Below, in pieces: positions 1-64,000 of a stretch of DNA of 64,000 nucleotides. Made by a program: the position numbers and the translations under genes. Position 1 is the stretch's first letter. Each line of letters opens with the position of its first letter. Source of the DNA: a candidate division WOR-3 bacterium (lineage in GTDB: Bacteria; Hydrothermota; Tepidihabitantia; SM23-42; JAOAFX01); assembly GCA_037443805.1 (NCBI GenBank), contig JBBINQ010000010.1, positions 172 to 64,171 of the forward strand, in the 5' to 3' direction. The notes below the pieces were generated by a model, which searched no databases, was not told the origin of the DNA, and saw only the letters and a list, made by a program, of their open reading frames with translations.

Positions 1-2255
1 GGACAAAATTTATTATTGTTGTTCCATCAGTTGCTATAAAAGAAGGAGTCTTAAAAACATTAGATATCACAAAAGAACATTTCAAACAAGTTTATGAGAA
101 TTTACCTTATACCTATTTCCCTTATAAGTCCGACAATTTAGTAATGGTTAGAATGTTTGGGCAGGATACAAATTTACAAATAATGGTTATTACAAGAGAT
201 GCCTTCAACAAGGATATAAATATAATCCATAATGTTCACGATAAAATGGGAGATAAACCAATTGAAATTATCAAAAAGACAAATCCTATTGTTATCCTTG
301 ACGAACCTCAAAAGATGGGCGGGGAGGCAACACAATGGGGAGTATCAGAATTAAATCCACTTTTTGTCCTGCGTTATTCTGCAACTCACAGAGATATTTA
401 TAATCTTGTTTATAAACTAACTCCTTATGATGCATATAATTTAGGGCTTGTTAAAAAAATAGAAGTTCTTTCCATTATCGAAGAAGGAAATGTAAGAAGT
501 AAAAAAATTATTTTAGAAAAGATAGAATCAAAATCAAGTGGGTTAAAAGCGAAAGTTAAGTGTTTCGTTAAAACAAAAGAAGGCATAAAACTTAAAACTA
601 TAACCATTAAAAACGGTGATGACTTAGCGAAGAAAACGGATAATTCTTATTACGAAGGTTTTGTTGTAAGTGAAATAAACAAAGGTGTAGGGTATATTTC
701 TTTCTCTAATGGTGTGAAAATTTACGAAGGAAAATCTTCAATAGATGAAGATGAGATAATTCGTTTTATGGTAAGGGAAACAATAAGGGAACATTTAGAT
801 AAAAAAAGACAGTTAAATCCCAAAGGGATTAAAGTATTAAGTTTATTTTTCTTAAACCGGGTTGATGATTATTTGTCAGAAGATGGAATTGTCCGACGAA
901 TGTTTGAAGAAGAATTTAACAAACTTGTTAAAGATGGATTTAAAGAATTTTCAAATTTAGATGTCCAAAAGATTCATAGTGGATATTTTTCAAAGATGAA
1001 AAAGGATAAAAGTATTGAAGAAGACGAATCAGCATACGATTTGATTATGAAGGATAAAGAAAGATTACTTTCATTGGAAGAACCTGTTGAATTTATTTTT
1101 TCTCATTCTGCATTAAGAGAGGGTTGGGATAATCCTAATGTATTTAATATCTGTACACTTGCATATTCTTCTTCAGAAATTAAAAAAAGGCAGGAAATTG
1201 GTAGAGGTTTAAGATTGCCTGTTGACCAATATGGAAATAGAATTCAGGATAGAGATATAAATTTATTGACTGTCGTCACAAATGAAAGTTATAGGGAATA
1301 TTTAGAAAAGTTGCAGATAGAATATAGAGAAGAAGCGGGCGTTGAAGCTCCACCTGTTGAAGAAAGAAAACAAAGGGTAAAAATAAAGCGTAAGGATGAA
1401 GTTCTTCAAGGGGATTTATTTAGAAATTTATGGGCTCGGCTTTCTCTGAAGGCAAAATATATTGTCAATTTAGAGGATGACAAATTCATAGAGCAATGTA
1501 TTAAAGAAATAGAAAAGATTGAGATAAAAGAGCCGGAGATAAGCATCAAAAAAGTTAGAGTGGATAAAATCAAGTCCGAAGAGATTGAAGAGGAATTTAT
1601 TAGAGAGGCATCGGAAAAAACAGAAATAACTAAAGTTTTTAATATCATAAAATTTATTGAAAAAGAAACCAATTTGACTAAAAGTACAATATTCAAAATA
1701 TTAGAGCGTTCTAAAAATCTTGGCCTTTTATTTTTGAATCCTCAAAAATATGCAGAAAAGGTTATAGAGGTTATTAAGGAGTGTAAAAGAACATCTGAGG
1801 TTGAGGGTATTAAATATATTAATCTTGGAGAAGGTTATGATGTTGGTCTTCTAAGGGAGGAAGTAGAGAGTTACGGCAAGTATGTATTAAAAGTTCAAAA
1901 ATCAATTTATGATGGAATAATTAAAGAATCAAATATAGAAGAAGAGTTTGCTAAAGCACTTGATAAAGACTCCCGGATAAAATTATTCATAAAACTACCT
2001 GACTGGTATTCAATAGAAACACCGGCAGGAAACTACATACCCGACTGGGCGATTGTAGTAGAAAGAACACGGGATAACAAGAAAGAGGAAAAAATTTACT
2101 TTGTAGTTGAAACCAAAGGAACTAGCAATATTTATGAATTGAAACCTGAAGAGCAAATTAAAATAAGAAGTGCTAAAAAGAGGTTTGAACTTATAAGAGA
2201 TTCAAAGTTTGTTGCTCCTGTTAAGGATTTTGATAGTTTTGAGAAGGAGTGGTGA
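1..2255 (+). CDS. Type III restriction enzyme Res subunit-like helicase/endonuclease. It is 5'-truncated by the window edge, because the frame is open back to nt 3.
   Basis: Helicase motif II-like ILDEPQ and motif VI QEIGRGLR are present. The C-terminal PD-(D/E)xK module reads PDWAIVV...YFVVETKG (D...ExK). No stop lies between the window start and the ORF-track ATG at 144. Confidence 0.55.
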   Translation, partial: TKFIIVVPSVAIKEGVLKTLDITKEHFKQVYENLPYTYFPYKSDNLVMVRMFGQDTNLQIMVITRDAFNKDINIIHNVHDKMGDKPIEIIKKTNPIVILDEPQKMGGEATQWGVSELNPLFVLRYSATHRDIYNLVYKLTPYDAYNLGLVKKIEVLSIIEEGNVRSKKIILEKIESKSSGLKAKVKCFVKTKEGIKLKTITIKNGDDLAKKTDNSYYEGFVVSEINKGVGYISFSNGVKIYEGKSSIDEDEIIRFMVRETIREHLDKKRQLNPKGIKVLSLFFLNRVDDYLSEDGIVRRMFEEEFNKLVKDGFKEFSNLDVQKIHSGYFSKMKKDKSIEEDESAYDLIMKDKERLLSLEEPVEFIFSHSALREGWDNPNVFNICTLAYSSSEIKKRQEIGRGLRLPVDQYGNRIQDRDINLLTVVTNESYREYLEKLQIEYREEAGVEAPPVEERKQRVKIKRKDEVLQGDLFRNLWARLSLKAKYIVNLEDDKFIEQCIKEIEKIEIKEPEISIKKVRVDKIKSEEIEEEFIREASEKTEITKVFNIIKFIEKETNLTKSTIFKILERSKNLGLLFLNPQKYAEKVIEVIKECKRTSEVEGIKYINLGEGYDVGLLREEVESYGKYVLKVQKSIYDGIIKESNIEEEFAKALDKDSRIKLFIKLPDWYSIETPAGNYIPDWAIVVERTRDNKKEEKIYFVVETKGTSNIYELKPEEQIKIRSAKKRFELIRDSKFVAPVKDFDSFEKEW

Positions 2256-2410
2256 AATAGAATTAAATGATACTGTATGGATAGATCTCTTCACATAATA
2301 CAGCATAAAAGGTTTGTGCATTATGGTATTTACCTCAACTTCACCTTTAGTGTGAATTATTTATGGCTTTACTTTTTTTTATATTTTCCCTGTAAGGGGG
2401 TTATAATAAA

Positions 2411-3247
2411 ATGAATGATTTACAAACATTTCCAAAGGTAAGGCATATATTCACCCTCTATGATTTACTTGGATATTTTATTCCGGGTGCAACACTTCTT
2501 ATAGCAGTAGGTATAAAAAAATTTTCAACTGAAATTTTAAATCTACTAATCGGCAGCAATGTAGAAGGAAATTTAATAAAAATAATTGCGCAATTCAAAG
2601 AAAACTGGATAGTTTGGGTAGGCATTAGTCTTGTTATAACATATTTGACAGGGCATGTGATCGCTGCATTGAGTAGTATGTTATTAGAGAAATTAATAGT
2701 AGGTAAATTTTTGCAGTATCCTACATTTAATATGCTTAAAACTAAAGATGATTCAAAAAAATATCAGCAATTTTCTCACTGGTTTTGGTTTAATCTTATG
2801 CTTGGATATCGAGGCTCAATGGGCACTGAGACAGTAGCTTTATTCAAAAAGATTTTTATTGCTACCTTTAGCGATGACGGCGAAAGAATAATAGAAAAGG
2901 ATAGATTCAATGTCTTCGCACTTTGTTTCGCTCAAATAAAAGAAAAATGCCCAATAACATATGAAAGGGTTATGAATTATGTTAGCGCATACGGTTTTTC
3001 GCGCAATTCTGCAATGGCATTTGTTATCGCCGCAGTATTAGTAATTTGTGTATTCCCGCCAAATTATTTCTATTTTGTAATATATATAATTATTTCATTT
3101 CTATTATTTAGACAATATTTGAAATTTTTAAGAAGAGTGAATGACGAAGTTTTCTTCCAATTTATAATAATAAATTGGCCCATATATACAAGAGATGTTC
3201 ATAAATCTATCCAGGTAATTTTAGATAAAAATCAGTTGAAATTTTAG
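2411..3247 (+). CDS. Hypothetical polytopic membrane protein of unknown function
   Basis: 278-aa ORF with several hydrophobic segments and no recognisable motif. It is preceded by an AT-rich RBS (aagggggttataataaaATG). Confidence 0.4.
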   Translation: MNDLQTFPKVRHIFTLYDLLGYFIPGATLLIAVGIKKFSTEILNLLIGSNVEGNLIKIIAQFKENWIVWVGISLVITYLTGHVIAALSSMLLEKLIVGKFLQYPTFNMLKTKDDSKKYQQFSHWFWFNLMLGYRGSMGTETVALFKKIFIATFSDDGERIIEKDRFNVFALCFAQIKEKCPITYERVMNYVSAYGFSRNSAMAFVIAAVLVICVFPPNYFYFVIYIIISFLLFRQYLKFLRRVNDEVFFQFIIINWPIYTRDVHKSIQVILDKNQLKF

Positions 3248-3592
3248 ATAAAAAGTATGTGATAGTTTTAAAATGGCGGAGGTGTAATTTTTTATCACCG
3301 ATAAAAAAAAGACCGAAGGGTATTTATTCTTTTGAGAAAAACTCTTTTTTTATATTGGAAAACAATTTCTGGGCTTTGGTCAAACATGTTACTGCACCTT
3401 AAAGTTTTTTTTCTGCCAGCTCAAGTTCATCAGTTAAAACCCAAGTTCAGATTCTGTAGTAATCCAATACATTTGCATAATTACCAAGAAAATTATAAGC
3501 ACTACCAAGATTATTTATACAATTGCCGCCCAAGGAAAATCCCCATACTCCCCATTTGAAAAAGGGGGATTAAGGTTCAGCAATCTCTTATC

Positions 3593-3620
3593 TTGACATA
3601 AATTTTTTGTTCATTATAAT
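3593..3620 (+). promoter_or_regulatory. Near-consensus sigma70 promoter: TTGACA, 16-bp spacer, TATAAT. It sits 10 nt before the ATG at 3630 and would give a leaderless or very short-leader mRNA.
   Basis: The sequence cTTGACAtaaattttttgttcatTATAATcataaaactATG is read directly. Confidence 0.5.
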
Positions 3621-3629
3621 CATAAAACT

Positions 3630-5354
3630 ATGCGTGGGAAAAAGGTTCGGGATAAATCAAAAATTATTCACCAGAAATCTACTTCTACAAAAAAATCTTT
3701 AATACTGATATTAATAGTAATAATTGGATTAGGCTCTTTTCTAAGGATATGGGGCATTAACTGGGGAATACCGCAAAAACCCTATTGGCGGCCTTTGTAT
3801 CAAGATGAAGCATTTATAATAGGGATGCTATTGCGTATGAATCCCCAGGATTTAAATCCGCATTATTTTATAAATCCTTCTTTCCATTACTACACAATTT
3901 TAATCTCAATAAAAATAGCGCAGGCTTTTGGCTATGCAAAAACCTTTTCTCAACCTGTGAAACTTAATCTTTATGGCTTGCCCACGGAGAAAACCATACT
4001 TAAGGACTATCGAGAAATCTTTATTATTGCACGATTACTGGCAGTAATAGAAGGGATATTATCACTTTTGTTAGTCTATTATATTGCGACAAAACTGTAT
4101 GGTCAAAAAACAGGCATACTGACAACCGCCATTTTTTCTATCCTTCCCACGCCCGCATTTCAAATGCACTTCTTTGTTGCAGATGGTCCCGCATTATTCT
4201 GGGCATTGCTGGCATTGGCATATTTAGTAAAAGTTCATCAAAGATCTGATATCCCTAAAACATGGTTTGTAGTCTCAGGAATCTTTCTTGGCTTAGCAAT
4301 TGGTGCAAAATATTTGAATATTTTATTGATTTTCCCGTTTTTAACAATAGTGCTATTAAATTTACGATTACCTAAAAGAAAATTGATTTTTAATTTAATC
4401 ATTACCTTAATTATTATAATCTTATTTTTTTTAATAACCACTCCGCATGCACTAATTTCCTGGAAAGAATTCCTTTTTGGAAACGAAGAAGAATTTGGCG
4501 GCATATTTGGTAGTGCTGGTTTACTTGCATACAATCGTTATCCAGCAAATTTTTTAAAACCATTCACTATCGGACTCTATTATTCATTGAGATTGCCACT
4601 GTTTCTAATTGCTATTTGTAGTTTCTTTTTTTCTTTATATTTTCGTAGACCAGCATCATTGATTCTCCTTTCATTTATTATCCCCTTTTATGTAATAATG
4701 ATAATCAGCCCTTCACCCCATTTAAGGCATACCTTGCCGGTATTGCCATTCTTTGCAATAATGATGGCACACTTTATCACAGCAATATTGCGTATGCTTA
4801 AAAATTTTTATCTCAAATATCTGACGGGTTTCTGTTTATTAATTTCTCTTTTGTATACATTTTTTTACACCTTAGCTTTTATTCAAAGGATGACCCACAA
4901 AGACACGCGTATCGCATGTGCTGATTGGTTCTTTAATAATGTTTTATCTGGCACAAGTATTGGTGCACCTACAATAATGCCATTTCGTTATACACCTCCT
5001 CTTGAATGGCGAGAATATAACGGCAACAAATTGGCACCAAAAGATGATGACCTTCTGGCAAACCCACCTTTTGCAGGGATAAAGACAAATTATGATTATG
5101 AATTTCTTAAAGCTTTAGTTCCTGAATACTTTATTATTACGCAGGCTGAAATTGAGGAACATCCATACTCAACATTCAGTGAATTTCAGAGCAGAACATT
5201 TGTGAAACGCTTGTTTAAAGAAGAAGATTATCAATTAATAAAGGTATTTAAACAAGACTTTAAAATTCTAAGTATTAAATGTAAACCCGATTTTCCAAAT
5301 ATAGATTGGAATCCAGTAAGTCAGGAAATTTATCTTTTCAAATTAAAATATTGA
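3630..5354 (+). CDS. ArnT/PMT-like integral-membrane glycosyltransferase (GT39/GT83-type, 4-amino-arabinose/mannosyl-transferase family)
   Basis: 574 aa with more than 10 predicted TM helices. The N-terminal loop DEAFIIGMLLRMNPQDLNPHYFINPSFHYY resembles the PMT_2/ArnT family. It ends with TGA. Confidence 0.45.
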   Translation: MRGKKVRDKSKIIHQKSTSTKKSLILILIVIIGLGSFLRIWGINWGIPQKPYWRPLYQDEAFIIGMLLRMNPQDLNPHYFINPSFHYYTILISIKIAQAFGYAKTFSQPVKLNLYGLPTEKTILKDYREIFIIARLLAVIEGILSLLLVYYIATKLYGQKTGILTTAIFSILPTPAFQMHFFVADGPALFWALLALAYLVKVHQRSDIPKTWFVVSGIFLGLAIGAKYLNILLIFPFLTIVLLNLRLPKRKLIFNLIITLIIIILFFLITTPHALISWKEFLFGNEEEFGGIFGSAGLLAYNRYPANFLKPFTIGLYYSLRLPLFLIAICSFFFSLYFRRPASLILLSFIIPFYVIMIISPSPHLRHTLPVLPFFAIMMAHFITAILRMLKNFYLKYLTGFCLLISLLYTFFYTLAFIQRMTHKDTRIACADWFFNNVLSGTSIGAPTIMPFRYTPPLEWREYNGNKLAPKDDDLLANPPFAGIKTNYDYEFLKALVPEYFIITQAEIEEHPYSTFSEFQSRTFVKRLFKEEDYQLIKVFKQDFKILSIKCKPDFPNIDWNPVSQEIYLFKLKY

Positions 5355-5456
5355 ATAACATATTCCACTAATTTACAATAATATAATTAGCCACAAAATT
5401 TTTATTATTATTCATCAAATTATTGACATAATAAAAGAAATGTATATTATATAGAT

Positions 5457-6571
5457 ATGTTTAGAGTTCTCAAGAAAGACCAAAACACGATGGCACGTGT
5501 TGGTCTTTTGAAAACTAAATCTTTCTCTGTAACAACACCAAATTTTATGCCGGTGGCAACGCAGGGAACAGTAAAAACACTCTCACCAGATGATTTAAAA
5601 AAAATTGGCGTAGAAATTATTGTGTGCAATACCTATCATCTGATGCAGAGACCCGGAACTGCCCTGATAAAAAAGCTGGGAGGATTGCACAAATTTATTG
5701 GTTGGACAGGAGCAATTCTCACTGACTCAGGAGGGTTCCAGGCATACTCTTTAAGTGAATTAAGAAAAGTGAATGATGATGCTTTAACATTCTCTTCGCA
5801 CATAGATGGTTCTCGTATAACATTGAGCCCGGAAACAGCCATAGAAATACAGAGAGATTTAGGAACTGATATTGCAATGTGCCTTGATTTTTTTACACCC
5901 TATCCATCAGAGTTTATTGAAGCAAGAATTGCCGTTGAAAGAACTGTAAAATGGGCAAAACAGAGTCTGAATGTAAAAAAAAACCGCCTTTATTTGCTAT
6001 TATACAGGGCGCGACATTCAAAGATTTACGCAGGGAATGTGCCCAGCGCCTTCTGGAATTAAAATTCCCCGGCTACGGCATCGGTGGATTGATGATTGGT
6101 GAACCATCAACCCTAACCATGGAAATGGTAAAAGAAACAAATCAGGTCATTCCTGAAAGCAAGGTTCGTTATTTAATGGGATGTGGATACCCTGAAGATA
6201 TTGTTGAGGCAGTAAGTCTTGGGGTTGACCTATTTGATTGTGTCTTACCCACCAGAAATGGTAGAACCGGTATGGCATTTACCTCAGAAGGAAAGATTAT
6301 TATCAAGAGTAGCCGCTATGCCCAGGACAAAAGTCCCTTAGATAAGAACTGCCAATGTTATACCTGCCAGAATTTTTCCCGTGCTTATCTACGACATCTC
6401 TTTAATGCAGGTGAAGCGCTGGCTGGCAGGCTGGTAAGCTATCACAATATCAAATTTTATATTGACCTTATGCACAAAATCCAATATTACATAAAAAGAG
6501 GCGAATACGATAAATTTCTGCAAAAAACAAGGAATTTATTTAACTTTCGTCAGGAAGGCAATAATGTTTAA
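5457..6571 (+). CDS. tgt: Queuine tRNA-ribosyltransferase (tRNA-guanine transglycosylase). It is split by a frameshift inside an A9 homopolymer at 5975-5983. The N-terminal part is the 5457-6062 ORF and the C-terminal part is the 5951-6571 ORF.
   Basis: The N-terminal part reads ...TPNFMPVATQGTVKTL...LTDSGGFQ. The C-terminal part has LFAIIQGATFKDLR and the Zn motif CQCYTCQ...H. The two ORFs overlap at gtaaaaaaaaacc. Confidence 0.8.
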
Positions 6572-6579
6572 CTTGCCTC

Positions 6580-6607
6580 TTGACATTCTTGTAATTATAT
6601 ATATAAT
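6580..6607 (+). promoter_or_regulatory. Sigma70-like promoter for the pil operon: TTGACA, 16 bp, TATAAT. A GGGGAATTGCCCC palindrome at 6623-6635 lies in the leader.
   Basis: The sequence cTTGACAttcttgtaattatataTATAATattaaaatttaattaGGGGAATTGCCCC, followed by aaggagtgaatATG, is read directly. Confidence 0.45.
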
Positions 6608-6676
6608 ATTAAAATTTAATTAGGGGAATTGCCCCGTGCGAAGTTTGTTAAATAATTTAGACAAAAAAGCAAAGGA

Positions 6677-7723
6677 GTGAATATGTTCGGGAAAAAGAAA
6701 AGAGTGATCGGTCTTGATATTGGATCAAGTCAAACAAAGATTGTTGAGCTTTCGCCAGGTAAAACTAAAAAACTTATTAATTATGGCATTTCAAAAATAT
6801 TGCCAGATGCGATTGTAGAAGGTGAAATCATTGACCGGGAAGCGGTCCTTGATTCAATCAGAACACTGCTTGAATCCCGCAATATCACCACCAAGGATGT
6901 GGTAATTGGCCTTGCAGGAAGAGATGTGATTATTAAACGAATTGTAATGGACCGGCTTAGTGAAGCAGAAACGAGGGAGCACATAAAATGGGAAGCAGAA
7001 CAGTATGTTCCTTTTGATATTCAAGAGGTAGAACTTGATTTTTATGTTATCAATCCAAACTTTGGCGAAAATCAACAAGAAATCGTTATTGTTGCGGCAA
7101 AAAAAGAATTGATCAATAATCTGACAACTTTACTAAAAGACCTGAATCTCAACCCGGTAATCATTGACACCGCCGCATTTGCCATCCAGAATGCTTACGA
7201 ATACAATTATCAACCAAGCCCTGATGAATCCATTGGGCTATTGAATATCGGCGCGGGAATGACAATAATTAATGTAATAAAGGGTGGTAGTTCATTATTG
7301 GCACGAGATGTGTACTATGGCGTGAACTCTTATATCAATAAATTACAAAAAGAGATCGGTTTCAACTACGAAGATGCCGCAAATGCAGTGAAAGGGACAA
7401 TACCGGTAGGTGCTTCTCAGGATTCTATCCAGGGTGTATTTGAATCATTTGTGAATGACCTGAGCACCCAGATTGAAAGAAGTTTGCAGTTTCTTTCAAC
7501 TGTAACTGGTGAAGAAAAGGTTAATAAGATGTTCATCACTGGTGGTGGTGCATTAATCCCAAATCTTGTTGAATATTTGAAACGCAGGTTAAATGTAAAT
7601 GTTGAAGTCTTTAACCCGTTCAAAAATATTCTTTATGACCCCACGATATTCGCACCCGAAGGGGTTGATGTAATTGGTCCAATTTTAACCCAGGCAGTTG
7701 GTCTTGCATTAAGGGGGGACTAA
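6677..7723 (+). CDS. pilM: Type IV pilus assembly ATPase-like protein PilM
   Basis: The N-terminus VIGLDIGSSQTKIVEL has an actin-like fold. Gene order is pilM-N-O-P-Q. Confidence 0.85.
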   Translation: MNMFGKKKRVIGLDIGSSQTKIVELSPGKTKKLINYGISKILPDAIVEGEIIDREAVLDSIRTLLESRNITTKDVVIGLAGRDVIIKRIVMDRLSEAETREHIKWEAEQYVPFDIQEVELDFYVINPNFGENQQEIVIVAAKKELINNLTTLLKDLNLNPVIIDTAAFAIQNAYEYNYQPSPDESIGLLNIGAGMTIINVIKGGSSLLARDVYYGVNSYINKLQKEIGFNYEDAANAVKGTIPVGASQDSIQGVFESFVNDLSTQIERSLQFLSTVTGEEKVNKMFITGGGALIPNLVEYLKRRLNVNVEVFNPFKNILYDPTIFAPEGVDVIGPILTQAVGLALRGD

Positions 7724-8328
7724 TGATAAAAATAGATCTATCGCCAAGCCCTAAAAAGGGCAAGGTAACAAAAGCCAAACCTGCAAAACCCGGTGCACCT
7801 CCAATTAAATTGCCGTCAATAAAATTAGGTGCTGTCTATATTCTGGGTATTGTAGTAGTTGTGGTTATAATCGCCATTTTGCTGATTATTCAATCCAGTA
7901 AAATTGGCGGGCTAAATCGTAATATTAACGAATTAAGGACACGGCTTGATGAATTAAAGGTTTATGTTGCTACTGTTGATAGTCTTAAAAAACGAGAAAA
8001 AGAATTGACCGCACTCATTTCACCGATTCGTGAACTGAATCAAAATCGTTTTTTAATTGCCCATATCCTTGACGAAATTTCAGCCCGCATTCCAGAATTC
8101 ACCTGGCTAACAATGTTAAATGTGACTTCCCAGAATATAAGTATTAAAGGTACTACTGCTTCAAATCTCCTGGTTGCTGATTTTATGAATCGGCTTGAAG
8201 AATCTCCCTACATCGCAAATGTTGACCTTACAGTTCTGGAAAAGAAGACGATTGAAAAACAAGAGATGATGGAATTTACCCTTACCGCAAATGTTAAGAT
8301 AGATACAATACAGGGAGGTAGCAAATGA
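7723..8328 (+). CDS. pilN: Type IV pilus inner-membrane component PilN
   Basis: Single N-terminal TM (VYILGIVVVVVIIAILLII) followed by a coiled coil. ATGA start overlaps the pilM stop. Confidence 0.7.
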   Translation: MIKIDLSPSPKKGKVTKAKPAKPGAPPIKLPSIKLGAVYILGIVVVVVIIAILLIIQSSKIGGLNRNINELRTRLDELKVYVATVDSLKKREKELTALISPIRELNQNRFLIAHILDEISARIPEFTWLTMLNVTSQNISIKGTTASNLLVADFMNRLEESPYIANVDLTVLEKKTIEKQEMMEFTLTANVKIDTIQGGSK

Positions 8329-8897
8329 ACTTAAAGGAACCTAAAACCCAGCAAACCATCGTATTTTTTGTGGTTTTAATCTTGGTGCTAATTCTGTTCT
8401 TCAGGTTTCCATTTACTTCAAATCAGCACAAAATAAAAAGTCTTGGAGCAAAAAAGGATTCATTACAGATAAAAGTTCAGGAGGCTGAAGCTGCAAAGGC
8501 GCGTTTACCTGAGCTACAGGCAAGAATCGCACGGCTTGAAGCAGAATGGGAGATTGCTAAAGAAATGTTGCCGCAGGAAAAAGAAATCCCAAAATTAATT
8601 CAACAGATCTCTAATTCCGGAACAAAAGCAGGTGTAAGTTTTCTCCTTTTCAAACCGAGTGGTCCTGTTCCCAAGGCAAATTACTCAGAAATACCAGTGC
8701 AGATAAAAATTGCATGTGGTTATCATCAACTGGGTAAATTCCTCTCTAATGTTGGAAACCTATCACGAATTGTAAATGTTCCGGCAATAAAGATTGCTCC
8801 AGGTAAGGACCGTAGTACTGAAGCAGAATTGCAAACAATAACATACACAGTTGCAAAAAAACAGGAGGTGCCAAGTGGTGCTCCACGCCGTCGGTAG
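8325..8897 (+). CDS. pilO: Type IV pilus assembly protein PilO
   Basis: N-terminal TM then a coiled coil (LQARIARLEAEWE). Position between pilN and pilP. Confidence 0.65.
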   Translation: MNLKEPKTQQTIVFFVVLILVLILFFRFPFTSNQHKIKSLGAKKDSLQIKVQEAEAAKARLPELQARIARLEAEWEIAKEMLPQEKEIPKLIQQISNSGTKAGVSFLLFKPSGPVPKANYSEIPVQIKIACGYHQLGKFLSNVGNLSRIVNVPAIKIAPGKDRSTEAELQTITYTVAKKQEVPSGAPRRR

Positions 8898-9273
8898 TAT
8901 TCTTTCATTACTTGTAATCTTCAATCAAGCACCCGCTGGTGATTCGTTATTCCCCGTAGAAAAGTACAATTATGAAGCAGCAGGACGTAGAGATCCATTT
9001 GTACCTCTTCTTGGTCTGGAACTGGGTGGTGGTAAGACCGGACATCTCAGCCCAGAAAATCTTCGTCTCATTGGTGTGCTATGGGGCGACCGCGGTTATT
9101 ATGCACTGGTAAAGGATGGACAGGATAATGGTTATATCTTGAAACGGGGAGATCGTGTTGCTGGTGGTCATGTGAGTGAAGTTAATCGCCAGGCAATAAT
9201 ATTTGAAATTATGCATGCAGGTGTAGTAACAAAATATGAGTTAAGGCTTCAAGAGGAAAAAGAAAGGAGGTAG
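8851..9273 (+). CDS. pilP: PilP-like pilus assembly protein. The start is uncertain.
   Basis: Signal-peptide-like N-terminus, a conserved RDPF motif, and about 140 aa. It lies directly upstream of the secretin gene. Confidence 0.45.
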   Translation: MQKNRRCQVVLHAVGSILSLLVIFNQAPAGDSLFPVEKYNYEAAGRRDPFVPLLGLELGGGKTGHLSPENLRLIGVLWGDRGYYALVKDGQDNGYILKRGDRVAGGHVSEVNRQAIIFEIMHAGVVTKYELRLQEEKERR

Positions 9274-9276
9274 ATT

Positions 9277-10872
9277 ATGAGATTTTTGTTGACCATTCTC
9301 TCAATACTCTCTCTTTTGAACGGTGTAGTTATAAAAGATGTAATTGTAAAGTCTGAGGGAGTAAATACAAAATTAATTCTTGAAGCAGATGGTTCATTTA
9401 TTGCCAATGCCTTCAGTCTTAAAGACCCGTCACGGATGGTTGTTGATTGTTCAGGTGTATCCAGCGACCTCGTAGGCAAAACATATGCAGTTAATGCTGG
9501 AGGTATAAAACAAATATCTTTGACCGGGTTTGCGGGACAACCTGACCTGATTAGAGTAGTTGCACAATTAAATCAAGACTATTCTTTCTTAACCGCCACC
9601 GAAGGAAATAATTTTGTAGTAACATTGCTCACTGGGCTCACTGCACCAATACCTCAGTGGCAGGCAGCGGTTGCCCAGGCAACAGCATCTGCTCCTACAG
9701 AAGCACCTCCGCCAGTGGTTCCTACCTCAAGACCACCTGTGAGTATTACTGGACGCCCAATAAGCATTGACCTTGAAAATGCTGATATCTTAACTGTTTT
9801 AAGAGCACTATCCGAATATGCTGGTGTTAATATTGTTGCGGGCAAGGATGTAAAAGGAACAGTCACAGTAAGATTACATAATGTTCCCTGGCATCAGGCA
9901 CTGGAAATTATTCTGCGTGCTGCTGGCTATGCATACCGTGAAGACCCGGGAGTGATCCGCGTTGACACCGCAGAAAACCTTGATAAACAGGATTTTGATT
10001 TACCACTCATCTCCAATATTTATAAACTTGAATTTGCAAATCCCAGTGAGATGCTGAATAAAATTCAGGCAATGCTCTCGCCAAAAGGCAAGGCAAATGT
10101 TGATGAAAGAACAAATTCCGTAGTGGTAACCGAAGTTGAACCCATCCATGATAAGATTAAACAATTGGTAAAATTACTGGATACCCCTACTCCACAGGTT
10201 GAGATTATGGTAAAGGTCGTTGATGTGGATGCTTCACAGTCCCAGGGGCTCGGTATAAACTGGACTGTAAAGGGATTGGAAAGCAGACTGCTCCGTGCCG
10301 ACCTAACAAGTAATCCCAATCCTGCCATTGCCGGCTATGGTGTGTTTAATATCGGTTCTGTTCCTTCTCTTGCCCAGGTATCAGCAACAATTAATCTGCT
10401 TGAAGAAAATGGCAAAGCCAACACAATCTCTGCTCCGCGCGTATCCGCAGTTGATAATAAGAGAGCATCAATCCTCGGTGGACAGCGCTTTGGTATACCA
10501 ACAAGGGATATTGCAGGAAATACCGTAATCCAGTTCTATACTGTGGGTACTAAACTTGAGGTAACACCGCACATAAATTCACTGGAAGAGATCACTATGG
10601 AAATCCATGCTGAAGTGAGTGAACTTGACCGTGCTTCAGCCCTTGCTGGCAGACCCATCATTACTACTTCAGAGGCAGATTCCAAAGTTCTCGTAAAAGA
10701 TGGAAATACCGTAGTTATCGGTGGCTTTATTAGAAAAAAGGAAACCAAAAGTGTCAAGGGAATACCAATCCTTAAGAGCATCCCCATTATCGGCGCCCTA
10801 TTTAGAGAAACAACCACAACCTATGAAGACCGTGAACTGTTGATATTTATTACACCGACAATAATCAAGTAA
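9277..10872 (+). CDS. pilQ: Type IV pilus secretin PilQ
   Basis: AMIN-like N-terminus, secretin-N domains (GVNIVAGKDVKGTVTVRLHNVPWHQALEIIL), and the C-terminal secretin signature VKGIPILKSIPIIGALF...RELLIFITP. Confidence 0.85.
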   Translation: MRFLLTILSILSLLNGVVIKDVIVKSEGVNTKLILEADGSFIANAFSLKDPSRMVVDCSGVSSDLVGKTYAVNAGGIKQISLTGFAGQPDLIRVVAQLNQDYSFLTATEGNNFVVTLLTGLTAPIPQWQAAVAQATASAPTEAPPPVVPTSRPPVSITGRPISIDLENADILTVLRALSEYAGVNIVAGKDVKGTVTVRLHNVPWHQALEIILRAAGYAYREDPGVIRVDTAENLDKQDFDLPLISNIYKLEFANPSEMLNKIQAMLSPKGKANVDERTNSVVVTEVEPIHDKIKQLVKLLDTPTPQVEIMVKVVDVDASQSQGLGINWTVKGLESRLLRADLTSNPNPAIAGYGVFNIGSVPSLAQVSATINLLEENGKANTISAPRVSAVDNKRASILGGQRFGIPTRDIAGNTVIQFYTVGTKLEVTPHINSLEEITMEIHAEVSELDRASALAGRPIITTSEADSKVLVKDGNTVVIGGFIRKKETKSVKGIPILKSIPIIGALFRETTTTYEDRELLIFITPTIIK

Positions 10873-10921
10873 TAGGATTTCTATATCGCCTGAATAAATA
10901 CAGAAAACAATAATATCTCAT

Positions 10922-10956
10922 AAACCCCGGACACACAATTGTGGAGTTCGGGGTTT
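10922..10956 (+). terminator. Intrinsic terminator after the pil operon
   Basis: AAACCCCGGA cacacaattgtggag TTCGGGGTTT gives a 10-bp stem with one G-U pair, followed by an A/T-rich tail. Confidence 0.5.
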
Positions 10957-10977
10957 ATAAATATAAAGCACTTAACA

Positions 10978-11523
10978 ATGAAGATTATCAGTGGTTCTAA
11001 CAAGGGCCAATACCTCAAGGTTGCACGAACAGGCATAAGACCGACAAAAGGAATCGTTCGCTCCGCAATATTTAATATATTGAGCGAACAAGTTAACAAT
11101 GCCTTTGTGATAGATATTTTTGCGGGAACTGGTGCACTGGGCATTGAGGCATTATCCCGTGGCGCAAAATTCTGTATTTTTATTGAAAATCATCCATCAA
11201 TCCTGATAGAAAATATAAAGAAATTAAGTCTTCAAACGAAAACAAAAATAATAAAAAAGGATTTTAGACCCGCACTGAAACAATTGCGCGAAACAAAATT
11301 TGATATCATCTTCATTGACCCACCTTATAAAAAAAATTATCTTGTTCAGGCTCTAAAATTACTTTGTTTTTATTCGCTTATTGCAAAAAATGGAATTGTC
11401 GTTGCTGAACACTCCCATCACCATCCCCGGACAATCCCTCCCGAATATATTGTCCTTAAAGAAAAAAAATATGGTGATACATTTGTATCATTTCTAACAT
11501 TAAAAGAAAACAAGAAGGAGTAA
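10978..11523 (+). CDS. rsmD: 16S rRNA (guanine966-N2)-methyltransferase RsmD
   Basis: Motifs IFAGTGALGIEALSRGA and FIDPPY. The start is chosen at MKIISG rather than the ORF-track ATG at 10939, which lies inside the terminator. Confidence 0.75.
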   Translation: MKIISGSNKGQYLKVARTGIRPTKGIVRSAIFNILSEQVNNAFVIDIFAGTGALGIEALSRGAKFCIFIENHPSILIENIKKLSLQTKTKIIKKDFRPALKQLRETKFDIIFIDPPYKKNYLVQALKLLCFYSLIAKNGIVVAEHSHHHPRTIPPEYIVLKEKKYGDTFVSFLTLKENKKE

Positions 11524-11528
11524 AAAAA

Positions 11529-12011
11529 ATGAAAAAGGCAGTCTATGCTGGAACATTTGACCCGATTACTTATGGGCACATTGATGTCATTGAACGGGCA
11601 ACAAAAATTTTTGATAAAATAATTATCGGCGTGAGTGGAACTCCTAAAAAAACTTTTTTTACTCTTGATGAAAGAATATCTATGATAAAAACCATTTACC
11701 AGAATCATCCGAAGATTATTGTTCAGGGATTTTCAACATTATTGGTAGATTTTGTTAAATCTGTTTCTGCTAAAACTATTATCCGTGGTATCAGGGCAGT
11801 ATCTGATTTTGATTATGAGTTTCAGCTCGCCTTAATGAATAGAAAATTAAATCCTGATATTGATACACTTTTTCTAATGCCTTCAGAAAAATATATATTT
11901 ATTAATTCATCACTGGTTAAGGAGATTGCTTATTTGGGTGGTGATATTTCAAAATTGGTGCCGCCGGTTGTCCGGCGTAGTTTAGCAAAAAAATTAAATT
12001 TTAGACCTTAA
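11529..12011 (+). CDS. coaD: Phosphopantetheine adenylyltransferase
   Basis: MKKAVYAGTFDPITYGHIDVIERA contains the HxGH-type nucleotidyltransferase motif. 160 aa. Confidence 0.9.
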   Translation: MKKAVYAGTFDPITYGHIDVIERATKIFDKIIIGVSGTPKKTFFTLDERISMIKTIYQNHPKIIVQGFSTLLVDFVKSVSAKTIIRGIRAVSDFDYEFQLALMNRKLNPDIDTLFLMPSEKYIFINSSLVKEIAYLGGDISKLVPPVVRRSLAKKLNFRP

Positions 12012-13638
12012 AACTACGTTCAATAAACATATGCCGTTTTATCTTTTGCGTAGTTGTTTTTGGAAATTCTTCTTCTCTGATTTCATATTGTGTGATTCTC
12101 TTGTATGCGGGTAAGTTTTCGTTAACTTTTTGTATTTCATCTTTATATATTTTCCGAACATCATCTTCACTTAAAGTAATATTCCTTGAAATACTATACT
12201 GCTCAAGAAACTCATAGTCAGGAAAAATTAAAGCACACACCTCTTCTTTTTTTGATTTAGGGTCAATGCGAGGAACAACAAGCACCTCTTTAATCCATTC
12301 ACTTTTTATTAATTTTTCTTCAAGTTCTTCAGGATAAATATTTTTGCCGGTCTGGGTCACAATAACACTCTTTTTTCTGCCGGTAATATGAAGATAACCA
12401 TCTGCATCAAAATAACCCAGGTCACCCGTGTATAACCATCCATCTTTCAAAACTTCATCTGTTGCCTTCTTGTTGTTATAATAACCAAGCATAATATTTG
12501 CTCCCTTCGCAATAATTTCTCCAATACCTTTTTCATCAGGCTGAGCAATTTTAATTTCCACCCCGGGTATGGGAAATCCAACTGATTGATTCCTGGGTCT
12601 ATTCATTGGATTAACAGCAAGCACAGGAGAAGCTTCTGTCAAACCATATCCCTGGAGCACGGGTATACCAAAAAGTTCTAAACCATATATTACCTTTTCA
12701 GGTATTGCTGCGGCACCAGATACACAGAGCCTTAAATTATCCAAGCCCATCTCTTTTCGGACACGTGCAAAGAGCGGCCGTCGTAAGAATGGTAATACCG
12801 AACCGATTCCAGTTATTGTTGAAAAAATAACCCGCGTGGGTAGTGTTGCACTGGCGATTTTCCTTTGCACTCCGGCAAGCATTTTTTCAAAAAGCAGTGG
12901 AACGGCAATTAAACAGGTAACCCTTGCTTCTTTAAAAGTTGTTAGAAGTTCATTGGGTTTCAAACTATTAGAATAATATATTGCTACACCACAGTAAAGT
13001 GGATATAGAAAACCACAGGTTGCTTCAAAGGTATGGTGCATCGGAACAATTGAAACCATTGTATCACTGGGAAATAAAGGAATACAATGGCTAATGGAGC
13101 TAATGTTAGAAATTATATTTTTATGGCTCAACATAACCGCCTTTGCTGTTCCAGTCGTGCCTGAAGTAAATATCAAAACCGCCAGCTCCTCAGGACTCAT
13201 TGGTCTTTCTGGATATTGTTTATCAGATTTCAAGTCTTTGATTTCATTCATTCTGATTATCCATTTGAAATGTTTTAATTCACCTTTAATCGCTTCAATC
13301 TTATACAAATGGTTCTCTGAACAGAACACACCCCTCGCCTCACTCTCTCTGAGAATATGGAGTAATTCACCCTCTGAAAGCAGCGGGTCGAGTGGAACAC
13401 AGACAAGCCCTGCTCGTAAAATAGCAAGGTATCCAATTGCCCATTCAGGACGATTCTCACCTAAAACAGCAAATCGCTCACCTTTTTCCAAACCCAATTT
13501 TTGTAAGTAATCTTTTAACTGAATCACCATATCTTTCAATTGTTGATAAGTGAATTGAGTTGTTCCTTTTTTCAGTGCCAGTTTATCTGGATAATTCTTT
13601 ACCGAATTTTCAAAAATTTCACCGATTGTTTCCACCAT
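12001..13638 (-). CDS. AMP-forming acyl-CoA synthetase / long-chain-fatty-acid--CoA ligase
   Basis: AMP-binding motif FTSGTTGTAKAV and YGLTE are present. 545 aa. Confidence 0.75.
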   Translation of the reverse strand: MVETIGEIFENSVKNYPDKLALKKGTTQFTYQQLKDMVIQLKDYLQKLGLEKGERFAVLGENRPEWAIGYLAILRAGLVCVPLDPLLSEGELLHILRESEARGVFCSENHLYKIEAIKGELKHFKWIIRMNEIKDLKSDKQYPERPMSPEELAVLIFTSGTTGTAKAVMLSHKNIISNISSISHCIPLFPSDTMVSIVPMHHTFEATCGFLYPLYCGVAIYYSNSLKPNELLTTFKEARVTCLIAVPLLFEKMLAGVQRKIASATLPTRVIFSTITGIGSVLPFLRRPLFARVRKEMGLDNLRLCVSGAAAIPEKVIYGLELFGIPVLQGYGLTEASPVLAVNPMNRPRNQSVGFPIPGVEIKIAQPDEKGIGEIIAKGANIMLGYYNNKKATDEVLKDGWLYTGDLGYFDADGYLHITGRKKSVIVTQTGKNIYPEELEEKLIKSEWIKEVLVVPRIDPKSKKEEVCALIFPDYEFLEQYSISRNITLSEDDVRKIYKDEIQKVNENLPAYKRITQYEIREEEFPKTTTQKIKRHMFIERSFKV

Positions 13639-14017
13639 TACCTCCTAACATGATAATATTGTCCTTCCCTTTTTTTATCAAAATCGGAACGAGTTCATCA
13701 GCATTATATTTTTCACGCAAAAGAAAGAACTCAATAAGCATTGGAAGATTGACGCCACACAATACCCGCAGTTCTTTATGAGTTTTCAACAAGTTTGAGC
13801 AGGATATCGCACAGCTTCCGCCAGGCAGGTCAACAAAAATTATTTTTTCTTGTTGATCATTAGTTATTGAGGATTTTAAAACTTCAACAATTGCTTCACA
13901 GGATAATTTTTCGTTGGAAAAGACTTCCACCATTTCCTGTTTTCCCAAAATCTTCTCTACGGCATTAAGTAATGAAATAGCAAAATTTCCATGTCCTATT
14001 ATAATTCCTTTAATCAT
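13619..14017 (-). CDS. PTS EIIA component, mannose/fructose family
   Basis: IIIGHGNFA carries the phospho-His region, and VDLPGGSCAISCSNL...LCGVNLPMLIEF resembles EIIA-Man. Confidence 0.6.
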   Translation of the reverse strand: MIKGIIIGHGNFAISLLNAVEKILGKQEMVEVFSNEKLSCEAIVEVLKSSITNDQQEKIIFVDLPGGSCAISCSNLLKTHKELRVLCGVNLPMLIEFFLLREKYNADELVPILIKKGKDNIIMLGGNGGNNR

Positions 14018-14064
14018 ATTTATACCTCACTCCTTGAGAAGTATTCATTATTGTCAGACCTTTT

Positions 14065-15045
14065 TTATTCTATATCATCATCAAAATATACACCGGGTAA
14101 TTCTTTTTTGAAAATAATGCGCTTAAGTTCTTCGTTATATTCACGCGCCGCATTAATTCCTCTTAACTCCAGAAGGTAATTCATTGCCACAACCTCAGCA
14201 ATTACTGAAATATTTTTACCCGGTGTGAGTGGCAATTGAATATGAGGAATCTTAACCCCCAGAATTTCTTTTAACTTCTTTGTCAAACCGAGACGCTCAT
14301 ATTCGCCTTTTGTTTCCTTCCAGAAAACAAGCTCAATTATTATTTCAATACGTTTGCGCAAACGAACTGCTTTAACCCCAAAGATTCTAAAAATATCCAC
14401 AATCCCCACACCGCGGATTTCCAGATGATGTTTTAATTTTTCACTTTTTTCTGCACCAGTACCTATCAGCATTTCACCGCGCCGGACAATTTTTACCAAA
14501 TCATCTGCAACAAGCCGGTGCCCCCTCTCTACAAGGTCAAGTGCACACTCACTCTTGCCAATGCCAGGCTTACCTAAAAATAGCACACCTACCCCATAGA
14601 TATCCATTAATGTTCCATGCAAAAATATACTGGGTGCAAGTTTATAATCCAGGTAATTTGACAGGGCGTGAATAAATGGTGTTGTTGACAGAGGAGTTTT
14701 TAATACCGGTATCTTTCTCTTCTCTGCCTCTTTAATAATTTTTTTGTCAATCTTTAAATTTTTTGTCACAATAATACAGGGAGTTCCTAATTTCATAACC
14801 GTAGTAATTCTCTTTTCTTTTGTTTTTTCTTCCAGCGTCTTCAAATAAGATGTTTCAGTTTTACCAATAATCATTATCCGTTCACTCAAAAAATATCCGG
14901 TATAACCTGCCAGTGCAAGGCCAGGGCGAAAAATATCGCAACTCGTAATCTCTTTTTGTTTTAGATATTTTTCACCACAGATAATTTTAAAAGAAAAATC
15001 ATCCTTTTTATCCTGGTATAAAGTAAGGGCAGTAATCTTATTCAT
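14065..15045 (-). CDS. hprK: HPr kinase/phosphorylase
   Basis: P-loop LGKPGIGKSECALDLVERGHRLVADD. 326 aa. Confidence 0.85.
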   Translation of the reverse strand: MNKITALTLYQDKKDDFSFKIICGEKYLKQKEITSCDIFRPGLALAGYTGYFLSERIMIIGKTETSYLKTLEEKTKEKRITTVMKLGTPCIIVTKNLKIDKKIIKEAEKRKIPVLKTPLSTTPFIHALSNYLDYKLAPSIFLHGTLMDIYGVGVLFLGKPGIGKSECALDLVERGHRLVADDLVKIVRRGEMLIGTGAEKSEKLKHHLEIRGVGIVDIFRIFGVKAVRLRKRIEIIIELVFWKETKGEYERLGLTKKLKEILGVKIPHIQLPLTPGKNISVIAEVVAMNYLLELRGINAAREYNEELKRIIFKKELPGVYFDDDIE

Positions 15046-15047
15046 AT

Positions 15048-15365
15048 CTACACTCTTTTTGTTTTGGCAGCAATCCTTTTCCGTTCTTTAAATTTATCTT
15101 CATACTTTTGCAATTGTCTTTCCGCCTTTCTGGTCACATCTATTATCCCCTGATAAATATCCTGAGTATTAACTTTACAGAGAACAGTAGAATGTTTTAC
15201 CTGCAGGGTGAGTTCAACAATACTTACTGATTTATCTTTTTCCAGAATCAAATTACCATTTATAATATGGTGTTCAAACCTTTTTAACTTTGCCAATTTT
15301 TTTCCAGCAAATTCAGTCAAAGCATCGGTCAATTCAAAATTCCTCGCCGAGATTGTTAAATTCAT
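15048..15365 (-). CDS. hpf: Ribosome hibernation-promoting factor (RaiA/HPF family)
   Basis: MNLTISARNFELTDAL...LEKDKS...VELTLQV. 105 aa, short form. Confidence 0.8.
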   Translation of the reverse strand: MNLTISARNFELTDALTEFAGKKLAKLKRFEHHIINGNLILEKDKSVSIVELTLQVKHSTVLCKVNTQDIYQGIIDVTRKAERQLQKYEDKFKERKRIAAKTKRV

Positions 15366-15392
15366 AATACCTCCTTAATAACCAAAAATTTT

Positions 15393-16397
15393 TCAAAATA
15401 TTAATGACCGAAGATTTCTTTGCAAATCACCTTCAAAAAGATATGATGCAACCGCAATGCCTGAAGCACCTGCTCTGAGAACTTTTTGATAATTCTTATT
15501 ATTTATACCACCAATGCCAATTATTGGAATCTTTATTTTCTTGCTGAGCCGATTTACCAAATCCAGGCCACAAACCCTGGCATCATATTTGGTCATAGTG
15601 GGAAAAACAGCACCAACCCCAAGATAATCTGCCCCTGCATTTTGAGCATCAATTGCCTGTTTAATATTATGAGCCGATGCCCCAATAATAAATTTCTCAC
15701 CCAGAATTTTCCTTGCATGGCTGAGCGGTATATCATCCTGCCCAAGATGCACACCATCTGCATTAATACCCAGGGCAATATCTACACGGTTGTTGATGAT
15801 AAATTTTAAGTGTGGACTCCGAATTAATTTTTTAATCTTTATTGCATAATTGTAGAATTCCCTATCCGACAAATTCTTTATTCTTAATTGCAACATTGTT
15901 ACACCATTATTTTCAAGAATGTCAATCATTTTTTTAAGCGGTAACCTATTGAGATACTTTTCATCAATAATCGCATATAATTGAGGATTAAATTTTTTTT
16001 GTCTCGTTTCAATTACTAATTTCTCAAGGTCGTAAATCTTGAATCTTATCTTTTTTATGTTTTTCACAAGTTTTTTATTTCTCTGCCGCAGAATTTCTTC
16101 AATAATCCTTGCAGACTCCTTTGCCCTGCTGAAATTTGCAAATATTAAGTCCTGTTCATCTGCCCTGGGGATATTGTCAAAAGCAGATTTTCTACCAGGG
16201 TCAATTTCACTTTTCCGATGACTAATTAAATTTTCAATAGGTAACATTTTTTTTAATTCAAAAAATTCTTTTCGCATAATTCTTATACGACTGAGTAATA
16301 CAGGAGCCTTCATTTCAAATCTTATATAATCTTCAAGGAATTTCAAAGAATCAGTGAGTCTATTTAGATTCACATCAAGAACAGATTCCCACGGCAC
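15393..16397 (-). CDS. thiE: Thiamine-phosphate synthase (ThiE domain) with a roughly 130-aa N-terminal extension of unknown function
   Basis: The C-terminal half has MLQLR.K...HLGQDD...IGASAH...GADYLGVGAVFPT...IPIIGIGGI, matching the TMP-TENI/ThiE family. Confidence 0.6.
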   Translation of the reverse strand: MPWESVLDVNLNRLTDSLKFLEDYIRFEMKAPVLLSRIRIMRKEFFELKKMLPIENLISHRKSEIDPGRKSAFDNIPRADEQDLIFANFSRAKESARIIEEILRQRNKKLVKNIKKIRFKIYDLEKLVIETRQKKFNPQLYAIIDEKYLNRLPLKKMIDILENNGVTMLQLRIKNLSDREFYNYAIKIKKLIRSPHLKFIINNRVDIALGINADGVHLGQDDIPLSHARKILGEKFIIGASAHNIKQAIDAQNAGADYLGVGAVFPTMTKYDARVCGLDLVNRLSKKIKIPIIGIGGINNKNYQKVLRAGASGIAVASYLFEGDLQRNLRSLIF

Positions 16398-16511
16398 AAT
16401 TAATTATATTAAAATATTATTTATTGTCAAGCAATAAAAAGCAAACCTCTGTTACTAAATTTTTGGGGAAGACCTTGCCTTTTATATTTTATATGGGATT
16501 AACAGCTATGT

Positions 16512-17807
16512 TTATATAAATAATGAAATGAGTAAAAGAATTGTCATTCCGCCAAGAATACAAATTGCAATAAAAATAAATTTAAATAATTTTTTGGTAT
16601 GGGATTCTTGATTAAGAAAATATTTTAATAACGCTTCATTAATATTTTGTATACCAGCTTTGGTTTCGTTCCCGATTTTGAGCAGAGATTGGGTTGCCTG
16701 ACGATTTTCATCAACTTTGGCACAAATATTCTGACTTGTAGATTCATAACATACCGTAAGATTTTTTAAATCAGTTAGCATCTTCTGGGTGGCTGATTCA
16801 TACTTTACTCCGACTTGGTTAAGAGTATTTGTTATTTCCTGGACAATCAATTTTTGATTGTTGTTAATATCAGAAATGGAGCGGTTTAATTGCGCAACAA
16901 TTGTTTCAATACTATTTATATTCTTTTTTGAGCCTTCCTGCAAGTCAAATATTGCTTTTTTTAAATTTTCCAGATTGACCTGCAATGATTTATGGAGCAA
17001 ATTAATCGCTTCTTTTTGCTGCTGGGAGAAAACAGATAATGACTTGTCTACTGCAATAACGACTTCATCAATACGCATTGCCCGGCGTAATTCTCCGGTA
17101 ACCCTTTCTATCTCATCAGTGAGCTTCTCAAGGCGATTTAGTGATTCAGCATCAAGGATATTCTGTGTAATTGTTTTAGGTTGTGAAATTTCAGATTTTT
17201 TTTCAAGTGAAACCGGATGAATTTCCGGCATCACTGATTTTATTTCTGCAGATTTGTCAATTACTGCTTCTCCTGCCTCCTGTTTTACTTCTTCTGCCTT
17301 CTTCTTTTCTCCAACTGTATCATAGATTGTTGCCATTTTATCTGCCATTGTTCGGTCACTGACTTTAAGATTTTTAAGGATTTCCATCGCCTTCATAACT
17401 TCTTTTTTATTCCCGGCAGACATCTGCCTTTCTATATAAGAGAACAGATATATTGCTGCATCACTTTTTTCATCCAACTCAATAAGTAATTGGGCAATTG
17501 TAAAATTTATATCAATATTACCCTGGTCATAACGCAGAACCTTTTTACAAAGGGCAAGGGCATTGCGTAAAAAATTATCATTTTTAAAAGCCTCAATGCC
17601 CTTTTGATAAGCAACCAATGCTTCTTTTGGTTTGCTCATTTTTATATAAAGGTCACCGAGCCGATTGAGTAAATTGCCATCATTGGGATTTAATTTTATC
17701 GCCCTCTCCAGAATACTAATGGCTTCCTTAAATTTGCCGGATAATTCTAAATTGACGGCATTTTTAAGTAGTTCTTTTATTTCATCAGCTTTTTTTTCAG
17801 GAGCCAT
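16512..17807 (-). CDS. TPR-repeat, coiled-coil protein with a C-terminal transmembrane anchor
   Basis: N-terminal TPR-like repeats, a long coiled-coil middle region, and a hydrophobic C-terminal tail (FIFIAICILGGMTILLLISLFI). Confidence 0.5.
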   Translation of the reverse strand: MAPEKKADEIKELLKNAVNLELSGKFKEAISILERAIKLNPNDGNLLNRLGDLYIKMSKPKEALVAYQKGIEAFKNDNFLRNALALCKKVLRYDQGNIDINFTIAQLLIELDEKSDAAIYLFSYIERQMSAGNKKEVMKAMEILKNLKVSDRTMADKMATIYDTVGEKKKAEEVKQEAGEAVIDKSAEIKSVMPEIHPVSLEKKSEISQPKTITQNILDAESLNRLEKLTDEIERVTGELRRAMRIDEVVIAVDKSLSVFSQQQKEAINLLHKSLQVNLENLKKAIFDLQEGSKKNINSIETIVAQLNRSISDINNNQKLIVQEITNTLNQVGVKYESATQKMLTDLKNLTVCYESTSQNICAKVDENRQATQSLLKIGNETKAGIQNINEALLKYFLNQESHTKKLFKFIFIAICILGGMTILLLISLFI

Positions 17808-17826
17808 ATTTAAATATCAAAGGAAA

Positions 17827-17858
17827 ATATGGAGCCTGGTTTTACCCAGGCTCCATAT
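17827..17858 (-). terminator. Intrinsic terminator of the cold-shock gene
   Basis: Perfect 13-bp inverted repeat ATATGGAGCCTGG-tttta-CCAGGCTCCATAT immediately downstream of the csp stop on the minus strand, followed by a T-rich tract. Confidence 0.6.
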
Positions 17859-17876
17859 CTGGATTCAATGAATCCA

Positions 17877-18089
17877 TTATTCATTTGCAGTGCGTTCGAC
17901 CTTAATGGCTTTGTCTCCTTTCGGAGTTTGCGTAATTTCAAATTTAACTCGTTCGCCTTCTCTAAGAACCCGATAACCTTCACCCACTATATCTTGATAA
18001 TGGACAAAGACATCACCGGATCCATCTTCTTTCTCTATAAAACCATAGCCCTTCTTTCCATCGAACCACTTTACTTTTCCGTAGACCAA
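17877..18089 (-). CDS. Cold-shock protein, CspA family. Translation starts at TTG preceded by a perfect AGGAGG, giving a 70-aa product.
   Basis: (M)VYGKVKWFDGKKGYGFI...VFVHY has the RNP1/RNP2 motifs. The ORF-track upstream ATG at 18149 and the alternative at 18128 both lack an SD sequence. The TTG at 18089 follows aaAGGAGGaaat. Confidence 0.75.
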   Translation of the reverse strand: MVYGKVKWFDGKKGYGFIEKEDGSGDVFVHYQDIVGEGYRVLREGERVKFEITQTPKGDKAIKVERTANE

Positions 18090-18252
18090 ATTTCCTCCTT
18101 TCGAGCCTTCATCGCCCTTGAAGTTCATAAGGGCAACCTCTACGGTCAAAGCTTATAATATTATATTTAATTAATGATGCGTGTCAATAGCCAAGTGCAG
18201 AGTTCCAGGATAAGGTATCCACCCCCAGAATATCCTCCGGGTTTAAATAAAA

Positions 18253-18341
18253 AGAGGGAGGAGAACCTCCCTCTTTTTATTTTGTTACTTTTTTTTCTTT
18301 TTACTTTTCTTCTTTGTTTTTTTCGTACCGCATTTAGGCAT
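18253..18341 (-). promoter_or_regulatory. Putative leader-peptide attenuator in the csp 5' leader. It consists of an 18-codon Lys-rich mini-ORF (18341 down to 18285, MPKCGTKKTKKKSKKKKK) and then, 11 nt after its stop, a terminator hairpin (18274 down to 18253, AGAGGGAGG-agaa-CCTCCCTCT plus a U-tract).
   Basis: The mini-ORF has GGAGG-aata-ATG and an A-rich coding run. The hairpin is a perfect 9-bp GC-rich stem flanked by T/A runs and could act bidirectionally. It lies between the csp promoter (about 18363-18390) and the csp start. Confidence 0.4.
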
Positions 18342-18362
18342 TATTCCTCCTTTTTATTTTTA

Positions 18363-18390
18363 ATTATACATAGTATTTTTCTTTTGTCAA
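18363..18390 (-). promoter_or_regulatory. Sigma70-like promoter for csp, read on the minus strand as TTGACA, 16 bp, TATAAT
   Basis: The reverse complement reads ttaTTGACAaaagaaaaatactatgTATAATtaaa. It implies a csp 5' leader of about 265 nt. Confidence 0.45.
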
Positions 18391-18401
18391 TAACTTTGTG
18401 C

Positions 18402-18429
18402 TTGACTTTTACTCAATTATCAATATAAT
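18402..18429 (+). promoter_or_regulatory. Sigma70-like promoter: TTGACT, 16 bp, TATAAT. It sits 12 nt before the rfbA-like ATG.
   Basis: The sequence gcTTGACTtttactcaattatcaaTATAATcaaatgtaaaaaATG is read directly. Confidence 0.45.
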
Positions 18430-18441
18430 CAAATGTAAAAA

Positions 18442-19509
18442 ATGAAAGGACTAATTCTCGCCGGTGGTTTTGGCACAAGATTGAGACCTTTAACATATAC
18501 AAGTGCGAAGCAATTGATTCCAATTGCCAATAAACCTATAATCTTCTATGGCATTGAATCACTGGTCAACTGTGGTATCAAAGAGATCGGTATTGTGGTT
18601 GGAGACACTGCTGAGGAAGTAAAAAAAACTGTAGGCTACGGTGAAAAATGGAATATCAAAATTGAATATCTCTATCAATCTGCACCATTGGGCCTTGCCC
18701 ATGCAATAAAAATTTCAGTTGATTTTCTAAAAGATGAGCCATTTATTATGTATCTTGGTGATAATATATTAAAGGAAGGAGTGAATGATTTTGTAAAAAA
18801 ATTCGTAGATATTAACCCTGATGCATTGATCTTATTAACCGAGGTCAACAATCCACAAGAATTCGGAGTTGCAGTTGTAGATGAGAAAGGAACAGTTAAA
18901 AAATTAATTGAAAAACCAAAAGAACCACCTTCAAATTTAGCCCTGGTTGGTATTTATTTATTTAATAAAAATATATTCACTGCAATTGAGCATATCAAAC
19001 CATCCTGGCGCAATGAATTGGAAATTACAGATGCAATTCAATGGCTTCTGGATAACGGATTTAATGTAATTTCAGACCGTGTTAAAGGATGGTGGAAAGA
19101 TACTGGTAAACCAGAAGATATCATTGAAGCCAATTTATTAATCCTTGAAGGGATTGAATCTTCCCATCAAGGTGTCTTAATTGACACAACAGTAAATGGT
19201 AGAACCAGGATTGGGCAGGGGACAAAAATTGAAAAAAGTGTGATACGGGGACCAGTAGTAATTGGTAATAATGTGCAAATTAAAAATGGTTTTATTGGAC
19301 CATTTACATCCATCGGCGACAATGTCATTATAAACAATTCAGAGATAGAATGTAGTGTGATAATGGAAGGCGCCCAGATAAAAAATCTCAATAAGCGTAT
19401 TGACCGTTCAATCATTGGCAAAAATGTAGTAATCAACCAAACCAATATCTCACCCCGCACACATCGTTTTTATATTGGTGACCAGAGTTTTGTGGAGTTA
19501 GTTGAATGA
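18442..19509 (+). CDS. rfbA: Glucose-1-phosphate thymidylyltransferase-like sugar nucleotidyltransferase, long form with a C-terminal left-handed beta-helix domain
   Basis: MKGLILAGGFGTRLRPLT...KQLIPIANKPII is followed by hexapeptide-repeat-like sequence in the C-terminal part. 355 aa. Confidence 0.7.
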   Translation: MKGLILAGGFGTRLRPLTYTSAKQLIPIANKPIIFYGIESLVNCGIKEIGIVVGDTAEEVKKTVGYGEKWNIKIEYLYQSAPLGLAHAIKISVDFLKDEPFIMYLGDNILKEGVNDFVKKFVDINPDALILLTEVNNPQEFGVAVVDEKGTVKKLIEKPKEPPSNLALVGIYLFNKNIFTAIEHIKPSWRNELEITDAIQWLLDNGFNVISDRVKGWWKDTGKPEDIIEANLLILEGIESSHQGVLIDTTVNGRTRIGQGTKIEKSVIRGPVVIGNNVQIKNGFIGPFTSIGDNVIINNSEIECSVIMEGAQIKNLNKRIDRSIIGKNVVINQTNISPRTHRFYIGDQSFVELVE

Positions 19510-19994
19510 AAGAAATTACTGGATTCAAAGGCAAGAAATTAATTGATGGTGTTCAGATTAAAACATTAAGGTTATTACCTGATGAACGCGGCAGATTAAT
19601 GGAAATCTTAAGAAATGACGACGAAATTTTTGAAAAATTTGGTCAGGCCTATATCACCTCTGCCTATCCTGGCGTAGTAAAAGCCTGGCATTATCACAAA
19701 TTGCAGAATGACAATATGACCGTAGTTCAGGGGATGGCAAAGATTGTTCTCTATGATGACCGAGCAGGCAGTGAAACAAAAGGTATAATAAATGAATTCT
19801 TCGTGGGTGAACATAATCATATTTTAATTCATATTCCAAAATTGGTCTGGCACGGTTTCAAATGTATTAGTGAAAAAGAATGTATCATATTAAATATTGT
19901 TACCGAGTGTTACAATTATAAAAATCCTGATGAATACCGTAAAGACCCACACAATTCAGATATCCCTTATGATTGGACAAGAAAAGATGGTTAG
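19506..19994 (+). CDS. rfbC: dTDP-4-dehydrorhamnose 3,5-epimerase-like cupin
   Basis: 162 aa of RmlC-like cupin (AWHYH...). It overlaps rfbA at ATGA. Confidence 0.65.
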   Translation: MKEITGFKGKKLIDGVQIKTLRLLPDERGRLMEILRNDDEIFEKFGQAYITSAYPGVVKAWHYHKLQNDNMTVVQGMAKIVLYDDRAGSETKGIINEFFVGEHNHILIHIPKLVWHGFKCISEKECIILNIVTECYNYKNPDEYRKDPHNSDIPYDWTRKDG

Positions 19995-20036
19995 TCTTTC
20001 ACAGACAAAATCCAAAATAAAAAATACAAAACAAAT

Positions 20037-21059
20037 ATGAAAGTCTTAATCACTGGCGGCTGTGGTTTTATTGGTTCAAACTTTATTCGTTATTTTAACA
20101 GCAAACACGCTTATTATAAAATCTTAAATGTTGATAAACTTACATATGCCGGAAATTTAGAAAATTTAAGGGGATTGGAAAGAAAGGGTAATTATCATTT
20201 TGTCCGTGCCGATATAAGCTGTGCTTCAATTATGCGCCGCATATTTGAAAAATTTCGGCCCGAAATGGTAATTAATTTTGCTGCCGAGACGCATGTTGAC
20301 CGGAGTATAATGAGTCCTGCCCCATTTATCAAAACCAATGTTATTGGTGTAGGTGTTTTATTGAACCTTGCTTTGAAATATAACATCAAAAAATTCCTGC
20401 AAATTTCTACTGATGAAGTATATGGTTCAATTTTACACGGTGGTTTCCGTGAAGACAGTCCGCTTGACCCCTCAAGTCCTTATGCTGCAAGCAAAGCAGC
20501 AGCAGATGCGCTGGTCATTTCATATTATAAAACCCATGGTTTACCTGTATTGATTACCCGCTCTTCAAACAATTATGGACCTTATCAGTTTCCAGAAAAA
20601 TTGATTCCTCTTGTTATTCTTAATGCCCTCAATAATAAAAAGGTTCCAGTCTATGGTGATGGGATGAATGTCAGGGATTGGCTCTATGTAGAAGATAATT
20701 GTGAAGCCATTGATTTAGTGCTTCATGAAGGCAAGCTCGGTGAAATATATAATATTGGAGGCGAGAATGAGTTGACCAACCTTTTTGTGGTTAAGTTTAT
20801 CCTGAAAAAATTAAACCGACCCGAGAAACTAATTACCTTTGTCAAAGACCGACCCGGACATGACCGAAGATATTCTTTATCTTTGAATAAAATCAGAAGA
20901 CAGATTGGCTGGCATCCCAAAACCTCTTTTGAAACCGGCTTAAGAAAAACTATTGAGTGGTACCGGAAGAATCAAAAATGGCTGAAAAATACCCAGAGCG
21001 GTGAGTATCGTGAATTTTACAAAAAGCATTACTCCCGACTGGGATTGAAAGAATTTTAA
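20037..21059 (+). CDS. rfbB: dTDP-glucose 4,6-dehydratase
   Basis: Rossmann motif MKVLITGGCGFIGSNF and catalytic motif YAASKAAAD. 340 aa. Confidence 0.85.
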   Translation: MKVLITGGCGFIGSNFIRYFNSKHAYYKILNVDKLTYAGNLENLRGLERKGNYHFVRADISCASIMRRIFEKFRPEMVINFAAETHVDRSIMSPAPFIKTNVIGVGVLLNLALKYNIKKFLQISTDEVYGSILHGGFREDSPLDPSSPYAASKAAADALVISYYKTHGLPVLITRSSNNYGPYQFPEKLIPLVILNALNNKKVPVYGDGMNVRDWLYVEDNCEAIDLVLHEGKLGEIYNIGGENELTNLFVVKFILKKLNRPEKLITFVKDRPGHDRRYSLSLNKIRRQIGWHPKTSFETGLRKTIEWYRKNQKWLKNTQSGEYREFYKKHYSRLGLKEF

Positions 21060-21742
21060 TGAAGGGTTTTGTTGTAGCCATTGATGGCAAGGCAGGTTCA
21101 GGAAAGAGCACAACTGCTCGTGGTGTTGCAAAAAAATTAAATTTTTTTTATCTGGATACAGGCGCAATGTATCGCGCCTTCACCCTGAAGTATATGTTGA
21201 ATACACGCAATTATAAAAATATTGATATAAAACTGGTCAATAAATTATTGAAGAATACAAAGATTGAGTTAATAAAGGATGACGATGACCTTAAGATAAT
21301 GCTTGACGGAAAGGATGTATCACGGGAAATCAGAAGCCCATTGATAAATAATCTCGTTTCACAGATCTCAGCAATTAAAAGAGTTCGCGAATGGATGGTA
21401 AAAAGACAACGGGGAATTGCCCGTGGTAAAAATATTGTCTGCGAGGGCAGGGATATGACAACTGTAGTTTTTCCAAAAGCACAGGTCAAAATCTTTATGG
21501 ACGCAGATTTAAAGACCAGGGCGAAGCGGAGAAGAAAAGAATTAAATGAAAAAAATATTAGGGTCAATATGACAGAAATTATAAATAATTTAAAATTTCG
21601 TGATACATTTGATTCAACAAGAAAACATTCGCCATTAAAAAGAACTAATGATGCTATTTTTATTGACACTACAAATTTAACAATTGAAGAGGAAATCGCA
21701 CTGGTAGAAAAAATTGTGCGCAATAGATTAAATAAATTCTAA
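21059..21742 (+). CDS. cmk: Cytidylate kinase
   Basis: VAIDGKAGSGKSTTARGVAKKL...LDTGAMYRA. 227 aa. Confidence 0.85.
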   Translation: MKGFVVAIDGKAGSGKSTTARGVAKKLNFFYLDTGAMYRAFTLKYMLNTRNYKNIDIKLVNKLLKNTKIELIKDDDDLKIMLDGKDVSREIRSPLINNLVSQISAIKRVREWMVKRQRGIARGKNIVCEGRDMTTVVFPKAQVKIFMDADLKTRAKRRRKELNEKNIRVNMTEIINNLKFRDTFDSTRKHSPLKRTNDAIFIDTTNLTIEEEIALVEKIVRNRLNKF

Positions 21743-21755
21743 AGCAATAAAATTT

Positions 21756-22667
21756 TTAAAAAGACGAAATTATTTGCTGGATATTTTCTACTATAACTTT
21801 CTCGTCTGTTTTAAACCATTTTATTCCAGGGATTCTTTTGAACCAGGTTATCTGTCTTTTGGCAAAATTTCTGGTATGCTGTTTTGCCTTGTTGATTGCC
21901 TCGGGCAATGTCAATTTACCCTGTATAAATGCAACAATCTCTTTATAACCAATGGTTCTTAAACCATTACAATCTGGTGTATAACCCATTTTTAAAATTG
22001 ATACAACTTCATCAACAAGACCGCTTTTTACCATACCATCAAAACGCTCATTAATTTTTTTATATAGTTCAGCACGTTCTAAATATAAACCGATATAGTA
22101 AGGCTGGTATTTTGGTTCGGGTTTTCTGGTTTTCATCATTGTGGTTAAAGGCTTACCGGTAATTTCATAGACTTCAAGCCCTCTTAAAATACGCTGTTTA
22201 TCCCTTGGTTTTATAACCTTTGCCCATTCCGGGTCTACATCCCATAATTTCTGATAAAGATATTCAACCCCTTTTTGTTTTAGCATCTCTTCCAGTCTTT
22301 CTTTTATTCGTTTATCAGATTCGGGCAAATAATGCAGGGGATTGAATAATGCCCTGATATAAAGACCTGTTCCTCCACAAATAATGGGCAATCTGCCTCG
22401 TGCTATTATTTCTTCAATCAGATTTTCTGCATCACGGGCAAATTGACCACAGGAATAGTGCTGGTCAGGTTCTAAAAAATCTATTAAATGGAATACTGCT
22501 TTTTTACGCTCTTCAGCATCAGGCTTGGCAGTGCCGATATTGAGATATTTATATATCTGTCTTGAATCAGCAGAGATAATCTCTCCATTGTATTTTCTGA
22601 CGATTTCAATGGCAAGATGTGTCTTACCCACTGCAGTTGGACCAACAATCGTGATAATCCTGTTCAT
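21756..22667 (-). CDS. miaA: tRNA dimethylallyltransferase
   Basis: IVGPTAVGKTHLAIE...ISADSRQIYK...IGTAKP. 303 aa. Confidence 0.9.
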   Translation of the reverse strand: MNRIITIVGPTAVGKTHLAIEIVRKYNGEIISADSRQIYKYLNIGTAKPDAEERKKAVFHLIDFLEPDQHYSCGQFARDAENLIEEIIARGRLPIICGGTGLYIRALFNPLHYLPESDKRIKERLEEMLKQKGVEYLYQKLWDVDPEWAKVIKPRDKQRILRGLEVYEITGKPLTTMMKTRKPEPKYQPYYIGLYLERAELYKKINERFDGMVKSGLVDEVVSILKMGYTPDCNGLRTIGYKEIVAFIQGKLTLPEAINKAKQHTRNFAKRQITWFKRIPGIKWFKTDEKVIVENIQQIISSF

Positions 22668-22746
22668 TAAAATAGATTATAGACAAATCTCTTAGCAAAG
22701 CAAGCACCATTTTTACTGAGTCCTGAATATTTTCTAAAGAATTCCC

Positions 22747-22774
22747 TTGATTATTGAAAGAAATAGGCTATAAT
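22747..22774 (+). promoter_or_regulatory. Sigma70-like promoter: TTGATT, 16 bp, TATAAT. It sits 8 nt before the CDF transporter ATG, giving a near-leaderless transcript.
   Basis: The sequence ccTTGATTattgaaagaaataggcTATAATtctatggaATG is read directly. Confidence 0.4.
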
Positions 22775-22782
22775 TCTATGGA

Positions 22783-23685
22783 ATGAAAGAAAGACATACA
22801 CATCACAGAATAGTTAACACACGCAATATCTTCCTTGTAATATTTCTCAATTTATTTATTACCATTGCTGAAGCAATAGGAGGATTGTTCGCCGGTAGTC
22901 TGGCACTACTCTCTGATGCACTGCACAATTTTAGTGACAGTATTGCAATATTAATAAGTTACATTGCCCTGCGTCTGGGACAGCGCAAAAGCACTGTGCA
23001 AATGACATTCGGTTTTAAAAGGGCAGAGATACTTGCAGCATTCTTTAATGCTTCGGTTCTGATTATTATCATATTCTTTCTTTTTAAAGAAGCAATCAAT
23101 AGATTTTTTAACCCGCACAAGATAGATAGCTTATTAATGATGACCGTCGCTGTAATTGGATTGATCGCCAATCTCATCAGTGTGCTATTATTAAAAAAGG
23201 ACGCCCATCATAATCTTAATATCAAGTCTGCGTATCTACATCTGATTGCGGATTCCCTCTCTTCAGTGGCAGTGGTGGTTGCCAGTCTTTTTATCAAATT
23301 ATTCAATTTTTATCTGCTTGACCCGATACTTACCATAATTATCGGAATATATATATTACGCGAAAGTTATCTCATTGTCCGAGATACAATAAATATCCTT
23401 ATGCAGTCAACCCCTCCTGGCATTGACCTTCTGAAAATTAAATGTGCCATTGAAGAAATTCCTGAAGTCCATAATCTCCATCATGTCCATATCTGGCAGA
23501 TGACAGATAAAGAGATACACTTTGAAGGACATATTGATGTATGTGAAGACTTCCGAACAAGCGAGGTCGCCAGTATCATTGAAAAAATAGACAATCTGCT
23601 TGCGGAAAAATTTGGAATCAGCCATACCACAATCCAGGTTGAGTTTGGAACCTGCACTGATAAAGAAGTAATAAAAAATTGTTAA
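22783..23685 (+). CDS. Cation diffusion facilitator family metal efflux transporter (CzcD/ZitB-like)
   Basis: Six TM segments, HxxxD-type motifs (SDALHNFSD, HLIADS), and a C-terminal cytoplasmic domain. Confidence 0.8.
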   Translation: MKERHTHHRIVNTRNIFLVIFLNLFITIAEAIGGLFAGSLALLSDALHNFSDSIAILISYIALRLGQRKSTVQMTFGFKRAEILAAFFNASVLIIIIFFLFKEAINRFFNPHKIDSLLMMTVAVIGLIANLISVLLLKKDAHHNLNIKSAYLHLIADSLSSVAVVVASLFIKLFNFYLLDPILTIIIGIYILRESYLIVRDTINILMQSTPPGIDLLKIKCAIEEIPEVHNLHHVHIWQMTDKEIHFEGHIDVCEDFRTSEVASIIEKIDNLLAEKFGISHTTIQVEFGTCTDKEVIKNC

Positions 23686-23688
23686 ACT

Positions 23689-26600
23689 TTATTCTATTAT
23701 CTTTAATTTCTGTCCGCGGTTATTTTCAAGATAGAGCAAAACTGCCTGAATTTTAAAATCAGAATATATTACTTTAAGACCCTGTTTATACATCTCAATC
23801 TGATGTTTATAATCTTTTTTTTCTACGCCGGTCTTATAGTCAATTACAAAAACTTTTTGAGGCTCAAATATCAAACGGTCAATATGCACTGAGACATCCT
23901 TTTTTTCATCTTCAAAATAAAGGGCAAGTTCATTTTTGAATTTCACATCTCTACCCTCTCGGTAGAATATGAACCGTAGGTCAGGGTCAGTAAAAGTCTC
24001 ATACAAAAGTGGTTTCAATTTTTTTTCAATATCCTCAAAATCTTTTTTGGTTCGCGTAAGGTTGTCTTTTGTAAATTTCAATAGTTCTTCAACAACTTCA
24101 TCAATTTCCAAACCATCAAGCCATTCTATTTTACTCAATACCTTGTGCACGGTTTCACCAAATTTCATACCGCGACGCCGTGCAAATTCAATAATCTCAA
24201 GACCACGCTCGGTCGGCGAGTAGATTTCTCTCTCCTCAGTAACTTTTTGAACTTCTTTAAATTCCTTTTTATATTCTTTTACAGGTGTTTCTTTTACTAT
24301 TGGCTCTACGGTCTTTACTGGAATCTTGTCAAAAGGCAATGGTTCACCATTAAATTTTTCTTTAATATATTCAATCCAGAAACCAGGATTCTTTCCTCTG
24401 GTCTTGAAACCTAACATATAGACACCAGATTTAGCACGGGTAAGCGCAACATACAGTAGATTCAAATTGTCAATCTGCTCAAGTTCTTTTTCTCTTTTAA
24501 GTAGACCCGGAAGATATTTTCCATAGGCACGCCAGTATAGCTTATCAGGCCTTGCATTTGATTCGTATGAAAATATGATTTTTTCCTTATTACTGCCACA
24601 CTCAAAATTTGTTTCAGGTAAGATTACTATTTCAAATTCTAAACCTTTTGCCTTATGAATGGTCATTATGCGTACACCTTCAAATTGTGCCTCTTTGATT
24701 TCAATTGCTGGACCATTATACTCAAGCCATTTGATAAAATCAGACAGAGAACCATAACCCTCACCCGTATATGTAATCGTTGCATCAAGCAGTGTTGCAA
24801 TGGGATATGACATTCTTGATAGCAGAGACTTATATATATTAAAAATTAACTGGTATGGGTTCATAAAATGCACAAATGAAAGCAATTCCTGAAGTTTTTT
24901 AGTGATCCCCAGATGAGCATAATCGTCCAAAAGAACCATATATAAACTTTTATTCGTTCTGTTTTTAATATCTGCCATTTCGTAAATCAAATCCTCATCA
25001 AGTTTTGCAATTTTTGATTCAAGAATATGGAGAAGACTAAAATCATCTTCAGGGTCATCTAAAAATTTTAATAAATGTATAACCAATTGCACATCCGGCT
25101 CATCCATAATACTTGTCCGCGACCTGCTTATACAGGGAATTCCGTTCCTGGATAATATTCCAGCCAGATTTGCGGCAAAGATATTTTTTCTTGTTAATAT
25201 TGCAATATCGCTCTCCCTGTATCCAGCATTTTTTAAATCTTTTATTATCTCAACGACGCGCTCCATAGTTTTTTCAATACCTTCGTCTTTCTTATCAAAG
25301 TCACCCACTTCTTCAATACGCACCCACCCACCAACATTTTGTGGTTCTGTTTTATCATCTTTATCAAGAACCTTATTTACAAAATCTATTATTTCTTTTT
25401 TGGTCCGATAATTTATATCCAGTCGTTCACTAACAATCTTCTCGCCATATTTTTTCTTTAATTCATCAAACAACTCGGGTGCACCCTGGCGCCATCTAAA
25501 GATTGCCTGGTTAGGGTCACCAACATAAAACAGACTCTTCTCCTCTGGTTCACCTGCGGTTATCTCATCCAAAATCGGCTCAAGAATATCAATTTGCTTA
25601 TAACTTGTATCCTGAAATTCATCAATCATTAAGTGATTTATATTAGCACCCAACTTATAGTACAGATAATCCACTTCAGAAGTTTTTTCAAAAACAGAAA
25701 GAACATAATCTTCAATATCACTAAAAGATATTACATTCTTTTTCTTCTTTTCTGTCCGGAATATTTCCTGAACTTCAATAAGCGGTAGAAAATAAAGAAT
25801 GAGTTTATTATTTGAACACGCTTCAAGATAGGAGACGATATTTTCTTTGATTTCCTTAATAATATTCCTATATTCCTGCGGGTCAGGGATGTTTTCAATA
25901 AATTTAGTAAAATAACCCTTGCCCATTGCAGACTCCTCTGTGAAGTAGTGAAGAAAGGTAAATAATGAATCATCATCCTTATTTGAAATAAATGTATCTA
26001 TTTTATCTAAAAAACCCTGCCAGTTCGCATTAATTTTGCCTGCATTTGTATATGTTGCAGAAATGTTTTCATCAACAAAATCTCTAAATTTTTTAAATGC
26101 AGATATCAAGTCTTTCTGGCATTCTTTAAGCCCTTCTCTAAGTTTTTCTCTTTTTTTATTTAACTGTTGTAGCATAGAAAACCAGGGGCTCAGCTTTAAG
26201 TATAATTCTTTTATCAATTCTTTTGCGTCAGTCTGCTCTGAATGGATAAGCTTTAAAAGTGCATCTTTAGACTCACTATTTTTATGTGCATATTCAAAAT
26301 ATCGGTCAATGGACTGTTCAAAAATTAATGCCTCTTCAGGTTCATCAATAATTTTATAACCAGGCAGAATACCTGCTTGGAATGGAATGACCGAAAGAAA
26401 TGATGCGAACATACTATGGAATGTTGAAACATTCAAAGCAGAAAGATTATTTAACAGATAATCCCTTTTGCGTGAGGTGATTTCTTTTATTTCCTTTTCA
26501 GAGTAGATTTTAGTAAAGTATTCAAAAACATCTTTTTCTTGTTTTGTCAGAACTCTGCCCATGGCTAAAACTTCAAGATATCGCATAATCCTTGATTTCA

Positions 26601-26772
26601 TTTCATATGCAGCAGCATTGGTAAAGGTAATGGCATAGAGCGACTCTAAAGGAAAATTTTTTTTATGTAAATAAAGTAATAAAAATCTTTTGGTGAGGGC
26701 ATGGGTCTTTCCTGAACCAGCAGCAGAAATGAGGGCAATATTCTTAATCTCCTTCATATTCTCTCCTTCCAC
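23689..26772 (-). CDS. addA: AddA-like ATP-dependent helicase/nuclease. It has a UvrD/PcrA-type helicase and a C-terminal PD-(D/E)xK nuclease.
   Basis: Walker A ALISAAGSGKTHAL, helicase motifs, and C-terminal VIDYKTG. It lies downstream of the addB-like gene. Confidence 0.7.
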   Translation of the reverse strand: MEGENMKEIKNIALISAAGSGKTHALTKRFLLLYLHKKNFPLESLYAITFTNAAAYEMKSRIMRYLEVLAMGRVLTKQEKDVFEYFTKIYSEKEIKEITSRKRDYLLNNLSALNVSTFHSMFASFLSVIPFQAGILPGYKIIDEPEEALIFEQSIDRYFEYAHKNSESKDALLKLIHSEQTDAKELIKELYLKLSPWFSMLQQLNKKREKLREGLKECQKDLISAFKKFRDFVDENISATYTNAGKINANWQGFLDKIDTFISNKDDDSLFTFLHYFTEESAMGKGYFTKFIENIPDPQEYRNIIKEIKENIVSYLEACSNNKLILYFLPLIEVQEIFRTEKKKKNVISFSDIEDYVLSVFEKTSEVDYLYYKLGANINHLMIDEFQDTSYKQIDILEPILDEITAGEPEEKSLFYVGDPNQAIFRWRQGAPELFDELKKKYGEKIVSERLDINYRTKKEIIDFVNKVLDKDDKTEPQNVGGWVRIEEVGDFDKKDEGIEKTMERVVEIIKDLKNAGYRESDIAILTRKNIFAANLAGILSRNGIPCISRSRTSIMDEPDVQLVIHLLKFLDDPEDDFSLLHILESKIAKLDEDLIYEMADIKNRTNKSLYMVLLDDYAHLGITKKLQELLSFVHFMNPYQLIFNIYKSLLSRMSYPIATLLDATITYTGEGYGSLSDFIKWLEYNGPAIEIKEAQFEGVRIMTIHKAKGLEFEIVILPETNFECGSNKEKIIFSYESNARPDKLYWRAYGKYLPGLLKREKELEQIDNLNLLYVALTRAKSGVYMLGFKTRGKNPGFWIEYIKEKFNGEPLPFDKIPVKTVEPIVKETPVKEYKKEFKEVQKVTEEREIYSPTERGLEIIEFARRRGMKFGETVHKVLSKIEWLDGLEIDEVVEELLKFTKDNLTRTKKDFEDIEKKLKPLLYETFTDPDLRFIFYREGRDVKFKNELALYFEDEKKDVSVHIDRLIFEPQKVFVIDYKTGVEKKDYKHQIEMYKQGLKVIYSDFKIQAVLLYLENNRGQKLKIIE

Positions 26773-29527
26773 ATATTACACAATAAGGACAATACTCGCA
26801 GTTGTCCTTATCCGCAGTTTGATATAATGGAATGTCCTTATCTAACATTTCGTCAATTGTCGGAATAAGTATTTTTTCTCTAAATCTATTTAAATAATCA
26901 ATAACCTCCTCATCATTGCAAATATCAGAAGTCATTGGTTCACTGCCAATCTTATAGTAAATCAGCCCACCAATCTTTTTTTTACTATCTTTTAAAAACA
27001 TAAGTGCATAAAGTGGCAACTGAAATTCTAAAAATTCCTCACCAATGGTATAGGTCTTTTTATCCGGCACTCCACCAGTCTTATAATCAATGATGTAATA
27101 CTTACCATCCTTTATATCAATACGGTCAATATAGCCTTTCAGGCCTATTGATTTTCCGCCAATCTCAATACTATCCGTAACCTTCTCTTCAGCATATTCA
27201 GGAATAATCCTATACCCTTCAGCAAATCGCTCCAGTTCATATTCTATAAATTTTTCTATATGTATTCTGTATAACTCTAAATTAAAATAAGTAACAGGTT
27301 TAGGAGGAACAGCGATGTATTCACGGGAATTAATTGCCTTGTTTAACAGTTCTTCAAATTTTTCTATTGCCTTATTCTTTTGACTTCGGTCAAAAACGCC
27401 TTTTGGAAAATGTTTTTTATAGAACTCCTTGGCAACTTTATGAAATATTGAACCCCAGATTCTCGCATCAAATTCTTCAGAAATCATATCGGGTTCTTGT
27501 ATGTTCAGTAAATATTTCAAATAAAACTGATATGGGCAACCCTTGTAGGTACTGAGTAAACTTTGACTCAAACCCCACTGAGATATTTTTAGCAGCGCCT
27601 TCATTATTTTACTATTTTTCTTAACACTATGTTCTGGTATCTTTATTACACCACGTTCAAATATATCAGAGACACCATCTACTTTATATCCAGCTGATTT
27701 AAGCATCATAATAAAACGGGATGGAATATCACTTTTTTCTTCGGCTATGTATGAAAGGAAAACTTCTTTTTTACCACTGATTAATTGGGTAAAATAATAG
27801 TAGTAAAGATTTTCACGCTCCTGGCTTGTGATCAAACCCATCTCCTTACGCAATGCCGGATTGATAAAAATATCCTTTTCACTTCGCCTCGGGAAAATTC
27901 CCTCATTCATTGAAGGTATGATTATACAATCAAAATCAAGGTTTCTTGCTTCAAGGATACCAATTATCTGAATACCTTTTAAAGGTTCCCCTTCAATACG
28001 ATATCTTCCATCTTCCAGTACCCTGAGGATAAACTCAAACATATCTATGCCTGAATTAAAATGGTTATTTTCAATGCGCAATTGAGCAAGATGCTCTAAT
28101 TCATCAAAAAATTCTTTTATTCCCGGCAAGTTCTTTTTGATGATTTCGCTATTATATAAAAGAACTTCGTTGAGCATATGATGGAGATTCTCTATATATT
28201 CATTAAGGGGCAAATTCTGCTGAACCGTAGTAAAGCATTTTTCCAGAAAATTTAATAAAGGTGAAAAATCAGGCTCTTTACTGAAAAATTTTTTATCAAA
28301 ATAACTCAGATTTTCTTTAATTATTTCATTTCTCAGTCGGTAAACTAAAGGACGGAGCCGAACATTATCAATGACTGCATTTTTTACCAAGGGATGCTGG
28401 AGAAAAACAAAAAATTCTGTATGGTGAAAATTACTCTTAACTGTTTCATACAAATGGTTCAAAAAAGAGTAAAAGATTTGGTTGTTAAATGGAATACCAG
28501 CAGAGAGATTATATTCAAGCCCATAAGATTTTAACATCTCAGTAATTGGAAACAGAAGTGTCTGGTCAGTTAGCACAATACCAATGCGATGGGGGTCTTT
28601 ATATTTTTTTATTGCCTCAAGCACAACCTTAATCAGATAAAATGTCTGCTTGGTCATTGTCTCAAGGGAATTGATATGAATTACTGGACGCACCACAGGT
28701 TTATGGTTGAGGATTTCTACACGCTCAATATCAACATTGAGAAATTTTAATAGTTCATAATGTAAAAAATATTTTCTGAAGACATCATCACTAACAGATA
28801 ACTCCTTTATCGCGCCTGAATGGAGAACCAATTCTGCAGGTAGTTCTTCTAACATCTTTTTAATGATAAATTTTTCAAAAGAAGTCAATGCAGCAATACC
28901 GGCAACTACAATAGATTCAAAATCAGCAAATATCTTTGAATCGTAATCTTTATAGACTTTTTCAATTTTATCAATCTCATCTAAATAACCTGACTCTGCA
29001 ATATTTTTTCGGTACTGCTGGTAGACCTTTTTCAGTATCGGTAGTTCTTCTGTAATATAACGTTCGGGAAAATGGAGTTCAGCAGACCTCTTTTCTATCT
29101 CACTAATATCTAACTTTTCCTGGCTCAATTCATCAAAAAATCCAAGGAGTCTATTCCCGATAGAAATAAACCGTAAAAAAGGCAGGTTCTGCCAGAAACT
29201 TACTTTTAAATCATCAATCGTTTTTTTAAGAATAAAATTTCTTTCAATACCGTGTAAAATATTTGCCTGTTTACCACCAATCTTTTCGTAAATATACCTG
29301 ACCAGCTCATCCATCGTTAACATAATTGGCGGAATAATCCCTTTTACTTCTGCAGTTTCAAGCAAATATCTCCGAAAATAGAATTTATTCCGCTCACTCG
29401 GAAATATTACAAGTATCTTTGAAAAATCAGGGATATTAGCTTTAAATTTAGATACAAAATATTGAGCCAGAATTTTTAAAAATGGTAATTCAATAGGTAT
29501 AATTTTAATTTTTTCTTCGTTTATCAT
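26744..29527 (-). CDS. addB: AddB-like helicase-nuclease subunit. It has an inactive helicase-like N-terminus and a C-terminal PD-(D/E)xK nuclease with an Fe-S Cys cluster.
   Basis: The C-terminus has IIDYKTGG...CEYCPYCVICG, an AddB-type 4-Cys motif. It overlaps the addA start. Confidence 0.6.
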   Translation of the reverse strand: MINEEKIKIIPIELPFLKILAQYFVSKFKANIPDFSKILVIFPSERNKFYFRRYLLETAEVKGIIPPIMLTMDELVRYIYEKIGGKQANILHGIERNFILKKTIDDLKVSFWQNLPFLRFISIGNRLLGFFDELSQEKLDISEIEKRSAELHFPERYITEELPILKKVYQQYRKNIAESGYLDEIDKIEKVYKDYDSKIFADFESIVVAGIAALTSFEKFIIKKMLEELPAELVLHSGAIKELSVSDDVFRKYFLHYELLKFLNVDIERVEILNHKPVVRPVIHINSLETMTKQTFYLIKVVLEAIKKYKDPHRIGIVLTDQTLLFPITEMLKSYGLEYNLSAGIPFNNQIFYSFLNHLYETVKSNFHHTEFFVFLQHPLVKNAVIDNVRLRPLVYRLRNEIIKENLSYFDKKFFSKEPDFSPLLNFLEKCFTTVQQNLPLNEYIENLHHMLNEVLLYNSEIIKKNLPGIKEFFDELEHLAQLRIENNHFNSGIDMFEFILRVLEDGRYRIEGEPLKGIQIIGILEARNLDFDCIIIPSMNEGIFPRRSEKDIFINPALRKEMGLITSQERENLYYYYFTQLISGKKEVFLSYIAEEKSDIPSRFIMMLKSAGYKVDGVSDIFERGVIKIPEHSVKKNSKIMKALLKISQWGLSQSLLSTYKGCPYQFYLKYLLNIQEPDMISEEFDARIWGSIFHKVAKEFYKKHFPKGVFDRSQKNKAIEKFEELLNKAINSREYIAVPPKPVTYFNLELYRIHIEKFIEYELERFAEGYRIIPEYAEEKVTDSIEIGGKSIGLKGYIDRIDIKDGKYYIIDYKTGGVPDKKTYTIGEEFLEFQLPLYALMFLKDSKKKIGGLIYYKIGSEPMTSDICNDEEVIDYLNRFREKILIPTIDEMLDKDIPLYQTADKDNCEYCPYCVICGRREYEGD

Positions 29528-29620
29528 AGATAAATCCTTTTTTGTTTTTTATATTCCCCCTTTTAATTTTGCACAAGTATATTATAATCAAATTTTGTCC
29601 AAAATCAATTACTATTTATC

Positions 29621-29646
29621 TTGACATCTTTGATATTTTGTATAAT
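29621..29646 (+). promoter_or_regulatory. Candidate promoter: TTGACA, 14 bp, TATAAT, upstream of comFC
   Basis: The sequence cTTGACAtctttgatattttgTATAATctaatacttgttATG is read directly. The spacer is short. Confidence 0.3.
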
Positions 29647-29658
29647 CTAATACTTGTT

Positions 29659-30390
29659 ATGTCGTTATCAAATTTAAAAAAATCTCTTACACCGATTTTA
29701 AAACCATTTTCTTATCTAATTGATTTTGTCCTGCCCTGTTCCTGTATTGTCTGCAAAAAAGAGATAAACCAGGGGCTTGTCTGCAATGACTGCCTTGACC
29801 TTGTAGTATATCTTCGGCCACCTCTTTGCCCCCATTGTGGAAGGCCCATTGATAAAACAAAGACCTGTGAATATTGTAGATATGAAAAATATCTTGATTA
29901 TGGCAGGGCATTCACACTCTATGTGCCACCAATTGACCAGATGATACACCATCTGAAATATCGCGGCAAAACAAATCTTGCAAGATTTTTTGGGCTGGGT
30001 ATGGCAGGCATAATAAAATCAGACTACTATTTTAAAAAAATAGATTTTATCACACCTGTGCCACTCTTTTGGTGGAAAAGATTGCGCAGAACCTATAATC
30101 AGGCAGAAATCCTTTCAAGGATAATCCATCAGGAGACATCTATTCCTCTGAATGAAGCCCTGATAAGAATCAAAAATACAAAGACCCAGACCAAACTTGA
30201 CCATAAAAAGAGGCAGGAAAATGTGCGTAATGCCTTTGCCCTGAAAAAAGGGATGAATATTGATGGTAAAAAGGTGCTCGTTATTGATGATGTGATGACC
30301 ACGGGTGCGACCATAAAGGAGTGTGCAAGGGTATTAAAACAGGCAGGAGCAGAAAGTGTATATTCTCTTGTCGCTGCCATCACACCCTGA
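29659..30390 (+). CDS. comFC: ComF-family protein (ComFC-type phosphoribosyltransferase with an N-terminal double zinc ribbon)
   Basis: Zinc-ribbon motifs CSCIVC...CNDC...CPHCG...C.YC, and a PRTase motif VLVIDDVMTTGAT. The ATG is chosen at MSLSN, because the ORF-track N-terminal extension is AT-rich promoter sequence. Confidence 0.7.
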   Translation: MSLSNLKKSLTPILKPFSYLIDFVLPCSCIVCKKEINQGLVCNDCLDLVVYLRPPLCPHCGRPIDKTKTCEYCRYEKYLDYGRAFTLYVPPIDQMIHHLKYRGKTNLARFFGLGMAGIIKSDYYFKKIDFITPVPLFWWKRLRRTYNQAEILSRIIHQETSIPLNEALIRIKNTKTQTKLDHKKRQENVRNAFALKKGMNIDGKKVLVIDDVMTTGATIKECARVLKQAGAESVYSLVAAITP

Positions 30391-30427
30391 TTCCTTGACT
30401 TTGATTATAAAATTGATAGAATAATCT

Positions 30428-31222
30428 GTGGGATACCTGAAGATAACCAGACCCTTAAACTGTGCAATTACATTTGTCTCTGTGCTCTGTGGTGCCTGGG
30501 TGGGAAAAGAGATTATTTTCACCAATAAAATTATATTTGCGGGCATTATTGGTTTCCTGGTCTGTGCCTATGGCAATATTATAAACGACTTAAATGATAT
30601 AGCAATTGACCGGATAAATAATCCCAAAAGGCCGCTCGTCACAGGTCTGGTCAAAAAAAATATTGTGGTGATAATGGCGCTCATATTTATAATTTTATCC
30701 TTAAGCATCACTACAGTGCTGGGATTAAAATCTTTTTTGCTCGTGCTGATTACAATAATATTGCTCTCACTCTATGCAGTCTATTTTAAAAAAACTCCTT
30801 TTGCAAATTTTATTGTGGCAATCATTGCCGGACTAAGCTTTGTCTTTGGTGGATTCATAACAGAGAATATTATCTCTTTAATTCCCGCATTGTTTGCAAT
30901 CTTGATTCACACGCCAAGGGAGATTATCAAGGATATAATGGATATAAAAGGAGACAAAGAATTCAGTGTTGCATCATTACCCATAATTTATGGTGAACAA
31001 AATGCACGAAACATTGCCCGCTTTTTTCTCATTTTATTCATCCTTGCCTGTCCCCTGCCTTTTATCTTCGGTGTTTTGAATATCAAATACTTAATTGTTA
31101 CTGGTGTTATTGCAATCCCTTTGACCATATTTATAATTATACAACTTCATAATAGTTCTCGTGCAAGCAATTTATTAAAATTTATTATGTTTATTGGGCT
31201 CATTGCCTTTATTATTGGATGA
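30428..31222 (+). CDS. UbiA-family aromatic prenyltransferase. It uses a GTG start.
   Basis: YLKITRPLN...NDLNDIAIDRINNPKRPL contains the Asp-rich NDxxDxxxD motif. Multiple TM segments. Confidence 0.65.
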   Translation: MGYLKITRPLNCAITFVSVLCGAWVGKEIIFTNKIIFAGIIGFLVCAYGNIINDLNDIAIDRINNPKRPLVTGLVKKNIVVIMALIFIILSLSITTVLGLKSFLLVLITIILLSLYAVYFKKTPFANFIVAIIAGLSFVFGGFITENIISLIPALFAILIHTPREIIKDIMDIKGDKEFSVASLPIIYGEQNARNIARFFLILFILACPLPFIFGVLNIKYLIVTGVIAIPLTIFIIIQLHNSSRASNLLKFIMFIGLIAFIIG

Positions 31223-31971
31223 TTAAACTTATAATTCTTGGTATAGTGCAAGGATTGACTGAGTTTTTGCCCATTTCAAGTTCAGGACATCTTGCATTAT
31301 TAGAAAATCTTTTCAGGATTGAAGAACCGGTTGCACTCACTGCTTTTTTACACTTTGGCACATTCCTTGCAACCCTGATATTTTTTAGAAAAGAAATCAT
31401 TGAAATTATTAAAGGCTTAATCAAATGGGAAACACTGGCAAAAACATATGTAGTAAATATCATTATCGGTAATATTCCGATTGTTATCTTTGCAGTCTTC
31501 TTGAGAGATGTAATTGAATCTACATTTAGTGATGTAAATATTATAATGATATTCTTAGGTATCACTGGTGTAATACTCCTGCTCACCTCAATCGTGCAAA
31601 AAGGCACTAAAGATGTTTCATTATTTAGGGCATTTTTCATTGGTATTGGACAGATGTTTGCAGTCTTTCCGGGATTATCGCGCTCAGGACTGACCATCTC
31701 TTCAGGCATCTTTTGCGGTGTAAAACCCGAAGAGTCATTCAAATTCTCATTCTTACTCTCTATACCTGCAGTGCTGGGTGCAAATATATTAGAATTAAAA
31801 CAGATAACCCAATTGGGCAATTTAGTAGAACTTATCATCGGAATGATAATAAGTTTTATTTCAGGATATATTGCCCTGAAGATTCTCCGTGCACTTGTTC
31901 AGAAATGGTTCTATCTATTTGGTTTCTATTGTTTGGTCATCAGTGTAGTATATTTATTAATAAAAATTTAA
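31219..31971 (+). CDS. uppP: Undecaprenyl-diphosphatase
   Basis: LTEFLPISSSGHLAL, the BacA family signature. 250 aa. Confidence 0.85.
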   Translation: MIKLIILGIVQGLTEFLPISSSGHLALLENLFRIEEPVALTAFLHFGTFLATLIFFRKEIIEIIKGLIKWETLAKTYVVNIIIGNIPIVIFAVFLRDVIESTFSDVNIIMIFLGITGVILLLTSIVQKGTKDVSLFRAFFIGIGQMFAVFPGLSRSGLTISSGIFCGVKPEESFKFSFLLSIPAVLGANILELKQITQLGNLVELIIGMIISFISGYIALKILRALVQKWFYLFGFYCLVISVVYLLIKI

Positions 31972-31988
31972 GTATAAAAGGGGGTCAT

Positions 31989-32468
31989 ATGTTAAAAGCA
32001 CTTGTGGGATATTATTCGGCCACGGGCAATACAAAAAGGATGGCACAGGCAATTGCTCGGGGTATAAAAAAACAGGGGATTGAGGTTGACCTATTGCCCA
32101 TAAAAGACATTAAACCCAAAGACCTGCTCAAGTATCATCTTTTAATCTTTGGTTCTCCAACCTATTATGGATTAATGTGTGCAGAAATGAAAACATTGAT
32201 TGACCAGAGTGTTAAGTATCATGGTAAATTATCAGGTAAGGTAGCCGGTGCATTCACTTCAAGTGGTGGTATTGGTGGTGGTAGTGAGACCACAATCTTG
32301 AGTATCCTTGAAGCATTTCTGGTCCATGGAATGATTGTAATGGGTGAGCATGGTGCTTATCATTATGGGCCCGTGAGCATTGAAAGACCTGATAAGAGAA
32401 CGATTGTTGCTTGTGAATTATATGGCAACAAAATGGCAAGATTAACAAAAAAGATCTTTGAAAAATAG
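31989..32468 (+). CDS. Flavodoxin-like / NAD(P)H-dependent FMN reductase-family protein
   Basis: MLKALVGYYSATGNTKRMA is an FMN-binding T/SxTGxT loop. The preceding RBS is aaaggggg. The ORF-track N-terminal extension 31713-31988 overlaps uppP and is rejected. Confidence 0.6.
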   Translation: MLKALVGYYSATGNTKRMAQAIARGIKKQGIEVDLLPIKDIKPKDLLKYHLLIFGSPTYYGLMCAEMKTLIDQSVKYHGKLSGKVAGAFTSSGGIGGGSETTILSILEAFLVHGMIVMGEHGAYHYGPVSIERPDKRTIVACELYGNKMARLTKKIFEK

Positions 32469-32472
32469 GTAT

Positions 32473-32499
32473 TGACTTTTTTAAAAGAATAATTATAAT
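32473..32499 (+). promoter_or_regulatory. Sigma70-like promoter upstream of the selenoprotein candidate: TTGACT, 15 bp, TATAAT, then AGGAGG
   Basis: The sequence aTTGACTtttttaaaagaataatTATAATatagtagaaaaAGGAGGtcttATG is read directly. Confidence 0.4.
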
Positions 32500-32520
32500 A
32501 TAGTAGAAAAAGGAGGTCTT

Positions 32521-33585
32521 ATGAAGCCAAAGGGTTATCTACCTTTAAGTCTGCTTCTGGGCATTATGCTCTTGAGTGCTGGCTTTTCTGCCCAGAGGGT
32601 AGTGGTCTGTGAAGAACTCTACCAGGAAGGCTGAGGCTCCTGTAATCCAGCCAGTGGGACACTGGCTCAGATTGCAATAAACTATCCAGGTAGGGTTGCT
32701 GCTATAGAGATGCATATCAGTTCAAGTTACCCCCTGTATTGTGCTGAAGCACTACAAAGAATGTATTCTTATCCACCGCCATATTATTATGGTGGTTCGT
32801 GGTACTATGCAACACCCTGGCTCTGGTATGATGGAGACCCGCATGGAAGTTATGACTATTCACAATGGCAATCAAAGATTGTCACTGAAATGAACAGACC
32901 AGCACCATTCACCTGCACAATGTGGGGCATTTATACGCCATTAAGAGGGACTGGCACAGTCTATGCAAAATTCCGTAATGACTCTACTGCAACTCTAACT
33001 GGTCGTATCCGCTTTGTGTTGACTGAAGATAGTTTATACTATTCTGCACCCAATGGTGACCTCTGGCACAATCATGTTGCCCGCGATTATCTACCAGACA
33101 CAAGTGGAACACCGGTCACGCTTGCTCCTAATGATTCAATAACAGTGAGCAGAAACTTTACTGTCCAGTCAGGCTGGAATGCAAACAAGTGTGAAATTGT
33201 TGCCTGGATACAGAGCACGGCCTTGCTTTCTGATTCTACAAGGGACATCTGGCAGGGCGGTCTAATAAAGGTTTCTCAATTGACCTATGTTGCTGAAGAG
33301 AATACTGAAAATTCATTAACTGAGAGAATAGGACCAAGCCCGAACCCCTGTGTGAACAAGACTACTTTCAATTTTAGACTAAATAGTAGTACACTATACC
33401 AGATCAATATCTTTGATGTAGCAGGCAGAAAGATACGCACAATTAAGGGTCTGGCAACTGGTAATGAGCAGAAAGTAGAATGGGATTTAAAAGATGCTCA
33501 AGGAAAAAGAATGGGTTCTGGTGTATACTTTTATCAATTTGAAAGCAAAGAGACCAACGCAAGCGGGAAGATTGTAATAAGATAA
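32521..33585 (+). CDS. Candidate secreted selenoprotein. It has a signal peptide, an in-frame UGA at 32632-32634 inside a U-G-S-C (UxxC) redox motif, and a T9SS C-terminal sorting domain. The ORF track shows only the part from 32710.
   Basis: A strong RBS precedes ATG 32521, followed by MKPKGYLPLSLLLGIMLLSAGFSAQRVVVCEELYQEG-TGA-GSCNPASG.... The frame stays open through the track ORF to 33585. An 8-bp hairpin AGCCAGTG-gga-CACTGGCT at 32649-32667 begins 14 nt after the UGA. The C-terminus GPSPNPCVNKTTFNF...IFDVAGRKI...GSGVYFYQF...KIVIR is Por-tail-like. selA, selB and tRNA-Sec are adjacent. Confidence 0.55.
32649..32667 (+). promoter_or_regulatory. SECIS-like hairpin downstream of the in-frame UGA
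   Basis: AGCCAGTG-GGA-CACTGGCT is a perfect 8-bp stem positioned 14 nt 3' of the UGA, inside the coding region. Confidence 0.4.
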
Positions 33586-33603
33586 AAAATAAATTTTTTA
33601 TAA

Positions 33604-33644
33604 GGGCGGATGCTGTAAATACAATGCATCCGCCCTTTTTATTT
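33604..33644 (+). terminator. Intrinsic terminator after the selenoprotein candidate
   Basis: GGGCGGATGC-tgtaaatacaat-GCATCCGCCC followed by TTTTTATTT. Confidence 0.65.
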
Positions 33645-33712
33645 ATCCAGAATATCCTGCAGACAATTTGATAAGGAAAAAAATTGTAGATTACAGAAGA
33701 ACACTAAAAAAC

Positions 33713-33740
33713 TTGACTTATTATTTTTTTTTAGTATAAT
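33713..33740 (+). promoter_or_regulatory. Sigma70-like promoter: TTGACT, 16 bp, TATAAT. It sits 6 nt before the selA ATG, giving a leaderless-type transcript.
   Basis: The sequence cTTGACTtattatttttttttagTATAATcaaataATG is read directly. Confidence 0.45.
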
Positions 33741-33746
33741 CAAATA

Positions 33747-35135
33747 ATGCCAGAAATTAAAGAATTAAAGGATATACCATCCATAGATAAAATCTTAAAT
33801 TATAAAGAATTGCAGGATTTTGCGGAAAAATTAGACCATTCATACTTAGTCTCAATCATTCGCAATAAAACCGACGAAATTAGAAAACAGATAATTGTTG
33901 GAAAAAAAATTACCATTGAAGATTTCAAAAATGCAATTATTAACGAATTAAATGAGTTTATTACTCCATATTTTTCCTATGCAATAAATGGTTTGGGTAT
34001 TGTGCTCCATACTGGATTGGGAAGGGCACCATTTGTAAATGGTGTTACAGATGCACTGAAATCTATCAGCATTGGTTATTCTTTGCTCCAGATTGATGAA
34101 GAAGGAAAAAGGTCTGACCGTTACAAAAAAATAAACAAACTACTCCAGATTATAACTGGCGCTGAAGCAGGTATCTTTGTGAATAACAATGCTGGTGCAA
34201 CACTATTGATTTTAAATACCATTGGCAAAGGTAAAGAGATTATTATTTCCCGTGGACAATTGATTGAGATTGGTGGTTCTTTCAGAATTCCTGATGTAAT
34301 GGCGCAGAGCGGTGCAATATTGCGTGAAGTAGGGACGACCAATCGCACGCATTTGAAAGATTATGAATCTGCAATAAATGAAAATACTGCGGCGATATTA
34401 CGTGTACACCAATCAAATTATCGTATTATGGGTTTTACAAAAGAGGTTCCCCTTGAAGAACTCGTTGCACTCGGAAAGAAGCATAATCTACCAGTCATTG
34501 ATGACCTCGGCAGTGGTGCATTAATTGATTTTTCAAAGTATAATTTGCCAAAAGAGCCAATGGTTCAGGATAGTATAAAAGCCGGTGCAGATATTGTCTG
34601 TTTTAGCGGCGATAAACTCATTGGTGGTCCACAGTGTGGAATAATCATTGGAAAAAAGGACTATATTGAACGGATAAAAAAGAATCCCCTTACAAGGGCA
34701 TTGAGATGTGATAAATTGACAAGTTCAGTGCTTGAGGCAACGCTCCAATTATTTTTAAGAAAGGAAGAAGAAATATTAAAAAAACATACTGTTATCTCAT
34801 TGTTATTAAAACCGCTCGAGGAAATAAAAAAACAGGCACGGGTATGTGCAAAAAAGATAGCGTCTATACCTGATATTAAATGTGAAATAAAACCTTCGGT
34901 CTCTGAAATCGGTGGTGGTTCACTAAGCACTGAACAATTACCTACCTATGTCCTTGCGGTCAAATCAAATAAGATAACAGTAGAGAAACTTGCGCGGCTT
35001 TTGCGACTCTATAAACCACCAATATTTGGCAGGGTGGAGCAGGATTATTATTTGATTGATTTCCGAACCGTTTTAAAGGGTGAAGAAAAAATAATTGCTG
35101 AAGCATTGTATAATATTCTTGCAAAAAATGAGTGA
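33747..35135 (+). CDS. selA: L-seryl-tRNA(Sec) selenium transferase (selenocysteine synthase)
   Basis: [13 protein letters not shown] matches the SelA NATGVVLHTNLGR motif. The PLP-lysine region is [19 protein letters not shown]. 462 aa. Confidence 0.85.
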
Positions 35136-37050
35136 ATTACCAAAAAAACATATTGTCATTGGCACTGCCGGGCATATTGACCATGGTAAGAGTGCACTCA
35201 TAAAGTCTTTAACTGGAACAGACCCTGACCGTTTGAAAGAAGAAAAAGAACGGGGCATGACAACAGACTTGGGTTTTGCCTTTTATGGTGACGATGTAAC
35301 AATCATTGATGTCCCCGGACATGAAAAATTTGTCAGACATATGCTTGCCGGTGCAAGCACTATAGATTTTGTGATATTTGTCATTGCTGCTGATGATGGT
35401 GTTATGCCCCAGACCATTGAACATTTTGAAATATTAAAATTGCTCCAGATAAAGAAAGGTGTGATTGTTGTCACCAAAATTGACCTTGTAAAAAAAGAAC
35501 ACCTGGATACAGTCATTGAAGATATCAATAATCTAACCAGAGACTCTTTTTTACAGGATGCACCAATAATACCCGTATCAAATACCACTGGTGAAGGCAT
35601 TGATAAATTAAAAATTATTTTAAATGAACTGATCAGTAAAATTGAAACAAAACAGGATAAAAAAATTTTCTATATGCCTATTGACCGTTGTTTTACAATG
35701 AAAGGCTTTGGCACAGTAATTGCTGGAACCATTCTTTCCGGGAAGATTAAAATCGGTGATACTGTAGAACTTTTACCACACAAAAAACAGTTAAAAATTC
35801 GGGGAATTGAAGTTCATAATAAAAAAGTTGAAGAGGTAGGAACAGGTTATCGCGCTGCAATAAATATTGTTGGTGCAGAAAAAGAAGAGATTGAAAGGGG
35901 AAATGTAATTGCCCAACCCGGATACTTTGAACCTTCTTTATTTATGAACGGTTCTTTATATCTTTTAAATTCTGCCCCGGGTTTAAAAACCTTTACCAGA
36001 GTAAGAATCCATATCGGCACGAGCGAAGTCCTCGGACGGGTCATCATCCTGGAAAAAAAGAGTATTGAACCAGGTGAAAAGGCAATGGTCCAGTTTCGCT
36101 TAGAAACTCCAGCAGTATGTGATATTGGAGATAGGTTTGTAATCCGCAGTTATACACCGGCGATGACAATTGGTGGTGGTGTAATCTTAGAACCGAGGGC
36201 AGAAAAGATTAAGGCATTTGATGAGAAGATTCTTGAACATTTACAAAAAATAGAGACCCAGGACCCGCTTGTGCTTGTGGAAGAAGACCTGAATCAAAAT
36301 TGTACCATACCCAGAAAAGTTGAAGACATTGCGAAAGATGTGAATCTTAATTTAGAAACTGTGAAAAATCTGATTAGAGAACTATTAAACCGAAACGCAG
36401 TGGTTGTAATTGATGAAAAAAAAGGATTATATTTCAGTACGAAAAACTTCACAGAGTTAAAAAATAAAATTCTTGAAATCATAAAAGATTATCATCACAA
36501 TAATCCCACACATTTAGGAATACCCAGGCTTACATTGACAACACATCTTCCCAGGGGATTGGATAATAGCCTATTTAATTTTGCAATCAATCAATTAAAA
36601 CAAGAACAGAAAATTAATATTGCTGAAGATGGAAAGATTAGTCTTTATGACTTCAAGGTCTCATTAAATAAAGAACTTGAAGCATTGGTTCAGAAAATAG
36701 AAAAAATATTTTTGGATGCCAGATTTCAGCCGCCAGAAATTGAAGTTTTAATAGAACAGAAAATCGGGACTCCTGATTTAATAAAAAAGGCTTACCGATA
36801 TTTGCTTGATAACGGCACACTGATTTTTGTTGGTGAAGGGATTGCCTTTCATAAAGATATGCTGGAAAGTGCAAAAACAAAATTAATCAATTTTTTAAAA
36901 GAACATAAAGAGATAAGGGTTGCTGATTTCCGTGATTTAATCAATGCCAGCAGAAAGTATGCCCTGCCCCTTTTAATCTATTTTGACACAAAAGGTATTA
37001 CTATTAAACGGGGAGAAGTGCGTGTTTTAGGCATTGGCGGAGGCGTGTAG
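35128..37050 (+). CDS. selB: Selenocysteine-specific translation elongation factor SelB
   Basis: [30 protein letters not shown]...[17 protein letters not shown] is a GTPase domain. The long C-terminal extension carries the winged-helix domains that bind SECIS. The ATG at 35128 overlaps the selA TGA (ATGAGTGA), so the start is placed there rather than at the ORF-track 35095. Confidence 0.85.
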
Positions 37051-37130
37051 GAATCGAACCTACCGTCCCCCTTTCGAAGGACAACCGGGTTTGAAGCCCG
37101 TCAGGCACACCAGCACCCATCCGCCTCCCC
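37035..37130 (-). tRNA. selC: tRNA-Sec with anticodon UCA (ends approximate)
   Basis: The reverse complement reads GGAGGCGGATGGGTGCTGGTGTGCCTGACGGGCTTCAAACCCGGTTGTCCTTCGAAAGGGGGACGGTAGGTTCGATTCCTACACGCCTCCGCCA. The anticodon loop is CT-TCA-AA, the variable arm is long, the T-arm is GTAGG-TTCGATT-CCTAC, and the acceptor arms are GGAGGCG and CGCCTCC followed by G-CCA. Confidence 0.7.
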
Positions 37131-37462
37131 ATTATATTTAGATTTTCTCAATACCGTTCACAGATTATAAATAACAGTTTATCCTGCTAAACTTATTATA
37201 TTCATAAGCACAAATTTGTCAATCAGTATTAGCAAACATTAAGATACTCACTATCGCTTTGGCGTTGACTTAATGCTAAAAAATTATATAATATAGCAAA
37301 TGAAGGAACAGTAGGTTATTAATAGTAAGAAGACAAATGAATGTTTATAAATGCAGGATATTTATTATTATAATATTACTAATAAAATTGTGTGTTGCTG
37401 ACCGGATACCCAATTCATTTATTGCCAAAATAAGCGAATTATATTCGTAGATACCACAGGAT

Positions 37463-38929
37463 ATGGCATCTTTTTATGGCTCGGATTTTAAAATAAATTT
37501 TGAAAAAACCAACCAAATTGGAGCTGCTTGGTATAGCTATGTTGAACCAGGATATTGGATTTATAATTATGTCCGGATAGATACCGCAGGTAATATTTTA
37601 ATGGACGCACGTAATTTTGATAGTAAAGATGTTTTTTGGCACAAATTCGACATCTTGGCAGACGCGTATAATCCCAATCCGCATCTAAAATATTTAACTG
37701 ATGAACAGGGGAATAGTATTATAATTTATAATTATTATGTGGATGAACAATCAGGTGAAGGCTGGAAATTAGCATGGGTAAAAATCGATACTTCATTTAC
37801 TTTGTCACACAATACTTTAAATGGAACTTCCAAAAGCAACTCTTTCACAGTCTACGCTTCCAAAAAATATGATTTTCATCTGATAAATGGCGGTGAATAT
37901 AGAAAGCGCACTAAGTCAGAGCGAGTGAATTTTTTGAATTACGAATTTCATTATCAAAAAAAGAAACCGCATCTTATACCTCCAAGTCATTTTATAGAAA
38001 CAAGTGACAATAATTTGTTGTGCCTTAGCCATTATCGTGATTCTGCCGAAATCCATTATCAGTGTATCTCTCCAAAAGGTAAATTCTTATTTGGCAGCAG
38101 AGCAAAAATTAATCATGTAGCTGCTATTATCTGGGACAATCTTGACTTACCATATTGTGAAGAGATTTTTCAATGGAACGGTACTATATGGTATATAACG
38201 ACCGTCCCTTCAATCCATTATCGCGGTCAAAATAGTATAGTCTTGATTGTATTTGATAAGAAAGGAAGGATAACGAAACATAAGGCAGTATTGAAAACGA
38301 AGCTCTTTTCCATTGATAGCTTACCGGGTAACGCAAAACGATTTATTTATTTCTTAAAAAAAGTGATCTATTATTTGGGGATTGATAGCAATGGTAATCT
38401 TTATTATTGGAATAGCAAACGAGGATATATAGATTATAACCGAGCCGATCTCTTTGCCCCATTTTTTGCAGTTCATTATAACCATGTAAAAGACAGTTTT
38501 TATAATCCATTAACTGAAAATAACTTATATCCAGACAGCATGAACGAACTCTCTCTTTGGTCAAAAGGCGGTAAACTGAAACACAATATGAAATTGTTAA
38601 TTGGATGTAATAAACAAAGTAAAACTTATATGCCGGGTGAACTTATTGGCATACGGTGTGGGATTATTCATGCAAATTTAAACGAAAGAGTATTTTTAGC
38701 CAAAGCCCATTATAGCCCCAATAAGTGTGGTTGGCCTCCGGAAATTACTATCCATATCAATGCTCCAGCAGACGCCATCAGAGAAAAAATGCATTTAGGA
38801 TATTTGGGAGATGATTGTATTTTTATAAATCGTCCAAAATCAGAAATTCGTTTTGACAAAGATGCAGTAAAGATTTTTTTAAAAAAGTTTCGCCCCTTAT
38901 TTAATAAGCAGCATCAGGTGATAGCTTGA
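37463..38929 (+). CDS. Hypothetical protein (488 aa), Tyr/Asn-rich, with no recognisable domain
   Basis: Long open frame. An in-frame signal-peptide-like ORF (37337-37447) lies just upstream, separated from it by a single TAG. Confidence 0.4.
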   Translation: MASFYGSDFKINFEKTNQIGAAWYSYVEPGYWIYNYVRIDTAGNILMDARNFDSKDVFWHKFDILADAYNPNPHLKYLTDEQGNSIIIYNYYVDEQSGEGWKLAWVKIDTSFTLSHNTLNGTSKSNSFTVYASKKYDFHLINGGEYRKRTKSERVNFLNYEFHYQKKKPHLIPPSHFIETSDNNLLCLSHYRDSAEIHYQCISPKGKFLFGSRAKINHVAAIIWDNLDLPYCEEIFQWNGTIWYITTVPSIHYRGQNSIVLIVFDKKGRITKHKAVLKTKLFSIDSLPGNAKRFIYFLKKVIYYLGIDSNGNLYYWNSKRGYIDYNRADLFAPFFAVHYNHVKDSFYNPLTENNLYPDSMNELSLWSKGGKLKHNMKLLIGCNKQSKTYMPGELIGIRCGIIHANLNERVFLAKAHYSPNKCGWPPEITIHINAPADAIREKMHLGYLGDDCIFINRPKSEIRFDKDAVKIFLKKFRPLFNKQHQVIA

Positions 38930-38930
38930 T

Positions 38931-39173
38931 TCATCGCTTGGAAGCATCTAAAACAGTTATACCCACAAGTTCATTTTCTTTATACCTTAGCAAAATGCCA
39001 TTGTTCAACATTTTAGAATCCGTTGCCTTCTGCGGTCTTTTAAAACTTATATAAAGAACATCCGCCTCCTTGTCATAGTCAATCCACATCTTCCTCTCGG
39101 GAAATTTAAGAAGATGCGGCGTCGCACTGAACACTTCTTTTAAAAACTTATCTCTTATGGTTCTTTTTTCCAT
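38931..39173 (-). CDS. DUF2283-family small protein, a putative antitoxin-like partner
   Basis: MWIDYDKEADVLYISF...GILLRYKENELVGITVLDAS matches the DUF2283 pattern. It overlaps the upstream small gene by 19 nt. Confidence 0.5.
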   Translation of the reverse strand: MEKRTIRDKFLKEVFSATPHLLKFPERKMWIDYDKEADVLYISFKRPQKATDSKMLNNGILLRYKENELVGITVLDASKR

Positions 39174-39463
39174 AGTAAAACCTCCCTTTTAAGGTTAATT
39201 TTTGTTGTAAAATATGCGGTTATTACAAAACCATCTGCTTTAGAAACTTCCTTATATATTACTGCCAGAAATTTTCTTCTTTCCATCCTTTTCAGGGCTA
39301 CAAATGCTTCGGTATAACCTTTAACTATATAATCCGGTTCTTCAATTGTATTAAGCACTAAATCATAATAACCGGCGAGGTCATCATGGTTTTCAATTAT
39401 ATGGATCCATCGCTCTTCAGGTAATCTTATCGGTATCCCATTTTTTGATTTTACTATATCCAT
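39155..39463 (-). CDS. Small protein (102 aa), possibly a DUF4258-like toxin partner of the DUF2283 gene
   Basis: The gene pair is operonic and overlapping, which is typical of DUF4258-DUF2283 modules. A sigma70-like promoter on the minus strand at 39502-39529 reads TTGACT, 16 bp, TATAAT. Confidence 0.4.
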   Translation of the reverse strand: MDIVKSKNGIPIRLPEERWIHIIENHDDLAGYYDLVLNTIEEPDYIVKGYTEAFVALKRMERRKFLAVIYKEVSKADGFVITAYFTTKINLKREVLLWKKEP

Positions 39464-39693
39464 AACTTAGCCCTAAATTTCATTATTTCTAATCATTGAT
39501 GATTATAAATAAAAATATTAAATAGTCAAGGCTGGCTTTGATCCGTTGTCAGGTAAACCCGAGCTTTATTCAGAGTTATAAAAGGGGACTCCTTCAGCAA
39601 CCTCGTATGGTAGCGTCAAAAATGTTGTGTAAATTTTATTAAGCAGCAACATCGCCTTCTTGACAAATGAATATTTTTGTATAGAATAAACCT

Positions 39694-40143
39694 GTGAAAG
39701 ATAGTGTAAAAAAATATATGTATGACCGGCTGAGGCAGATAAAAATTGAAGATGAACCTGAACCAGACATACCACCGTGCGAAGCCTGGCCCGATTTAAA
39801 AAAATGTGTTGAACTATATTTTAAAATCAGCCCACCGATGCAGCAATACCATAATGTACTTGAAAAACCACTTGAATTTGAATATACAGAAAAATTTTTA
39901 AAATCGGTTACAAAATATTGCACCACCATGCCATTGAAAAGACAGTTCATTGATGCCCTGACCAAGGTTGTTTACAAAATTCCGAGCAGTGGCTTGGGCG
40001 ATGTGCAGATTAAAGAAATGGATGACCTCTACCATTTCTATGTTTCTCTTTCATTCAGGGCATACTATCGCAAAATAAACAACAAAATTATACTTGAAAA
40101 ATTCATACCCCATAAGAAAAAAGGATTTGAACGCCATTTCTGA
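39694..40143 (+). CDS. Hypothetical protein (149 aa, GTG start)
   Basis: Open frame preceded by a TTGACA...TAGAAT promoter-like sequence. No motif recognised. Confidence 0.3.
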   Translation: MKDSVKKYMYDRLRQIKIEDEPEPDIPPCEAWPDLKKCVELYFKISPPMQQYHNVLEKPLEFEYTEKFLKSVTKYCTTMPLKRQFIDALTKVVYKIPSSGLGDVQIKEMDDLYHFYVSLSFRAYYRKINNKIILEKFIPHKKKGFERHF

Positions 40144-40182
40144 AAATCTATTATTAAAATGTAGTATGCTAATCATAAATTA

Positions 40183-41481
40183 ATGTTCTATAATTTTCTT
40201 GATATACTATACAAAAAAAGGGATGGAGGAAAACTTACAGAAAAGGAGATTGAATTTTTAATAAAGGGATATACTTCGGGCGTTATTCCTGATTATCAAT
40301 TCTCTGCCTTTTTGATGGCAGTATATTTCCAGGGTATGGACTTTACAGAAACTTCATATTTGACAAAGGCGATGCTCTTTTCTGGAGAGGTCCTTGATTT
40401 ATCCGACATAAAAAAACCAAAAGTAGACAAACATTCTACAGGTGGAGTCGGTGATAAGGTTTCATTAATTCTTGCACCACTCGTTGGTTCCTGTGGAGTT
40501 TGCATGCCAATGATTTCAGGCAGAAGTTTGGGCCATACTGGCGGAACACTTGATAAACTTGAATCTATTCCCAAATTCAAAACAGATTTGGGCATAAAAG
40601 AGTTTAAAAAACAATTAAAAGAGATTGGAATAGGAATCATTGGGCAAACCGATGATGTTGTTCCTGCGGATAAAAAAATCTATGCACTCCGTGATGTCAC
40701 TGCTACTGTAGAATCAATCCCTTTAATTTGTGCCAGCATAATGTCAAAAAAACTTGCTGAAGACCTTGATGGACTTGTTCTGGATGTAAAATTTGGCAAT
40801 GGTGCATTTATGAAAAATTATACAAAGGCAAAAGAACTGAGCCAATTTCTGGTGCAGACCGGTAAAAAATTTGGTGTCAAGACAATTGCGGTATTGACTG
40901 ATATGAATAATCCACTTGGTGCATATATTGGAAATTCGCTGGAAGTGTTAGAGACAATTGAATGTTTAAGAGGCAAAGGGACTGATGATTTAATGGAAAT
41001 TACATTAAGCCTGGCTGAAATAATTTTAAAGATTGCCGGGATAAAAGGTGGCAGACAACTACTTATAAAAAAGATCAACAATGGTGAGGCATTAAATAAA
41101 TTCAGGCAAATGATTGAATACCAGGGAGGCGATTGCAGAATAATTGACGATTATACAATCTTACCTATTGCCTCAAATCGTGAAATATACGCCTCAAAAA
41201 AGACTGGATATATACATAGCATCAATACTTTTAAACTGGGACTCCTTGCCACAAAATTGGGTGCGGGTAGATTAAAAAAAGAAGACAGGATAGACCATTC
41301 GTGTGGTTTCCGTATATATAAAAAGACCGGAGATTTTGTAAATAAAAAAGAACCCCTTTTGGAGATATTTTCTGATAATAAACACCTTGTTGCCGAAATC
41401 CTCAAAGAGATACCGGATATATTCCTGATAAAACAAAATTTTAGAAAAAAATATACACTAATTAGAGAAATTATTCGTTAA
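40183..41481 (+). CDS. Pyrimidine-nucleoside / thymidine phosphorylase
   Basis: KHSTGGVGDKVSLILAPLVGSCGVCMPMISGRSLGHTGGTLDKLESIP is the glycosyl-transferase family 3 signature. 432 aa. Confidence 0.8.
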   Translation: MFYNFLDILYKKRDGGKLTEKEIEFLIKGYTSGVIPDYQFSAFLMAVYFQGMDFTETSYLTKAMLFSGEVLDLSDIKKPKVDKHSTGGVGDKVSLILAPLVGSCGVCMPMISGRSLGHTGGTLDKLESIPKFKTDLGIKEFKKQLKEIGIGIIGQTDDVVPADKKIYALRDVTATVESIPLICASIMSKKLAEDLDGLVLDVKFGNGAFMKNYTKAKELSQFLVQTGKKFGVKTIAVLTDMNNPLGAYIGNSLEVLETIECLRGKGTDDLMEITLSLAEIILKIAGIKGGRQLLIKKINNGEALNKFRQMIEYQGGDCRIIDDYTILPIASNREIYASKKTGYIHSINTFKLGLLATKLGAGRLKKEDRIDHSCGFRIYKKTGDFVNKKEPLLEIFSDNKHLVAEILKEIPDIFLIKQNFRKKYTLIREIIR

Positions 41482-42819
41482 AAAATTATTTTCCTGGCAT
41501 AATATATCAATAAATTTATCCACAATCTGTGCATCAAATTGCTTGTCCTTTGCATTAAGCAGTTCTTTTATTGCCTCAAGTTTTGTCTTCGCAGGACGAT
41601 AGGGCCTTTCTGAAAGCATTGCATCATAGGCATCTGCGACAGCAAGAATTCTTGCGAGCAAGGGAATCTCTTCTTTTTTTAAGCCCTTTGGATACCCAGT
41701 TCCATCAACCCTTTCATGGTGGGCATAAATTATATCAAGGATATTTTGAAAGTCACTCACCTGGCTCAATATCTTCTTTCCAAGTTCAGGATGATTATAG
41801 ATAAACATACGGTCTTTTTCATTTAATGGTGCCTTTTTATTGAGGATACCATCTGGAATACCAATCTTACCAATATCATGTAAAAGGCAGGCCTGGCGTA
41901 AAATTTCAATCTGTTCGTGTTCCAGATTCAATACTCTGGCAATCCTTACTGCATATTCTGCCACCCTCATAGAGTGTCCTGCAGTATATCTATCCTTGGC
42001 ATCAATGGTCTTGGCAATAAGTTGAACAAATTCATTGAAAGTTTGGGAATTTTTTTGCAAAAGTTGCTCAACTTCGTTCAGGGATTTTCGGTAATCAGAG
42101 ATTATTTGGGAATAACTAAATAAAATAAAAGCACCAAATGATAAAGAAATTGAGAGCATGCCAATAGAGAACGGGTCTCTAAGCCAGGAAATTATTGGAA
42201 TTCCATTCAATTTTCCTGCATAGTCTAACATTCCTGAAATTATACAGAGACCAAGACCTATCGGCATAATAAAGCGGAGTTCAGGGCTTATGAGGGTGTT
42301 AGTAAACTTCATAAATTTACCATAATAATAGATACACAAAATAAAGAGTAGTGATGCGATAAGTGGATAAAACCTTCCTGTTTTTGCAATAAAAAGTCCA
42401 TTATAAACGAGTAATTTTGAGCTGATTATTAAATCTGAAAATATCGTCAAGAACCCGGTAACTATTGCGAAAGATAAAAATATAACTATTAGTTTAGAAT
42501 TTAGTTTTTCATTGGTCAGGGCGGTGACCAACATCGGTGCAAAAATAAAATACGCCCAGAAAAAAACATATTGCAATTTTGACAAAAATATACCAGCTGC
42601 CGGGTCTTTATTAAATTCAATCATTAATTGAATACCAACAGTAATTAAACCACAAACAAAGAACGGTATTACCCGGCAATACTTCCTCTCATTTTTAATA
42701 CAGACACACAAATACAATAAACCAATATTCAAAAACAACAAAATAACAAATACAGGTAGAGTAAATAGGGACGGGGTCATTTTAAGATTTAAGTCTATCC
42801 AAAAATTGGAAGATGTCAA
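41458..42819 (-). CDS. 7TM-receptor-linked HD-GYP phosphodiesterase
   Basis: The N-terminus has about 7 TM helices. The C-terminus has HDIGKIGIP...HHERVDGTGYP, the HD-GYP motif. Confidence 0.75.
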   Translation of the reverse strand: MTSSNFWIDLNLKMTPSLFTLPVFVILLFLNIGLLYLCVCIKNERKYCRVIPFFVCGLITVGIQLMIEFNKDPAAGIFLSKLQYVFFWAYFIFAPMLVTALTNEKLNSKLIVIFLSFAIVTGFLTIFSDLIISSKLLVYNGLFIAKTGRFYPLIASLLFILCIYYYGKFMKFTNTLISPELRFIMPIGLGLCIISGMLDYAGKLNGIPIISWLRDPFSIGMLSISLSFGAFILFSYSQIISDYRKSLNEVEQLLQKNSQTFNEFVQLIAKTIDAKDRYTAGHSMRVAEYAVRIARVLNLEHEQIEILRQACLLHDIGKIGIPDGILNKKAPLNEKDRMFIYNHPELGKKILSQVSDFQNILDIIYAHHERVDGTGYPKGLKKEEIPLLARILAVADAYDAMLSERPYRPAKTKLEAIKELLNAKDKQFDAQIVDKFIDILCQENNFLTNNFSN

Positions 42820-42872
42820 TACCCAGTTGACAACCTTCTAAATTTATATAAACTAATAAAAATGGAGGTTCA

Positions 42873-43415
42873 ATGATAATACTTTTGATTATCATTATCC
42901 TGCTGGTTATCTGGATCATCGCTATTTACAATAGCCTGGTCGTCAAAAGAACCAGAGTGGATAATGGTTGGGCACAGATTGATGTGCAATTAAAACGCCG
43001 CTATGACTTAATCCCTAATCTTGTTGAAACAGTAAAAGGTTATGCGGCACATGAAAAAGAGGTTCTGGAAAAGGTTGCAGAATTGCGTTCACGGGCAATG
43101 GGTGCAACAAGCCCGAAAGAGTCTGCTGAAGCAAATAATATGCTTTCTGCAACATTAAAGACCCTCTTTGCAGTTGCCGAAAACTATCCCCAACTCAAGG
43201 CAAATGAAAACTTTATGAGGTTACAGGAAGAATTGACCGCAACTGAGAATAAGATTGCCTTTGCACGGCAGTTTTATAATGATGTGGTTATGGATTACAA
43301 TGCCACGATTCAAAAATTCCCTCAGACAATAATTGCCTCAATGTTCAATTTTAAGGCAAGGGAATTCTTTGAGGCGCCGGCAGAAGAAAGGGAAGCAGTA
43401 AAAGTAAAATTCTAA
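42873..43415 (+). CDS. lemA: LemA family protein
   Basis: N-terminal TM then a conserved LemA core ([19 protein letters not shown]...[12 protein letters not shown]). Confidence 0.75.
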
Positions 43416-43416
43416 G

Positions 43417-44322
43417 ATGCGAGAAAATTTATACGACCTGATTGCTGCAAACAAAAGAAAGACATTTATCTTTATCATTGTCACGAGCATCTTCCTCGGC
43501 ATATTGGGTTATATTGTTGTAGAATTGATGAACTGGGGCACATCTGGTTATATTTTCTTTGCCCTCTTCATCATCATCTACAATTTTGTCCTCTACTATA
43601 ATTCTGATAAGATTGCCATCGCATCTACCGGCTCTGTTCCTGCTGACCCTGAAGAGTTCAAACAGCTCCATAATATTGTTGAAGAGGTAGCAATTGCCGC
43701 AGGCATTCCAAAGCCCAAGGTTTATATAATGCCCTCTCCTGCACCAAATGCATTTGCCACAGGAAGGAATCCCCAGAATGCATCTATTGCAGTGACTACT
43801 GGATTACTTGAGATTATGAACCGCGAAGAACTCCAGGGTGTAATTGCCCATGAAATGGCACATATTAGAAATTATGACATTCTTCTAATGACCGTGGTTG
43901 CAGCAATTGGGGGACTCATTGTGCTCTTGCGTGATTTCTTCTTAAGGGGAATGTTTTTTGGTGGAAGAAAAAGGGATAGCCGTCGGCGTGGTAATAGTGG
44001 GGCGATTCTCTTACTGGTCGGTCTTGTCCTTGCCATCATTGCACCCTTATTTGTTGCATTGATAAGGGCAGCAATATCCCGTCAGCGTGAATATCTTGCT
44101 GATGCCTCAGGTGCCTATATTACAAGGTACCCTCAGGGACTTGCCCAGGCATTAAATAAATTAAAACAGAGTTATCAGCCAATGGCAAAGGCATCACAAT
44201 CAAATGCCCACCTCTTCATCTCCAGTCCATTTGGTAAGGACCGCGCTGAGCTTGCAAACCTTTTTGCAACCCATCCACCACTTGATAAACGCATTGACCG
44301 ACTGAATAGTCTTGTAATATAA
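43417..44322 (+). CDS. htpX: M48 zinc metalloprotease HtpX homologue
   Basis: The [10 protein letters not shown] motif contains HExxH. TM segments are present. It is adjacent to lemA. Confidence 0.8.
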
Positions 44323-44332
44323 AATAATAAAA

Positions 44333-45082
44333 ATGATTGCTCGCACTGGAACATACAGTGGAAAAAAAACATTGATATTAGTTATCACCTTGTGCACGCC
44401 CATTCTTCTAATCGCTCAATCTAATCATCCATTCCCTCCCAATGAAAGACTCCAGTATGATGCAAAATTTGGCTTTCTAAATTTGGGTAGTATGGAACTG
44501 GAAATCTCTGATACAAATACAATTGATGGAACATTGTGCTATGCCATCTCTTCCCGATTAAATTCTAACCCTGATTTACATTTTATCTTTTCCCTGAATG
44601 ATACCATAAATGTATTCACCACGGTTAATGAACTGCTACCAGTCTATTACGAAAAGAGGGTGCACGAAGGAAAGTATATTAATTACCATAAGATACATTT
44701 CTATCACGAGAGTCTTTTTGTAAAGGTAAATGATACGGTCAAAGTGGCGATAACCGAGCCATCAAGGGACCTGCTCAGTTTCTGGTATTTTTTAAGGAGG
44801 ATTGCCCTGATTCAAGGTGATACAATAAGGATTGCACTCTTTGAAGGAAAAGAACAACATATAATAGAATGCATTGTCAGGAGAAAAGAAATAGTGAAAA
44901 CACCACTTGGTAAATTTTCCGCAATTCGGGTTACGCCCCAGACCAAGGGTAAAGGTGTATTCGGTTCCAGCGGCTCAATGGATATCTGGTATACTGATGA
45001 TAGCAAAAGACTTCCTGTTCAGATAAAGACAAACCTCAAGTTCGGCACGGTAACCTTTAAGCTAACAGGAGTAAGCTATTAA
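44333..45082 (+). CDS. Secreted hypothetical protein, possibly DUF3108-like
   Basis: Signal peptide (LILVITLCTPILLIAQS) and a beta-rich sequence. No catalytic motif. Confidence 0.35.
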   Translation: MIARTGTYSGKKTLILVITLCTPILLIAQSNHPFPPNERLQYDAKFGFLNLGSMELEISDTNTIDGTLCYAISSRLNSNPDLHFIFSLNDTINVFTTVNELLPVYYEKRVHEGKYINYHKIHFYHESLFVKVNDTVKVAITEPSRDLLSFWYFLRRIALIQGDTIRIALFEGKEQHIIECIVRRKEIVKTPLGKFSAIRVTPQTKGKGVFGSSGSMDIWYTDDSKRLPVQIKTNLKFGTVTFKLTGVSY

Positions 45083-45083
45083 A

Positions 45084-46118
45084 AAATTTGCTATCATACT
45101 TGCTGGCGGACAGGGCGAAAGGTTCTGGCCACTGAGCCAACCCGATTTTCCTAAACAGTTTATTTCCCTTTTCAATAATAAGCCATTGCTCAATCAAACT
45201 ATTGACCGTATAAAAAAATCTTTCACCCAAAAGCAAAGATTTTTAGTTATACCCGAACAACTACTCAGGGTAACCAGAAAATTTGTGGGCAATGAAAATA
45301 TCATACTTGAGCCAGCAAGGAAAAATACTGCACCCGCAATATGCCTTGTGGCAATGTATTTACAGAAAAAGTTTGGGGATGGGATTATACACATTATGCC
45401 TGCTGACCACATTATAAAAAACAAAGAGCAATTTATAAAATGTCTGCGGGTCGGTGAACAGATGGCAGAAAAAGATTTTTTGGTTACCTATGGCATTATT
45501 CCAGATAGGCCTGAAACTGGATATGGTTATATCAAAACTGGCAAAGTGATTGGCTCAAGCAAAGGGATTGTTGCTTATCTGGGTGAAGGGTTTACTGAAA
45601 AACCATCAAGCAAAAAGGCAATGGTTTATCTGAAGGCAAAAAATTATCTCTGGAATAGCGGTATATTCACATACAAAATCAGCACAGTGCTGAATGAAAT
45701 CAAAAAATATATTCCCGATGTTTTCGCTGGTGTCACTGAATATCTCAAATACAAAGATAAAAAATCCTTTGAAAAGATAAACGCAATTTCTATTGATTAT
45801 GGAATTATGGAAAAGAGTGAAAGAATATGCGTGATTAAATCTGATTTTGGCTGGGATGATGTAGGAACCTGGCTTGCCCTTGAACGGTATTTTAAAAAAA
45901 ACCACAAAAATAATATCTTATTAGGTAATGCATTGGGTCTTGAAATTGAAGGCTCAATTGTATATACTAATAATATGCCAGTCAGGGTCTATGGTATTAA
46001 GGGGCTTGTGGTCGTGGCAAGCCCACAAGGTGTCCTGGTCTGTAAAAAAGAACGGGCACCAGATCTAAAAAAACTTTTTGCAGAAAATTTTGGTGATAAG
46101 AAAAAAAGGAGGTTATAA
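45084..46118 (+). CDS. manC: Mannose-1-phosphate guanylyltransferase-like nucleotidyltransferase. No canonical start codon is positioned to include the conserved N-terminus.
   Basis: In-frame FAIILAGGQGERFWPLS (45087-) carries the G-x-G-x-R nucleotide-binding loop. The first ATG is at 45186, downstream of this motif. Candidate starts ATC 45093 and ATA 45096. Confidence 0.55.
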   Translation, partial: KFAIILAGGQGERFWPLSQPDFPKQFISLFNNKPLLNQTIDRIKKSFTQKQRFLVIPEQLLRVTRKFVGNENIILEPARKNTAPAICLVAMYLQKKFGDGIIHIMPADHIIKNKEQFIKCLRVGEQMAEKDFLVTYGIIPDRPETGYGYIKTGKVIGSSKGIVAYLGEGFTEKPSSKKAMVYLKAKNYLWNSGIFTYKISTVLNEIKKYIPDVFAGVTEYLKYKDKKSFEKINAISIDYGIMEKSERICVIKSDFGWDDVGTWLALERYFKKNHKNNILLGNALGLEIEGSIVYTNNMPVRVYGIKGLVVVASPQGVLVCKKERAPDLKKLFAENFGDKKKRRL

Positions 46119-46792
46119 TGAAGAAGTTGATGATATTGGGTGTTATAATGCTCTTTCTTTTCTGCGCACCCAAAAAAACCACGGTGAAAACCGAAGGGCT
46201 GGAAGAGGTTGTTGTATTTGGTGAAGAAGAGAAAAATGTCTCTGAAGAACCAGTCTATCCTGCACCTGCACCAGCACCAACCGAATCAATAACGCCATCA
46301 CCTGAAGTTACGACCGCACCAGCTCCGGCTGAAGAGGCAGTTGCACCACTACCAATAGAAGAAGTATCAAAGGTTACGCCACCGGCAGAAGAAGTTGTAA
46401 TACCTGCACCAGCAGAAACACCACCCTTACCTCCAATTGAAGAAGTCTCTGTAGCACCAGCACCGACTCCAGCAACCACTCCATCACCCATTGAAGAGGT
46501 CAGTGCACCTGCACCCCTACCACCGGCACCCGCGACCGCAACTGCACCAACAACCGTTTATGGTTTCCGCGTTCAGATATTTGCTTCCTCAACTCAAAAA
46601 GGTGCAAATAAAGTGGCTGATGATGCCCGTAGCTTATTTGGGGGCAAAGTCTATATTGAACATACTCCACCATACTACAAAGTGCGGGTAGGTGATTGTC
46701 TGACAAAAGAAGAGGCAGAAACACTGAAAAATCTGGCAATCAACAAAGGGTTCCGTGGTGCATTTGTTGTGGAAACAATGATTACGCCTTAA
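46118..46792 (+). CDS. SPOR-domain protein with a Pro/Ala/Thr-rich repeated linker
   Basis: Signal or lipoprotein-like N-terminus (CAPKK), a repeated IEEVS...PAPAP linker, and a C-terminal SPOR fold (VYGFRVQIFASS...YKVRVGDCLTKEEAE). Confidence 0.65.
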   Translation: MKKLMILGVIMLFLFCAPKKTTVKTEGLEEVVVFGEEEKNVSEEPVYPAPAPAPTESITPSPEVTTAPAPAEEAVAPLPIEEVSKVTPPAEEVVIPAPAETPPLPPIEEVSVAPAPTPATTPSPIEEVSAPAPLPPAPATATAPTTVYGFRVQIFASSTQKGANKVADDARSLFGGKVYIEHTPPYYKVRVGDCLTKEEAETLKNLAINKGFRGAFVVETMITP

Positions 46793-46816
46793 TGATAAGT
46801 AATGCACAATAAAAAA

Positions 46817-46843
46817 GGGGCTGGAGATCTCCAGCCCCTTTTT
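46817..46843 (+). terminator. Intrinsic terminator
   Basis: GGGGCTGGAGATCTCCAGCCCC is a perfect palindrome, followed by TTTTT. Confidence 0.7.
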
Positions 46844-46850
46844 ATAACCA

Positions 46851-47423
46851 ATGACTGAAATCGTTCTCGCTACAAAGAATCCGCATAAAATTATAGAAAT
46901 TAAACAAATAATTGGTGATAAAAATATTGTTCTAATACCCTATACAAAGTTCATCAATATTGAAATACCAGAGCCAAATGAAACTCTGTTTGAAAACAGT
47001 TTTTTAAAAGCAGAAATAATATATCGGCTCACAAATAAACCGAGTTTGGCTGATGATTCAGGGCTATTTATTGACAAATTGAATGGCGCACCCGGTGTCT
47101 TTTCTTCACGATACGGAAAAGATGATAAAGAAAAAATAAATAGGGTTCTTACTGAACTTGGTAATACAAAAGATCGCCGGGCAAAATTTTGTGCAGTATT
47201 TGTTTACTACTATAAACCCAGGAAGTATGCTGTTTTTGAAGGTGAAGTTAAAGGAAGGATAACCTTTGAACCTAAGGGCGAAAATGGCTTTGGCTATGAC
47301 CCAATCTTTATTCCGGATGGTTATAGAAAAACCTTTGCAGAACTCGGCTCTGAAATTAAGAACCGTATCAGCCACCGGGCAAAGGCATTAAAAAAATTCA
47401 AAAAATATCTGAAAAGACTATAG
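46851..47423 (+). CDS. rdgB: Non-canonical purine NTP pyrophosphatase (RdgB/HAM1 family)
   Basis: IVLATKNPHKIIEIKQI...FENSFLKA...GFGYDPIF. 190 aa. Confidence 0.85.
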   Translation: MTEIVLATKNPHKIIEIKQIIGDKNIVLIPYTKFINIEIPEPNETLFENSFLKAEIIYRLTNKPSLADDSGLFIDKLNGAPGVFSSRYGKDDKEKINRVLTELGNTKDRRAKFCAVFVYYYKPRKYAVFEGEVKGRITFEPKGENGFGYDPIFIPDGYRKTFAELGSEIKNRISHRAKALKKFKKYLKRL

Positions 47424-47778
47424 CTACTGTTCGCGATTTTTCAGACAGGGAAAACACGAAGATATGTGGTTCTGATGTTGAGTGGCTGCGTAGATACAAA
47501 GATAGTAGGTAGTAAGTAGTAAGTAAGAAGTAGGAAATTGTAGATATTCAGTATCGAGTATCAATTATCCAGTATCGAGTATCAAGGAAGCATCCATGCC
47601 TTATAACCATACTGGCTGCTATGCCCTACAACCTTAGACCATTCTATTAATCGTCGTTCGTTATACCGTTTCGAAATCCGTTTGGTCAATCGTCAAGAGG
47701 TTATGGTTATATAAACAAATAACTTTGCCTTTAACCGAAACGGGCATCATTTCCATAGATCCCATAGATATTGTAGTT

Positions 47779-47801
47779 GCCTCATTTATGAGGCTTTTTT
47801 T
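47779..47801 (+). terminator. Plus-strand intrinsic terminator with no upstream CDS. It possibly terminates an unannotated small RNA.
   Basis: GCCTCAT-tt-ATGAGGC followed by TTTTTTT. Confidence 0.45.
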
Positions 47802-47869
47802 GTAGATTAGAAGATTTAATCTACGCCCAATAAATTGGCAACTAGAGTTTAGATGAATGTGGTGGACTT

Positions 47870-50797
47870 CTATTTAAGTTTGACCACCTTCTGAATTAAG
47901 ACCTTTTCAGGGCAATCTAATCTCACAAAATATACACCAGCAGGAAGTTTGCGGCCTAAATCGTCGTCGCCATACCACAGAACATAATTAAATTGGTAAT
48001 TGGTTAAATGGTTAAATTGTTTTACCAATCTACCCGTCGCATCATAGATCTTCAATTTGGTGTTTGGGATTTGAGATTTGGGATTTGTTTGGAATTTGGT
48101 GCTTGGGATTTGGAATTTCATCACAAGGTGATTCCTGAATGGATTTGGATAAACTTTTAGTTGTGCACTTATAGATTTTTCAGATTCTTCAATCCCCACA
48201 TATCCGGCAAGATTACCAACTTCCCAGTCAAGGAGCGCTGGATTACTCGGCGATTTTGTAATCCTGTAGAACAAACCTTTCAAGCGTATCGTGTTATAAG
48301 TAACTGTATCAACATTGGTCAATTTTATTGTATCTATAGGAAAGGTCGTAAAGAAACCCGTCGCATTTCCGGGTAGAATAGAATTTGGTATTAGCTGCCA
48401 GTTTGAGCCAGTATAGTATTCAACCTGGATACCAATAGAGTCACCAGCAGTTGCCTTGTGCCAGACTATATCACCCCATTTATTTCTTGGATAGGTTGTA
48501 GAGAGGTCATGGTAATATACGGGTGTTCCTTTAAGTTCACCATAATTTGTTAATTGATAACTATATCGTAGAAGAATATTATCAACTGCACAAGCCCATC
48601 CCCAGGTCGCACTGGTCTCTGTATAATACCACTCAAACTGCATTGAATCGCAGGGCAGATAAGTATTTAAATTGATTGTCTCGGTTCCAGAACTGCTTGT
48701 ATTATATTCACGCAATTGAACCCAGTTAGTCCAGGAACCACTAACAAAACGGCGCATCCTGAGCCGATAATAATCAGAAGATGAATAATCCCGGTAACCA
48801 TAGGCATAGATCAATTCCAGTCCACTGGTAATTCCTCCAACATAAATCTTTGGCGAAACCAACCCCTCTTCTAAACTCTGGGGTGCACTACTTCCTGCAT
48901 CATCATCAGAATAATATGCATACCTTGTGCCATAATCAGGTGGCACATAACTCCCTAAATCACCAGTAGTTCCGGTTGTCCAGTAATAATTATCATTGTT
49001 GCTATTCACAATTGTCCAGGCTGGAGGCATACCTGATTCAAAATTTTCAAATAATAGTGTATCAATTATGGTCTGACCAGAGGGCAATAATACTACACTA
49101 TCACCCTGAACCTGAGTGCCATTAAAAATATCATAGGCAAACTGTGCACCAGTAGTCTGATACCAGGAGCAGGTATTCTGGGGTAGACTCGTTCCAATCG
49201 TAAATGAGCGTTTTTCTGTGAATTGCGTCCAGAGACCGGTTCCGCCCGGGTCAGTGCACTTTACCTTCCACCAGTAAGTTGCTCCATCAATCAATTGTGC
49301 CGGCATAACAAAGTTAACAATTGAACCGCTCGGATATGTGGATGTTGTAGCACTATCTGGACTGACAAAATTCGGGTCATTATCCCACACAATCCTGTAT
49401 TGTATATTATCACCCTGCGGGTCAGTTGAACTAAATGACAGCGTAGGTTGTTGCACTGGTAATCGGGCAAAATTAAATGGTTTGATTATTTCTGGCACCG
49501 CTGGCATACCAGAAATGCCATAAGGTTTTATCAGAACTGATAATGCTGCAATCTCAGCTTTTATAACCTCGGTGCAGAATGCATTATTATTATAGCCTGC
49601 ACCGATTGTATCACTCGTCTGGTGATAATGGGGATTTGTGGGCCAGTAATCTTCAATATTACACAACCCAGGATAACCATTATCATAAAATGGTTGAATA
49701 TCAGATGGAATTGATGATACAGTCTGTTTAATTGTAAGTAGACTTGTGTAGGTATCAGCACAGGCAACAAAGAAATCAGCAAAAGGAACATTGGCACTAT
49801 TGGTGAGCACATCGCAATTCTCAGGTGCAGCATCAACATATCCAATCATATCACCATTTAGCACACCAAGGATAATATGCCCCTGCTGACTGGCATTGTT
49901 TGCATAATATTCGCTACCATAGAGTCCAAATTCTTCACCGCTAAAGGCAATAAACCTTGCGGAATATTCAAAAACATAATCCTTCATCACCCTCGCTGCT
50001 TCAATTGCTGCAACTGTGCCACTTGCATTGTCATCTGCACCCGGTGCAATGTTTGGTGCCTGGTTAGAAGTAGCATCAAAATGGCCATCAATGATTGCAT
50101 AAGTATCAGGATAGAGAACACCCCATTTTATACCAATGACATTGGGTGCATGGCCTGAGGTATGGTATTGAAAATAGACTGAATCGCAACCATATTCAAT
50201 AAATTTATTCCTTATCCAGTTTGCTGCAGCCTGACAGGAGTCATGTGTAGAATACCTGGTGCGGAAGTTCTGCAGTCTGCGCACAAAACTGAGCACAGTA
50301 TCAGGGTTCACTTTGTTAACAATCTCCTCAATAATTGGATGCCTGGACACCACAGGAAAAGCAGGCAATGATCTTCTAATTACTGGTTTAAATGAAAGTC
50401 GCACGACCTCAACTGGCTCCCGGGTCAATCGTAAGAGTCCTTGTTCATCTATTTTCATAAGCGTAATATTATTGTTCACAAATAAAATTTCTCCGAAACT
50501 TCGCAGGTCAACTGGTGTATTAAATTGATACACGAGATAATATTCACCTTCTTTTACATTTCTTTGAAGAATTTTATAATTGAATCCTGCTAATTTTGCA
50601 AGTTCAGAATCATCCATAATAATCAATGCATAATGATCCAGTTCTTTTATTATTTTTACATCACGCATATATAGAGGTTCAAGTCTCTGATAATTTAATT
50701 CCACACTGACAATATTTGTTCCTGCATAACAAATAGAAAAACCAACAAAAAAGAAAAACAAAAATAATTTATCAATTATTTTCATAATGAACCTCAC
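47870..50797 (-). CDS. M28-family metallopeptidase, large and multidomain, with a T9SS C-terminal sorting domain
   Basis: N-terminal signal peptide, an M28 Zn-ligand region HFDATS...GADDNASGTVAAIEAARV, and a C-terminus VYPNPF...IYDATGRLV...GVYFVRL...KVVKLK that is Por-tail-like. Confidence 0.7.
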   Translation of the reverse strand: MRFIMKIIDKLFLFFFFVGFSICYAGTNIVSVELNYQRLEPLYMRDVKIIKELDHYALIIMDDSELAKLAGFNYKILQRNVKEGEYYLVYQFNTPVDLRSFGEILFVNNNITLMKIDEQGLLRLTREPVEVVRLSFKPVIRRSLPAFPVVSRHPIIEEIVNKVNPDTVLSFVRRLQNFRTRYSTHDSCQAAANWIRNKFIEYGCDSVYFQYHTSGHAPNVIGIKWGVLYPDTYAIIDGHFDATSNQAPNIAPGADDNASGTVAAIEAARVMKDYVFEYSARFIAFSGEEFGLYGSEYYANNASQQGHIILGVLNGDMIGYVDAAPENCDVLTNSANVPFADFFVACADTYTSLLTIKQTVSSIPSDIQPFYDNGYPGLCNIEDYWPTNPHYHQTSDTIGAGYNNNAFCTEVIKAEIAALSVLIKPYGISGMPAVPEIIKPFNFARLPVQQPTLSFSSTDPQGDNIQYRIVWDNDPNFVSPDSATTSTYPSGSIVNFVMPAQLIDGATYWWKVKCTDPGGTGLWTQFTEKRSFTIGTSLPQNTCSWYQTTGAQFAYDIFNGTQVQGDSVVLLPSGQTIIDTLLFENFESGMPPAWTIVNSNNDNYYWTTGTTGDLGSYVPPDYGTRYAYYSDDDAGSSAPQSLEEGLVSPKIYVGGITSGLELIYAYGYRDYSSSDYYRLRMRRFVSGSWTNWVQLREYNTSSSGTETINLNTYLPCDSMQFEWYYTETSATWGWACAVDNILLRYSYQLTNYGELKGTPVYYHDLSTTYPRNKWGDIVWHKATAGDSIGIQVEYYTGSNWQLIPNSILPGNATGFFTTFPIDTIKLTNVDTVTYNTIRLKGLFYRITKSPSNPALLDWEVGNLAGYVGIEESEKSISAQLKVYPNPFRNHLVMKFQIPSTKFQTNPKSQIPNTKLKIYDATGRLVKQFNHLTNYQFNYVLWYGDDDLGRKLPAGVYFVRLDCPEKVLIQKVVKLK
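47936..48143 (-). repeat. Dispersed repeat: the T9SS CTD-encoding module, shared at about 85% nucleotide identity with 55794-56003. It contains an imperfect (GGRATTTG)n tandem tract at about 48061-48120.
   Basis: An identical 38-mer, acataattaaattggtaattggttaaatggttaaattg, occurs in both copies. The flanks are highly similar. The two host proteins are unrelated elsewhere. Confidence 0.7.
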
Positions 50798-50826
50798 TTA
50801 CCAATTTTTACCCCTCGCCCTCCAGT

Positions 50827-50855
50827 TTTAAACTAAGCGAGCAGAGGGTAGGACC
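50827..50855 (-). terminator. Intrinsic terminator of the S8 peptidase gene
   Basis: Perfect 12-bp stem GCGAGCAGAGGG-tagga-CCCTCTGCTCGC. Confidence 0.55.
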
Positions 50856-50878
50856 CTCTGCTCGCTCTCTAACAGCCT

Positions 50879-53800
50879 TTATTTCAGAAGAATTGCTTTT
50901 TTCGTATCAGTGAACTTGTCTGTAGTAAATTGATAGAAGTAGATACCAGATGCAAGTTTACGACCCACATCATCCTTACCATCCCAGATTACAGTATAGA
51001 AGCCTGGACTCTGTTCGCTGTCAACAAGTGTGCGCACAATCTGTCCGAGACAGTTGTATACCTTTAAGCTGACCTTTGCATTCTGTGGCACAGCATAATT
51101 GATGCGCACAATTCCTTTTGTCGGATTGGGCATAGGACTTGAAAGGCTATAACTCAAAGGCATACCTGTATTTGCCTCGCTAATGCCCTGGAGAGGACGG
51201 ATATCGCCATCAATCAGGGTGAATGTCCGGTAATACCAGGCGCCCCAGTTCTGTGCCCGATATGTCGCATTATCACGACCACGGACAAACAGAGAACAGA
51301 CGCGCACTGCACCAGGTGTATATATAAGTCTGATTGATGCGTTCACATCCTCTACAATCTCATTCCAGGTACCATCTGTAACCTGCATTGGCTGTTCACC
51401 ACTGGAATTTCCACTCGGGCTCTTGGCAATATAAGTTGCCGCACCAATCGTGCTCATTCCAGTCTCAGAATCACTAACAACTGCAGTAAATGCTAATAAG
51501 GTATCGGTAGCAGTCACGAACTTTGGATTATTGGCAACAACAATAGAGTTCGGAATCACCTTGGGACCCAAGTCATCATTTCCTGCGATGTTAATAGTAA
51601 AGTTACCTGTTTCAGCAAATCCCTTCATTGATGGATAGACATTCCTGTCATTCGCAGTAACACGGACCCGATAACTATTTCTGTTCTGCATTGCACTTAC
51701 ATTCCAGGAATATGGTGAAGTCATACCTGTGCCTGAAGCAATAGTATACCAGGTCTGTCCAGCATCAGGTGAATACTCAATCCAGGTTGTATCAATTACT
51801 GCACCACCATAGGCAGTCGCGGTCCAGGAGATTGTAATCGGGCTTGAGGTATATGTCTGACCACCAACTGGCGAAGACAGGGTCACATCTGGATGGTCAT
51901 GTCCGATGAGCCAGATGAACATATTATTGAGAATATCGGTCCTGGTCGCACTATTGGGATTGGTCGTATCAATCTGGGTGATCTCAAAGCCATTGAACAC
52001 TACCCTTGTCCTCTGGCCGCCCCAGACTCCATCACCTGGTGTTCCCATATTGTTTGTTGATTCCCATTTTATACCACAGGAATCATTTGCTGCATTACCA
52101 TGCCAGACATAGGTGCCAGTCCCTGCAGCACCAGTGCCAGAGAGTCGTATTGAATCACCAGCCGCACCTGAACGGAATGGTTGGTATGTAACACCTGCAG
52201 TATAATTACCAGAGATTGGGTCACCTGCAATACCCCTTACTGAAGTCCAGGATGTGGCAGTAATATCACCAATATAGCGGAAATGGAGCTGGTTCTTACA
52301 AAAGACCGTATCAACATGCGAATAAGCCCAGTTATCCCAGCCAACATCATGGCCAGTAAAGGCTAACCGTGCACCATTATCATGATATGTTTTGACCGTC
52401 TCTTTCTGTGCTACTGTAAAGACCGGATAGTTCTCCTGCGCAACCTGGAAATAGACCGCCTTATACCATTTCAGGTCGTTTCGTGTAAACTGGCCATTGG
52501 TCATCGTCACCCACCAGTTATAGGTCCAGCCACCAGCTTGTAATGCCCTATCCATAAATTCTGGATGGGCAAACTCCTCACCCTGATTACTATTATTCAA
52601 CAGAACAACGAGCACATCAATACCTGCCTGAGCCTTGGTCTTGAATGTATAATGGAGACCACCATTGTTGTCACGAACCGCATTACCACGAAAGTCCTTT
52701 GATTCTACATCATAATAATAGATGGTATTTGGCGTCAAACCTGCCAGCGTTACCCGGTGTGGCATACAGAACGGTGTATCCACCTGAGCAACAAGATTCA
52801 GATTGCTCGGATTCGTCCCATAATAGACCTTTGAATTTGCACCTTCATTTGTTGTCCAGCACACATCTGCTGACAGTGCTCCAATATTCTCACAGCGCAC
52901 ATTGGATATGGCAAAATACCAGGCATCAACCGCTGCCCAGGTCGTAGAAATATATGAAGGATTCGCATCAGTATAAGAGACATAGATGGTATCACCCTGG
53001 CACACAGACAACCTGCCATCACCATGTGTGGCGCCACGGAAAAGCAAGGGAAATTCTCCTTTAAATACATAAGAACTCTCTGCCATCTCCACACAACGAA
53101 GCGTCTCAGGCTGTGTCTCTATATATTTACCAGTGAGCACGACCCTGACCGTATCCCGAATACCAACTGCACCATAATTTGGGTCCTCAACCCTGACCCT
53201 GACCGTATCAATGATAAAGTCATTTGCCCGATAAACAGGCTTGTCAGTTGATACTGCGCCCGCAACAGTGGTTGCAGTATATGTAATTACAAGGGCAAAT
53301 GGCTGTGGTCCATAAGGAACATTCCTACCTTCAATGCGCACAAGCCAGTCACCTGCAGTAGGTGAGTTCACACGGATGCACTCTTCAACATTGAGAGAAT
53401 CCCGGTTTGCAGGATTTGCCACTGATTGCCCACCTGAATATTGATTGCCACGATAATATGTCCCACCAACCTGAGCGTATAAATCTAAATCATTGACAAT
53501 CTGTCTATTTACTGTTGGATTACCTGGATAATCGGTCCAGACAAGCGTAATCTTTAAAACACTCGCTCCAGAAGGCACACTGAAATGGAAATCTTTTCTC
53601 TCACCTGTGAGCACACCAATTGTATCATCAAGCACTAAGGTTTTACGGGCATCACCAGAAAAATAGAGTGTTGAATCAAGGTCAACCCTGCCCCAGCCAA
53701 TATTGTTATCAGGGACTGTATAACCAGTGATATTGGGGTCAGCACAGTTAATGAGTATCGCCTTTATCATTGCTGCACTGATATAAGACCAGGCATTACC

Positions 53801-55510
53801 CGCAACCTTTTTACCGGTTGGATACCAACCTTCACGCAGGTACTGTCTTGCCAGTGCGCCAGCACCAGCTGCACCAGGAGAAGCCATACTGGTTCCGGAC
53901 ATTGTAGAGAAACCGGTCGTTCCGTTAGTTGCAGATTGGATGCTGGATCCAGGTGTAAGGATTGTCGGCTTTATTCTATTATCATCGGTTGGTCCACGGC
54001 TCGTGATGGTATAATAAGACCGACAGGATGTTCCATTTAGTGTGCCACCCACTGACACGCAATTCTTTGCCGCGGCTGGAGACCCAACAGTATTAGCCCC
54101 ACCTGCATTGCCATTGCTGTAAAAGAGGAGGAAATCCTTATGTGCCCACATAAACTGGTCAACATTCAGACACATACTGGTATATGCACCGCCTGCGTCT
54201 GCACCCCAGGAATTTGTGCTCAGATAAGCACGAATACCATGGCTGGCATAATACTTGTTATAGGGACGAATGTAGAGGTCATTCAAATCACCAAAGGTAT
54301 AGATGGCAGGACTCGTATTGTCTCCGCAATCATTGTGATAGAGCCTTGCCATCTTGGCAATTCCGTCTCTATAATCTGAACCAAGTGTTGTATCATTCCC
54401 TGCTGTTGTGCATCCAGTATGTGTGCCATGATAACTTGCACCTGAGCCATCACCAAATACAATGTTTGCCGGTGCACCTGAATCATAGGCAACAATCTTA
54501 TTGTGCGTCGGATACACACCCCAGGTTGTAATCGCTGCACTGCCTGCACGATGCATATAATGACTGGTATTAATACCTGAATCACAATGATTGATGATCT
54601 CACCCTGACCAAGGATACCCATACCCCACATTCTGCGGGCAGTATTATCATTACCTGGCGGTGCGCTTGCCCAATATCCAGTCTGAACAACCCATTGGTA
54701 TTGCTGATTATGCATTTCCGGCTGAATATAAGGTTCAAGCCAGTATATCTCTTTTATCTGGGCAAGCGCAGGCAAATCATCCTTATTCAACATAACCCAG
54801 ACCATCTTGTTTATTCCATTATCTGAAGTAGTAACTTCATCTTCTCCACTTATTGCTTTTATCTGATTCACAACTGCCTGCATATCTGCATCATTAAAAA
54901 GGAGAATCGTTACTGGATGTCTATCATTTACCCTATCAAATAGTGCAGAAATCTTATAAGCAGGTTGATAAATGCCCATCCAGTTTACTGAAGGATTTGA
55001 AAGGATTGCATTCTTCTGTGATTGCCCTTTTAATGAAACCACAAAACCATAGTGTGGTATGTAGAAGTGAATCTTTATACCCTGGGATGCAAGCCAGTCT
55101 TTTTCAGGACCATAGATTGGTCCGGAAAACTGGACAATATAGTATCCTATTTCATCATCACGGTACTGGGTTTTTAAATGTGCTGGTAATTCTGGCTCCC
55201 CATTTTTACCAAGCAGTTTTGTATCAAATGAGATACCATTGGAAAAGACAATCTTTGTCGCATCACCATAGGTCACTGGCATAAACTGGGATTTTGTTTG
55301 AGCAGAGAATGCAGGAATCACATCATTGCGAATAATATTCTGCTCCACATTCTCTTTTGGCTGTTCATATTTTACCGGTTCCACCGGTATTGTTTTATGC
55401 TGTGGCACTGTTTTATTTGCACCCAGCACAAACGTCGCCATTATTAAGATTAGCAAGATTTTTTTCATCTCATCTCCTTTTTTTTGGCTCTGCGAGCCAC
55501 TATGCTTCAC
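50879..55510 (-). CDS. Giant S8-family subtilisin-like serine peptidase (1543 aa) with a T9SS C-terminal sorting domain
   Basis: Catalytic His in HGTHTGCTTAGN and Ser in GTSMASPGAAGAGALARQYL. Signal peptide. The C-terminus reads VKVYNCLGQIV...GIYFYQF...KAILLK. Confidence 0.8.
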   Translation of the reverse strand: MKHSGSQSQKKGDEMKKILLILIMATFVLGANKTVPQHKTIPVEPVKYEQPKENVEQNIIRNDVIPAFSAQTKSQFMPVTYGDATKIVFSNGISFDTKLLGKNGEPELPAHLKTQYRDDEIGYYIVQFSGPIYGPEKDWLASQGIKIHFYIPHYGFVVSLKGQSQKNAILSNPSVNWMGIYQPAYKISALFDRVNDRHPVTILLFNDADMQAVVNQIKAISGEDEVTTSDNGINKMVWVMLNKDDLPALAQIKEIYWLEPYIQPEMHNQQYQWVVQTGYWASAPPGNDNTARRMWGMGILGQGEIINHCDSGINTSHYMHRAGSAAITTWGVYPTHNKIVAYDSGAPANIVFGDGSGASYHGTHTGCTTAGNDTTLGSDYRDGIAKMARLYHNDCGDNTSPAIYTFGDLNDLYIRPYNKYYASHGIRAYLSTNSWGADAGGAYTSMCLNVDQFMWAHKDFLLFYSNGNAGGANTVGSPAAAKNCVSVGGTLNGTSCRSYYTITSRGPTDDNRIKPTILTPGSSIQSATNGTTGFSTMSGTSMASPGAAGAGALARQYLREGWYPTGKKVAGNAWSYISAAMIKAILINCADPNITGYTVPDNNIGWGRVDLDSTLYFSGDARKTLVLDDTIGVLTGERKDFHFSVPSGASVLKITLVWTDYPGNPTVNRQIVNDLDLYAQVGGTYYRGNQYSGGQSVANPANRDSLNVEECIRVNSPTAGDWLVRIEGRNVPYGPQPFALVITYTATTVAGAVSTDKPVYRANDFIIDTVRVRVEDPNYGAVGIRDTVRVVLTGKYIETQPETLRCVEMAESSYVFKGEFPLLFRGATHGDGRLSVCQGDTIYVSYTDANPSYISTTWAAVDAWYFAISNVRCENIGALSADVCWTTNEGANSKVYYGTNPSNLNLVAQVDTPFCMPHRVTLAGLTPNTIYYYDVESKDFRGNAVRDNNGGLHYTFKTKAQAGIDVLVVLLNNSNQGEEFAHPEFMDRALQAGGWTYNWWVTMTNGQFTRNDLKWYKAVYFQVAQENYPVFTVAQKETVKTYHDNGARLAFTGHDVGWDNWAYSHVDTVFCKNQLHFRYIGDITATSWTSVRGIAGDPISGNYTAGVTYQPFRSGAAGDSIRLSGTGAAGTGTYVWHGNAANDSCGIKWESTNNMGTPGDGVWGGQRTRVVFNGFEITQIDTTNPNSATRTDILNNMFIWLIGHDHPDVTLSSPVGGQTYTSSPITISWTATAYGGAVIDTTWIEYSPDAGQTWYTIASGTGMTSPYSWNVSAMQNRNSYRVRVTANDRNVYPSMKGFAETGNFTINIAGNDDLGPKVIPNSIVVANNPKFVTATDTLLAFTAVVSDSETGMSTIGAATYIAKSPSGNSSGEQPMQVTDGTWNEIVEDVNASIRLIYTPGAVRVCSLFVRGRDNATYRAQNWGAWYYRTFTLIDGDIRPLQGISEANTGMPLSYSLSSPMPNPTKGIVRINYAVPQNAKVSLKVYNCLGQIVRTLVDSEQSPGFYTVIWDGKDDVGRKLASGIYFYQFTTDKFTDTKKAILLK

Positions 55511-55553
55511 CTATTTTTTATTTTTCTGCATCACCTCCTTTTTTAATTATGAA

Positions 55554-55581
55554 ATTATAATAAAATTCTACCCAATGTCAA
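55554..55581 (-). promoter_or_regulatory. Sigma70-like promoter on the minus strand for the S8 peptidase gene: TTGACA, 16 bp, TATAAT, with AGGAGA upstream of the ATG
   Basis: The reverse complement reads TTGACAttgggtagaattttatTATAATttcat...aaaaaaaggagatgagATG. Confidence 0.4.
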
Positions 55582-55727
55582 TACCACCTTGATTATTCAC
55601 CCCATTGTTTTAACAGAAATTAGTTATTCGGTGAAGAAATAAGTACAGAAGTCAGAATTAAGAAGTTAGTCTTAAAAACATTATTCAGACTTCCAACCTC
55701 CATACCCACTTCCTCAACCAACGTCCA

Positions 55728-58700
55728 TCATCTCAATAATACAGCCTTTTCCACCTGTTTGAAATTATCCACCTCAAACCGCACAAAATAGACACCTGCA
55801 GGAAGTCTACGACCTAAATCATCATCACCAGACCACAAAACATAATTAAATTGGTAATTGGTTAAATGGTTAAATTGCTTCACCAATCTGCCCGTCGCAT
55901 CGTAGATTCGTAGTTTGCTATTTGGAATTTGGAATTTGTAGTTTGTTTGGGATTTGGTGCTTGGAATTTGGAATTTAATCACAAGGTGTTTCCTGAATGG
56001 ATTCGGTGCTATTCCAAAATAGAATCTATTATTATCATTTCTCGCAATAAGTTCTTTAATCCCTGGCCAGTATCGTGATTTATAACAACCTGAATTGTAT
56101 GGATCATAACGGAACTTTGGCCAATCAAAGACTTTTGAATCAAGATTAAATACCCAGAACTTAAAGTCATTTGCACCGACCATCAGTTCAAGTTTTCCAT
56201 CATTATCAATATCAAAGACTGCTGGAGACTGCTCAATTCTAATACCAAAATGGATGGGAAATCCACTCAAAAGTCCTCCACTATTATTAAATGCATATAA
56301 ATTCCAGTCTGCAGCACCACAGATAATATCCATTACACTATCTCTATCCACATCAGTCACTATAGGAAGTTTATAATCATGCCCAATAACTACAGGAAAA
56401 CCCGGCACCATATTACCCAAAGAATCAAAGACCGATAAAAATTGCATTCCCTGGTTACTGCCACAGATGACCTCTGGCCTTTCGTTTCCAATAACATTTG
56501 CAATAACCGGGTATGCCTCAACATCACCTAATGATGGAATATAACTCTGCCAGACGATATTACCGCCGGCATCAACCACATTGAGCATATCTGTAGAATC
56601 TGTATAAAAACAGATTTCAAGATTGCCATTACCATAAATATCACCGAGAGCCGGAGAATAAGACATCTTCCTTGCGATAATCACAGGAAATGGTTCAAGA
56701 TAATTACCATAACGGTCCCAGACAAATAGAGAATCTGAATTAGAACCACCACACGCAACAATCTCTAAGTTGCCATCATCGTTTATGTCACCAATGGCTG
56801 GTGAACCACCATTCCAGCCATACAAATTCTTCAATAGACCATCCGGTGAATAGAGCCCTTCACCATTATGATGGAATGCGTAAAATGTGCCATTTTCAGT
56901 GATGACAAAAATTTCTAAATCTCCGTCTTCATCAATATCTGCAAGGGCAGGTGAACAAAGCACACCACCATTAAGGGATTTGGGCCAACCCGGCACAGGG
57001 CTCCAGTTATTTGTCCCATCATTGGTCAAAATATAAAAATTATTATCCCAACTTCTTATACCAAAACAGATCTCAAGTGAACCATTATTATCAACATCAC
57101 CAATTGCTGGTGATGACCATATCTCATTATTGGTTTGAAAGATAATACCATCAGGATTATTTGCTGCGGGTGTGCCATCACAATGCCAGACATAGGCCAT
57201 GCCATTCTTACTACAAACTGTGATTTCAAGACCGGGATAGAATGGATCAAGGTCGCCAAAATTTGGCGAAGAAAAGAGATAACCATAAACAGTTCTGGGC
57301 CAGCCCTGTGCCACTATCGGATTTGTCTTCGCAGGAATCGTATCTGAACTTATTCCTTGATTCATTGAAGAATCAACCATAACAAGATAATAATAGTAAT
57401 AAATATTTTGCTGAACATTTGAATCTTCAAAGTGTGCAACAGGTGTTAATGAATTTTTAATAAACTTAAAAGGACCTGAGGGATTTGTAGCACGATAAAT
57501 TCGGTAGCCAGCTGCACCATTTACAGGTGTCCAGTTTAAGATGATTGAATTCGGCATACCGAATGCCCACAATGATTCTGGGGGTGCAGGTGTATTCAAT
57601 ATAATCCTTTTCTCCTGAACTTTGTTATTAAGATAATACAGAGAGAATTTATAACATACTGAACCAGAATCATTTAATTGCAGGGCAAATGAATCTGTGC
57701 CAGATATGATTTCATCGGGCTGAACCCGGGTGAAATAGACAATGCTATCAATAATAGTAATTGTATCAGAATAGGCTTCAATCTTTGCATAGGCAGAATC
57801 TGCACTACAATTACCAGAATTCTCAATAAATGGCAAAATTTTATACAAATTACCTTCTATCCTGAATTGTTGTGTAAAGAGAGAGAGCACTGGAGATTGA
57901 GCAACAATCTGGCAGGTATCATAATTTATTGAGCTGTAATCAATATCCAAGTATAGAGTAAAACTATAACCATCTGGAATGTCTGGACCAATTCTCAACT
58001 GGAATGGTGTTAAATTCTCTCTGACTTCACCAGGCAGAATCTGCCCATAAGAGGCAGTATCCACAAGGATTGTGATAAAACTATCTGAACTTGTTATTGC
58101 AAGTCTACACGAATTAATACCTTGATTCCCATTATTAATTAAACCAAGATATAAATCTATGGTTTCACCAGGATTCGCAATGCCGTTGTTGTTTCCTGAA
58201 GAATCAATGATAGATGAATGGTGATACACAATATATGGCTCAGAATTCTTCACATATATTGAATCAATATATGGGATAAAATCTTTACTCAGAATTGTAT
58301 ATTTCAAAAAACCTGATGATTTGATTTTAAGCGTGGTAAATGATGCGCCTGCAAAACCTGTGTCTTTTATGAATAACTCATTCTCTTTATAGAAAATAGC
58401 AAAAAATGTATCTATCTGGGGAAGGGTATTGATAATAAGTGTATCCTGTCCCAGGTGGAGTGTATCTTTGTTCACAATTATAGAATCAATAATATGCGGT
58501 ATGGTCTGCCACATATTCAGTGTTGGATCACCTAAGAGGTTCAGCGAAAACTGGAATACCCTTGCCCAGTTGTCAAACTGAGATTGTGGTATCAGGGGAA
58601 TCTTTGACCAGGCAAGTGCACCAGCAAGGGGATTACTAAATAGTGCATTGAATAAATGGGTTATATATATCTCCTGGTCATAGGCAACACTGGAACTTGT

Positions 58701-60254
58701 TGGACCAATAAAACCAATGCCACCGCCTTGCGGATTCATTATCCAGTGTTCACCAAGGCAATCTTCCTGGAATGGACCTGCATAACAGGTAATCACTACC
58801 ATCAATGGATAGATTGTATTGGTCAAAGAATCATAAGTAAAATTTGTTACTAATTCGCGCGGAGATGTTCTGATGCGCATTAGGTTTACATCACCATGAG
58901 CAAGGAAGGTTATTATATTATAACCATCATAAATTGCATTGATATAATCCTGTTTGGGTTGTTCATACAAAAAATTTTTTGTTATATTAGGAGGCAAATA
59001 ACCACCCAGGCGATTTGCCATATAATAAGAATCATATTCACTGATAAACTTGCTACAGGCAAATAATGATTTTCGGTAATGGGGCACCTGGCCCTGAGGC
59101 GGAGTATGATAATCAAAAATATATGAATAGATTTTGTTTAAATAACCTTCAACTGCTTCTGCATTATGCGCAGGAATCCTGCCTACCAGCACATCTGGAT
59201 AAAGGTCAATTGAATCAGAAACCTCTCCAAAACGGTCATCACCATCAAAATTCCAATTTTTATCAAGGTCTGAATAGTATAGGTCTGTAGTAATATGGGC
59301 AGGATAATTACCCATTACATATTGTATCCAGACCCATCTTGTCGGTATCTCTGGAACATCATTACCCAACAGAATAAAACTAACGCCCCATTTTATCACT
59401 GCATCCTTGATAAAATTTCTGATTCTTTCTGCGTCATCCACGCCATCATAATGCTGTTTAATCCAGGATACGGTCTTAATAACTGTATTAAAACCGAGTA
59501 ATTTCTTTAGTCGGGCAAACTCTTCATAAGCAGAAAAGGTCTGTTCAGTCGTAATTATAACAAGGTCAACTGGCGGTCCTAATAGAGAGGGCAAATCAGT
59601 CGGCTGTAGATCTTCTGTGTTCTCTTCAATACTGTAATGTGGTTCTATCACTGGCACCCTGTTAGTAAGAACATTGAAAAATTTATTAAATACTGCCCTG
59701 GAAAGTGCTGTTTGCCTGATTGGTTTTATACCTGATTCACAATATTCTGTTACAATATCAACATCTAATTTTTTTAAAATTTCAAGTTTTTTTAAGACTG
59801 GATTATATCTAAAAGGAGCAAAAGAAATCTGTCCAATCCTGTACCCCCTTAAATTTCCTGAATGAAAATTACAGATAATATCTTGTGGATAATATGCTGA
59901 TGTGGAATAGATAATTGAATCAGGCTCAACAAACTCAGTAACCTGTCCGATTATGGTCTTTTTCTGAATCGGGTAAAGATTAACAACATCAGGAATCTCA
60001 TCCCATTGTTCATTGATAATCTTTACTTCTTTAATCTTTTGATCTGGCGACAGAGAAAATGTATAAACATAGTGCGGTATTTCTGGTGCACCAGGATTGT
60101 CCGGGATTATCCCATTTTCAAGGAATATTCTTTGAAAACCCTGATAATTTTCAATTGAATAGTTCAGGTTTTCTACAGGAATGTTTACGACATAGGCAAT
60201 GCTAATTGCGACAAATATATTTATTAATACACAAATTTTACTTAGTGAAACCAT
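55728..60254 (-). CDS. Gingipain-like C25 cysteine peptidase (1508 aa) with FG-GAP/VCBS-type repeats and a T9SS C-terminal sorting domain
   Basis: A His...Cys dyad in C25-like spacing (FLAHGDV then, about 40 aa later, VVITCYAGPF). Repeated DxDxDGxxE[IL] motifs (GDINDDGNLEI, DIDEDGDLEI, DIDNDGKLEL). The C-terminus is nearly identical to the M28 gene CTD. Confidence 0.55.
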   Translation of the reverse strand: MVSLSKICVLINIFVAISIAYVVNIPVENLNYSIENYQGFQRIFLENGIIPDNPGAPEIPHYVYTFSLSPDQKIKEVKIINEQWDEIPDVVNLYPIQKKTIIGQVTEFVEPDSIIYSTSAYYPQDIICNFHSGNLRGYRIGQISFAPFRYNPVLKKLEILKKLDVDIVTEYCESGIKPIRQTALSRAVFNKFFNVLTNRVPVIEPHYSIEENTEDLQPTDLPSLLGPPVDLVIITTEQTFSAYEEFARLKKLLGFNTVIKTVSWIKQHYDGVDDAERIRNFIKDAVIKWGVSFILLGNDVPEIPTRWVWIQYVMGNYPAHITTDLYYSDLDKNWNFDGDDRFGEVSDSIDLYPDVLVGRIPAHNAEAVEGYLNKIYSYIFDYHTPPQGQVPHYRKSLFACSKFISEYDSYYMANRLGGYLPPNITKNFLYEQPKQDYINAIYDGYNIITFLAHGDVNLMRIRTSPRELVTNFTYDSLTNTIYPLMVVITCYAGPFQEDCLGEHWIMNPQGGGIGFIGPTSSSVAYDQEIYITHLFNALFSNPLAGALAWSKIPLIPQSQFDNWARVFQFSLNLLGDPTLNMWQTIPHIIDSIIVNKDTLHLGQDTLIINTLPQIDTFFAIFYKENELFIKDTGFAGASFTTLKIKSSGFLKYTILSKDFIPYIDSIYVKNSEPYIVYHHSSIIDSSGNNNGIANPGETIDLYLGLINNGNQGINSCRLAITSSDSFITILVDTASYGQILPGEVRENLTPFQLRIGPDIPDGYSFTLYLDIDYSSINYDTCQIVAQSPVLSLFTQQFRIEGNLYKILPFIENSGNCSADSAYAKIEAYSDTITIIDSIVYFTRVQPDEIISGTDSFALQLNDSGSVCYKFSLYYLNNKVQEKRIILNTPAPPESLWAFGMPNSIILNWTPVNGAAGYRIYRATNPSGPFKFIKNSLTPVAHFEDSNVQQNIYYYYYLVMVDSSMNQGISSDTIPAKTNPIVAQGWPRTVYGYLFSSPNFGDLDPFYPGLEITVCSKNGMAYVWHCDGTPAANNPDGIIFQTNNEIWSSPAIGDVDNNGSLEICFGIRSWDNNFYILTNDGTNNWSPVPGWPKSLNGGVLCSPALADIDEDGDLEIFVITENGTFYAFHHNGEGLYSPDGLLKNLYGWNGGSPAIGDINDDGNLEIVACGGSNSDSLFVWDRYGNYLEPFPVIIARKMSYSPALGDIYGNGNLEICFYTDSTDMLNVVDAGGNIVWQSYIPSLGDVEAYPVIANVIGNERPEVICGSNQGMQFLSVFDSLGNMVPGFPVVIGHDYKLPIVTDVDRDSVMDIICGAADWNLYAFNNSGGLLSGFPIHFGIRIEQSPAVFDIDNDGKLELMVGANDFKFWVFNLDSKVFDWPKFRYDPYNSGCYKSRYWPGIKELIARNDNNRFYFGIAPNPFRKHLVIKFQIPSTKSQTNYKFQIPNSKLRIYDATGRLVKQFNHLTNYQFNYVLWSGDDDLGRRLPAGVYFVRFEVDNFKQVEKAVLLR
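55794..56003 (-). repeat. Second copy of the CTD-encoding repeat, with a (GGRATTTG)n tract at about 55921-55980
   Basis: See 47936-48143. Both copies were aligned by eye. Confidence 0.7.
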
Positions 60255-60281
60255 ATTATTTAGTTCTGATGTACAGGGCTG

Positions 60282-60308
60282 GAGGCACTGATTTGAAATC
60301 AGTGCCTC
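60282..60308 (-). terminator. Hairpin downstream of the second S8 gene, a probable terminator
   Basis: GAGGCACTGATTT-g-AAATCAGTGCCTC, a perfect 13-bp stem. The U-tract is poor. Confidence 0.4.
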
Positions 60309-60325
60309 AAGCCTATTTTAATCTC

Positions 60326-63300
60326 CTATCTTGTCAATACGAGTTTTCTTACGAGTGGACCTTGTTCAGTCTCAAGATGGCAGAAATATACACCACTGGC
60401 ACAGGATTTATTATCATCTCCAATACCGTTCCAGATAACCGTATGTGTACCTGGTTCAACTTCACCATTGACAAATGTCTTTACCAGACGTCCTGTAATA
60501 TCATAGAGTGCTAATTTAACATTCATTCTCAATGGAACCGAATAGGTAAATTTCACATTCCTGCTGAATGGTGTAGGCATACCTGGCGAAAGTGTTATCT
60601 TTTCCATTGGTGTAAGATTTCCTGACTCATCAATGCCAACCCCAGGGACTCCCCTGAATCCAAGAATCTTTACGATTGCACGATTAGGATTCTGGGCAAT
60701 GGTGAGCCAGTAATTACCATCCCTTGGGTCATACTCAACACCACGCACATTCCAGCCCGGTAGGGTCACTGAATTGAGCACAGTGCCATCACTCCTTCTC
60801 AATTCGTAGAGCGCAATCTTGAGCAGAACTGGTGTTGCATCACTGCTGAAGTGGGTATAGACTAATAGGAGTGTCGTATCAGGTCCGTATGGCTCAATTG
60901 CCATACCACGGGGTCCATAATTATCACCAATTGTAAGATTGAATGACGAAACATTTCCACCAAGTGTATCACAACGATAAATGATAGGCGTAACACCCGC
61001 ATTGGTCCTGCGGTCTGCAGTATATAGCCAGCGCGAACTTGGCACCCAGGCAAGGCCCGTAGGATAATCATTTGCTGGATTGGCAAATTGCCTGAGTATT
61101 GTTCCGCTTGTATTGATCTTCATTATCCGTTTGCCATTAGGATAGGCTTGGGACCAATCTGCCACAAACCAGAATGTATTATCATAGGCACAATACTTAA
61201 TATCCGTGCCAAATGTATCTGGTGCAGTGATATAACCCTGATATGTGGCATTGCTATCTGATGTGTAATAGTAAATCTTTCTCTCGTAGGCATTTGTAAC
61301 ATAAAGACGGTCATTATTTGGATTATAACCACAACCATATAAGAAATGGGTATCACCTGGTGCAATATTTACAGTCTTTGGTCCCCAGATAATATGGACT
61401 TCATTGATACCGACCTCAAGGTCAAAACCAATATCCTGGGTATAACCGCCACCACCAGTTAGATGGAGTATGAATGGTATGAATGTTCCAGCCGGGGTTG
61501 ATGAAGAAATTGAAAAACTGAATGGGTCAGAACCATTATGTCCAGTCGCACCGATTGCTATATTGCCAAATGTTCCAATTGAATCAATGAGGTTGACATA
61601 TGGACTTGATTCTCTGAGCACACCAGTGCATCCACTCACTGCAACACCAGAGAGATTCTTCAAAGTATCAATCAAGGTGACTGTTTCTCCAGCATCGCAG
61701 CGACCATTGAAATTACCACCTGGCGGCGGGTCATAGATACGCTGACCAACAATATGGAGCACTGGACTCGTGGTTGGACCAAGACCACCAGATACAACCA
61801 ATGCATAGGGCTGTCTTGAACCTGATGGCACATTAGTGCCAGTAACCCGAATTGTCCAGTTACCAATCTCCGGCACATTACGACGCACATTCTCTTCTAC
61901 ATTTCTATTATCAGCAGTCCCGCCAGGTGCTGACTGACCACCACTATAAACATTGCCGAGATAGACTGTTGCAGTCGGGCTTGTTACCTGTAAATCAAGA
62001 TTATTGACCAATGTCACACTCGCACCAGCAGTAGCAGGATAATCGGTCCAGACCAGGGTAATCTTCAATGGCTCAGACTGGTTATTTACTGTAACTGTAA
62101 ATTCATCATACTGGCCTGTAGAAACACTGTCATAGGTGACCCACAATTTACGCACATCACCACTAAAGAACAAGGCATCATCCAGGCATACCCTGCCCCA
62201 GCCAGTATTATTATCAGGAATTGTTGAACCGGTGATTGATGGATGTGCACCATTAACAATCATCGCCTTTACTACAGATGCAGGAATAAAACTCCACTGA
62301 TTTGCCGCATTAGAATCACCAGTAGGATAGAACCCTTTGGCAAAGTATTGTCTTACGAGCGCGGCATCGCCTGCAGCACAGGGTGTTGCCATACTCGTTC
62401 CTGCCATTCCAAGGTAAGAATTGTTGTTCGGTCCTACTGATGAGAAAAGAAAGTATCCTGGTGCAGTGACTGTAGGTTTTATTCTATTATCCAAGGTTGG
62501 ACCTCTACTTGAAAAGTCTGCCATTGTTACTGCTGATGTGCTATTCATTGTTGCACCAAGCGTGAGGATATTCTTTGATGTACCAGGTGGATAGACCGTG
62601 TTTGAACCAGGTCCACTATTGCCTGCGGCATAAAGAATTAGAAAGTCTCTGTAATTCCACATAAACTGGTCTGTGTTCACACAATAAGATGTGTAACTAC
62701 CCGCACCACTTGTTGAACCCCAGGAATGTGAAGAGACCCTTGCTGCTCCACCAGCATTGCCATTATATGGCGGTTGATATAGATTGGCAAGGTTTGCAGG
62801 CACTGAAAGACCACCAGTAGATGTTCCAATGTCCATAAAGAACATCTTGGCATTTATGGGCATACCATCATTTGGATTTGCGCCACCAACATAGGAATCA
62901 TCTCCACAAATAGTTCCTGCAGTATGTGTGCCATGCCAGGAACCACCAGCAACATCACCAAATGCTGATGAAGAACCCGTAGGCTGAAGATAGGCAATAA
63001 TCTTCCGATGCGTGGGATAATTACCCCAGGTCGTGATGGAAACCGCCGGGTCGCGGAACATATCATGGGTAGTCAAAATTCCAGTATCAGCAGTGCTCAC
63101 AACCTGTCCCTGTCCTTTTATATTCTTGTTCCAAACCCTTCTGTTCGCCTGTTTCCAGGTCTGGGTCACCCACTGGGCAGATTGATTATATGCCACTGGA
63201 TGGAGATAAGGTTCAACATACTTTATACTGGAAATTCGCACAATTTCAGGAATATTTGATTGCTCGGTCATTATCTTTATAATCTTACCAAAATCAGTAT

Positions 63301-63799
63301 CTGAAACCTCAAGAATTTCACAACCAATATTAACGAGACGATTCTTAACCAGATAGATGTCTTCATCATCAAAGAGTATTACCAGCATCTCCTTTTCTTC
63401 TGACAACTCCTTAAACAGGGGACTAATCTTATATGCAGGCTCATAGTTCCCTACCCAGTTAACAGAAGGTAACCCTTCAATTATCGCCTTTTTATTTGCA
63501 TCCATTTTTGCAATGAAACAATTGAACGGAATGTATTGAATCAGTTTTACACCATATGATTCAATTGCCTGTTTCATCTCATCATAGACCGGTCCTTTTA
63601 AATGAATCAGATAATAGTCTGATGTGCCGGTCAACTCAGCCGGAATCTCAGGTAGTTTTTCTCGGGGATTGAAATAATAGCCGGCAATAGCGATATAGTC
63701 ATACTCCGGCAGATATGAAGGTGTAAATGTTCCACTCTGGTGTGAAACCAGATATGGATCCATACTGCCCATCAGGGCAACAATCAAAATCATTGCCAT
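60326..63799 (-). CDS. S8-family subtilisin-like serine peptidase (1157 aa) with a T9SS C-terminal sorting domain
   Basis: GSWHGTHTAGTICG carries the His and GTSMATPCAAGDAALVRQYF the Ser. Signal peptide. The C-terminus reads VKLALYDITGRLV...GVYFCHL...KLVLTR. Confidence 0.8.
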   Translation of the reverse strand: MAMILIVALMGSMDPYLVSHQSGTFTPSYLPEYDYIAIAGYYFNPREKLPEIPAELTGTSDYYLIHLKGPVYDEMKQAIESYGVKLIQYIPFNCFIAKMDANKKAIIEGLPSVNWVGNYEPAYKISPLFKELSEEKEMLVILFDDEDIYLVKNRLVNIGCEILEVSDTDFGKIIKIMTEQSNIPEIVRISSIKYVEPYLHPVAYNQSAQWVTQTWKQANRRVWNKNIKGQGQVVSTADTGILTTHDMFRDPAVSITTWGNYPTHRKIIAYLQPTGSSSAFGDVAGGSWHGTHTAGTICGDDSYVGGANPNDGMPINAKMFFMDIGTSTGGLSVPANLANLYQPPYNGNAGGAARVSSHSWGSTSGAGSYTSYCVNTDQFMWNYRDFLILYAAGNSGPGSNTVYPPGTSKNILTLGATMNSTSAVTMADFSSRGPTLDNRIKPTVTAPGYFLFSSVGPNNNSYLGMAGTSMATPCAAGDAALVRQYFAKGFYPTGDSNAANQWSFIPASVVKAMIVNGAHPSITGSTIPDNNTGWGRVCLDDALFFSGDVRKLWVTYDSVSTGQYDEFTVTVNNQSEPLKITLVWTDYPATAGASVTLVNNLDLQVTSPTATVYLGNVYSGGQSAPGGTADNRNVEENVRRNVPEIGNWTIRVTGTNVPSGSRQPYALVVSGGLGPTTSPVLHIVGQRIYDPPPGGNFNGRCDAGETVTLIDTLKNLSGVAVSGCTGVLRESSPYVNLIDSIGTFGNIAIGATGHNGSDPFSFSISSSTPAGTFIPFILHLTGGGGYTQDIGFDLEVGINEVHIIWGPKTVNIAPGDTHFLYGCGYNPNNDRLYVTNAYERKIYYYTSDSNATYQGYITAPDTFGTDIKYCAYDNTFWFVADWSQAYPNGKRIMKINTSGTILRQFANPANDYPTGLAWVPSSRWLYTADRRTNAGVTPIIYRCDTLGGNVSSFNLTIGDNYGPRGMAIEPYGPDTTLLLVYTHFSSDATPVLLKIALYELRRSDGTVLNSVTLPGWNVRGVEYDPRDGNYWLTIAQNPNRAIVKILGFRGVPGVGIDESGNLTPMEKITLSPGMPTPFSRNVKFTYSVPLRMNVKLALYDITGRLVKTFVNGEVEPGTHTVIWNGIGDDNKSCASGVYFCHLETEQGPLVRKLVLTR

Positions 63800-64000
63800 T
63801 TTACCTCCTCTTTCTTTGTTTTATATAATATATATTATTCCACCATTTTTTTATCTTTTTCGTCGCACCTCCTTTCTTTGGTTAATCTTTCATTAATAAT
63901 TTATCTCTTCTATTTCTATTATTAAGCATTGCAATTTCAAACATTCCAATATTAATATAACCATTTTAAAATCTCCGTCAATAATCTTATTTTAGACTTA

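Follow-up and report, generated by a model that had tools for sequence, protein, structure and literature searches.

A TGA codon interrupts an otherwise open reading frame on the forward strand of the 64,000-nucleotide stretch of candidate division WOR-3 DNA analysed here (the window), and the question is whether this codon ends a short peptide or is read as selenocysteine (Sec). The TGA is codon 38 (32632-32634) and is followed in frame by 316 sense codons before a TAA at 33583-33585. Read through, the complete gene (32521-33585) has 354 codons, with Sec at codon 38, plus the stop. Its ATG at 32521 lies 3 nt behind a Shine-Dalgarno sequence, AAGGAGGT (32510-32517, forward strand). Further upstream is a sigma-70-like promoter, TTGACT-16 nt-TATAAT (32472-32499, forward strand, 11 of 12 matches), and it is the start of the long frame that it precedes, not the internal Met used by the public annotation. 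The same promoter motif also occurs ahead of selA (33713-33740). Between the gene and selA, a terminator-like hairpin, GGGCGGATGC-12 nt-GCATCCGCCC followed by TTTTT, can be read at 33604-33640 (forward strand); it was not picked up by the terminator scan because its loop is longer than 8 nt. The residues around codon 38 are EG-U-GSC-NPA, the UGA taking the first position of a UxxC motif. An earlier note on this DNA had described the Shine-Dalgarno sequence and ATG opening a signal peptide, the TGA at codon 38, the open frame behind it and the UxxC motif, and each of these sequence statements was verified.

The public annotation calls only 32710-33585 (P0001, 291 aa), starting at the internal Met64. 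On that reading the TGA would be an ordinary stop, separating a 37-residue upstream peptide from an independent 291-residue protein that begins at the Met at 32710. Every gene caller has treated the locus in this way, and TGA does terminate other open reading frames of the window. The database entries of the family look the same. Database searches gave 279 matches at E <= 0.001 and, with the limit set at E <= 1e-30, 159 cluster representatives; the best 120 matches, which were listed, are all stored as N-terminally truncated ORFs without signal peptide and active site, and cover only 62-89% of the query. Where an entry was called from an alternative start, it carries the conserved sequence further upstream.

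We compared 75 homologous loci from 59 species-representative genomes, all uncultured and mostly of candidate division WOR-3, with 33-99% identity. A TGA was present in the same column of the motif R-V-V-V-x-E-E-x-Y-x-E-x-U-x-x-C in 73 of the 75 loci, and 15 further tandem or nearby paralogues carried it there as well, bringing the total to 88 genes; TGC or TGT was found at this column in none of them. A start codon and a hydrophobic leader preceded the conserved TGA in 73 of 75 loci and likewise in the 15 paralogues, and the UxxC motif was invariant (73/73 aligned genes). The column of the internal Met holds Met in only 45 of 73 sequences, being absent in 28, so the homologues do not begin there. 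Of 17 distant full-length homologues with the same architecture, 15 have Cys where the family has Sec (CGPC, CPPC, WCGCC and other CxxC forms). Both expectations of the earlier note, upstream conservation and a Sec or Cys at the aligned position, were thus borne out. It may be noted that one distant homologue, P0228, has lost both Cys residues (SSPS). When a 48-residue N-terminal profile, with U replaced by C, was searched against 5.8 billion proteins, nothing appeared at E <= 1, which we read, within the limits of word-index sensitivity, as the absence of a close Cys form.

All this is hard to reconcile with an ordinary stop. Frame and amino-acid sequence are conserved through the TGA in 88 genes, while distant homologues are full length with Cys in place of Sec. 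Translation from Met64 would yield a product with neither the signal peptide required by its type IX secretion system (T9SS) tail nor strand beta1 and the active site of the thioredoxin fold; and the promoter and Shine-Dalgarno sequence stand upstream of 32521.

Sec insertion would call for a SECIS element in the mRNA. A perfect 8-bp stem, AGCCAGTG (32649-32656)-GGA-CACTGGCT (32660-32667), starts 14 nt past the TGA. The hairpin (32649-32667, forward strand; -11.4 kcal/mol), whose GGA loop begins 22 nt after the UGA, agrees with the bacterial SECIS consensus in loop, stem, spacing and energy: a loop of 3-9 nt with a G within its first two positions, an upper stem of 4-16 bp, a distance of 16-37 nt from the UGA and a minimum free energy <= -7.5 kcal/mol (PMC13188914). 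The 3-nt loop is at the small end of that range. Among the 2,614 TGA trinucleotides of the window, about 12 (~0.5%) have by chance a hairpin this good in the SECIS position, mostly terminators, a point in favour of an ordinary stop. The quality of the hairpin is not rare alone; it is conservation across the species compared that exceeds chance.

The conserved core consists of 32651-32656 paired with 32660-32665, and a seventh pair, 32650/32666, is kept in about half of the sequences. Consequently, the SECIS-like hairpin proposed earlier stands as a conserved and covarying structure, but only over 6-7 bp and not over all 8. The 7-bp core stem was paired in 88.5% of cells, against 18-41% with a slid register. 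Its covariation score was 0.254 compared with 0.132 in shuffles, and 0 of 500 shuffles reached 0.254, counts that ignore kinship. At pair 24-30, CG occurs in 37 sequences and UA in 31, both sides being synonymous third positions (Fisher p = 1e-14, again ignoring kinship). The loop opens with G in 72 of 73 sequences, and U or G comes next. Codon choice was examined against control positions: the Leu within the SECIS is CUG in 69/70 sequences, compared with 4/69 at the conserved Leu of PWLW; Ala is GCC in 65/67 compared with 13/48; and Ser is AGY in 73/73 compared with 1/35. An additional lower stem, 32641-47 with 32670-76, was considered as part of the SECIS and rejected, as it is not conserved. 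Rfam at gathering thresholds over the window reported tRNA-Sec only, and a permissive scan of 32560-32760 gave nothing relevant. With the conservation of the frame and of the hairpin taken together, we regard an ordinary stop at codon 38 as extremely improbable. Gene callers truncate this gene at its selenocysteine codon throughout an uncultured bacterial phylum.

The machinery for Sec decoding adjoins the gene, as had been claimed. selA, for selenocysteine synthase, is at 33747-35135 (forward strand; Pfam SelA, 478.6 bits). selB, for the Sec-specific elongation factor, is at 35095-37050 (forward strand; Pfam GTP_EFTU, SelB-wing_2, SelB-wing_3 and Beta-barrel_SelB). A tRNA-Sec with anticodon TCA is at 37035-37128 on the reverse strand (ARAGORN; Rfam RF01852, 76.9 bits). 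The selB product carries winged-helix SECIS-binding domains. In five divergent loci, selA/selB lie <= 6 kb from a family gene. selD was not found within the window with the E. coli SelD sequence as probe; BSepDB counts two or more Sec pathway genes as sufficient. On a related WOR-3 chromosome (L025), selD is present about 4 kb from a family paralogue and itself contains an in-frame TGA. When 781 kb were searched for copies of the hairpin that follow in-frame TGAs in other genes, only more paralogues came up and hence no independent test, so this selD was taken as one. Behind its TGA (HITCAG-U-ASKL) there is a 6-bp stem whose loop contains GU, and the spacing is again 22 nt.

The TGA might instead mark a pseudogene or a sequencing or assembly error, or be decoded as another amino acid (Trp, Cys or Gly) independently of the Sec machinery. 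The sequences are from metagenome-assembled genomes, near-cognate read-through of UGA occurs in bacteria, and three copies in related loci (L015, L039, L043) look degenerate or truncated. The same error across 59 independent assemblies is, however, not credible. Plain read-through would not need a SECIS, whereas the covariation and the forced codons show selection on RNA structure, and selA, selB and tRNA-Sec adjoin the gene. Nor is TGA reassigned, since 10 of the 41 long ORFs of the window end in it, comFC, selA and the 3630 gene among them; global recoding, already discounted in the earlier note, is thereby excluded in the window. No other credible read-through TGA ORF was found within the window. 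We hold these explanations of the TGA to be highly improbable. The gene almost certainly encodes Sec, as judged from the sequences, and very likely 32521-33585 is one gene for a 354-residue exported selenoprotein precursor with Sec inserted at codon 38. During translation, SelB with Sec-tRNA(Sec) would bind the mRNA SECIS at 32649-32667 and Sec would be inserted at the UGA.

The predicted precursor begins with a cleavable signal peptide of about 25 residues (32521-32595, forward strand), MKPKGYLPLSLLLGIMLLSAGFSAQ, and a hydrophobic leader is found in all 73 family members. The leader ends in SAGFSAQ, with no lipobox Cys, and cleavage is predicted near GFS/AQ. Three domains follow on the same strand. 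The first is a thioredoxin-fold domain (32596-32895) with strand beta1 (RVVVCEE), the active site U38-G-S-C41, helix alpha1, strand beta2 and a cis-Pro-type strand, TPWLW. The second is an Omp28-type beta-sandwich (32902-33285, limits approximate), which scores at or above the Pfam PF11551 gathering threshold of 34.9 bits. The third is a T9SS type A C-terminal sorting domain (CTD; residues 274-354, 33340-33582), whose scores (Pfam PF18962, 30.7 bits against a cutoff of 27; TIGR04183, 40.4 against 23) confirmed the sorting tail read earlier from the letters.

Structure models gave the same order of thioredoxin fold, Omp28 beta-sandwich and sorting domain, and the best structural match was HBP35 of Porphyromonas gingivalis (PDB 5y1a). 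The earlier guess of a thioredoxin-like motif as in T9SS-exported outer-membrane proteins was therefore right. For the window protein, the thioredoxin fold was transferred by alignment from a Cys-containing proxy, P0174, which is about 31% identical. In the P0174 model the elements run beta-alpha-beta-alpha-beta-beta-alpha, alpha1 carries the redox motif at its N-terminus and a Pro precedes beta3; in the alignment this Pro is invariant. The window protein's own model, made from the post-TGA sequence, is without strand beta1 and weak at its N-terminus. At the sequence level, the family profile matched thioredoxins marginally (E 0.004-1), and a single-sequence search of PDB sequences gave only non-significant thioredoxin matches (E ~2). 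In the model, Sec stands where the attacking Cys would be, in the loop that leads into helix alpha1, whose first turn would contain Cys41, the resolving residue.

If it behaves like HBP35, its closest characterised relative, the precursor would use the Sec translocon to pass the inner membrane and the T9SS to pass the outer one; the CTD would then be removed, leaving the protein attached to the cell surface or set free from it. We consider T9SS export likely. The window encodes other CTD-bearing T9SS cargo, namely M28, S8 and C25 peptidases, the C25 protein falling below the PorU cutoff (68.8 against 420). None of the T9SS machinery (PorU/V, SprA, GldKLMN) was seen in the window.

A surface selenoprotein also bears on the earlier remark that Sec proteins are overwhelmingly cytoplasmic, which was overstated. 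Periplasmic formate dehydrogenase is a classic non-cytoplasmic Sec protein. Moreover, DsbA-like, DsbG-like and thiol:disulfide-interchange selenoproteins are listed in the family table of a review (Table 1 of PMC13188914). Like the window protein, the UxxC thioredoxin, DsbA-like and interchange selenoproteins have a thioredoxin fold in which Sec replaces the first CxxC Cys, and their genes have a bacterial SECIS a short way downstream; unlike it, with its three domains and T9SS signal, they are small, single-domain proteins of the cytoplasm or periplasm.

The nearest described selenoprotein family is GOS_C, a predicted UxxC family of thioredoxin-like fold from marine surface metagenomes, with 74 Sec and 312 Cys homologues (Zhang & Gladyshev 2008, PMC2398784), which corresponds to NCBIfam NF045500, 'Omp28-related selenoprotein' (Table 1 of PMC13188914). 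Both it and the window protein have a single Sec in UxxC, a thioredoxin-like fold and Omp28-type homology, and a thiol-based redox function is predicted for GOS_C. The alignment to NF045500 pairs residues 24-254 of the window protein with positions 37-271 of the model. The window protein scored 32.6 bits and 10 other clade members 31.6-52.3 bits, against a curated cutoff of 200, which places them in a separate clade; Cys-form relatives also fell below that cutoff. GOS_C has many Cys homologues and comes from marine metagenomes, whereas the clade of the window protein comes from WOR-3 genomes and has Sec in 88 of 88 genes. As far as sequence comparison goes, the family belongs to a known kind of protein, in which it forms a new sister clade that uses Sec only. 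The novelty claimed at first was overstated, because Omp28-type UxxC selenoproteins had already been described; what holds of it is the distinct clade outside the NF045500 cutoff. The Omp28 lipoproteins (PF11551; NF033782; PDB 2r2c) differ from the window protein, which has Sec, and a T9SS tail instead of a lipid anchor. Membership in NF033782 was rejected (48 bits against a cutoff of 150, and no lipobox Cys).

As to function, the protein is on balance probably a thiol-disulfide oxidoreductase; at the surface it would catalyse selenol/thiol-disulfide redox reactions, with a selenenylsulfide as the intermediate of its cycle. We infer this redox activity, with a substrate and an electron donor to match, by analogy with HBP35. 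That protein shares with the window protein a signal peptide, a thioredoxin domain with a dithiol-type motif, a beta-sandwich, a CTD and a similar structure. The thioredoxin activity of HBP35 depends on Cys48 and Cys51, and the T9SS carries the protein to the cell surface (PMC2907840, PMC3120885). The physiological role of HBP35, however, is haem acquisition through its non-thioredoxin part (PMC2907840), so redox chemistry may not be the main function of the window protein.

A genuine exported selenoprotein could thus serve mainly in binding a ligand (haem, a metal or a chalcogen), or as a peroxidase-type or polysulfide/selenium-handling surface centre. The growth phenotype of HBP35 concerns haem use, with haem bound outside the CxxC domain. 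The family's sandwich domain contains an invariant polar cluster (E169, D170, S171, H183, N184, R188) that the redox model does not explain, P0228 dispenses with both Cys, and no reductant is evident outside the cell. Yet UxxC is invariant, its Sec occupies the attacking site of a thioredoxin fold, and the CxxC of HBP35 is catalytically active. In six loci the family gene precedes a gene for a TlpA-type redoxin, as it does in one Cys-form locus, which suggests a thiol-redox relay. A main role other than disulfide exchange is accordingly a minority reading in our estimate, and we favour the oxidoreductase. Within the window, neither a TlpA-like redoxin nor an electron donor or acceptor for an extracellular oxidoreductase was identified. 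The orphan 488-aa ORF beside tRNA-Sec was considered as a DUF6029 protein, and this was ruled out.

A wider proposal, which we advance tentatively and think rather unlikely as a whole, is that WOR-3 bacteria carry obligately Sec-dependent, multi-copy and often tandem T9SS-displayed oxidoreductases, and that these are a main reason why the phylum keeps its Sec machinery, since the genes recur beside selA, selB, tRNA-Sec and selD. In some lineages they might form a module with the TlpA-type redoxin and a DUF6029 protein, relaying electrons to the surface. If true, these genes would amount to a selenoenzyme system that bacteria operate outside the cell and for which the clade has no Cys-containing counterpart. 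Sec in all 88 genes, Cys in none and several paralogues per genome is an unusual state, because most selenoprotein families switch freely with Cys forms. As the database entries are truncated and the curated selenoprotein model misses them, surveys of selenoproteomes in WOR-3 and related FCB-group bacteria will undercount Sec use. Literature searches on Omp28 selenoproteins, on WOR-3 selenocysteine and on selenoproteins with type IX secretion found nothing relevant. The present family joins two literatures that were unconnected in the papers searched, on the Omp28-related GOS_C selenoproteins and on HBP35-type T9SS surface thioredoxins, and makes a T9SS-exported selenoprotein a concrete and testable proposition.

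The SECIS lies within the codons of helix alpha1, and its constraint on the protein is visible. Members have either Ser-Gly-Thr or Ser-Ser-Val there, so that pairing in the stem is kept, a clean example of RNA structure shaping protein sequence.

The selenoprotein gene at 32521-33585 (+) was read directly from the sequence. A Shine-Dalgarno sequence, AAGGAGGT (32510-17, +), lies ahead of the ATG at 32521, from which a signal-peptide leader, MKPKGYLPLSLLLGIMLLSAGFSAQ, is encoded on the same strand. Codon 38 is TGA (32632-34, +), in the context VVVCEELYQEG-U-GSC-NPA, and 316 more sense codons follow in frame up to the TAA at 33583-85. The long frame includes the Met at 32710, which gene callers had taken as the start of the ORF. 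All these elements, described in the earlier note, are present. A promoter-like TTGACT-16 nt-TATAAT motif (11/12 matches; 32472-32499, +) is situated just 5' of the Shine-Dalgarno sequence of the long ORF, and not of the internal Met. The earlier note had also dismissed whole-genome recoding, and rightly: the genetic code is not reassigned, since 10 of 41 long ORFs in the window stop at TGA, among them comFC, selA and the gene at 3630.

When the database was searched with the window protein, 279 homologues were obtained. Query coverage was just 62-89% in all of the best 120 of these, so that each ends short at or past the same point. In homologues called from alternative starts, a conserved '...SGTLAQIAINYPGRVAAIE' extends upstream of the internal Met. 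We translated the upstream frame at 75 loci. They come from 59 species-representative genomes, almost all belonging to candidate division WOR-3 or 'Stahlbacteria'. At 73 loci, TGA occupied one column of R-V-V-V-x-E-E-x-Y-x-E-x-U-x-x-C, with a start codon and hydrophobic leader ahead of it; the other two were a partial match and a copy severed by a contig end. A pattern search of the flanks added 15 paralogues, often in tandem, all with TGA at the Sec column. TGA is thus found there in 88 genes, and TGC or TGT in none. Homologues beginning at the internal Met with nothing conserved upstream would have argued against the selenoprotein; the column of Met64 holds Met in just 45 of 73 members, and the upstream sequence is conserved in 73/75. 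A genuine TGA stop ends six family members.

The TGA could be an ordinary stop between two separate ORFs, the product of pseudogenization or a sequencing error, or a codon read through without Sec. Conservation of frame and sequence across 59 assemblies contradicts all three, and so does the fact that TGA serves normally as a stop. At least 13 genomes carry two to three or more Sec copies. The 15 extra paralogues flank loci L010, L014, L016, L018, L020, L021, L028, L029, L033, L034, L036, L038, L061, L062 and L068. Two products are shortened, to 139 aa in L015 and 259 aa in L039; L043 gives only a partial, degenerate-looking match.

The perfect 8-bp hairpin reported in the earlier note, AGCCAGTG-GGA-CACTGGCT (32649-32667, +), begins 14 nt past the TGA. 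It agrees with the published bSECIS consensus in all four respects (loop of 3-9 nt, stem of 4-16 bp, G among the first two loop positions, spacing of 16-37 nt; PMC13188914), with a spacing of 22 nt and an MFE of -11.4 kcal/mol. Considered alone, it is weak evidence for Sec decoding, because ~12 of the 2,614 TGA trinucleotides in the window, mostly terminators, have an equally good hairpin at the SECIS position. The 60-nt stretches that start at the TGA were aligned for 73 genes, without gaps and in codon register. A stem of 6-7 bp (columns 19/20-25 with 29-34/35) is conserved and covarying, with a loop of 3 nt that opens with G in 72/73, followed by U in 50 and G in 23; the extra lower stem of the window hairpin is not conserved. 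This register pairs 88.5% of the cells; sliding the 3' arm by 1-3 nt lowers the figure to 18-41%. The covariation score was 0.254 vs. 0.132 in shuffles (0/500). The most telling pair is that of columns 24 and 30, where 37 genes have C-G and 31 have U-A (Fisher p = 1e-14, uncorrected for phylogeny); it links the synonymous third bases of a Ser codon and a Thr/Val codon.

At the neighbouring pair, G-C (34) alternates with A-U (21), and consequently Gly-Thr is coupled to Ser-Val in the protein. The window has the codons A-S-G-T-L at 32647-32667, and the aligned genes alternate between Ser-Gly-Thr (AGY GGN ACR) and Ser-Ser-Val (AGC AGU GUG). Residues of helix alpha1 are thereby made to covary by the SECIS stem. 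Codon choice within the stem is likewise forced: Leu is CUG in 69/70 (4/69 at the PWLW Leu, which is equally conserved), Ala is GCC in 65/67 (13/48 for the control) and Ser is AGY in 73/73 (1/35 at another conserved Ser), while CUG makes up just 10% of the Leu codons in the window (37% GC). Such RNA-level selection on the hairpin again contradicts an ordinary stop, a pseudogene or error, and read-through without Sec. A single gene with a conserved in-frame UGA and a conserved, covarying SECIS at canonical spacing is established. In L058, L060 and L062 the sequence of the SECIS region differs, and MFE folds still give a hairpin past the UGA.

An independent check came from selD, searched for with E. 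coli SelD as the probe. On the related WOR-3 chromosome CP070834.1 (locus L025), selD at 10558-11580 (-) has an in-frame TGA (HITCAG-U-ASKL), indicating a Sec-containing selenophosphate synthetase, and an Omp28-Sec paralogue is ~4 kb away. In the selD SECIS, the stem (6 bp) occupies the same columns, and the loop, which contains GU, starts at the identical 22-nt distance.

No close Cys form was found in the genomes scanned, nor in 5.8 billion proteins searched with a 48-residue N-terminal profile. An exhaustive profile search did return more distant full-length relatives (~340-355 aa) of matching layout: signal peptide, beta1 'RxVVxE', motif, Omp28 domain and T9SS tail. As the earlier note had expected of the aligned column, Cys replaces Sec in 15 of 17 (CGPC, CPPC, CVPC, WCGCC and others); one relative is redox-dead, with SSPS at the motif. 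With U replaced by C, the window protein matched Pfam Omp28 and Por_Secre_tail, bearing out the proposed Por/T9SS C-terminus. Modelled from the first residue past the TGA, it gave a pLDDT of 80.8 and was weak N-terminally because strand beta1 is missing. A full-length Cys homologue (P0174) used as proxy gave 89.4 and a canonical thioredoxin fold: beta1 26-32, alpha1 39-56, beta2 57-63, alpha2 71-79, beta3 87-90 preceded by an invariant Pro, beta4 94-97 and alpha3 103-115. C36, the Sec equivalent, lies just N-terminal of alpha1, and C39 in the first turn of that helix. Next come a beta-sandwich and the C-terminal sorting domain (CTD). The architecture is a thioredoxin fold, an Omp28 sandwich and a T9SS CTD. 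A protein started at Met64 would keep the T9SS tail but have no signal peptide, and its thioredoxin fold would lack both strand beta1 and the active site, which again speaks against an ordinary stop, a pseudogene or error, and Sec-free read-through. The gene at 32521-33585 is a genuine selenoprotein gene, systematically mis-annotated; the serious uncertainty concerns its function.

The claim of novelty held in part. A 2026 review of prokaryotic selenoproteomes (PMC13188914) equates NF045500, 'Omp28-related selenoprotein', with 'hypothetical protein GOS_C' (UxxC, one Sec; Zhang & Gladyshev 2008, PMC2398784), so a related kind was already described. Residues 24-254 of the window protein align to the NF045500 model at 32.6 bits; ten other clade members scored 31.6-52.3 and Cys relatives 41-73. 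With scores far under the cutoff of 200, the protein is, by sequence comparison, homologous to NF045500 but not a member. It is equally distant from the Omp28 lipoprotein model (48 vs. 150 bits) and, unlike that family, has no lipobox. The clade, so far confined to WOR-3-type genomes, Sec-only and multi-copy, is a distinct sister clade of GOS_C within the same superfamily and would work similarly; neither the decoding mechanism nor the superfamily is new. 'Omp28' and 'WOR-3' were not found in the main texts of the recent selenoprotein catalogues consulted. The result would usefully correct annotation and would offer an attractive case in which to test for a selenoenzyme that T9SS exports to the outside of the cell.

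Decoding genes follow directly, as had been noted: selA (33747-35135, +), selB (35095-37050, +; TTG start, 41-nt overlap with the 3' end of selA as listed) and tRNA-Sec (37035-37128, -), which covers the final 16 nt of selB on the opposite strand. Local selA, selB and tRNA-Sec, and Cys in distant homologues, are established. The selenoprotein gene probably forms one unit and selA another, each with a similar promoter, since an identical TTGACT-16 nt-TATAAT motif (11/12; 33713-33740, +) precedes selA and a terminator-like hairpin (33604-33640, +) intervenes. In a 99%-identical relative (L001, JBBILZ010000013.1, 2552-6022) the two genes lie ~3.4 kb apart; in the window the gap is 160 nt, so that near-identical genomes differ here by an insertion or deletion. 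Directly past tRNA-Sec lies a 488-aa ORF (37463-38929, +) with no Pfam or NCBIfam match and no counterpart in the 75 related loci; it was considered as DUF6029 and rejected.

SelB would insert Sec at codon 38. The closest characterised relative is HBP35 of Porphyromonas gingivalis, and the window protein would work like a Sec version of it. Unless C48 and C51 are mutated, recombinant HBP35 outpaces E. coli thioredoxin in the reduction of insulin. Haem is bound by HBP35 outside the thioredoxin domain, and the Por/T9SS system takes it to the surface, with A-LPS modification once the CTD is removed (PMC2907840, PMC3120885). By this analogy, the window protein would be exported through the Sec translocon, with cleavage near residue 23-25, pass through T9SS with loss of the CTD, and become surface-exposed or released. 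Sec38 would then attack a disulfide of the substrate, or another electrophile, with Cys41 resolving the intermediate as a selenenylsulfide. Alternatively, its role may be ligand binding (haem, metal or chalcogen) or peroxidase-like.

Six related Sec loci and the Cys proxy locus (L014, L023, L026, L031, L035, L075 and the Cys-form L076) share a recurrent same-strand module, kept between Sec and Cys forms: Omp28-type Trx gene(s), a TlpA-like AhpC/TSA-Redoxin (~175 aa, WCxxC) and a DUF6029 protein (~500 aa). The redoxin and DUF6029 protein may be a redox partner system; this module is absent from the window.

T9SS machinery was not seen in the 64-kb window, which does encode further T9SS-tailed cargo (M28, S8 and C25 peptidases), a sign that the pathway is used. 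A row of four very large genes for secreted proteases occupies 47870-63799 (-): M28 (975 aa), S8 (1543 aa), C25 plus FG-GAP (1508 aa) and S8 (1157 aa). Three of the four (M28, the 1543-aa S8 and C25) end in a T9SS type A sorting tail, and the only C-terminal match of the 1157-aa S8 is FlgD_ig-like. The C25 protein weakly resembles PorU (68.8 bits vs. 420).

Follow-up and report, generated by a model that had tools for sequence, protein, structure and literature searches.

A selA-selB-selC block and an adjacent predicted Omp28-like selenoprotein gene in a candidate division WOR-3 bacterium

The DNA analysed here, referred to throughout as the window, is a 64-kb stretch from the genome of a candidate division WOR-3 bacterium. 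Within it, selA and selB follow one another on the forward strand, a gene for tRNA-Sec (selC) faces selB from the opposite strand, and a gene for an Omp28-like protein with an in-frame TGA lies upstream of selA. The coordinates of these genes and of their associated signals are collected in Table 1.

Table 1. Genes and sequence signals of the selenocysteine (Sec) locus, in window coordinates
Feature	Coordinates	Strand	Basis
Sigma-70-type promoter-like site (TTGACT, 16 nt, TATAAT) of the selenoprotein gene	32472..32499	+	11/12 matches
Omp28-like selenoprotein gene (predicted), 354 codons	32521..33585	+	PF11551, TIGR04183, PF18962; TGA-joined ORF
In-frame UGA, predicted to be read as Sec (residue 38, first position of U-x-x-C)	32632..32634	+	Homologue conservation
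SECIS-type hairpin (GCCAGUG-GGA-CACUGGC)	32650..32666	+	Fold, covariation
Intrinsic-terminator-like hairpin and U-run closing the selenoprotein transcription unit	33602..33646	+	-25.2 kcal/mol, z = -5.9
selAB promoter (TTGACT, 16 nt, TATAAT)	33713..33740	+	11/12 consensus matches
selA, L-seryl-tRNA(Sec) selenium transferase, 462 aa	33747..35135	+	TIGR00474, PF03841, PF12390
selB, selenocysteine-specific elongation factor, 640 aa	35128..37050	+	TIGR00475, Pfam domains
selC, tRNA-Sec, anticodon UCA, encoded CCA	37035..37128	-	ARAGORN, Rfam RF01852
Promoter-like site, perfect consensus (TTGACA, 16 nt, TATAAT)	37195..37222	-	12/12 matches

Both SelA and SelB scored above the NCBI curated equivalog cut-offs and matched the expected domain models, confirming the identities given to them in a preliminary description of the locus. 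SelA aligned over its full length with TIGR00474 (550.1 bits, cut-off 267.9; residues 8-454 on profile positions 2-453) and scored 478.6 bits against PF03841 in a Pfam scan. The PLP-lysine motif already pointed out in this protein, of the FSGDKLxGGPQ type, is visible in the translation, and we take its lysine to be the PLP-binding residue on the precedent of K295 of E. coli SelA. SelB reached 353.5 bits against TIGR00475 (curated equivalog cut-off 242.25), and Pfam models recovered its GTP_EFTU, GTP_EFTU_D2, Beta-barrel_SelB, SelB-wing_2 and SelB-wing_3 domains. The C-terminal winged-helix domains are the SECIS binders of SelB, and both were above their cut-offs here (PF09106, 33.8 bits; PF09107, 60.9 bits). 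The two genes share 8 nt, with ATGAGTGA lying exactly at 35128-35135, so that the selB ATG comes before the selA TGA; this overlap, too, had been described and was read directly from the sequence. Given this geometry, selB is probably translated in a manner coupled to termination on selA.

The tRNA gene was called by ARAGORN as tRNA-SeC (tca), 94 nt long including the encoded CCA, and matched Rfam RF01852 at 76.9 bits (gathering score 47; E = 4.6e-14). Its identity, UCA anticodon, long variable arm and convergent orientation were as first proposed, and only the length of about 96 nt required correction. The gene shares 16 nt with the 3' end of selB, and in the closest relatives, L004 and L005, both the gene order and this 16-nt overlap are the same. 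The anticodon loop is CUUCAAA. Fold and Rfam alignment gave a 6-bp D-stem (GGGUGC/GUGCCU) with a 4-nt loop and a variable arm of 8 bp. There are seven Watson-Crick pairs in the acceptor stem, with G-A as the eighth, and 5 bp in the T stem; in bacterial tRNA-Sec the acceptor and T stems are arranged 8 + 5. The anticodon stem contains one non-canonical pair, and the 3' end is GCCA, giving a discriminator G. The perfect-consensus promoter-like site lies about 66 nt upstream of the tRNA 5' end. Taken together, selA, selB and the tRNA-Sec gene are an ordinary, intact gene set, such as standard annotation pipelines would call.

Upstream of selA, the TGA-joined reading frame starts at an ATG at 32521, and a AAAGGAGGT Shine-Dalgarno sequence lies between this start and the promoter-like site of the gene. 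The predicted product consists of a signal peptide, the segment RVVVCEELYQEG-U-GSC, an Omp28 domain (PF11551, 48.3 bits, cut-off 34.9) and a C-terminal type IX secretion sorting domain of type A (TIGR04183, 40.4-40.8 bits, cut-off 23; PF18962, 31.1 bits, cut-off 27). The preliminary description had seen only one Sec codon locally. We agree, as only the TGA at 32632-32634 splits an ORF convincingly, and a scan of the window for TGA-joined ORFs revealed no further convincing selenoprotein gene. Genome-wide recoding of TGA was considered and rejected, since TGA ends 12 of 47 genes, including selA. In public annotation the selenoprotein is represented only by a 291-aa part starting at 32710. Among the database matches listed, all 120 homologues are 313 aa or shorter, indicating that their annotated starts lie after the TGA. 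Literature searches found nothing relevant on Omp28 selenoproteins, on selenocysteine in WOR-3 or on selenoproteins with type IX secretion.

Comparison with homologous loci in WOR-3-type genomes bears directly on how the TGA is read. In all 70 intact loci, which reach down to 33% identity, TGA followed by x-x-C occupies the corresponding position, and the signal peptide and a covarying hairpin are kept as well. The hairpin begins 15 nt after the UGA, and its loop G26 is invariant. Four of its seven pairs change on both sides, pair 24-30 being CG in 35 sequences and UA in 33, and pair 25-29 GC in 36 and AU in 20; none of 500 shuffles reached the observed covariation score. Searches with the Rfam SECIS families returned no match to the hairpin even at E <= 10. 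Bacterial SECIS elements are short, and model coverage of them is poor. Judged by this conservation, the upstream gene encodes a real selenoprotein, predicted to be a client of the adjacent Sec machinery.

We also looked for clues to the fold of the N-terminal domain. A profile of the domain gave weak hits in the PDB (best E = 0.014), of which 50 of 53 were thioredoxins, all aligned in the same register and with Sec opposite the first Cys of WCGPC. Among 39 family members, Pfam detected DUF1223 in 23 and Thioredoxin in 5, with best E-values of 7e-5 and 3e-4. Taken together, these individually weak hits suggest that the domain is probably thioredoxin-like, with Sec in a U-x-x-C redox motif. A single-sequence PDB search returned nothing for the Omp28 part. 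A structure model of residues 39-354, which leaves out strand 1 and Sec, had a pLDDT of 76.7 with low confidence in the N-terminal part; it gave only generic Ig-like sandwich matches (TM 0.2-0.3) and no thioredoxin hit. This model says nothing about the redox domain. The selenoprotein is presumably a redox protein and presumably located at the cell surface.

The selenium donor enzyme SelD is not encoded alongside. In the window, tblastn with E. coli SelD gave a best E of 3, and Pfam scans of all substantial ORFs detected no AIRS, AIRS_C, SelU or YedF-type domain, bearing out the earlier remark that selD is missing from these 64 kb. The view that it must be elsewhere is supported by analogy with the complete WOR-3 genome CP070834.1, where selAB and selD are about 0.76 Mb apart. 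By the same analogy, selD is presumably encoded elsewhere in the source genome, which would make the pathway complete. To see the neighbouring protein as the main reason for keeping the module is an overstatement, because another contig (L043) of a same-species genome, JBBILZ01, encodes a second paralogue with Sec, and because SelD is itself a selenoprotein in a related genome. The idea is not without merit, since genes of the Omp28-like selenoprotein family and of the Sec machinery are repeatedly adjacent, in several gene orders.

Could the absence of selD from 64 kb mean instead that the Sec system is decaying or incomplete, with a non-functional module and an upstream TGA that is a true stop splitting a dead gene? 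Annotators do treat that gene as a 291-aa protein, but such decay is highly improbable. All three components are full-length and far above curated cut-offs, selD is unlinked to selAB both in the complete relative genome and in E. coli, and the TGA, signal peptide, x-x-C and covarying hairpin persist in 70 of 70 loci. SelA is 98% identical to the protein of the same-species contig L008, compared with 96% for the DNA of the selA-selB-tRNA block, and 87% identical to that of L004, compared with 78% for the aligned DNA, which here covers a longer stretch. These values indicate purifying selection. The alignment with L008 also bears on mobility. The block from 33673 to 37228 aligns with L008 in one piece, with a 3.3-kb insert at one side in L008 and a 2.4-kb insert at the other in the window. 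Strain-variable insertions thus bound it on both sides, and its position relative to the selenoprotein gene varies between lineages, as might be expected of a mobile cassette recently acquired beside its client rather than a stable chromosomal locus. We consider recent acquisition very unlikely. Flanking direct or inverted repeats did not exceed chance (AT-rich matches only), no integrase or transposase was found, and the flanking housekeeping genes (UbiA, BacA, flavodoxin ... thymidine phosphorylase, HD, LemA) are syntenic with those of L004 at 78-82% DNA identity. WOR-3 loci have the same or nearly the same tRNA-Sec, consistent with vertical descent.

The promoter-like site earlier proposed for selA was recovered from the sequence, and its -10 element (33735-33740) ends 6 nt before the ATG at 33747, with no Shine-Dalgarno sequence. 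The arrangement TTGAC(T/A), 16 nt, TATAAT, 5-6 nt, ATG was found upstream of selA in seven of eight related loci, including L008, L004, L006, L007, L045 and L061. It is kept down to about 64% SelA identity, whilst flank and spacer sequences differ. Similar promoter-to-ATG geometry also occurs at other genes in the window, and looks like a habit of the source genome. From the short -10-to-ATG distance, the missing Shine-Dalgarno sequence and the conservation of this geometry, we infer that the selAB mRNA may be leaderless or near-leaderless, which supports the leaderless selA of the preliminary description; we know of no WOR-3 transcript mapping. It is unlikely, though less so than decay or mobility, that transcription starts elsewhere, for example by read-through from the selenoprotein gene, and that selA has a leadered, Shine-Dalgarno-independent ATG with an incidental TTGACT...TATAAT in front of it. 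The region is AT-rich, and a scan returned 26 promoter-like sites where 19.6 are expected by chance; no Shine-Dalgarno sequence can be recognised at many genes in the window, and one of the eight selA loci, L039, lacks the promoter geometry. A chance motif would, however, have to match 11 of 12 consensus positions and recur 5-6 nt from the ATG in seven of eight loci with varied upstream contexts. Read-through would have to pass a strong terminator between the selenoprotein gene and the selA promoter, and L008 retains this promoter despite the 3.3 kb inserted just upstream. More generally, the three promoter-like sites of the locus, each matching the consensus at 11 or 12 of 12 positions, are placed as three transcription units require.

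We therefore favour, with a probability of roughly 0.9 for the explanation as a whole, a reading in which window positions 33673-37228 hold a self-contained Sec-incorporation block, with a client selenoprotein gene upstream. SelA is predicted to convert Ser-tRNA(Sec) to Sec-tRNA(Sec), consuming selenophosphate, and SelB would deliver Sec-tRNA(Sec) wherever a ribosome pauses at a UGA with a SECIS hairpin downstream. The tRNA would come from selC, which faces selB and would be transcribed from a consensus promoter of its own. selA and selB would form one transcription unit under the sigma-70-type promoter, with a leaderless or near-leaderless mRNA and with selB translation coupled to selA termination through the overlap. 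SelD would be required as the selenium donor enzyme and would be encoded elsewhere in the genome. The upstream gene, with its own promoter and terminator, would be a client of this machinery, and the Sec of its Omp28-like product would be decoded through the conserved hairpin 15 nt after the UGA.

The machinery itself is known and adds nothing new. It resembles the Sec system of E. coli (selA, selB, selC and selD, with the fdhF SECIS) in having three components of the same domain architectures, in the UCA anticodon, long variable arm and 6-bp D-stem of its tRNA-Sec, and in a hairpin directly after the UGA with a conserved loop G. selA and selB form an operon in E. coli as well, and selD is unlinked there. 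By contrast, selC occupies a separate locus in E. coli but is convergent to selB here, with the 16-nt overlap. selA here appears to be leaderless, unlike in E. coli, and the client gene, which codes for a secreted protein instead of formate dehydrogenase, lies next to the machinery.

The client has counterparts of two kinds. Like members of NCBIfam NF045500 ('Omp28-related selenoprotein'), it is Omp28-related and predicted to contain Sec, and its alignment to that model (residues 24-254 against profile positions 37-271) spans the Sec-bearing N-terminal region. However, it scored only 32.6 bits and eight other members of its family 29-52 bits, far below the cut-off of 200, and none of the nine is thus a member of NF045500. 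These sub-cut-off scores are likely the reason why NCBI-sourced records name the truncated proteins 'Omp28-related outer membrane protein'. The other counterparts are the thioredoxin-fold selenoproteins with U-x-x-C, such as Sec-containing thioredoxin, DsbA-like and peroxiredoxin-like proteins. As in these, Sec would take the position of the attacking Cys of C-x-x-C, after a beta-strand and before a helix, and a conserved T-P precedes the next strand. Unlike in these, the domain shares one polypeptide with an Ig-like sandwich and a type IX secretion sorting domain; the selenoprotein is thus presumably surface-exposed. Abundant Cys forms are known for most thioredoxin-fold selenoprotein families, whereas 72 loci and 5.8 billion proteins yielded no Cys form of the Omp28-like selenoprotein.

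We suggest tentatively, and at slightly less than even confidence, that the upstream gene is one of a family of selenoproteins unrepresented as such in public protein databases. Its members may be thioredoxin-like, type IX-sorted, presumably surface-exposed oxidoreductases of WOR-3, Stahlbacteria and allies, with Sec in every member seen, two to three paralogues per genome and a repeated location beside selA, selB, selC or selD. If this is true, the family would be a principal client of the Sec trait in the phylum. The conserved -10-to-ATG spacing of selA offers, in addition, a clean and testable example of leaderless expression in WOR-3. This family of presumed WOR-3 surface proteins is shortened in public annotation in every genome examined, because the Sec codon in its N-terminal part is taken for a stop. 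Correcting the annotation restores the signal peptide and the U-x-x-C redox site, and would shift selenoproteome estimates for an uncultured phylum.

The genes at the centre of the Sec module could be assigned with confidence. Both SelA and SelB scored above the cut-offs of their curated models (see table), bearing out the identities first proposed from sequence inspection. The Se-cys_synth_N domain at the SelA N-terminus matched weakly, yet above threshold, and the translation contains the 13-residue motif that had been reported. SelB comprises a GTPase domain, domain 2, a SelB beta-barrel and a pair of SelB winged-helix domains. As claimed, ATGAGTGA lies exactly at 35128-35135, an 8-nt overlap of selA and selB. 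The only tRNA that ARAGORN identified anywhere in the window is tRNA-SeC (tca), and the Rfam score likewise confirmed the isotype. In the fold of this tRNA the D-stem has 6 bp and a 4-nt loop, the variable arm 8 bp and the T stem 5 bp; the discriminator is G, CCA is encoded, and the eighth pair of the acceptor stem is G-A. The tRNA overlaps the final 16 nt of selB, so that the codons for ...GIGGGV at the SelB C-terminus lie antisense to its 3' acceptor strand.

Features of the Sec locus and of other parts of the window (window coordinates unless a locus is named)
Feature	Position	Strand	Evidence or detail
Promoter-like site before selenoprotein gene	32472-32499	+	Consensus scan; then AAAGGAGGT
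Strong hairpin and U-run ending selenoprotein gene	33602-33646	+	Predicted fold
Promoter-like site before selA	33713-33740	+	Consensus scan
selA	33747-35135	+	462 aa; NCBIfam TIGR00474 550.1 bits (cut-off 267.9), Pfam SelA 478.6 bits
selB	35128 (ATG) to 37050	+	640 aa; TIGR00475 353.5 bits (cut-off 242.25)
tRNA-SeC (tca)	37035-37128	minus	ARAGORN; Rfam tRNA-Sec model 76.9 bits (gathering score 47)
Promoter-like site before tRNA-Sec	37222-37195	minus	Perfect TTGACA, 16 nt, TATAAT
488-aa ORF	37463-38929		No Pfam or NCBIfam match
DUF2283 gene	38931-39173	minus	
PBECR2-like nuclease gene	39155-39463	minus	
tgt (queuine tRNA-ribosyltransferase)	5457-6571		Two overlapping ORFs, different frames
SelD with TGA for active-site Cys	L032 (CP070834.1) 14558-15580	minus	AG*ASK

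The preliminary description had noted no selD among the ORFs, and this held: tblastn with E. coli SelD gave a best E value of 3, and Pfam scans of essentially every window ORF found no AIRS domains, SelU or YedF, negatives that apply to the window, itself nearly all of its 64,179-bp contig. In the complete WOR-3 genome CP070834.1, selAB lies at ~1.64 Mb and selD at ~0.88 Mb; selD is likewise unlinked in E. coli. The CP070834.1 SelD, with TGA at its active-site Cys, is itself a selenoprotein; its gene and that of an Omp28-like paralogue of the selenoprotein described below are ~5 kb apart.

That selenoprotein is encoded upstream of selA. When the TGA at 32632-32634 is read through, a 37-codon N-terminal piece that includes both a signal peptide and RVVVCEELYQEG becomes continuous with the annotated 291-aa ORF; GSC comes directly after the TGA, giving a U-x-x-C motif. 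A scan of species-representative genomes for homologues returned 72 loci, mostly from WOR-3 with some Stahlbacteria, one Latescibacterota bin and two bins labelled Desulfuromonas. All 70 loci that were not cut have TGA at the same position, down to 33% identity, with a signal peptide and RxVVxE before it and x-x-C after. The 60 nt past the TGA align without gaps, and a 7-bp hairpin begins 15 nt downstream. In this hairpin, pair 24-30 occurs as C-G 35 times and as U-A 33 times across the sequences; for pair 25-29 the counts are 36 for G-C and 20 for A-U. These changes fall mainly at third codon positions where they are synonymous. The loop contains one invariant G, and the covariation score was reached by none of 500 shuffles. 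Since the TGA is kept, the hairpin covaries and TGA is otherwise a normal stop in this genome, the upstream gene is a genuine selenoprotein gene.

Public records do not present it as such. The Omp28 and type IX secretion sorting domains of the protein each score above cut-off, but against NF045500 ('Omp28-related selenoprotein', cut-off 200 bits) the protein scored only 32.6 bits and eight relatives 29-52 bits. Among 5.8 billion proteins there were 279 homologues; all 120 of those listed are at most 313 aa, i.e. start after the TGA. The listed proteins are mostly from candidate division WOR-3 and, where named, are called 'Omp28-related outer membrane protein' or 'T9SS type A sorting domain-containing protein'. 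At two related loci (L007 8014-8127 and L003 1-114) the 37-codon piece is annotated as a separate tiny gene, showing how the selenoprotein is split. When the 5.8 billion proteins were searched with an N-terminal-domain profile, five matched, and neither a Cys form nor a correctly annotated Sec form was among them. Of the five, only P0121 (JGI, 164 aa) extends across the Sec position, where it carries W, suggesting that its contig was translated with a code reading TGA as Trp.

Searched as a profile against the PDB, the 112 residues at the start of the mature protein gave only weak matches (best E = 0.014), 50 of the 53 being thioredoxins with Sec aligned to the first Cys of WCGPC. Pfam DUF1223 matched 23 of 39 family members and Thioredoxin five. 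In an AlphaFold model of residues 39-354, thus without strand 1 and Sec, an Ig-like sandwich and the sorting domain can be recognised; the model is uninformative on the redox domain. Our best inference is that the protein would be a secreted or surface thiol-selenol oxidoreductase.

We also scanned 5.3 kb for promoters, scoring sites by consensus matches out of 12. Four sites had 11 or 12 matches, three of them placed where the locus needs promoters. Before selA, the -10 element ends 6 nt from the ATG and a Shine-Dalgarno sequence is absent. The same arrangement, TTGAC(T/A), 16 nt, TATAAT, 6 nt, ATG, precedes selA in L008 (a contig of the same species) and in the related loci L004, L006, L007 and L045, and L061 has it with a 5-nt spacing; L039 was the sole exception among the selA loci compared. 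Spacer and upstream sequences vary among these loci, and in L006 and L007 the arrangement is present even though the gene upstream of selA differs. This kept geometry lends comparative support to the earlier proposal of a promoter positioned for a leaderless selA mRNA, and we infer that initiation may indeed be leaderless. Because -10 elements also lie 5-9 nt before the start codon in several other window genes (such as those at 3630, 15393-16397 on the minus strand, 30428 and 39694), the short spacing appears to be a general trait of the genome, not peculiar to the Sec module, and suggests that many of its mRNAs are leaderless or have very short leaders. These genes and others have a consensus -35/-10 pair without a Shine-Dalgarno sequence.

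It had further been suggested that the module is kept mainly for the neighbouring protein. The closest relatives, L004 and L005 (82% identity), share the window's order of flavodoxin, selenoprotein, selA, selB, tRNA-Sec and thymidine phosphorylase, whilst in L006 and L007 a 9-kb MoxR/Bat operon separates the selenoprotein gene from selA. Other orders are selA-selB-selenoprotein (L039), selA-selB-tRNA-selenoprotein (L061), tRNA-selenoprotein (L045 and L079) and selenoprotein-tRNA (L048). As linkage recurs in rearranged forms, far above chance for a 2.4-2.8 Mb genome, it argues for a functional tie between this family and the Sec machinery. The tie is not exclusive, however, since at least 12 genomes hold two or three paralogues (the same-species genome JBBILZ01 carries two, L008 and L043, with TGA in both), SelD can be a selenoprotein, and the complete genome CP070664.1 has a family member without any Sec gene within 10 kb. 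The suggestion is therefore not supported as it stands, even if it is partly right.

L008 and the window align blockwise, at 96-97% identity. The blocks 32508-33677 and 33673-37228 are split in L008 by a 3.3-kb insert, and window 37229-39654 (2.4 kb) is absent from it. With variable spots thus on either side, the stretch from the selA promoter to the tRNA-Sec (selC) promoter is, by synteny, a discrete unit. A search for repeats flanking the Sec block and for mobility genes found none. The insert (L008 2644-5946) contains two ORFs of unknown kind (483 and 410 aa) and sits exactly between the selenoprotein-gene terminator and the selA promoter (33673-33677). The stretch absent from L008 carries the 488-aa ORF and two small genes, for DUF2283 and a PBECR2-like nuclease, that together resemble a toxin-antitoxin module. 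An 87-nt intergenic stretch (47621-47707) matches the spacer after tRNA-Sec in L008 (9613-9699) at 78% identity in reverse orientation, and may be a small dispersed repeat.

Elsewhere in the window, the two tgt ORFs cover Pfam TGT positions 3-166 and 168-352, and the break coincides with an A9 run (5975-5983); the split reflects an assembly error or else a genuine frameshift. Four proteases, very large and predicted to be secreted, lie in a run at 47870-63799 on the minus strand (M28, S8, C25 with FG-GAP repeats, S8), three of them with type IX secretion sorting domains.

The Sec module is real and was correctly interpreted, yet it is standard biology. What is new is confined to the neighbouring selenoprotein family, which is systematically mis-annotated, and to the comparative support for probable leaderless expression of selAB.
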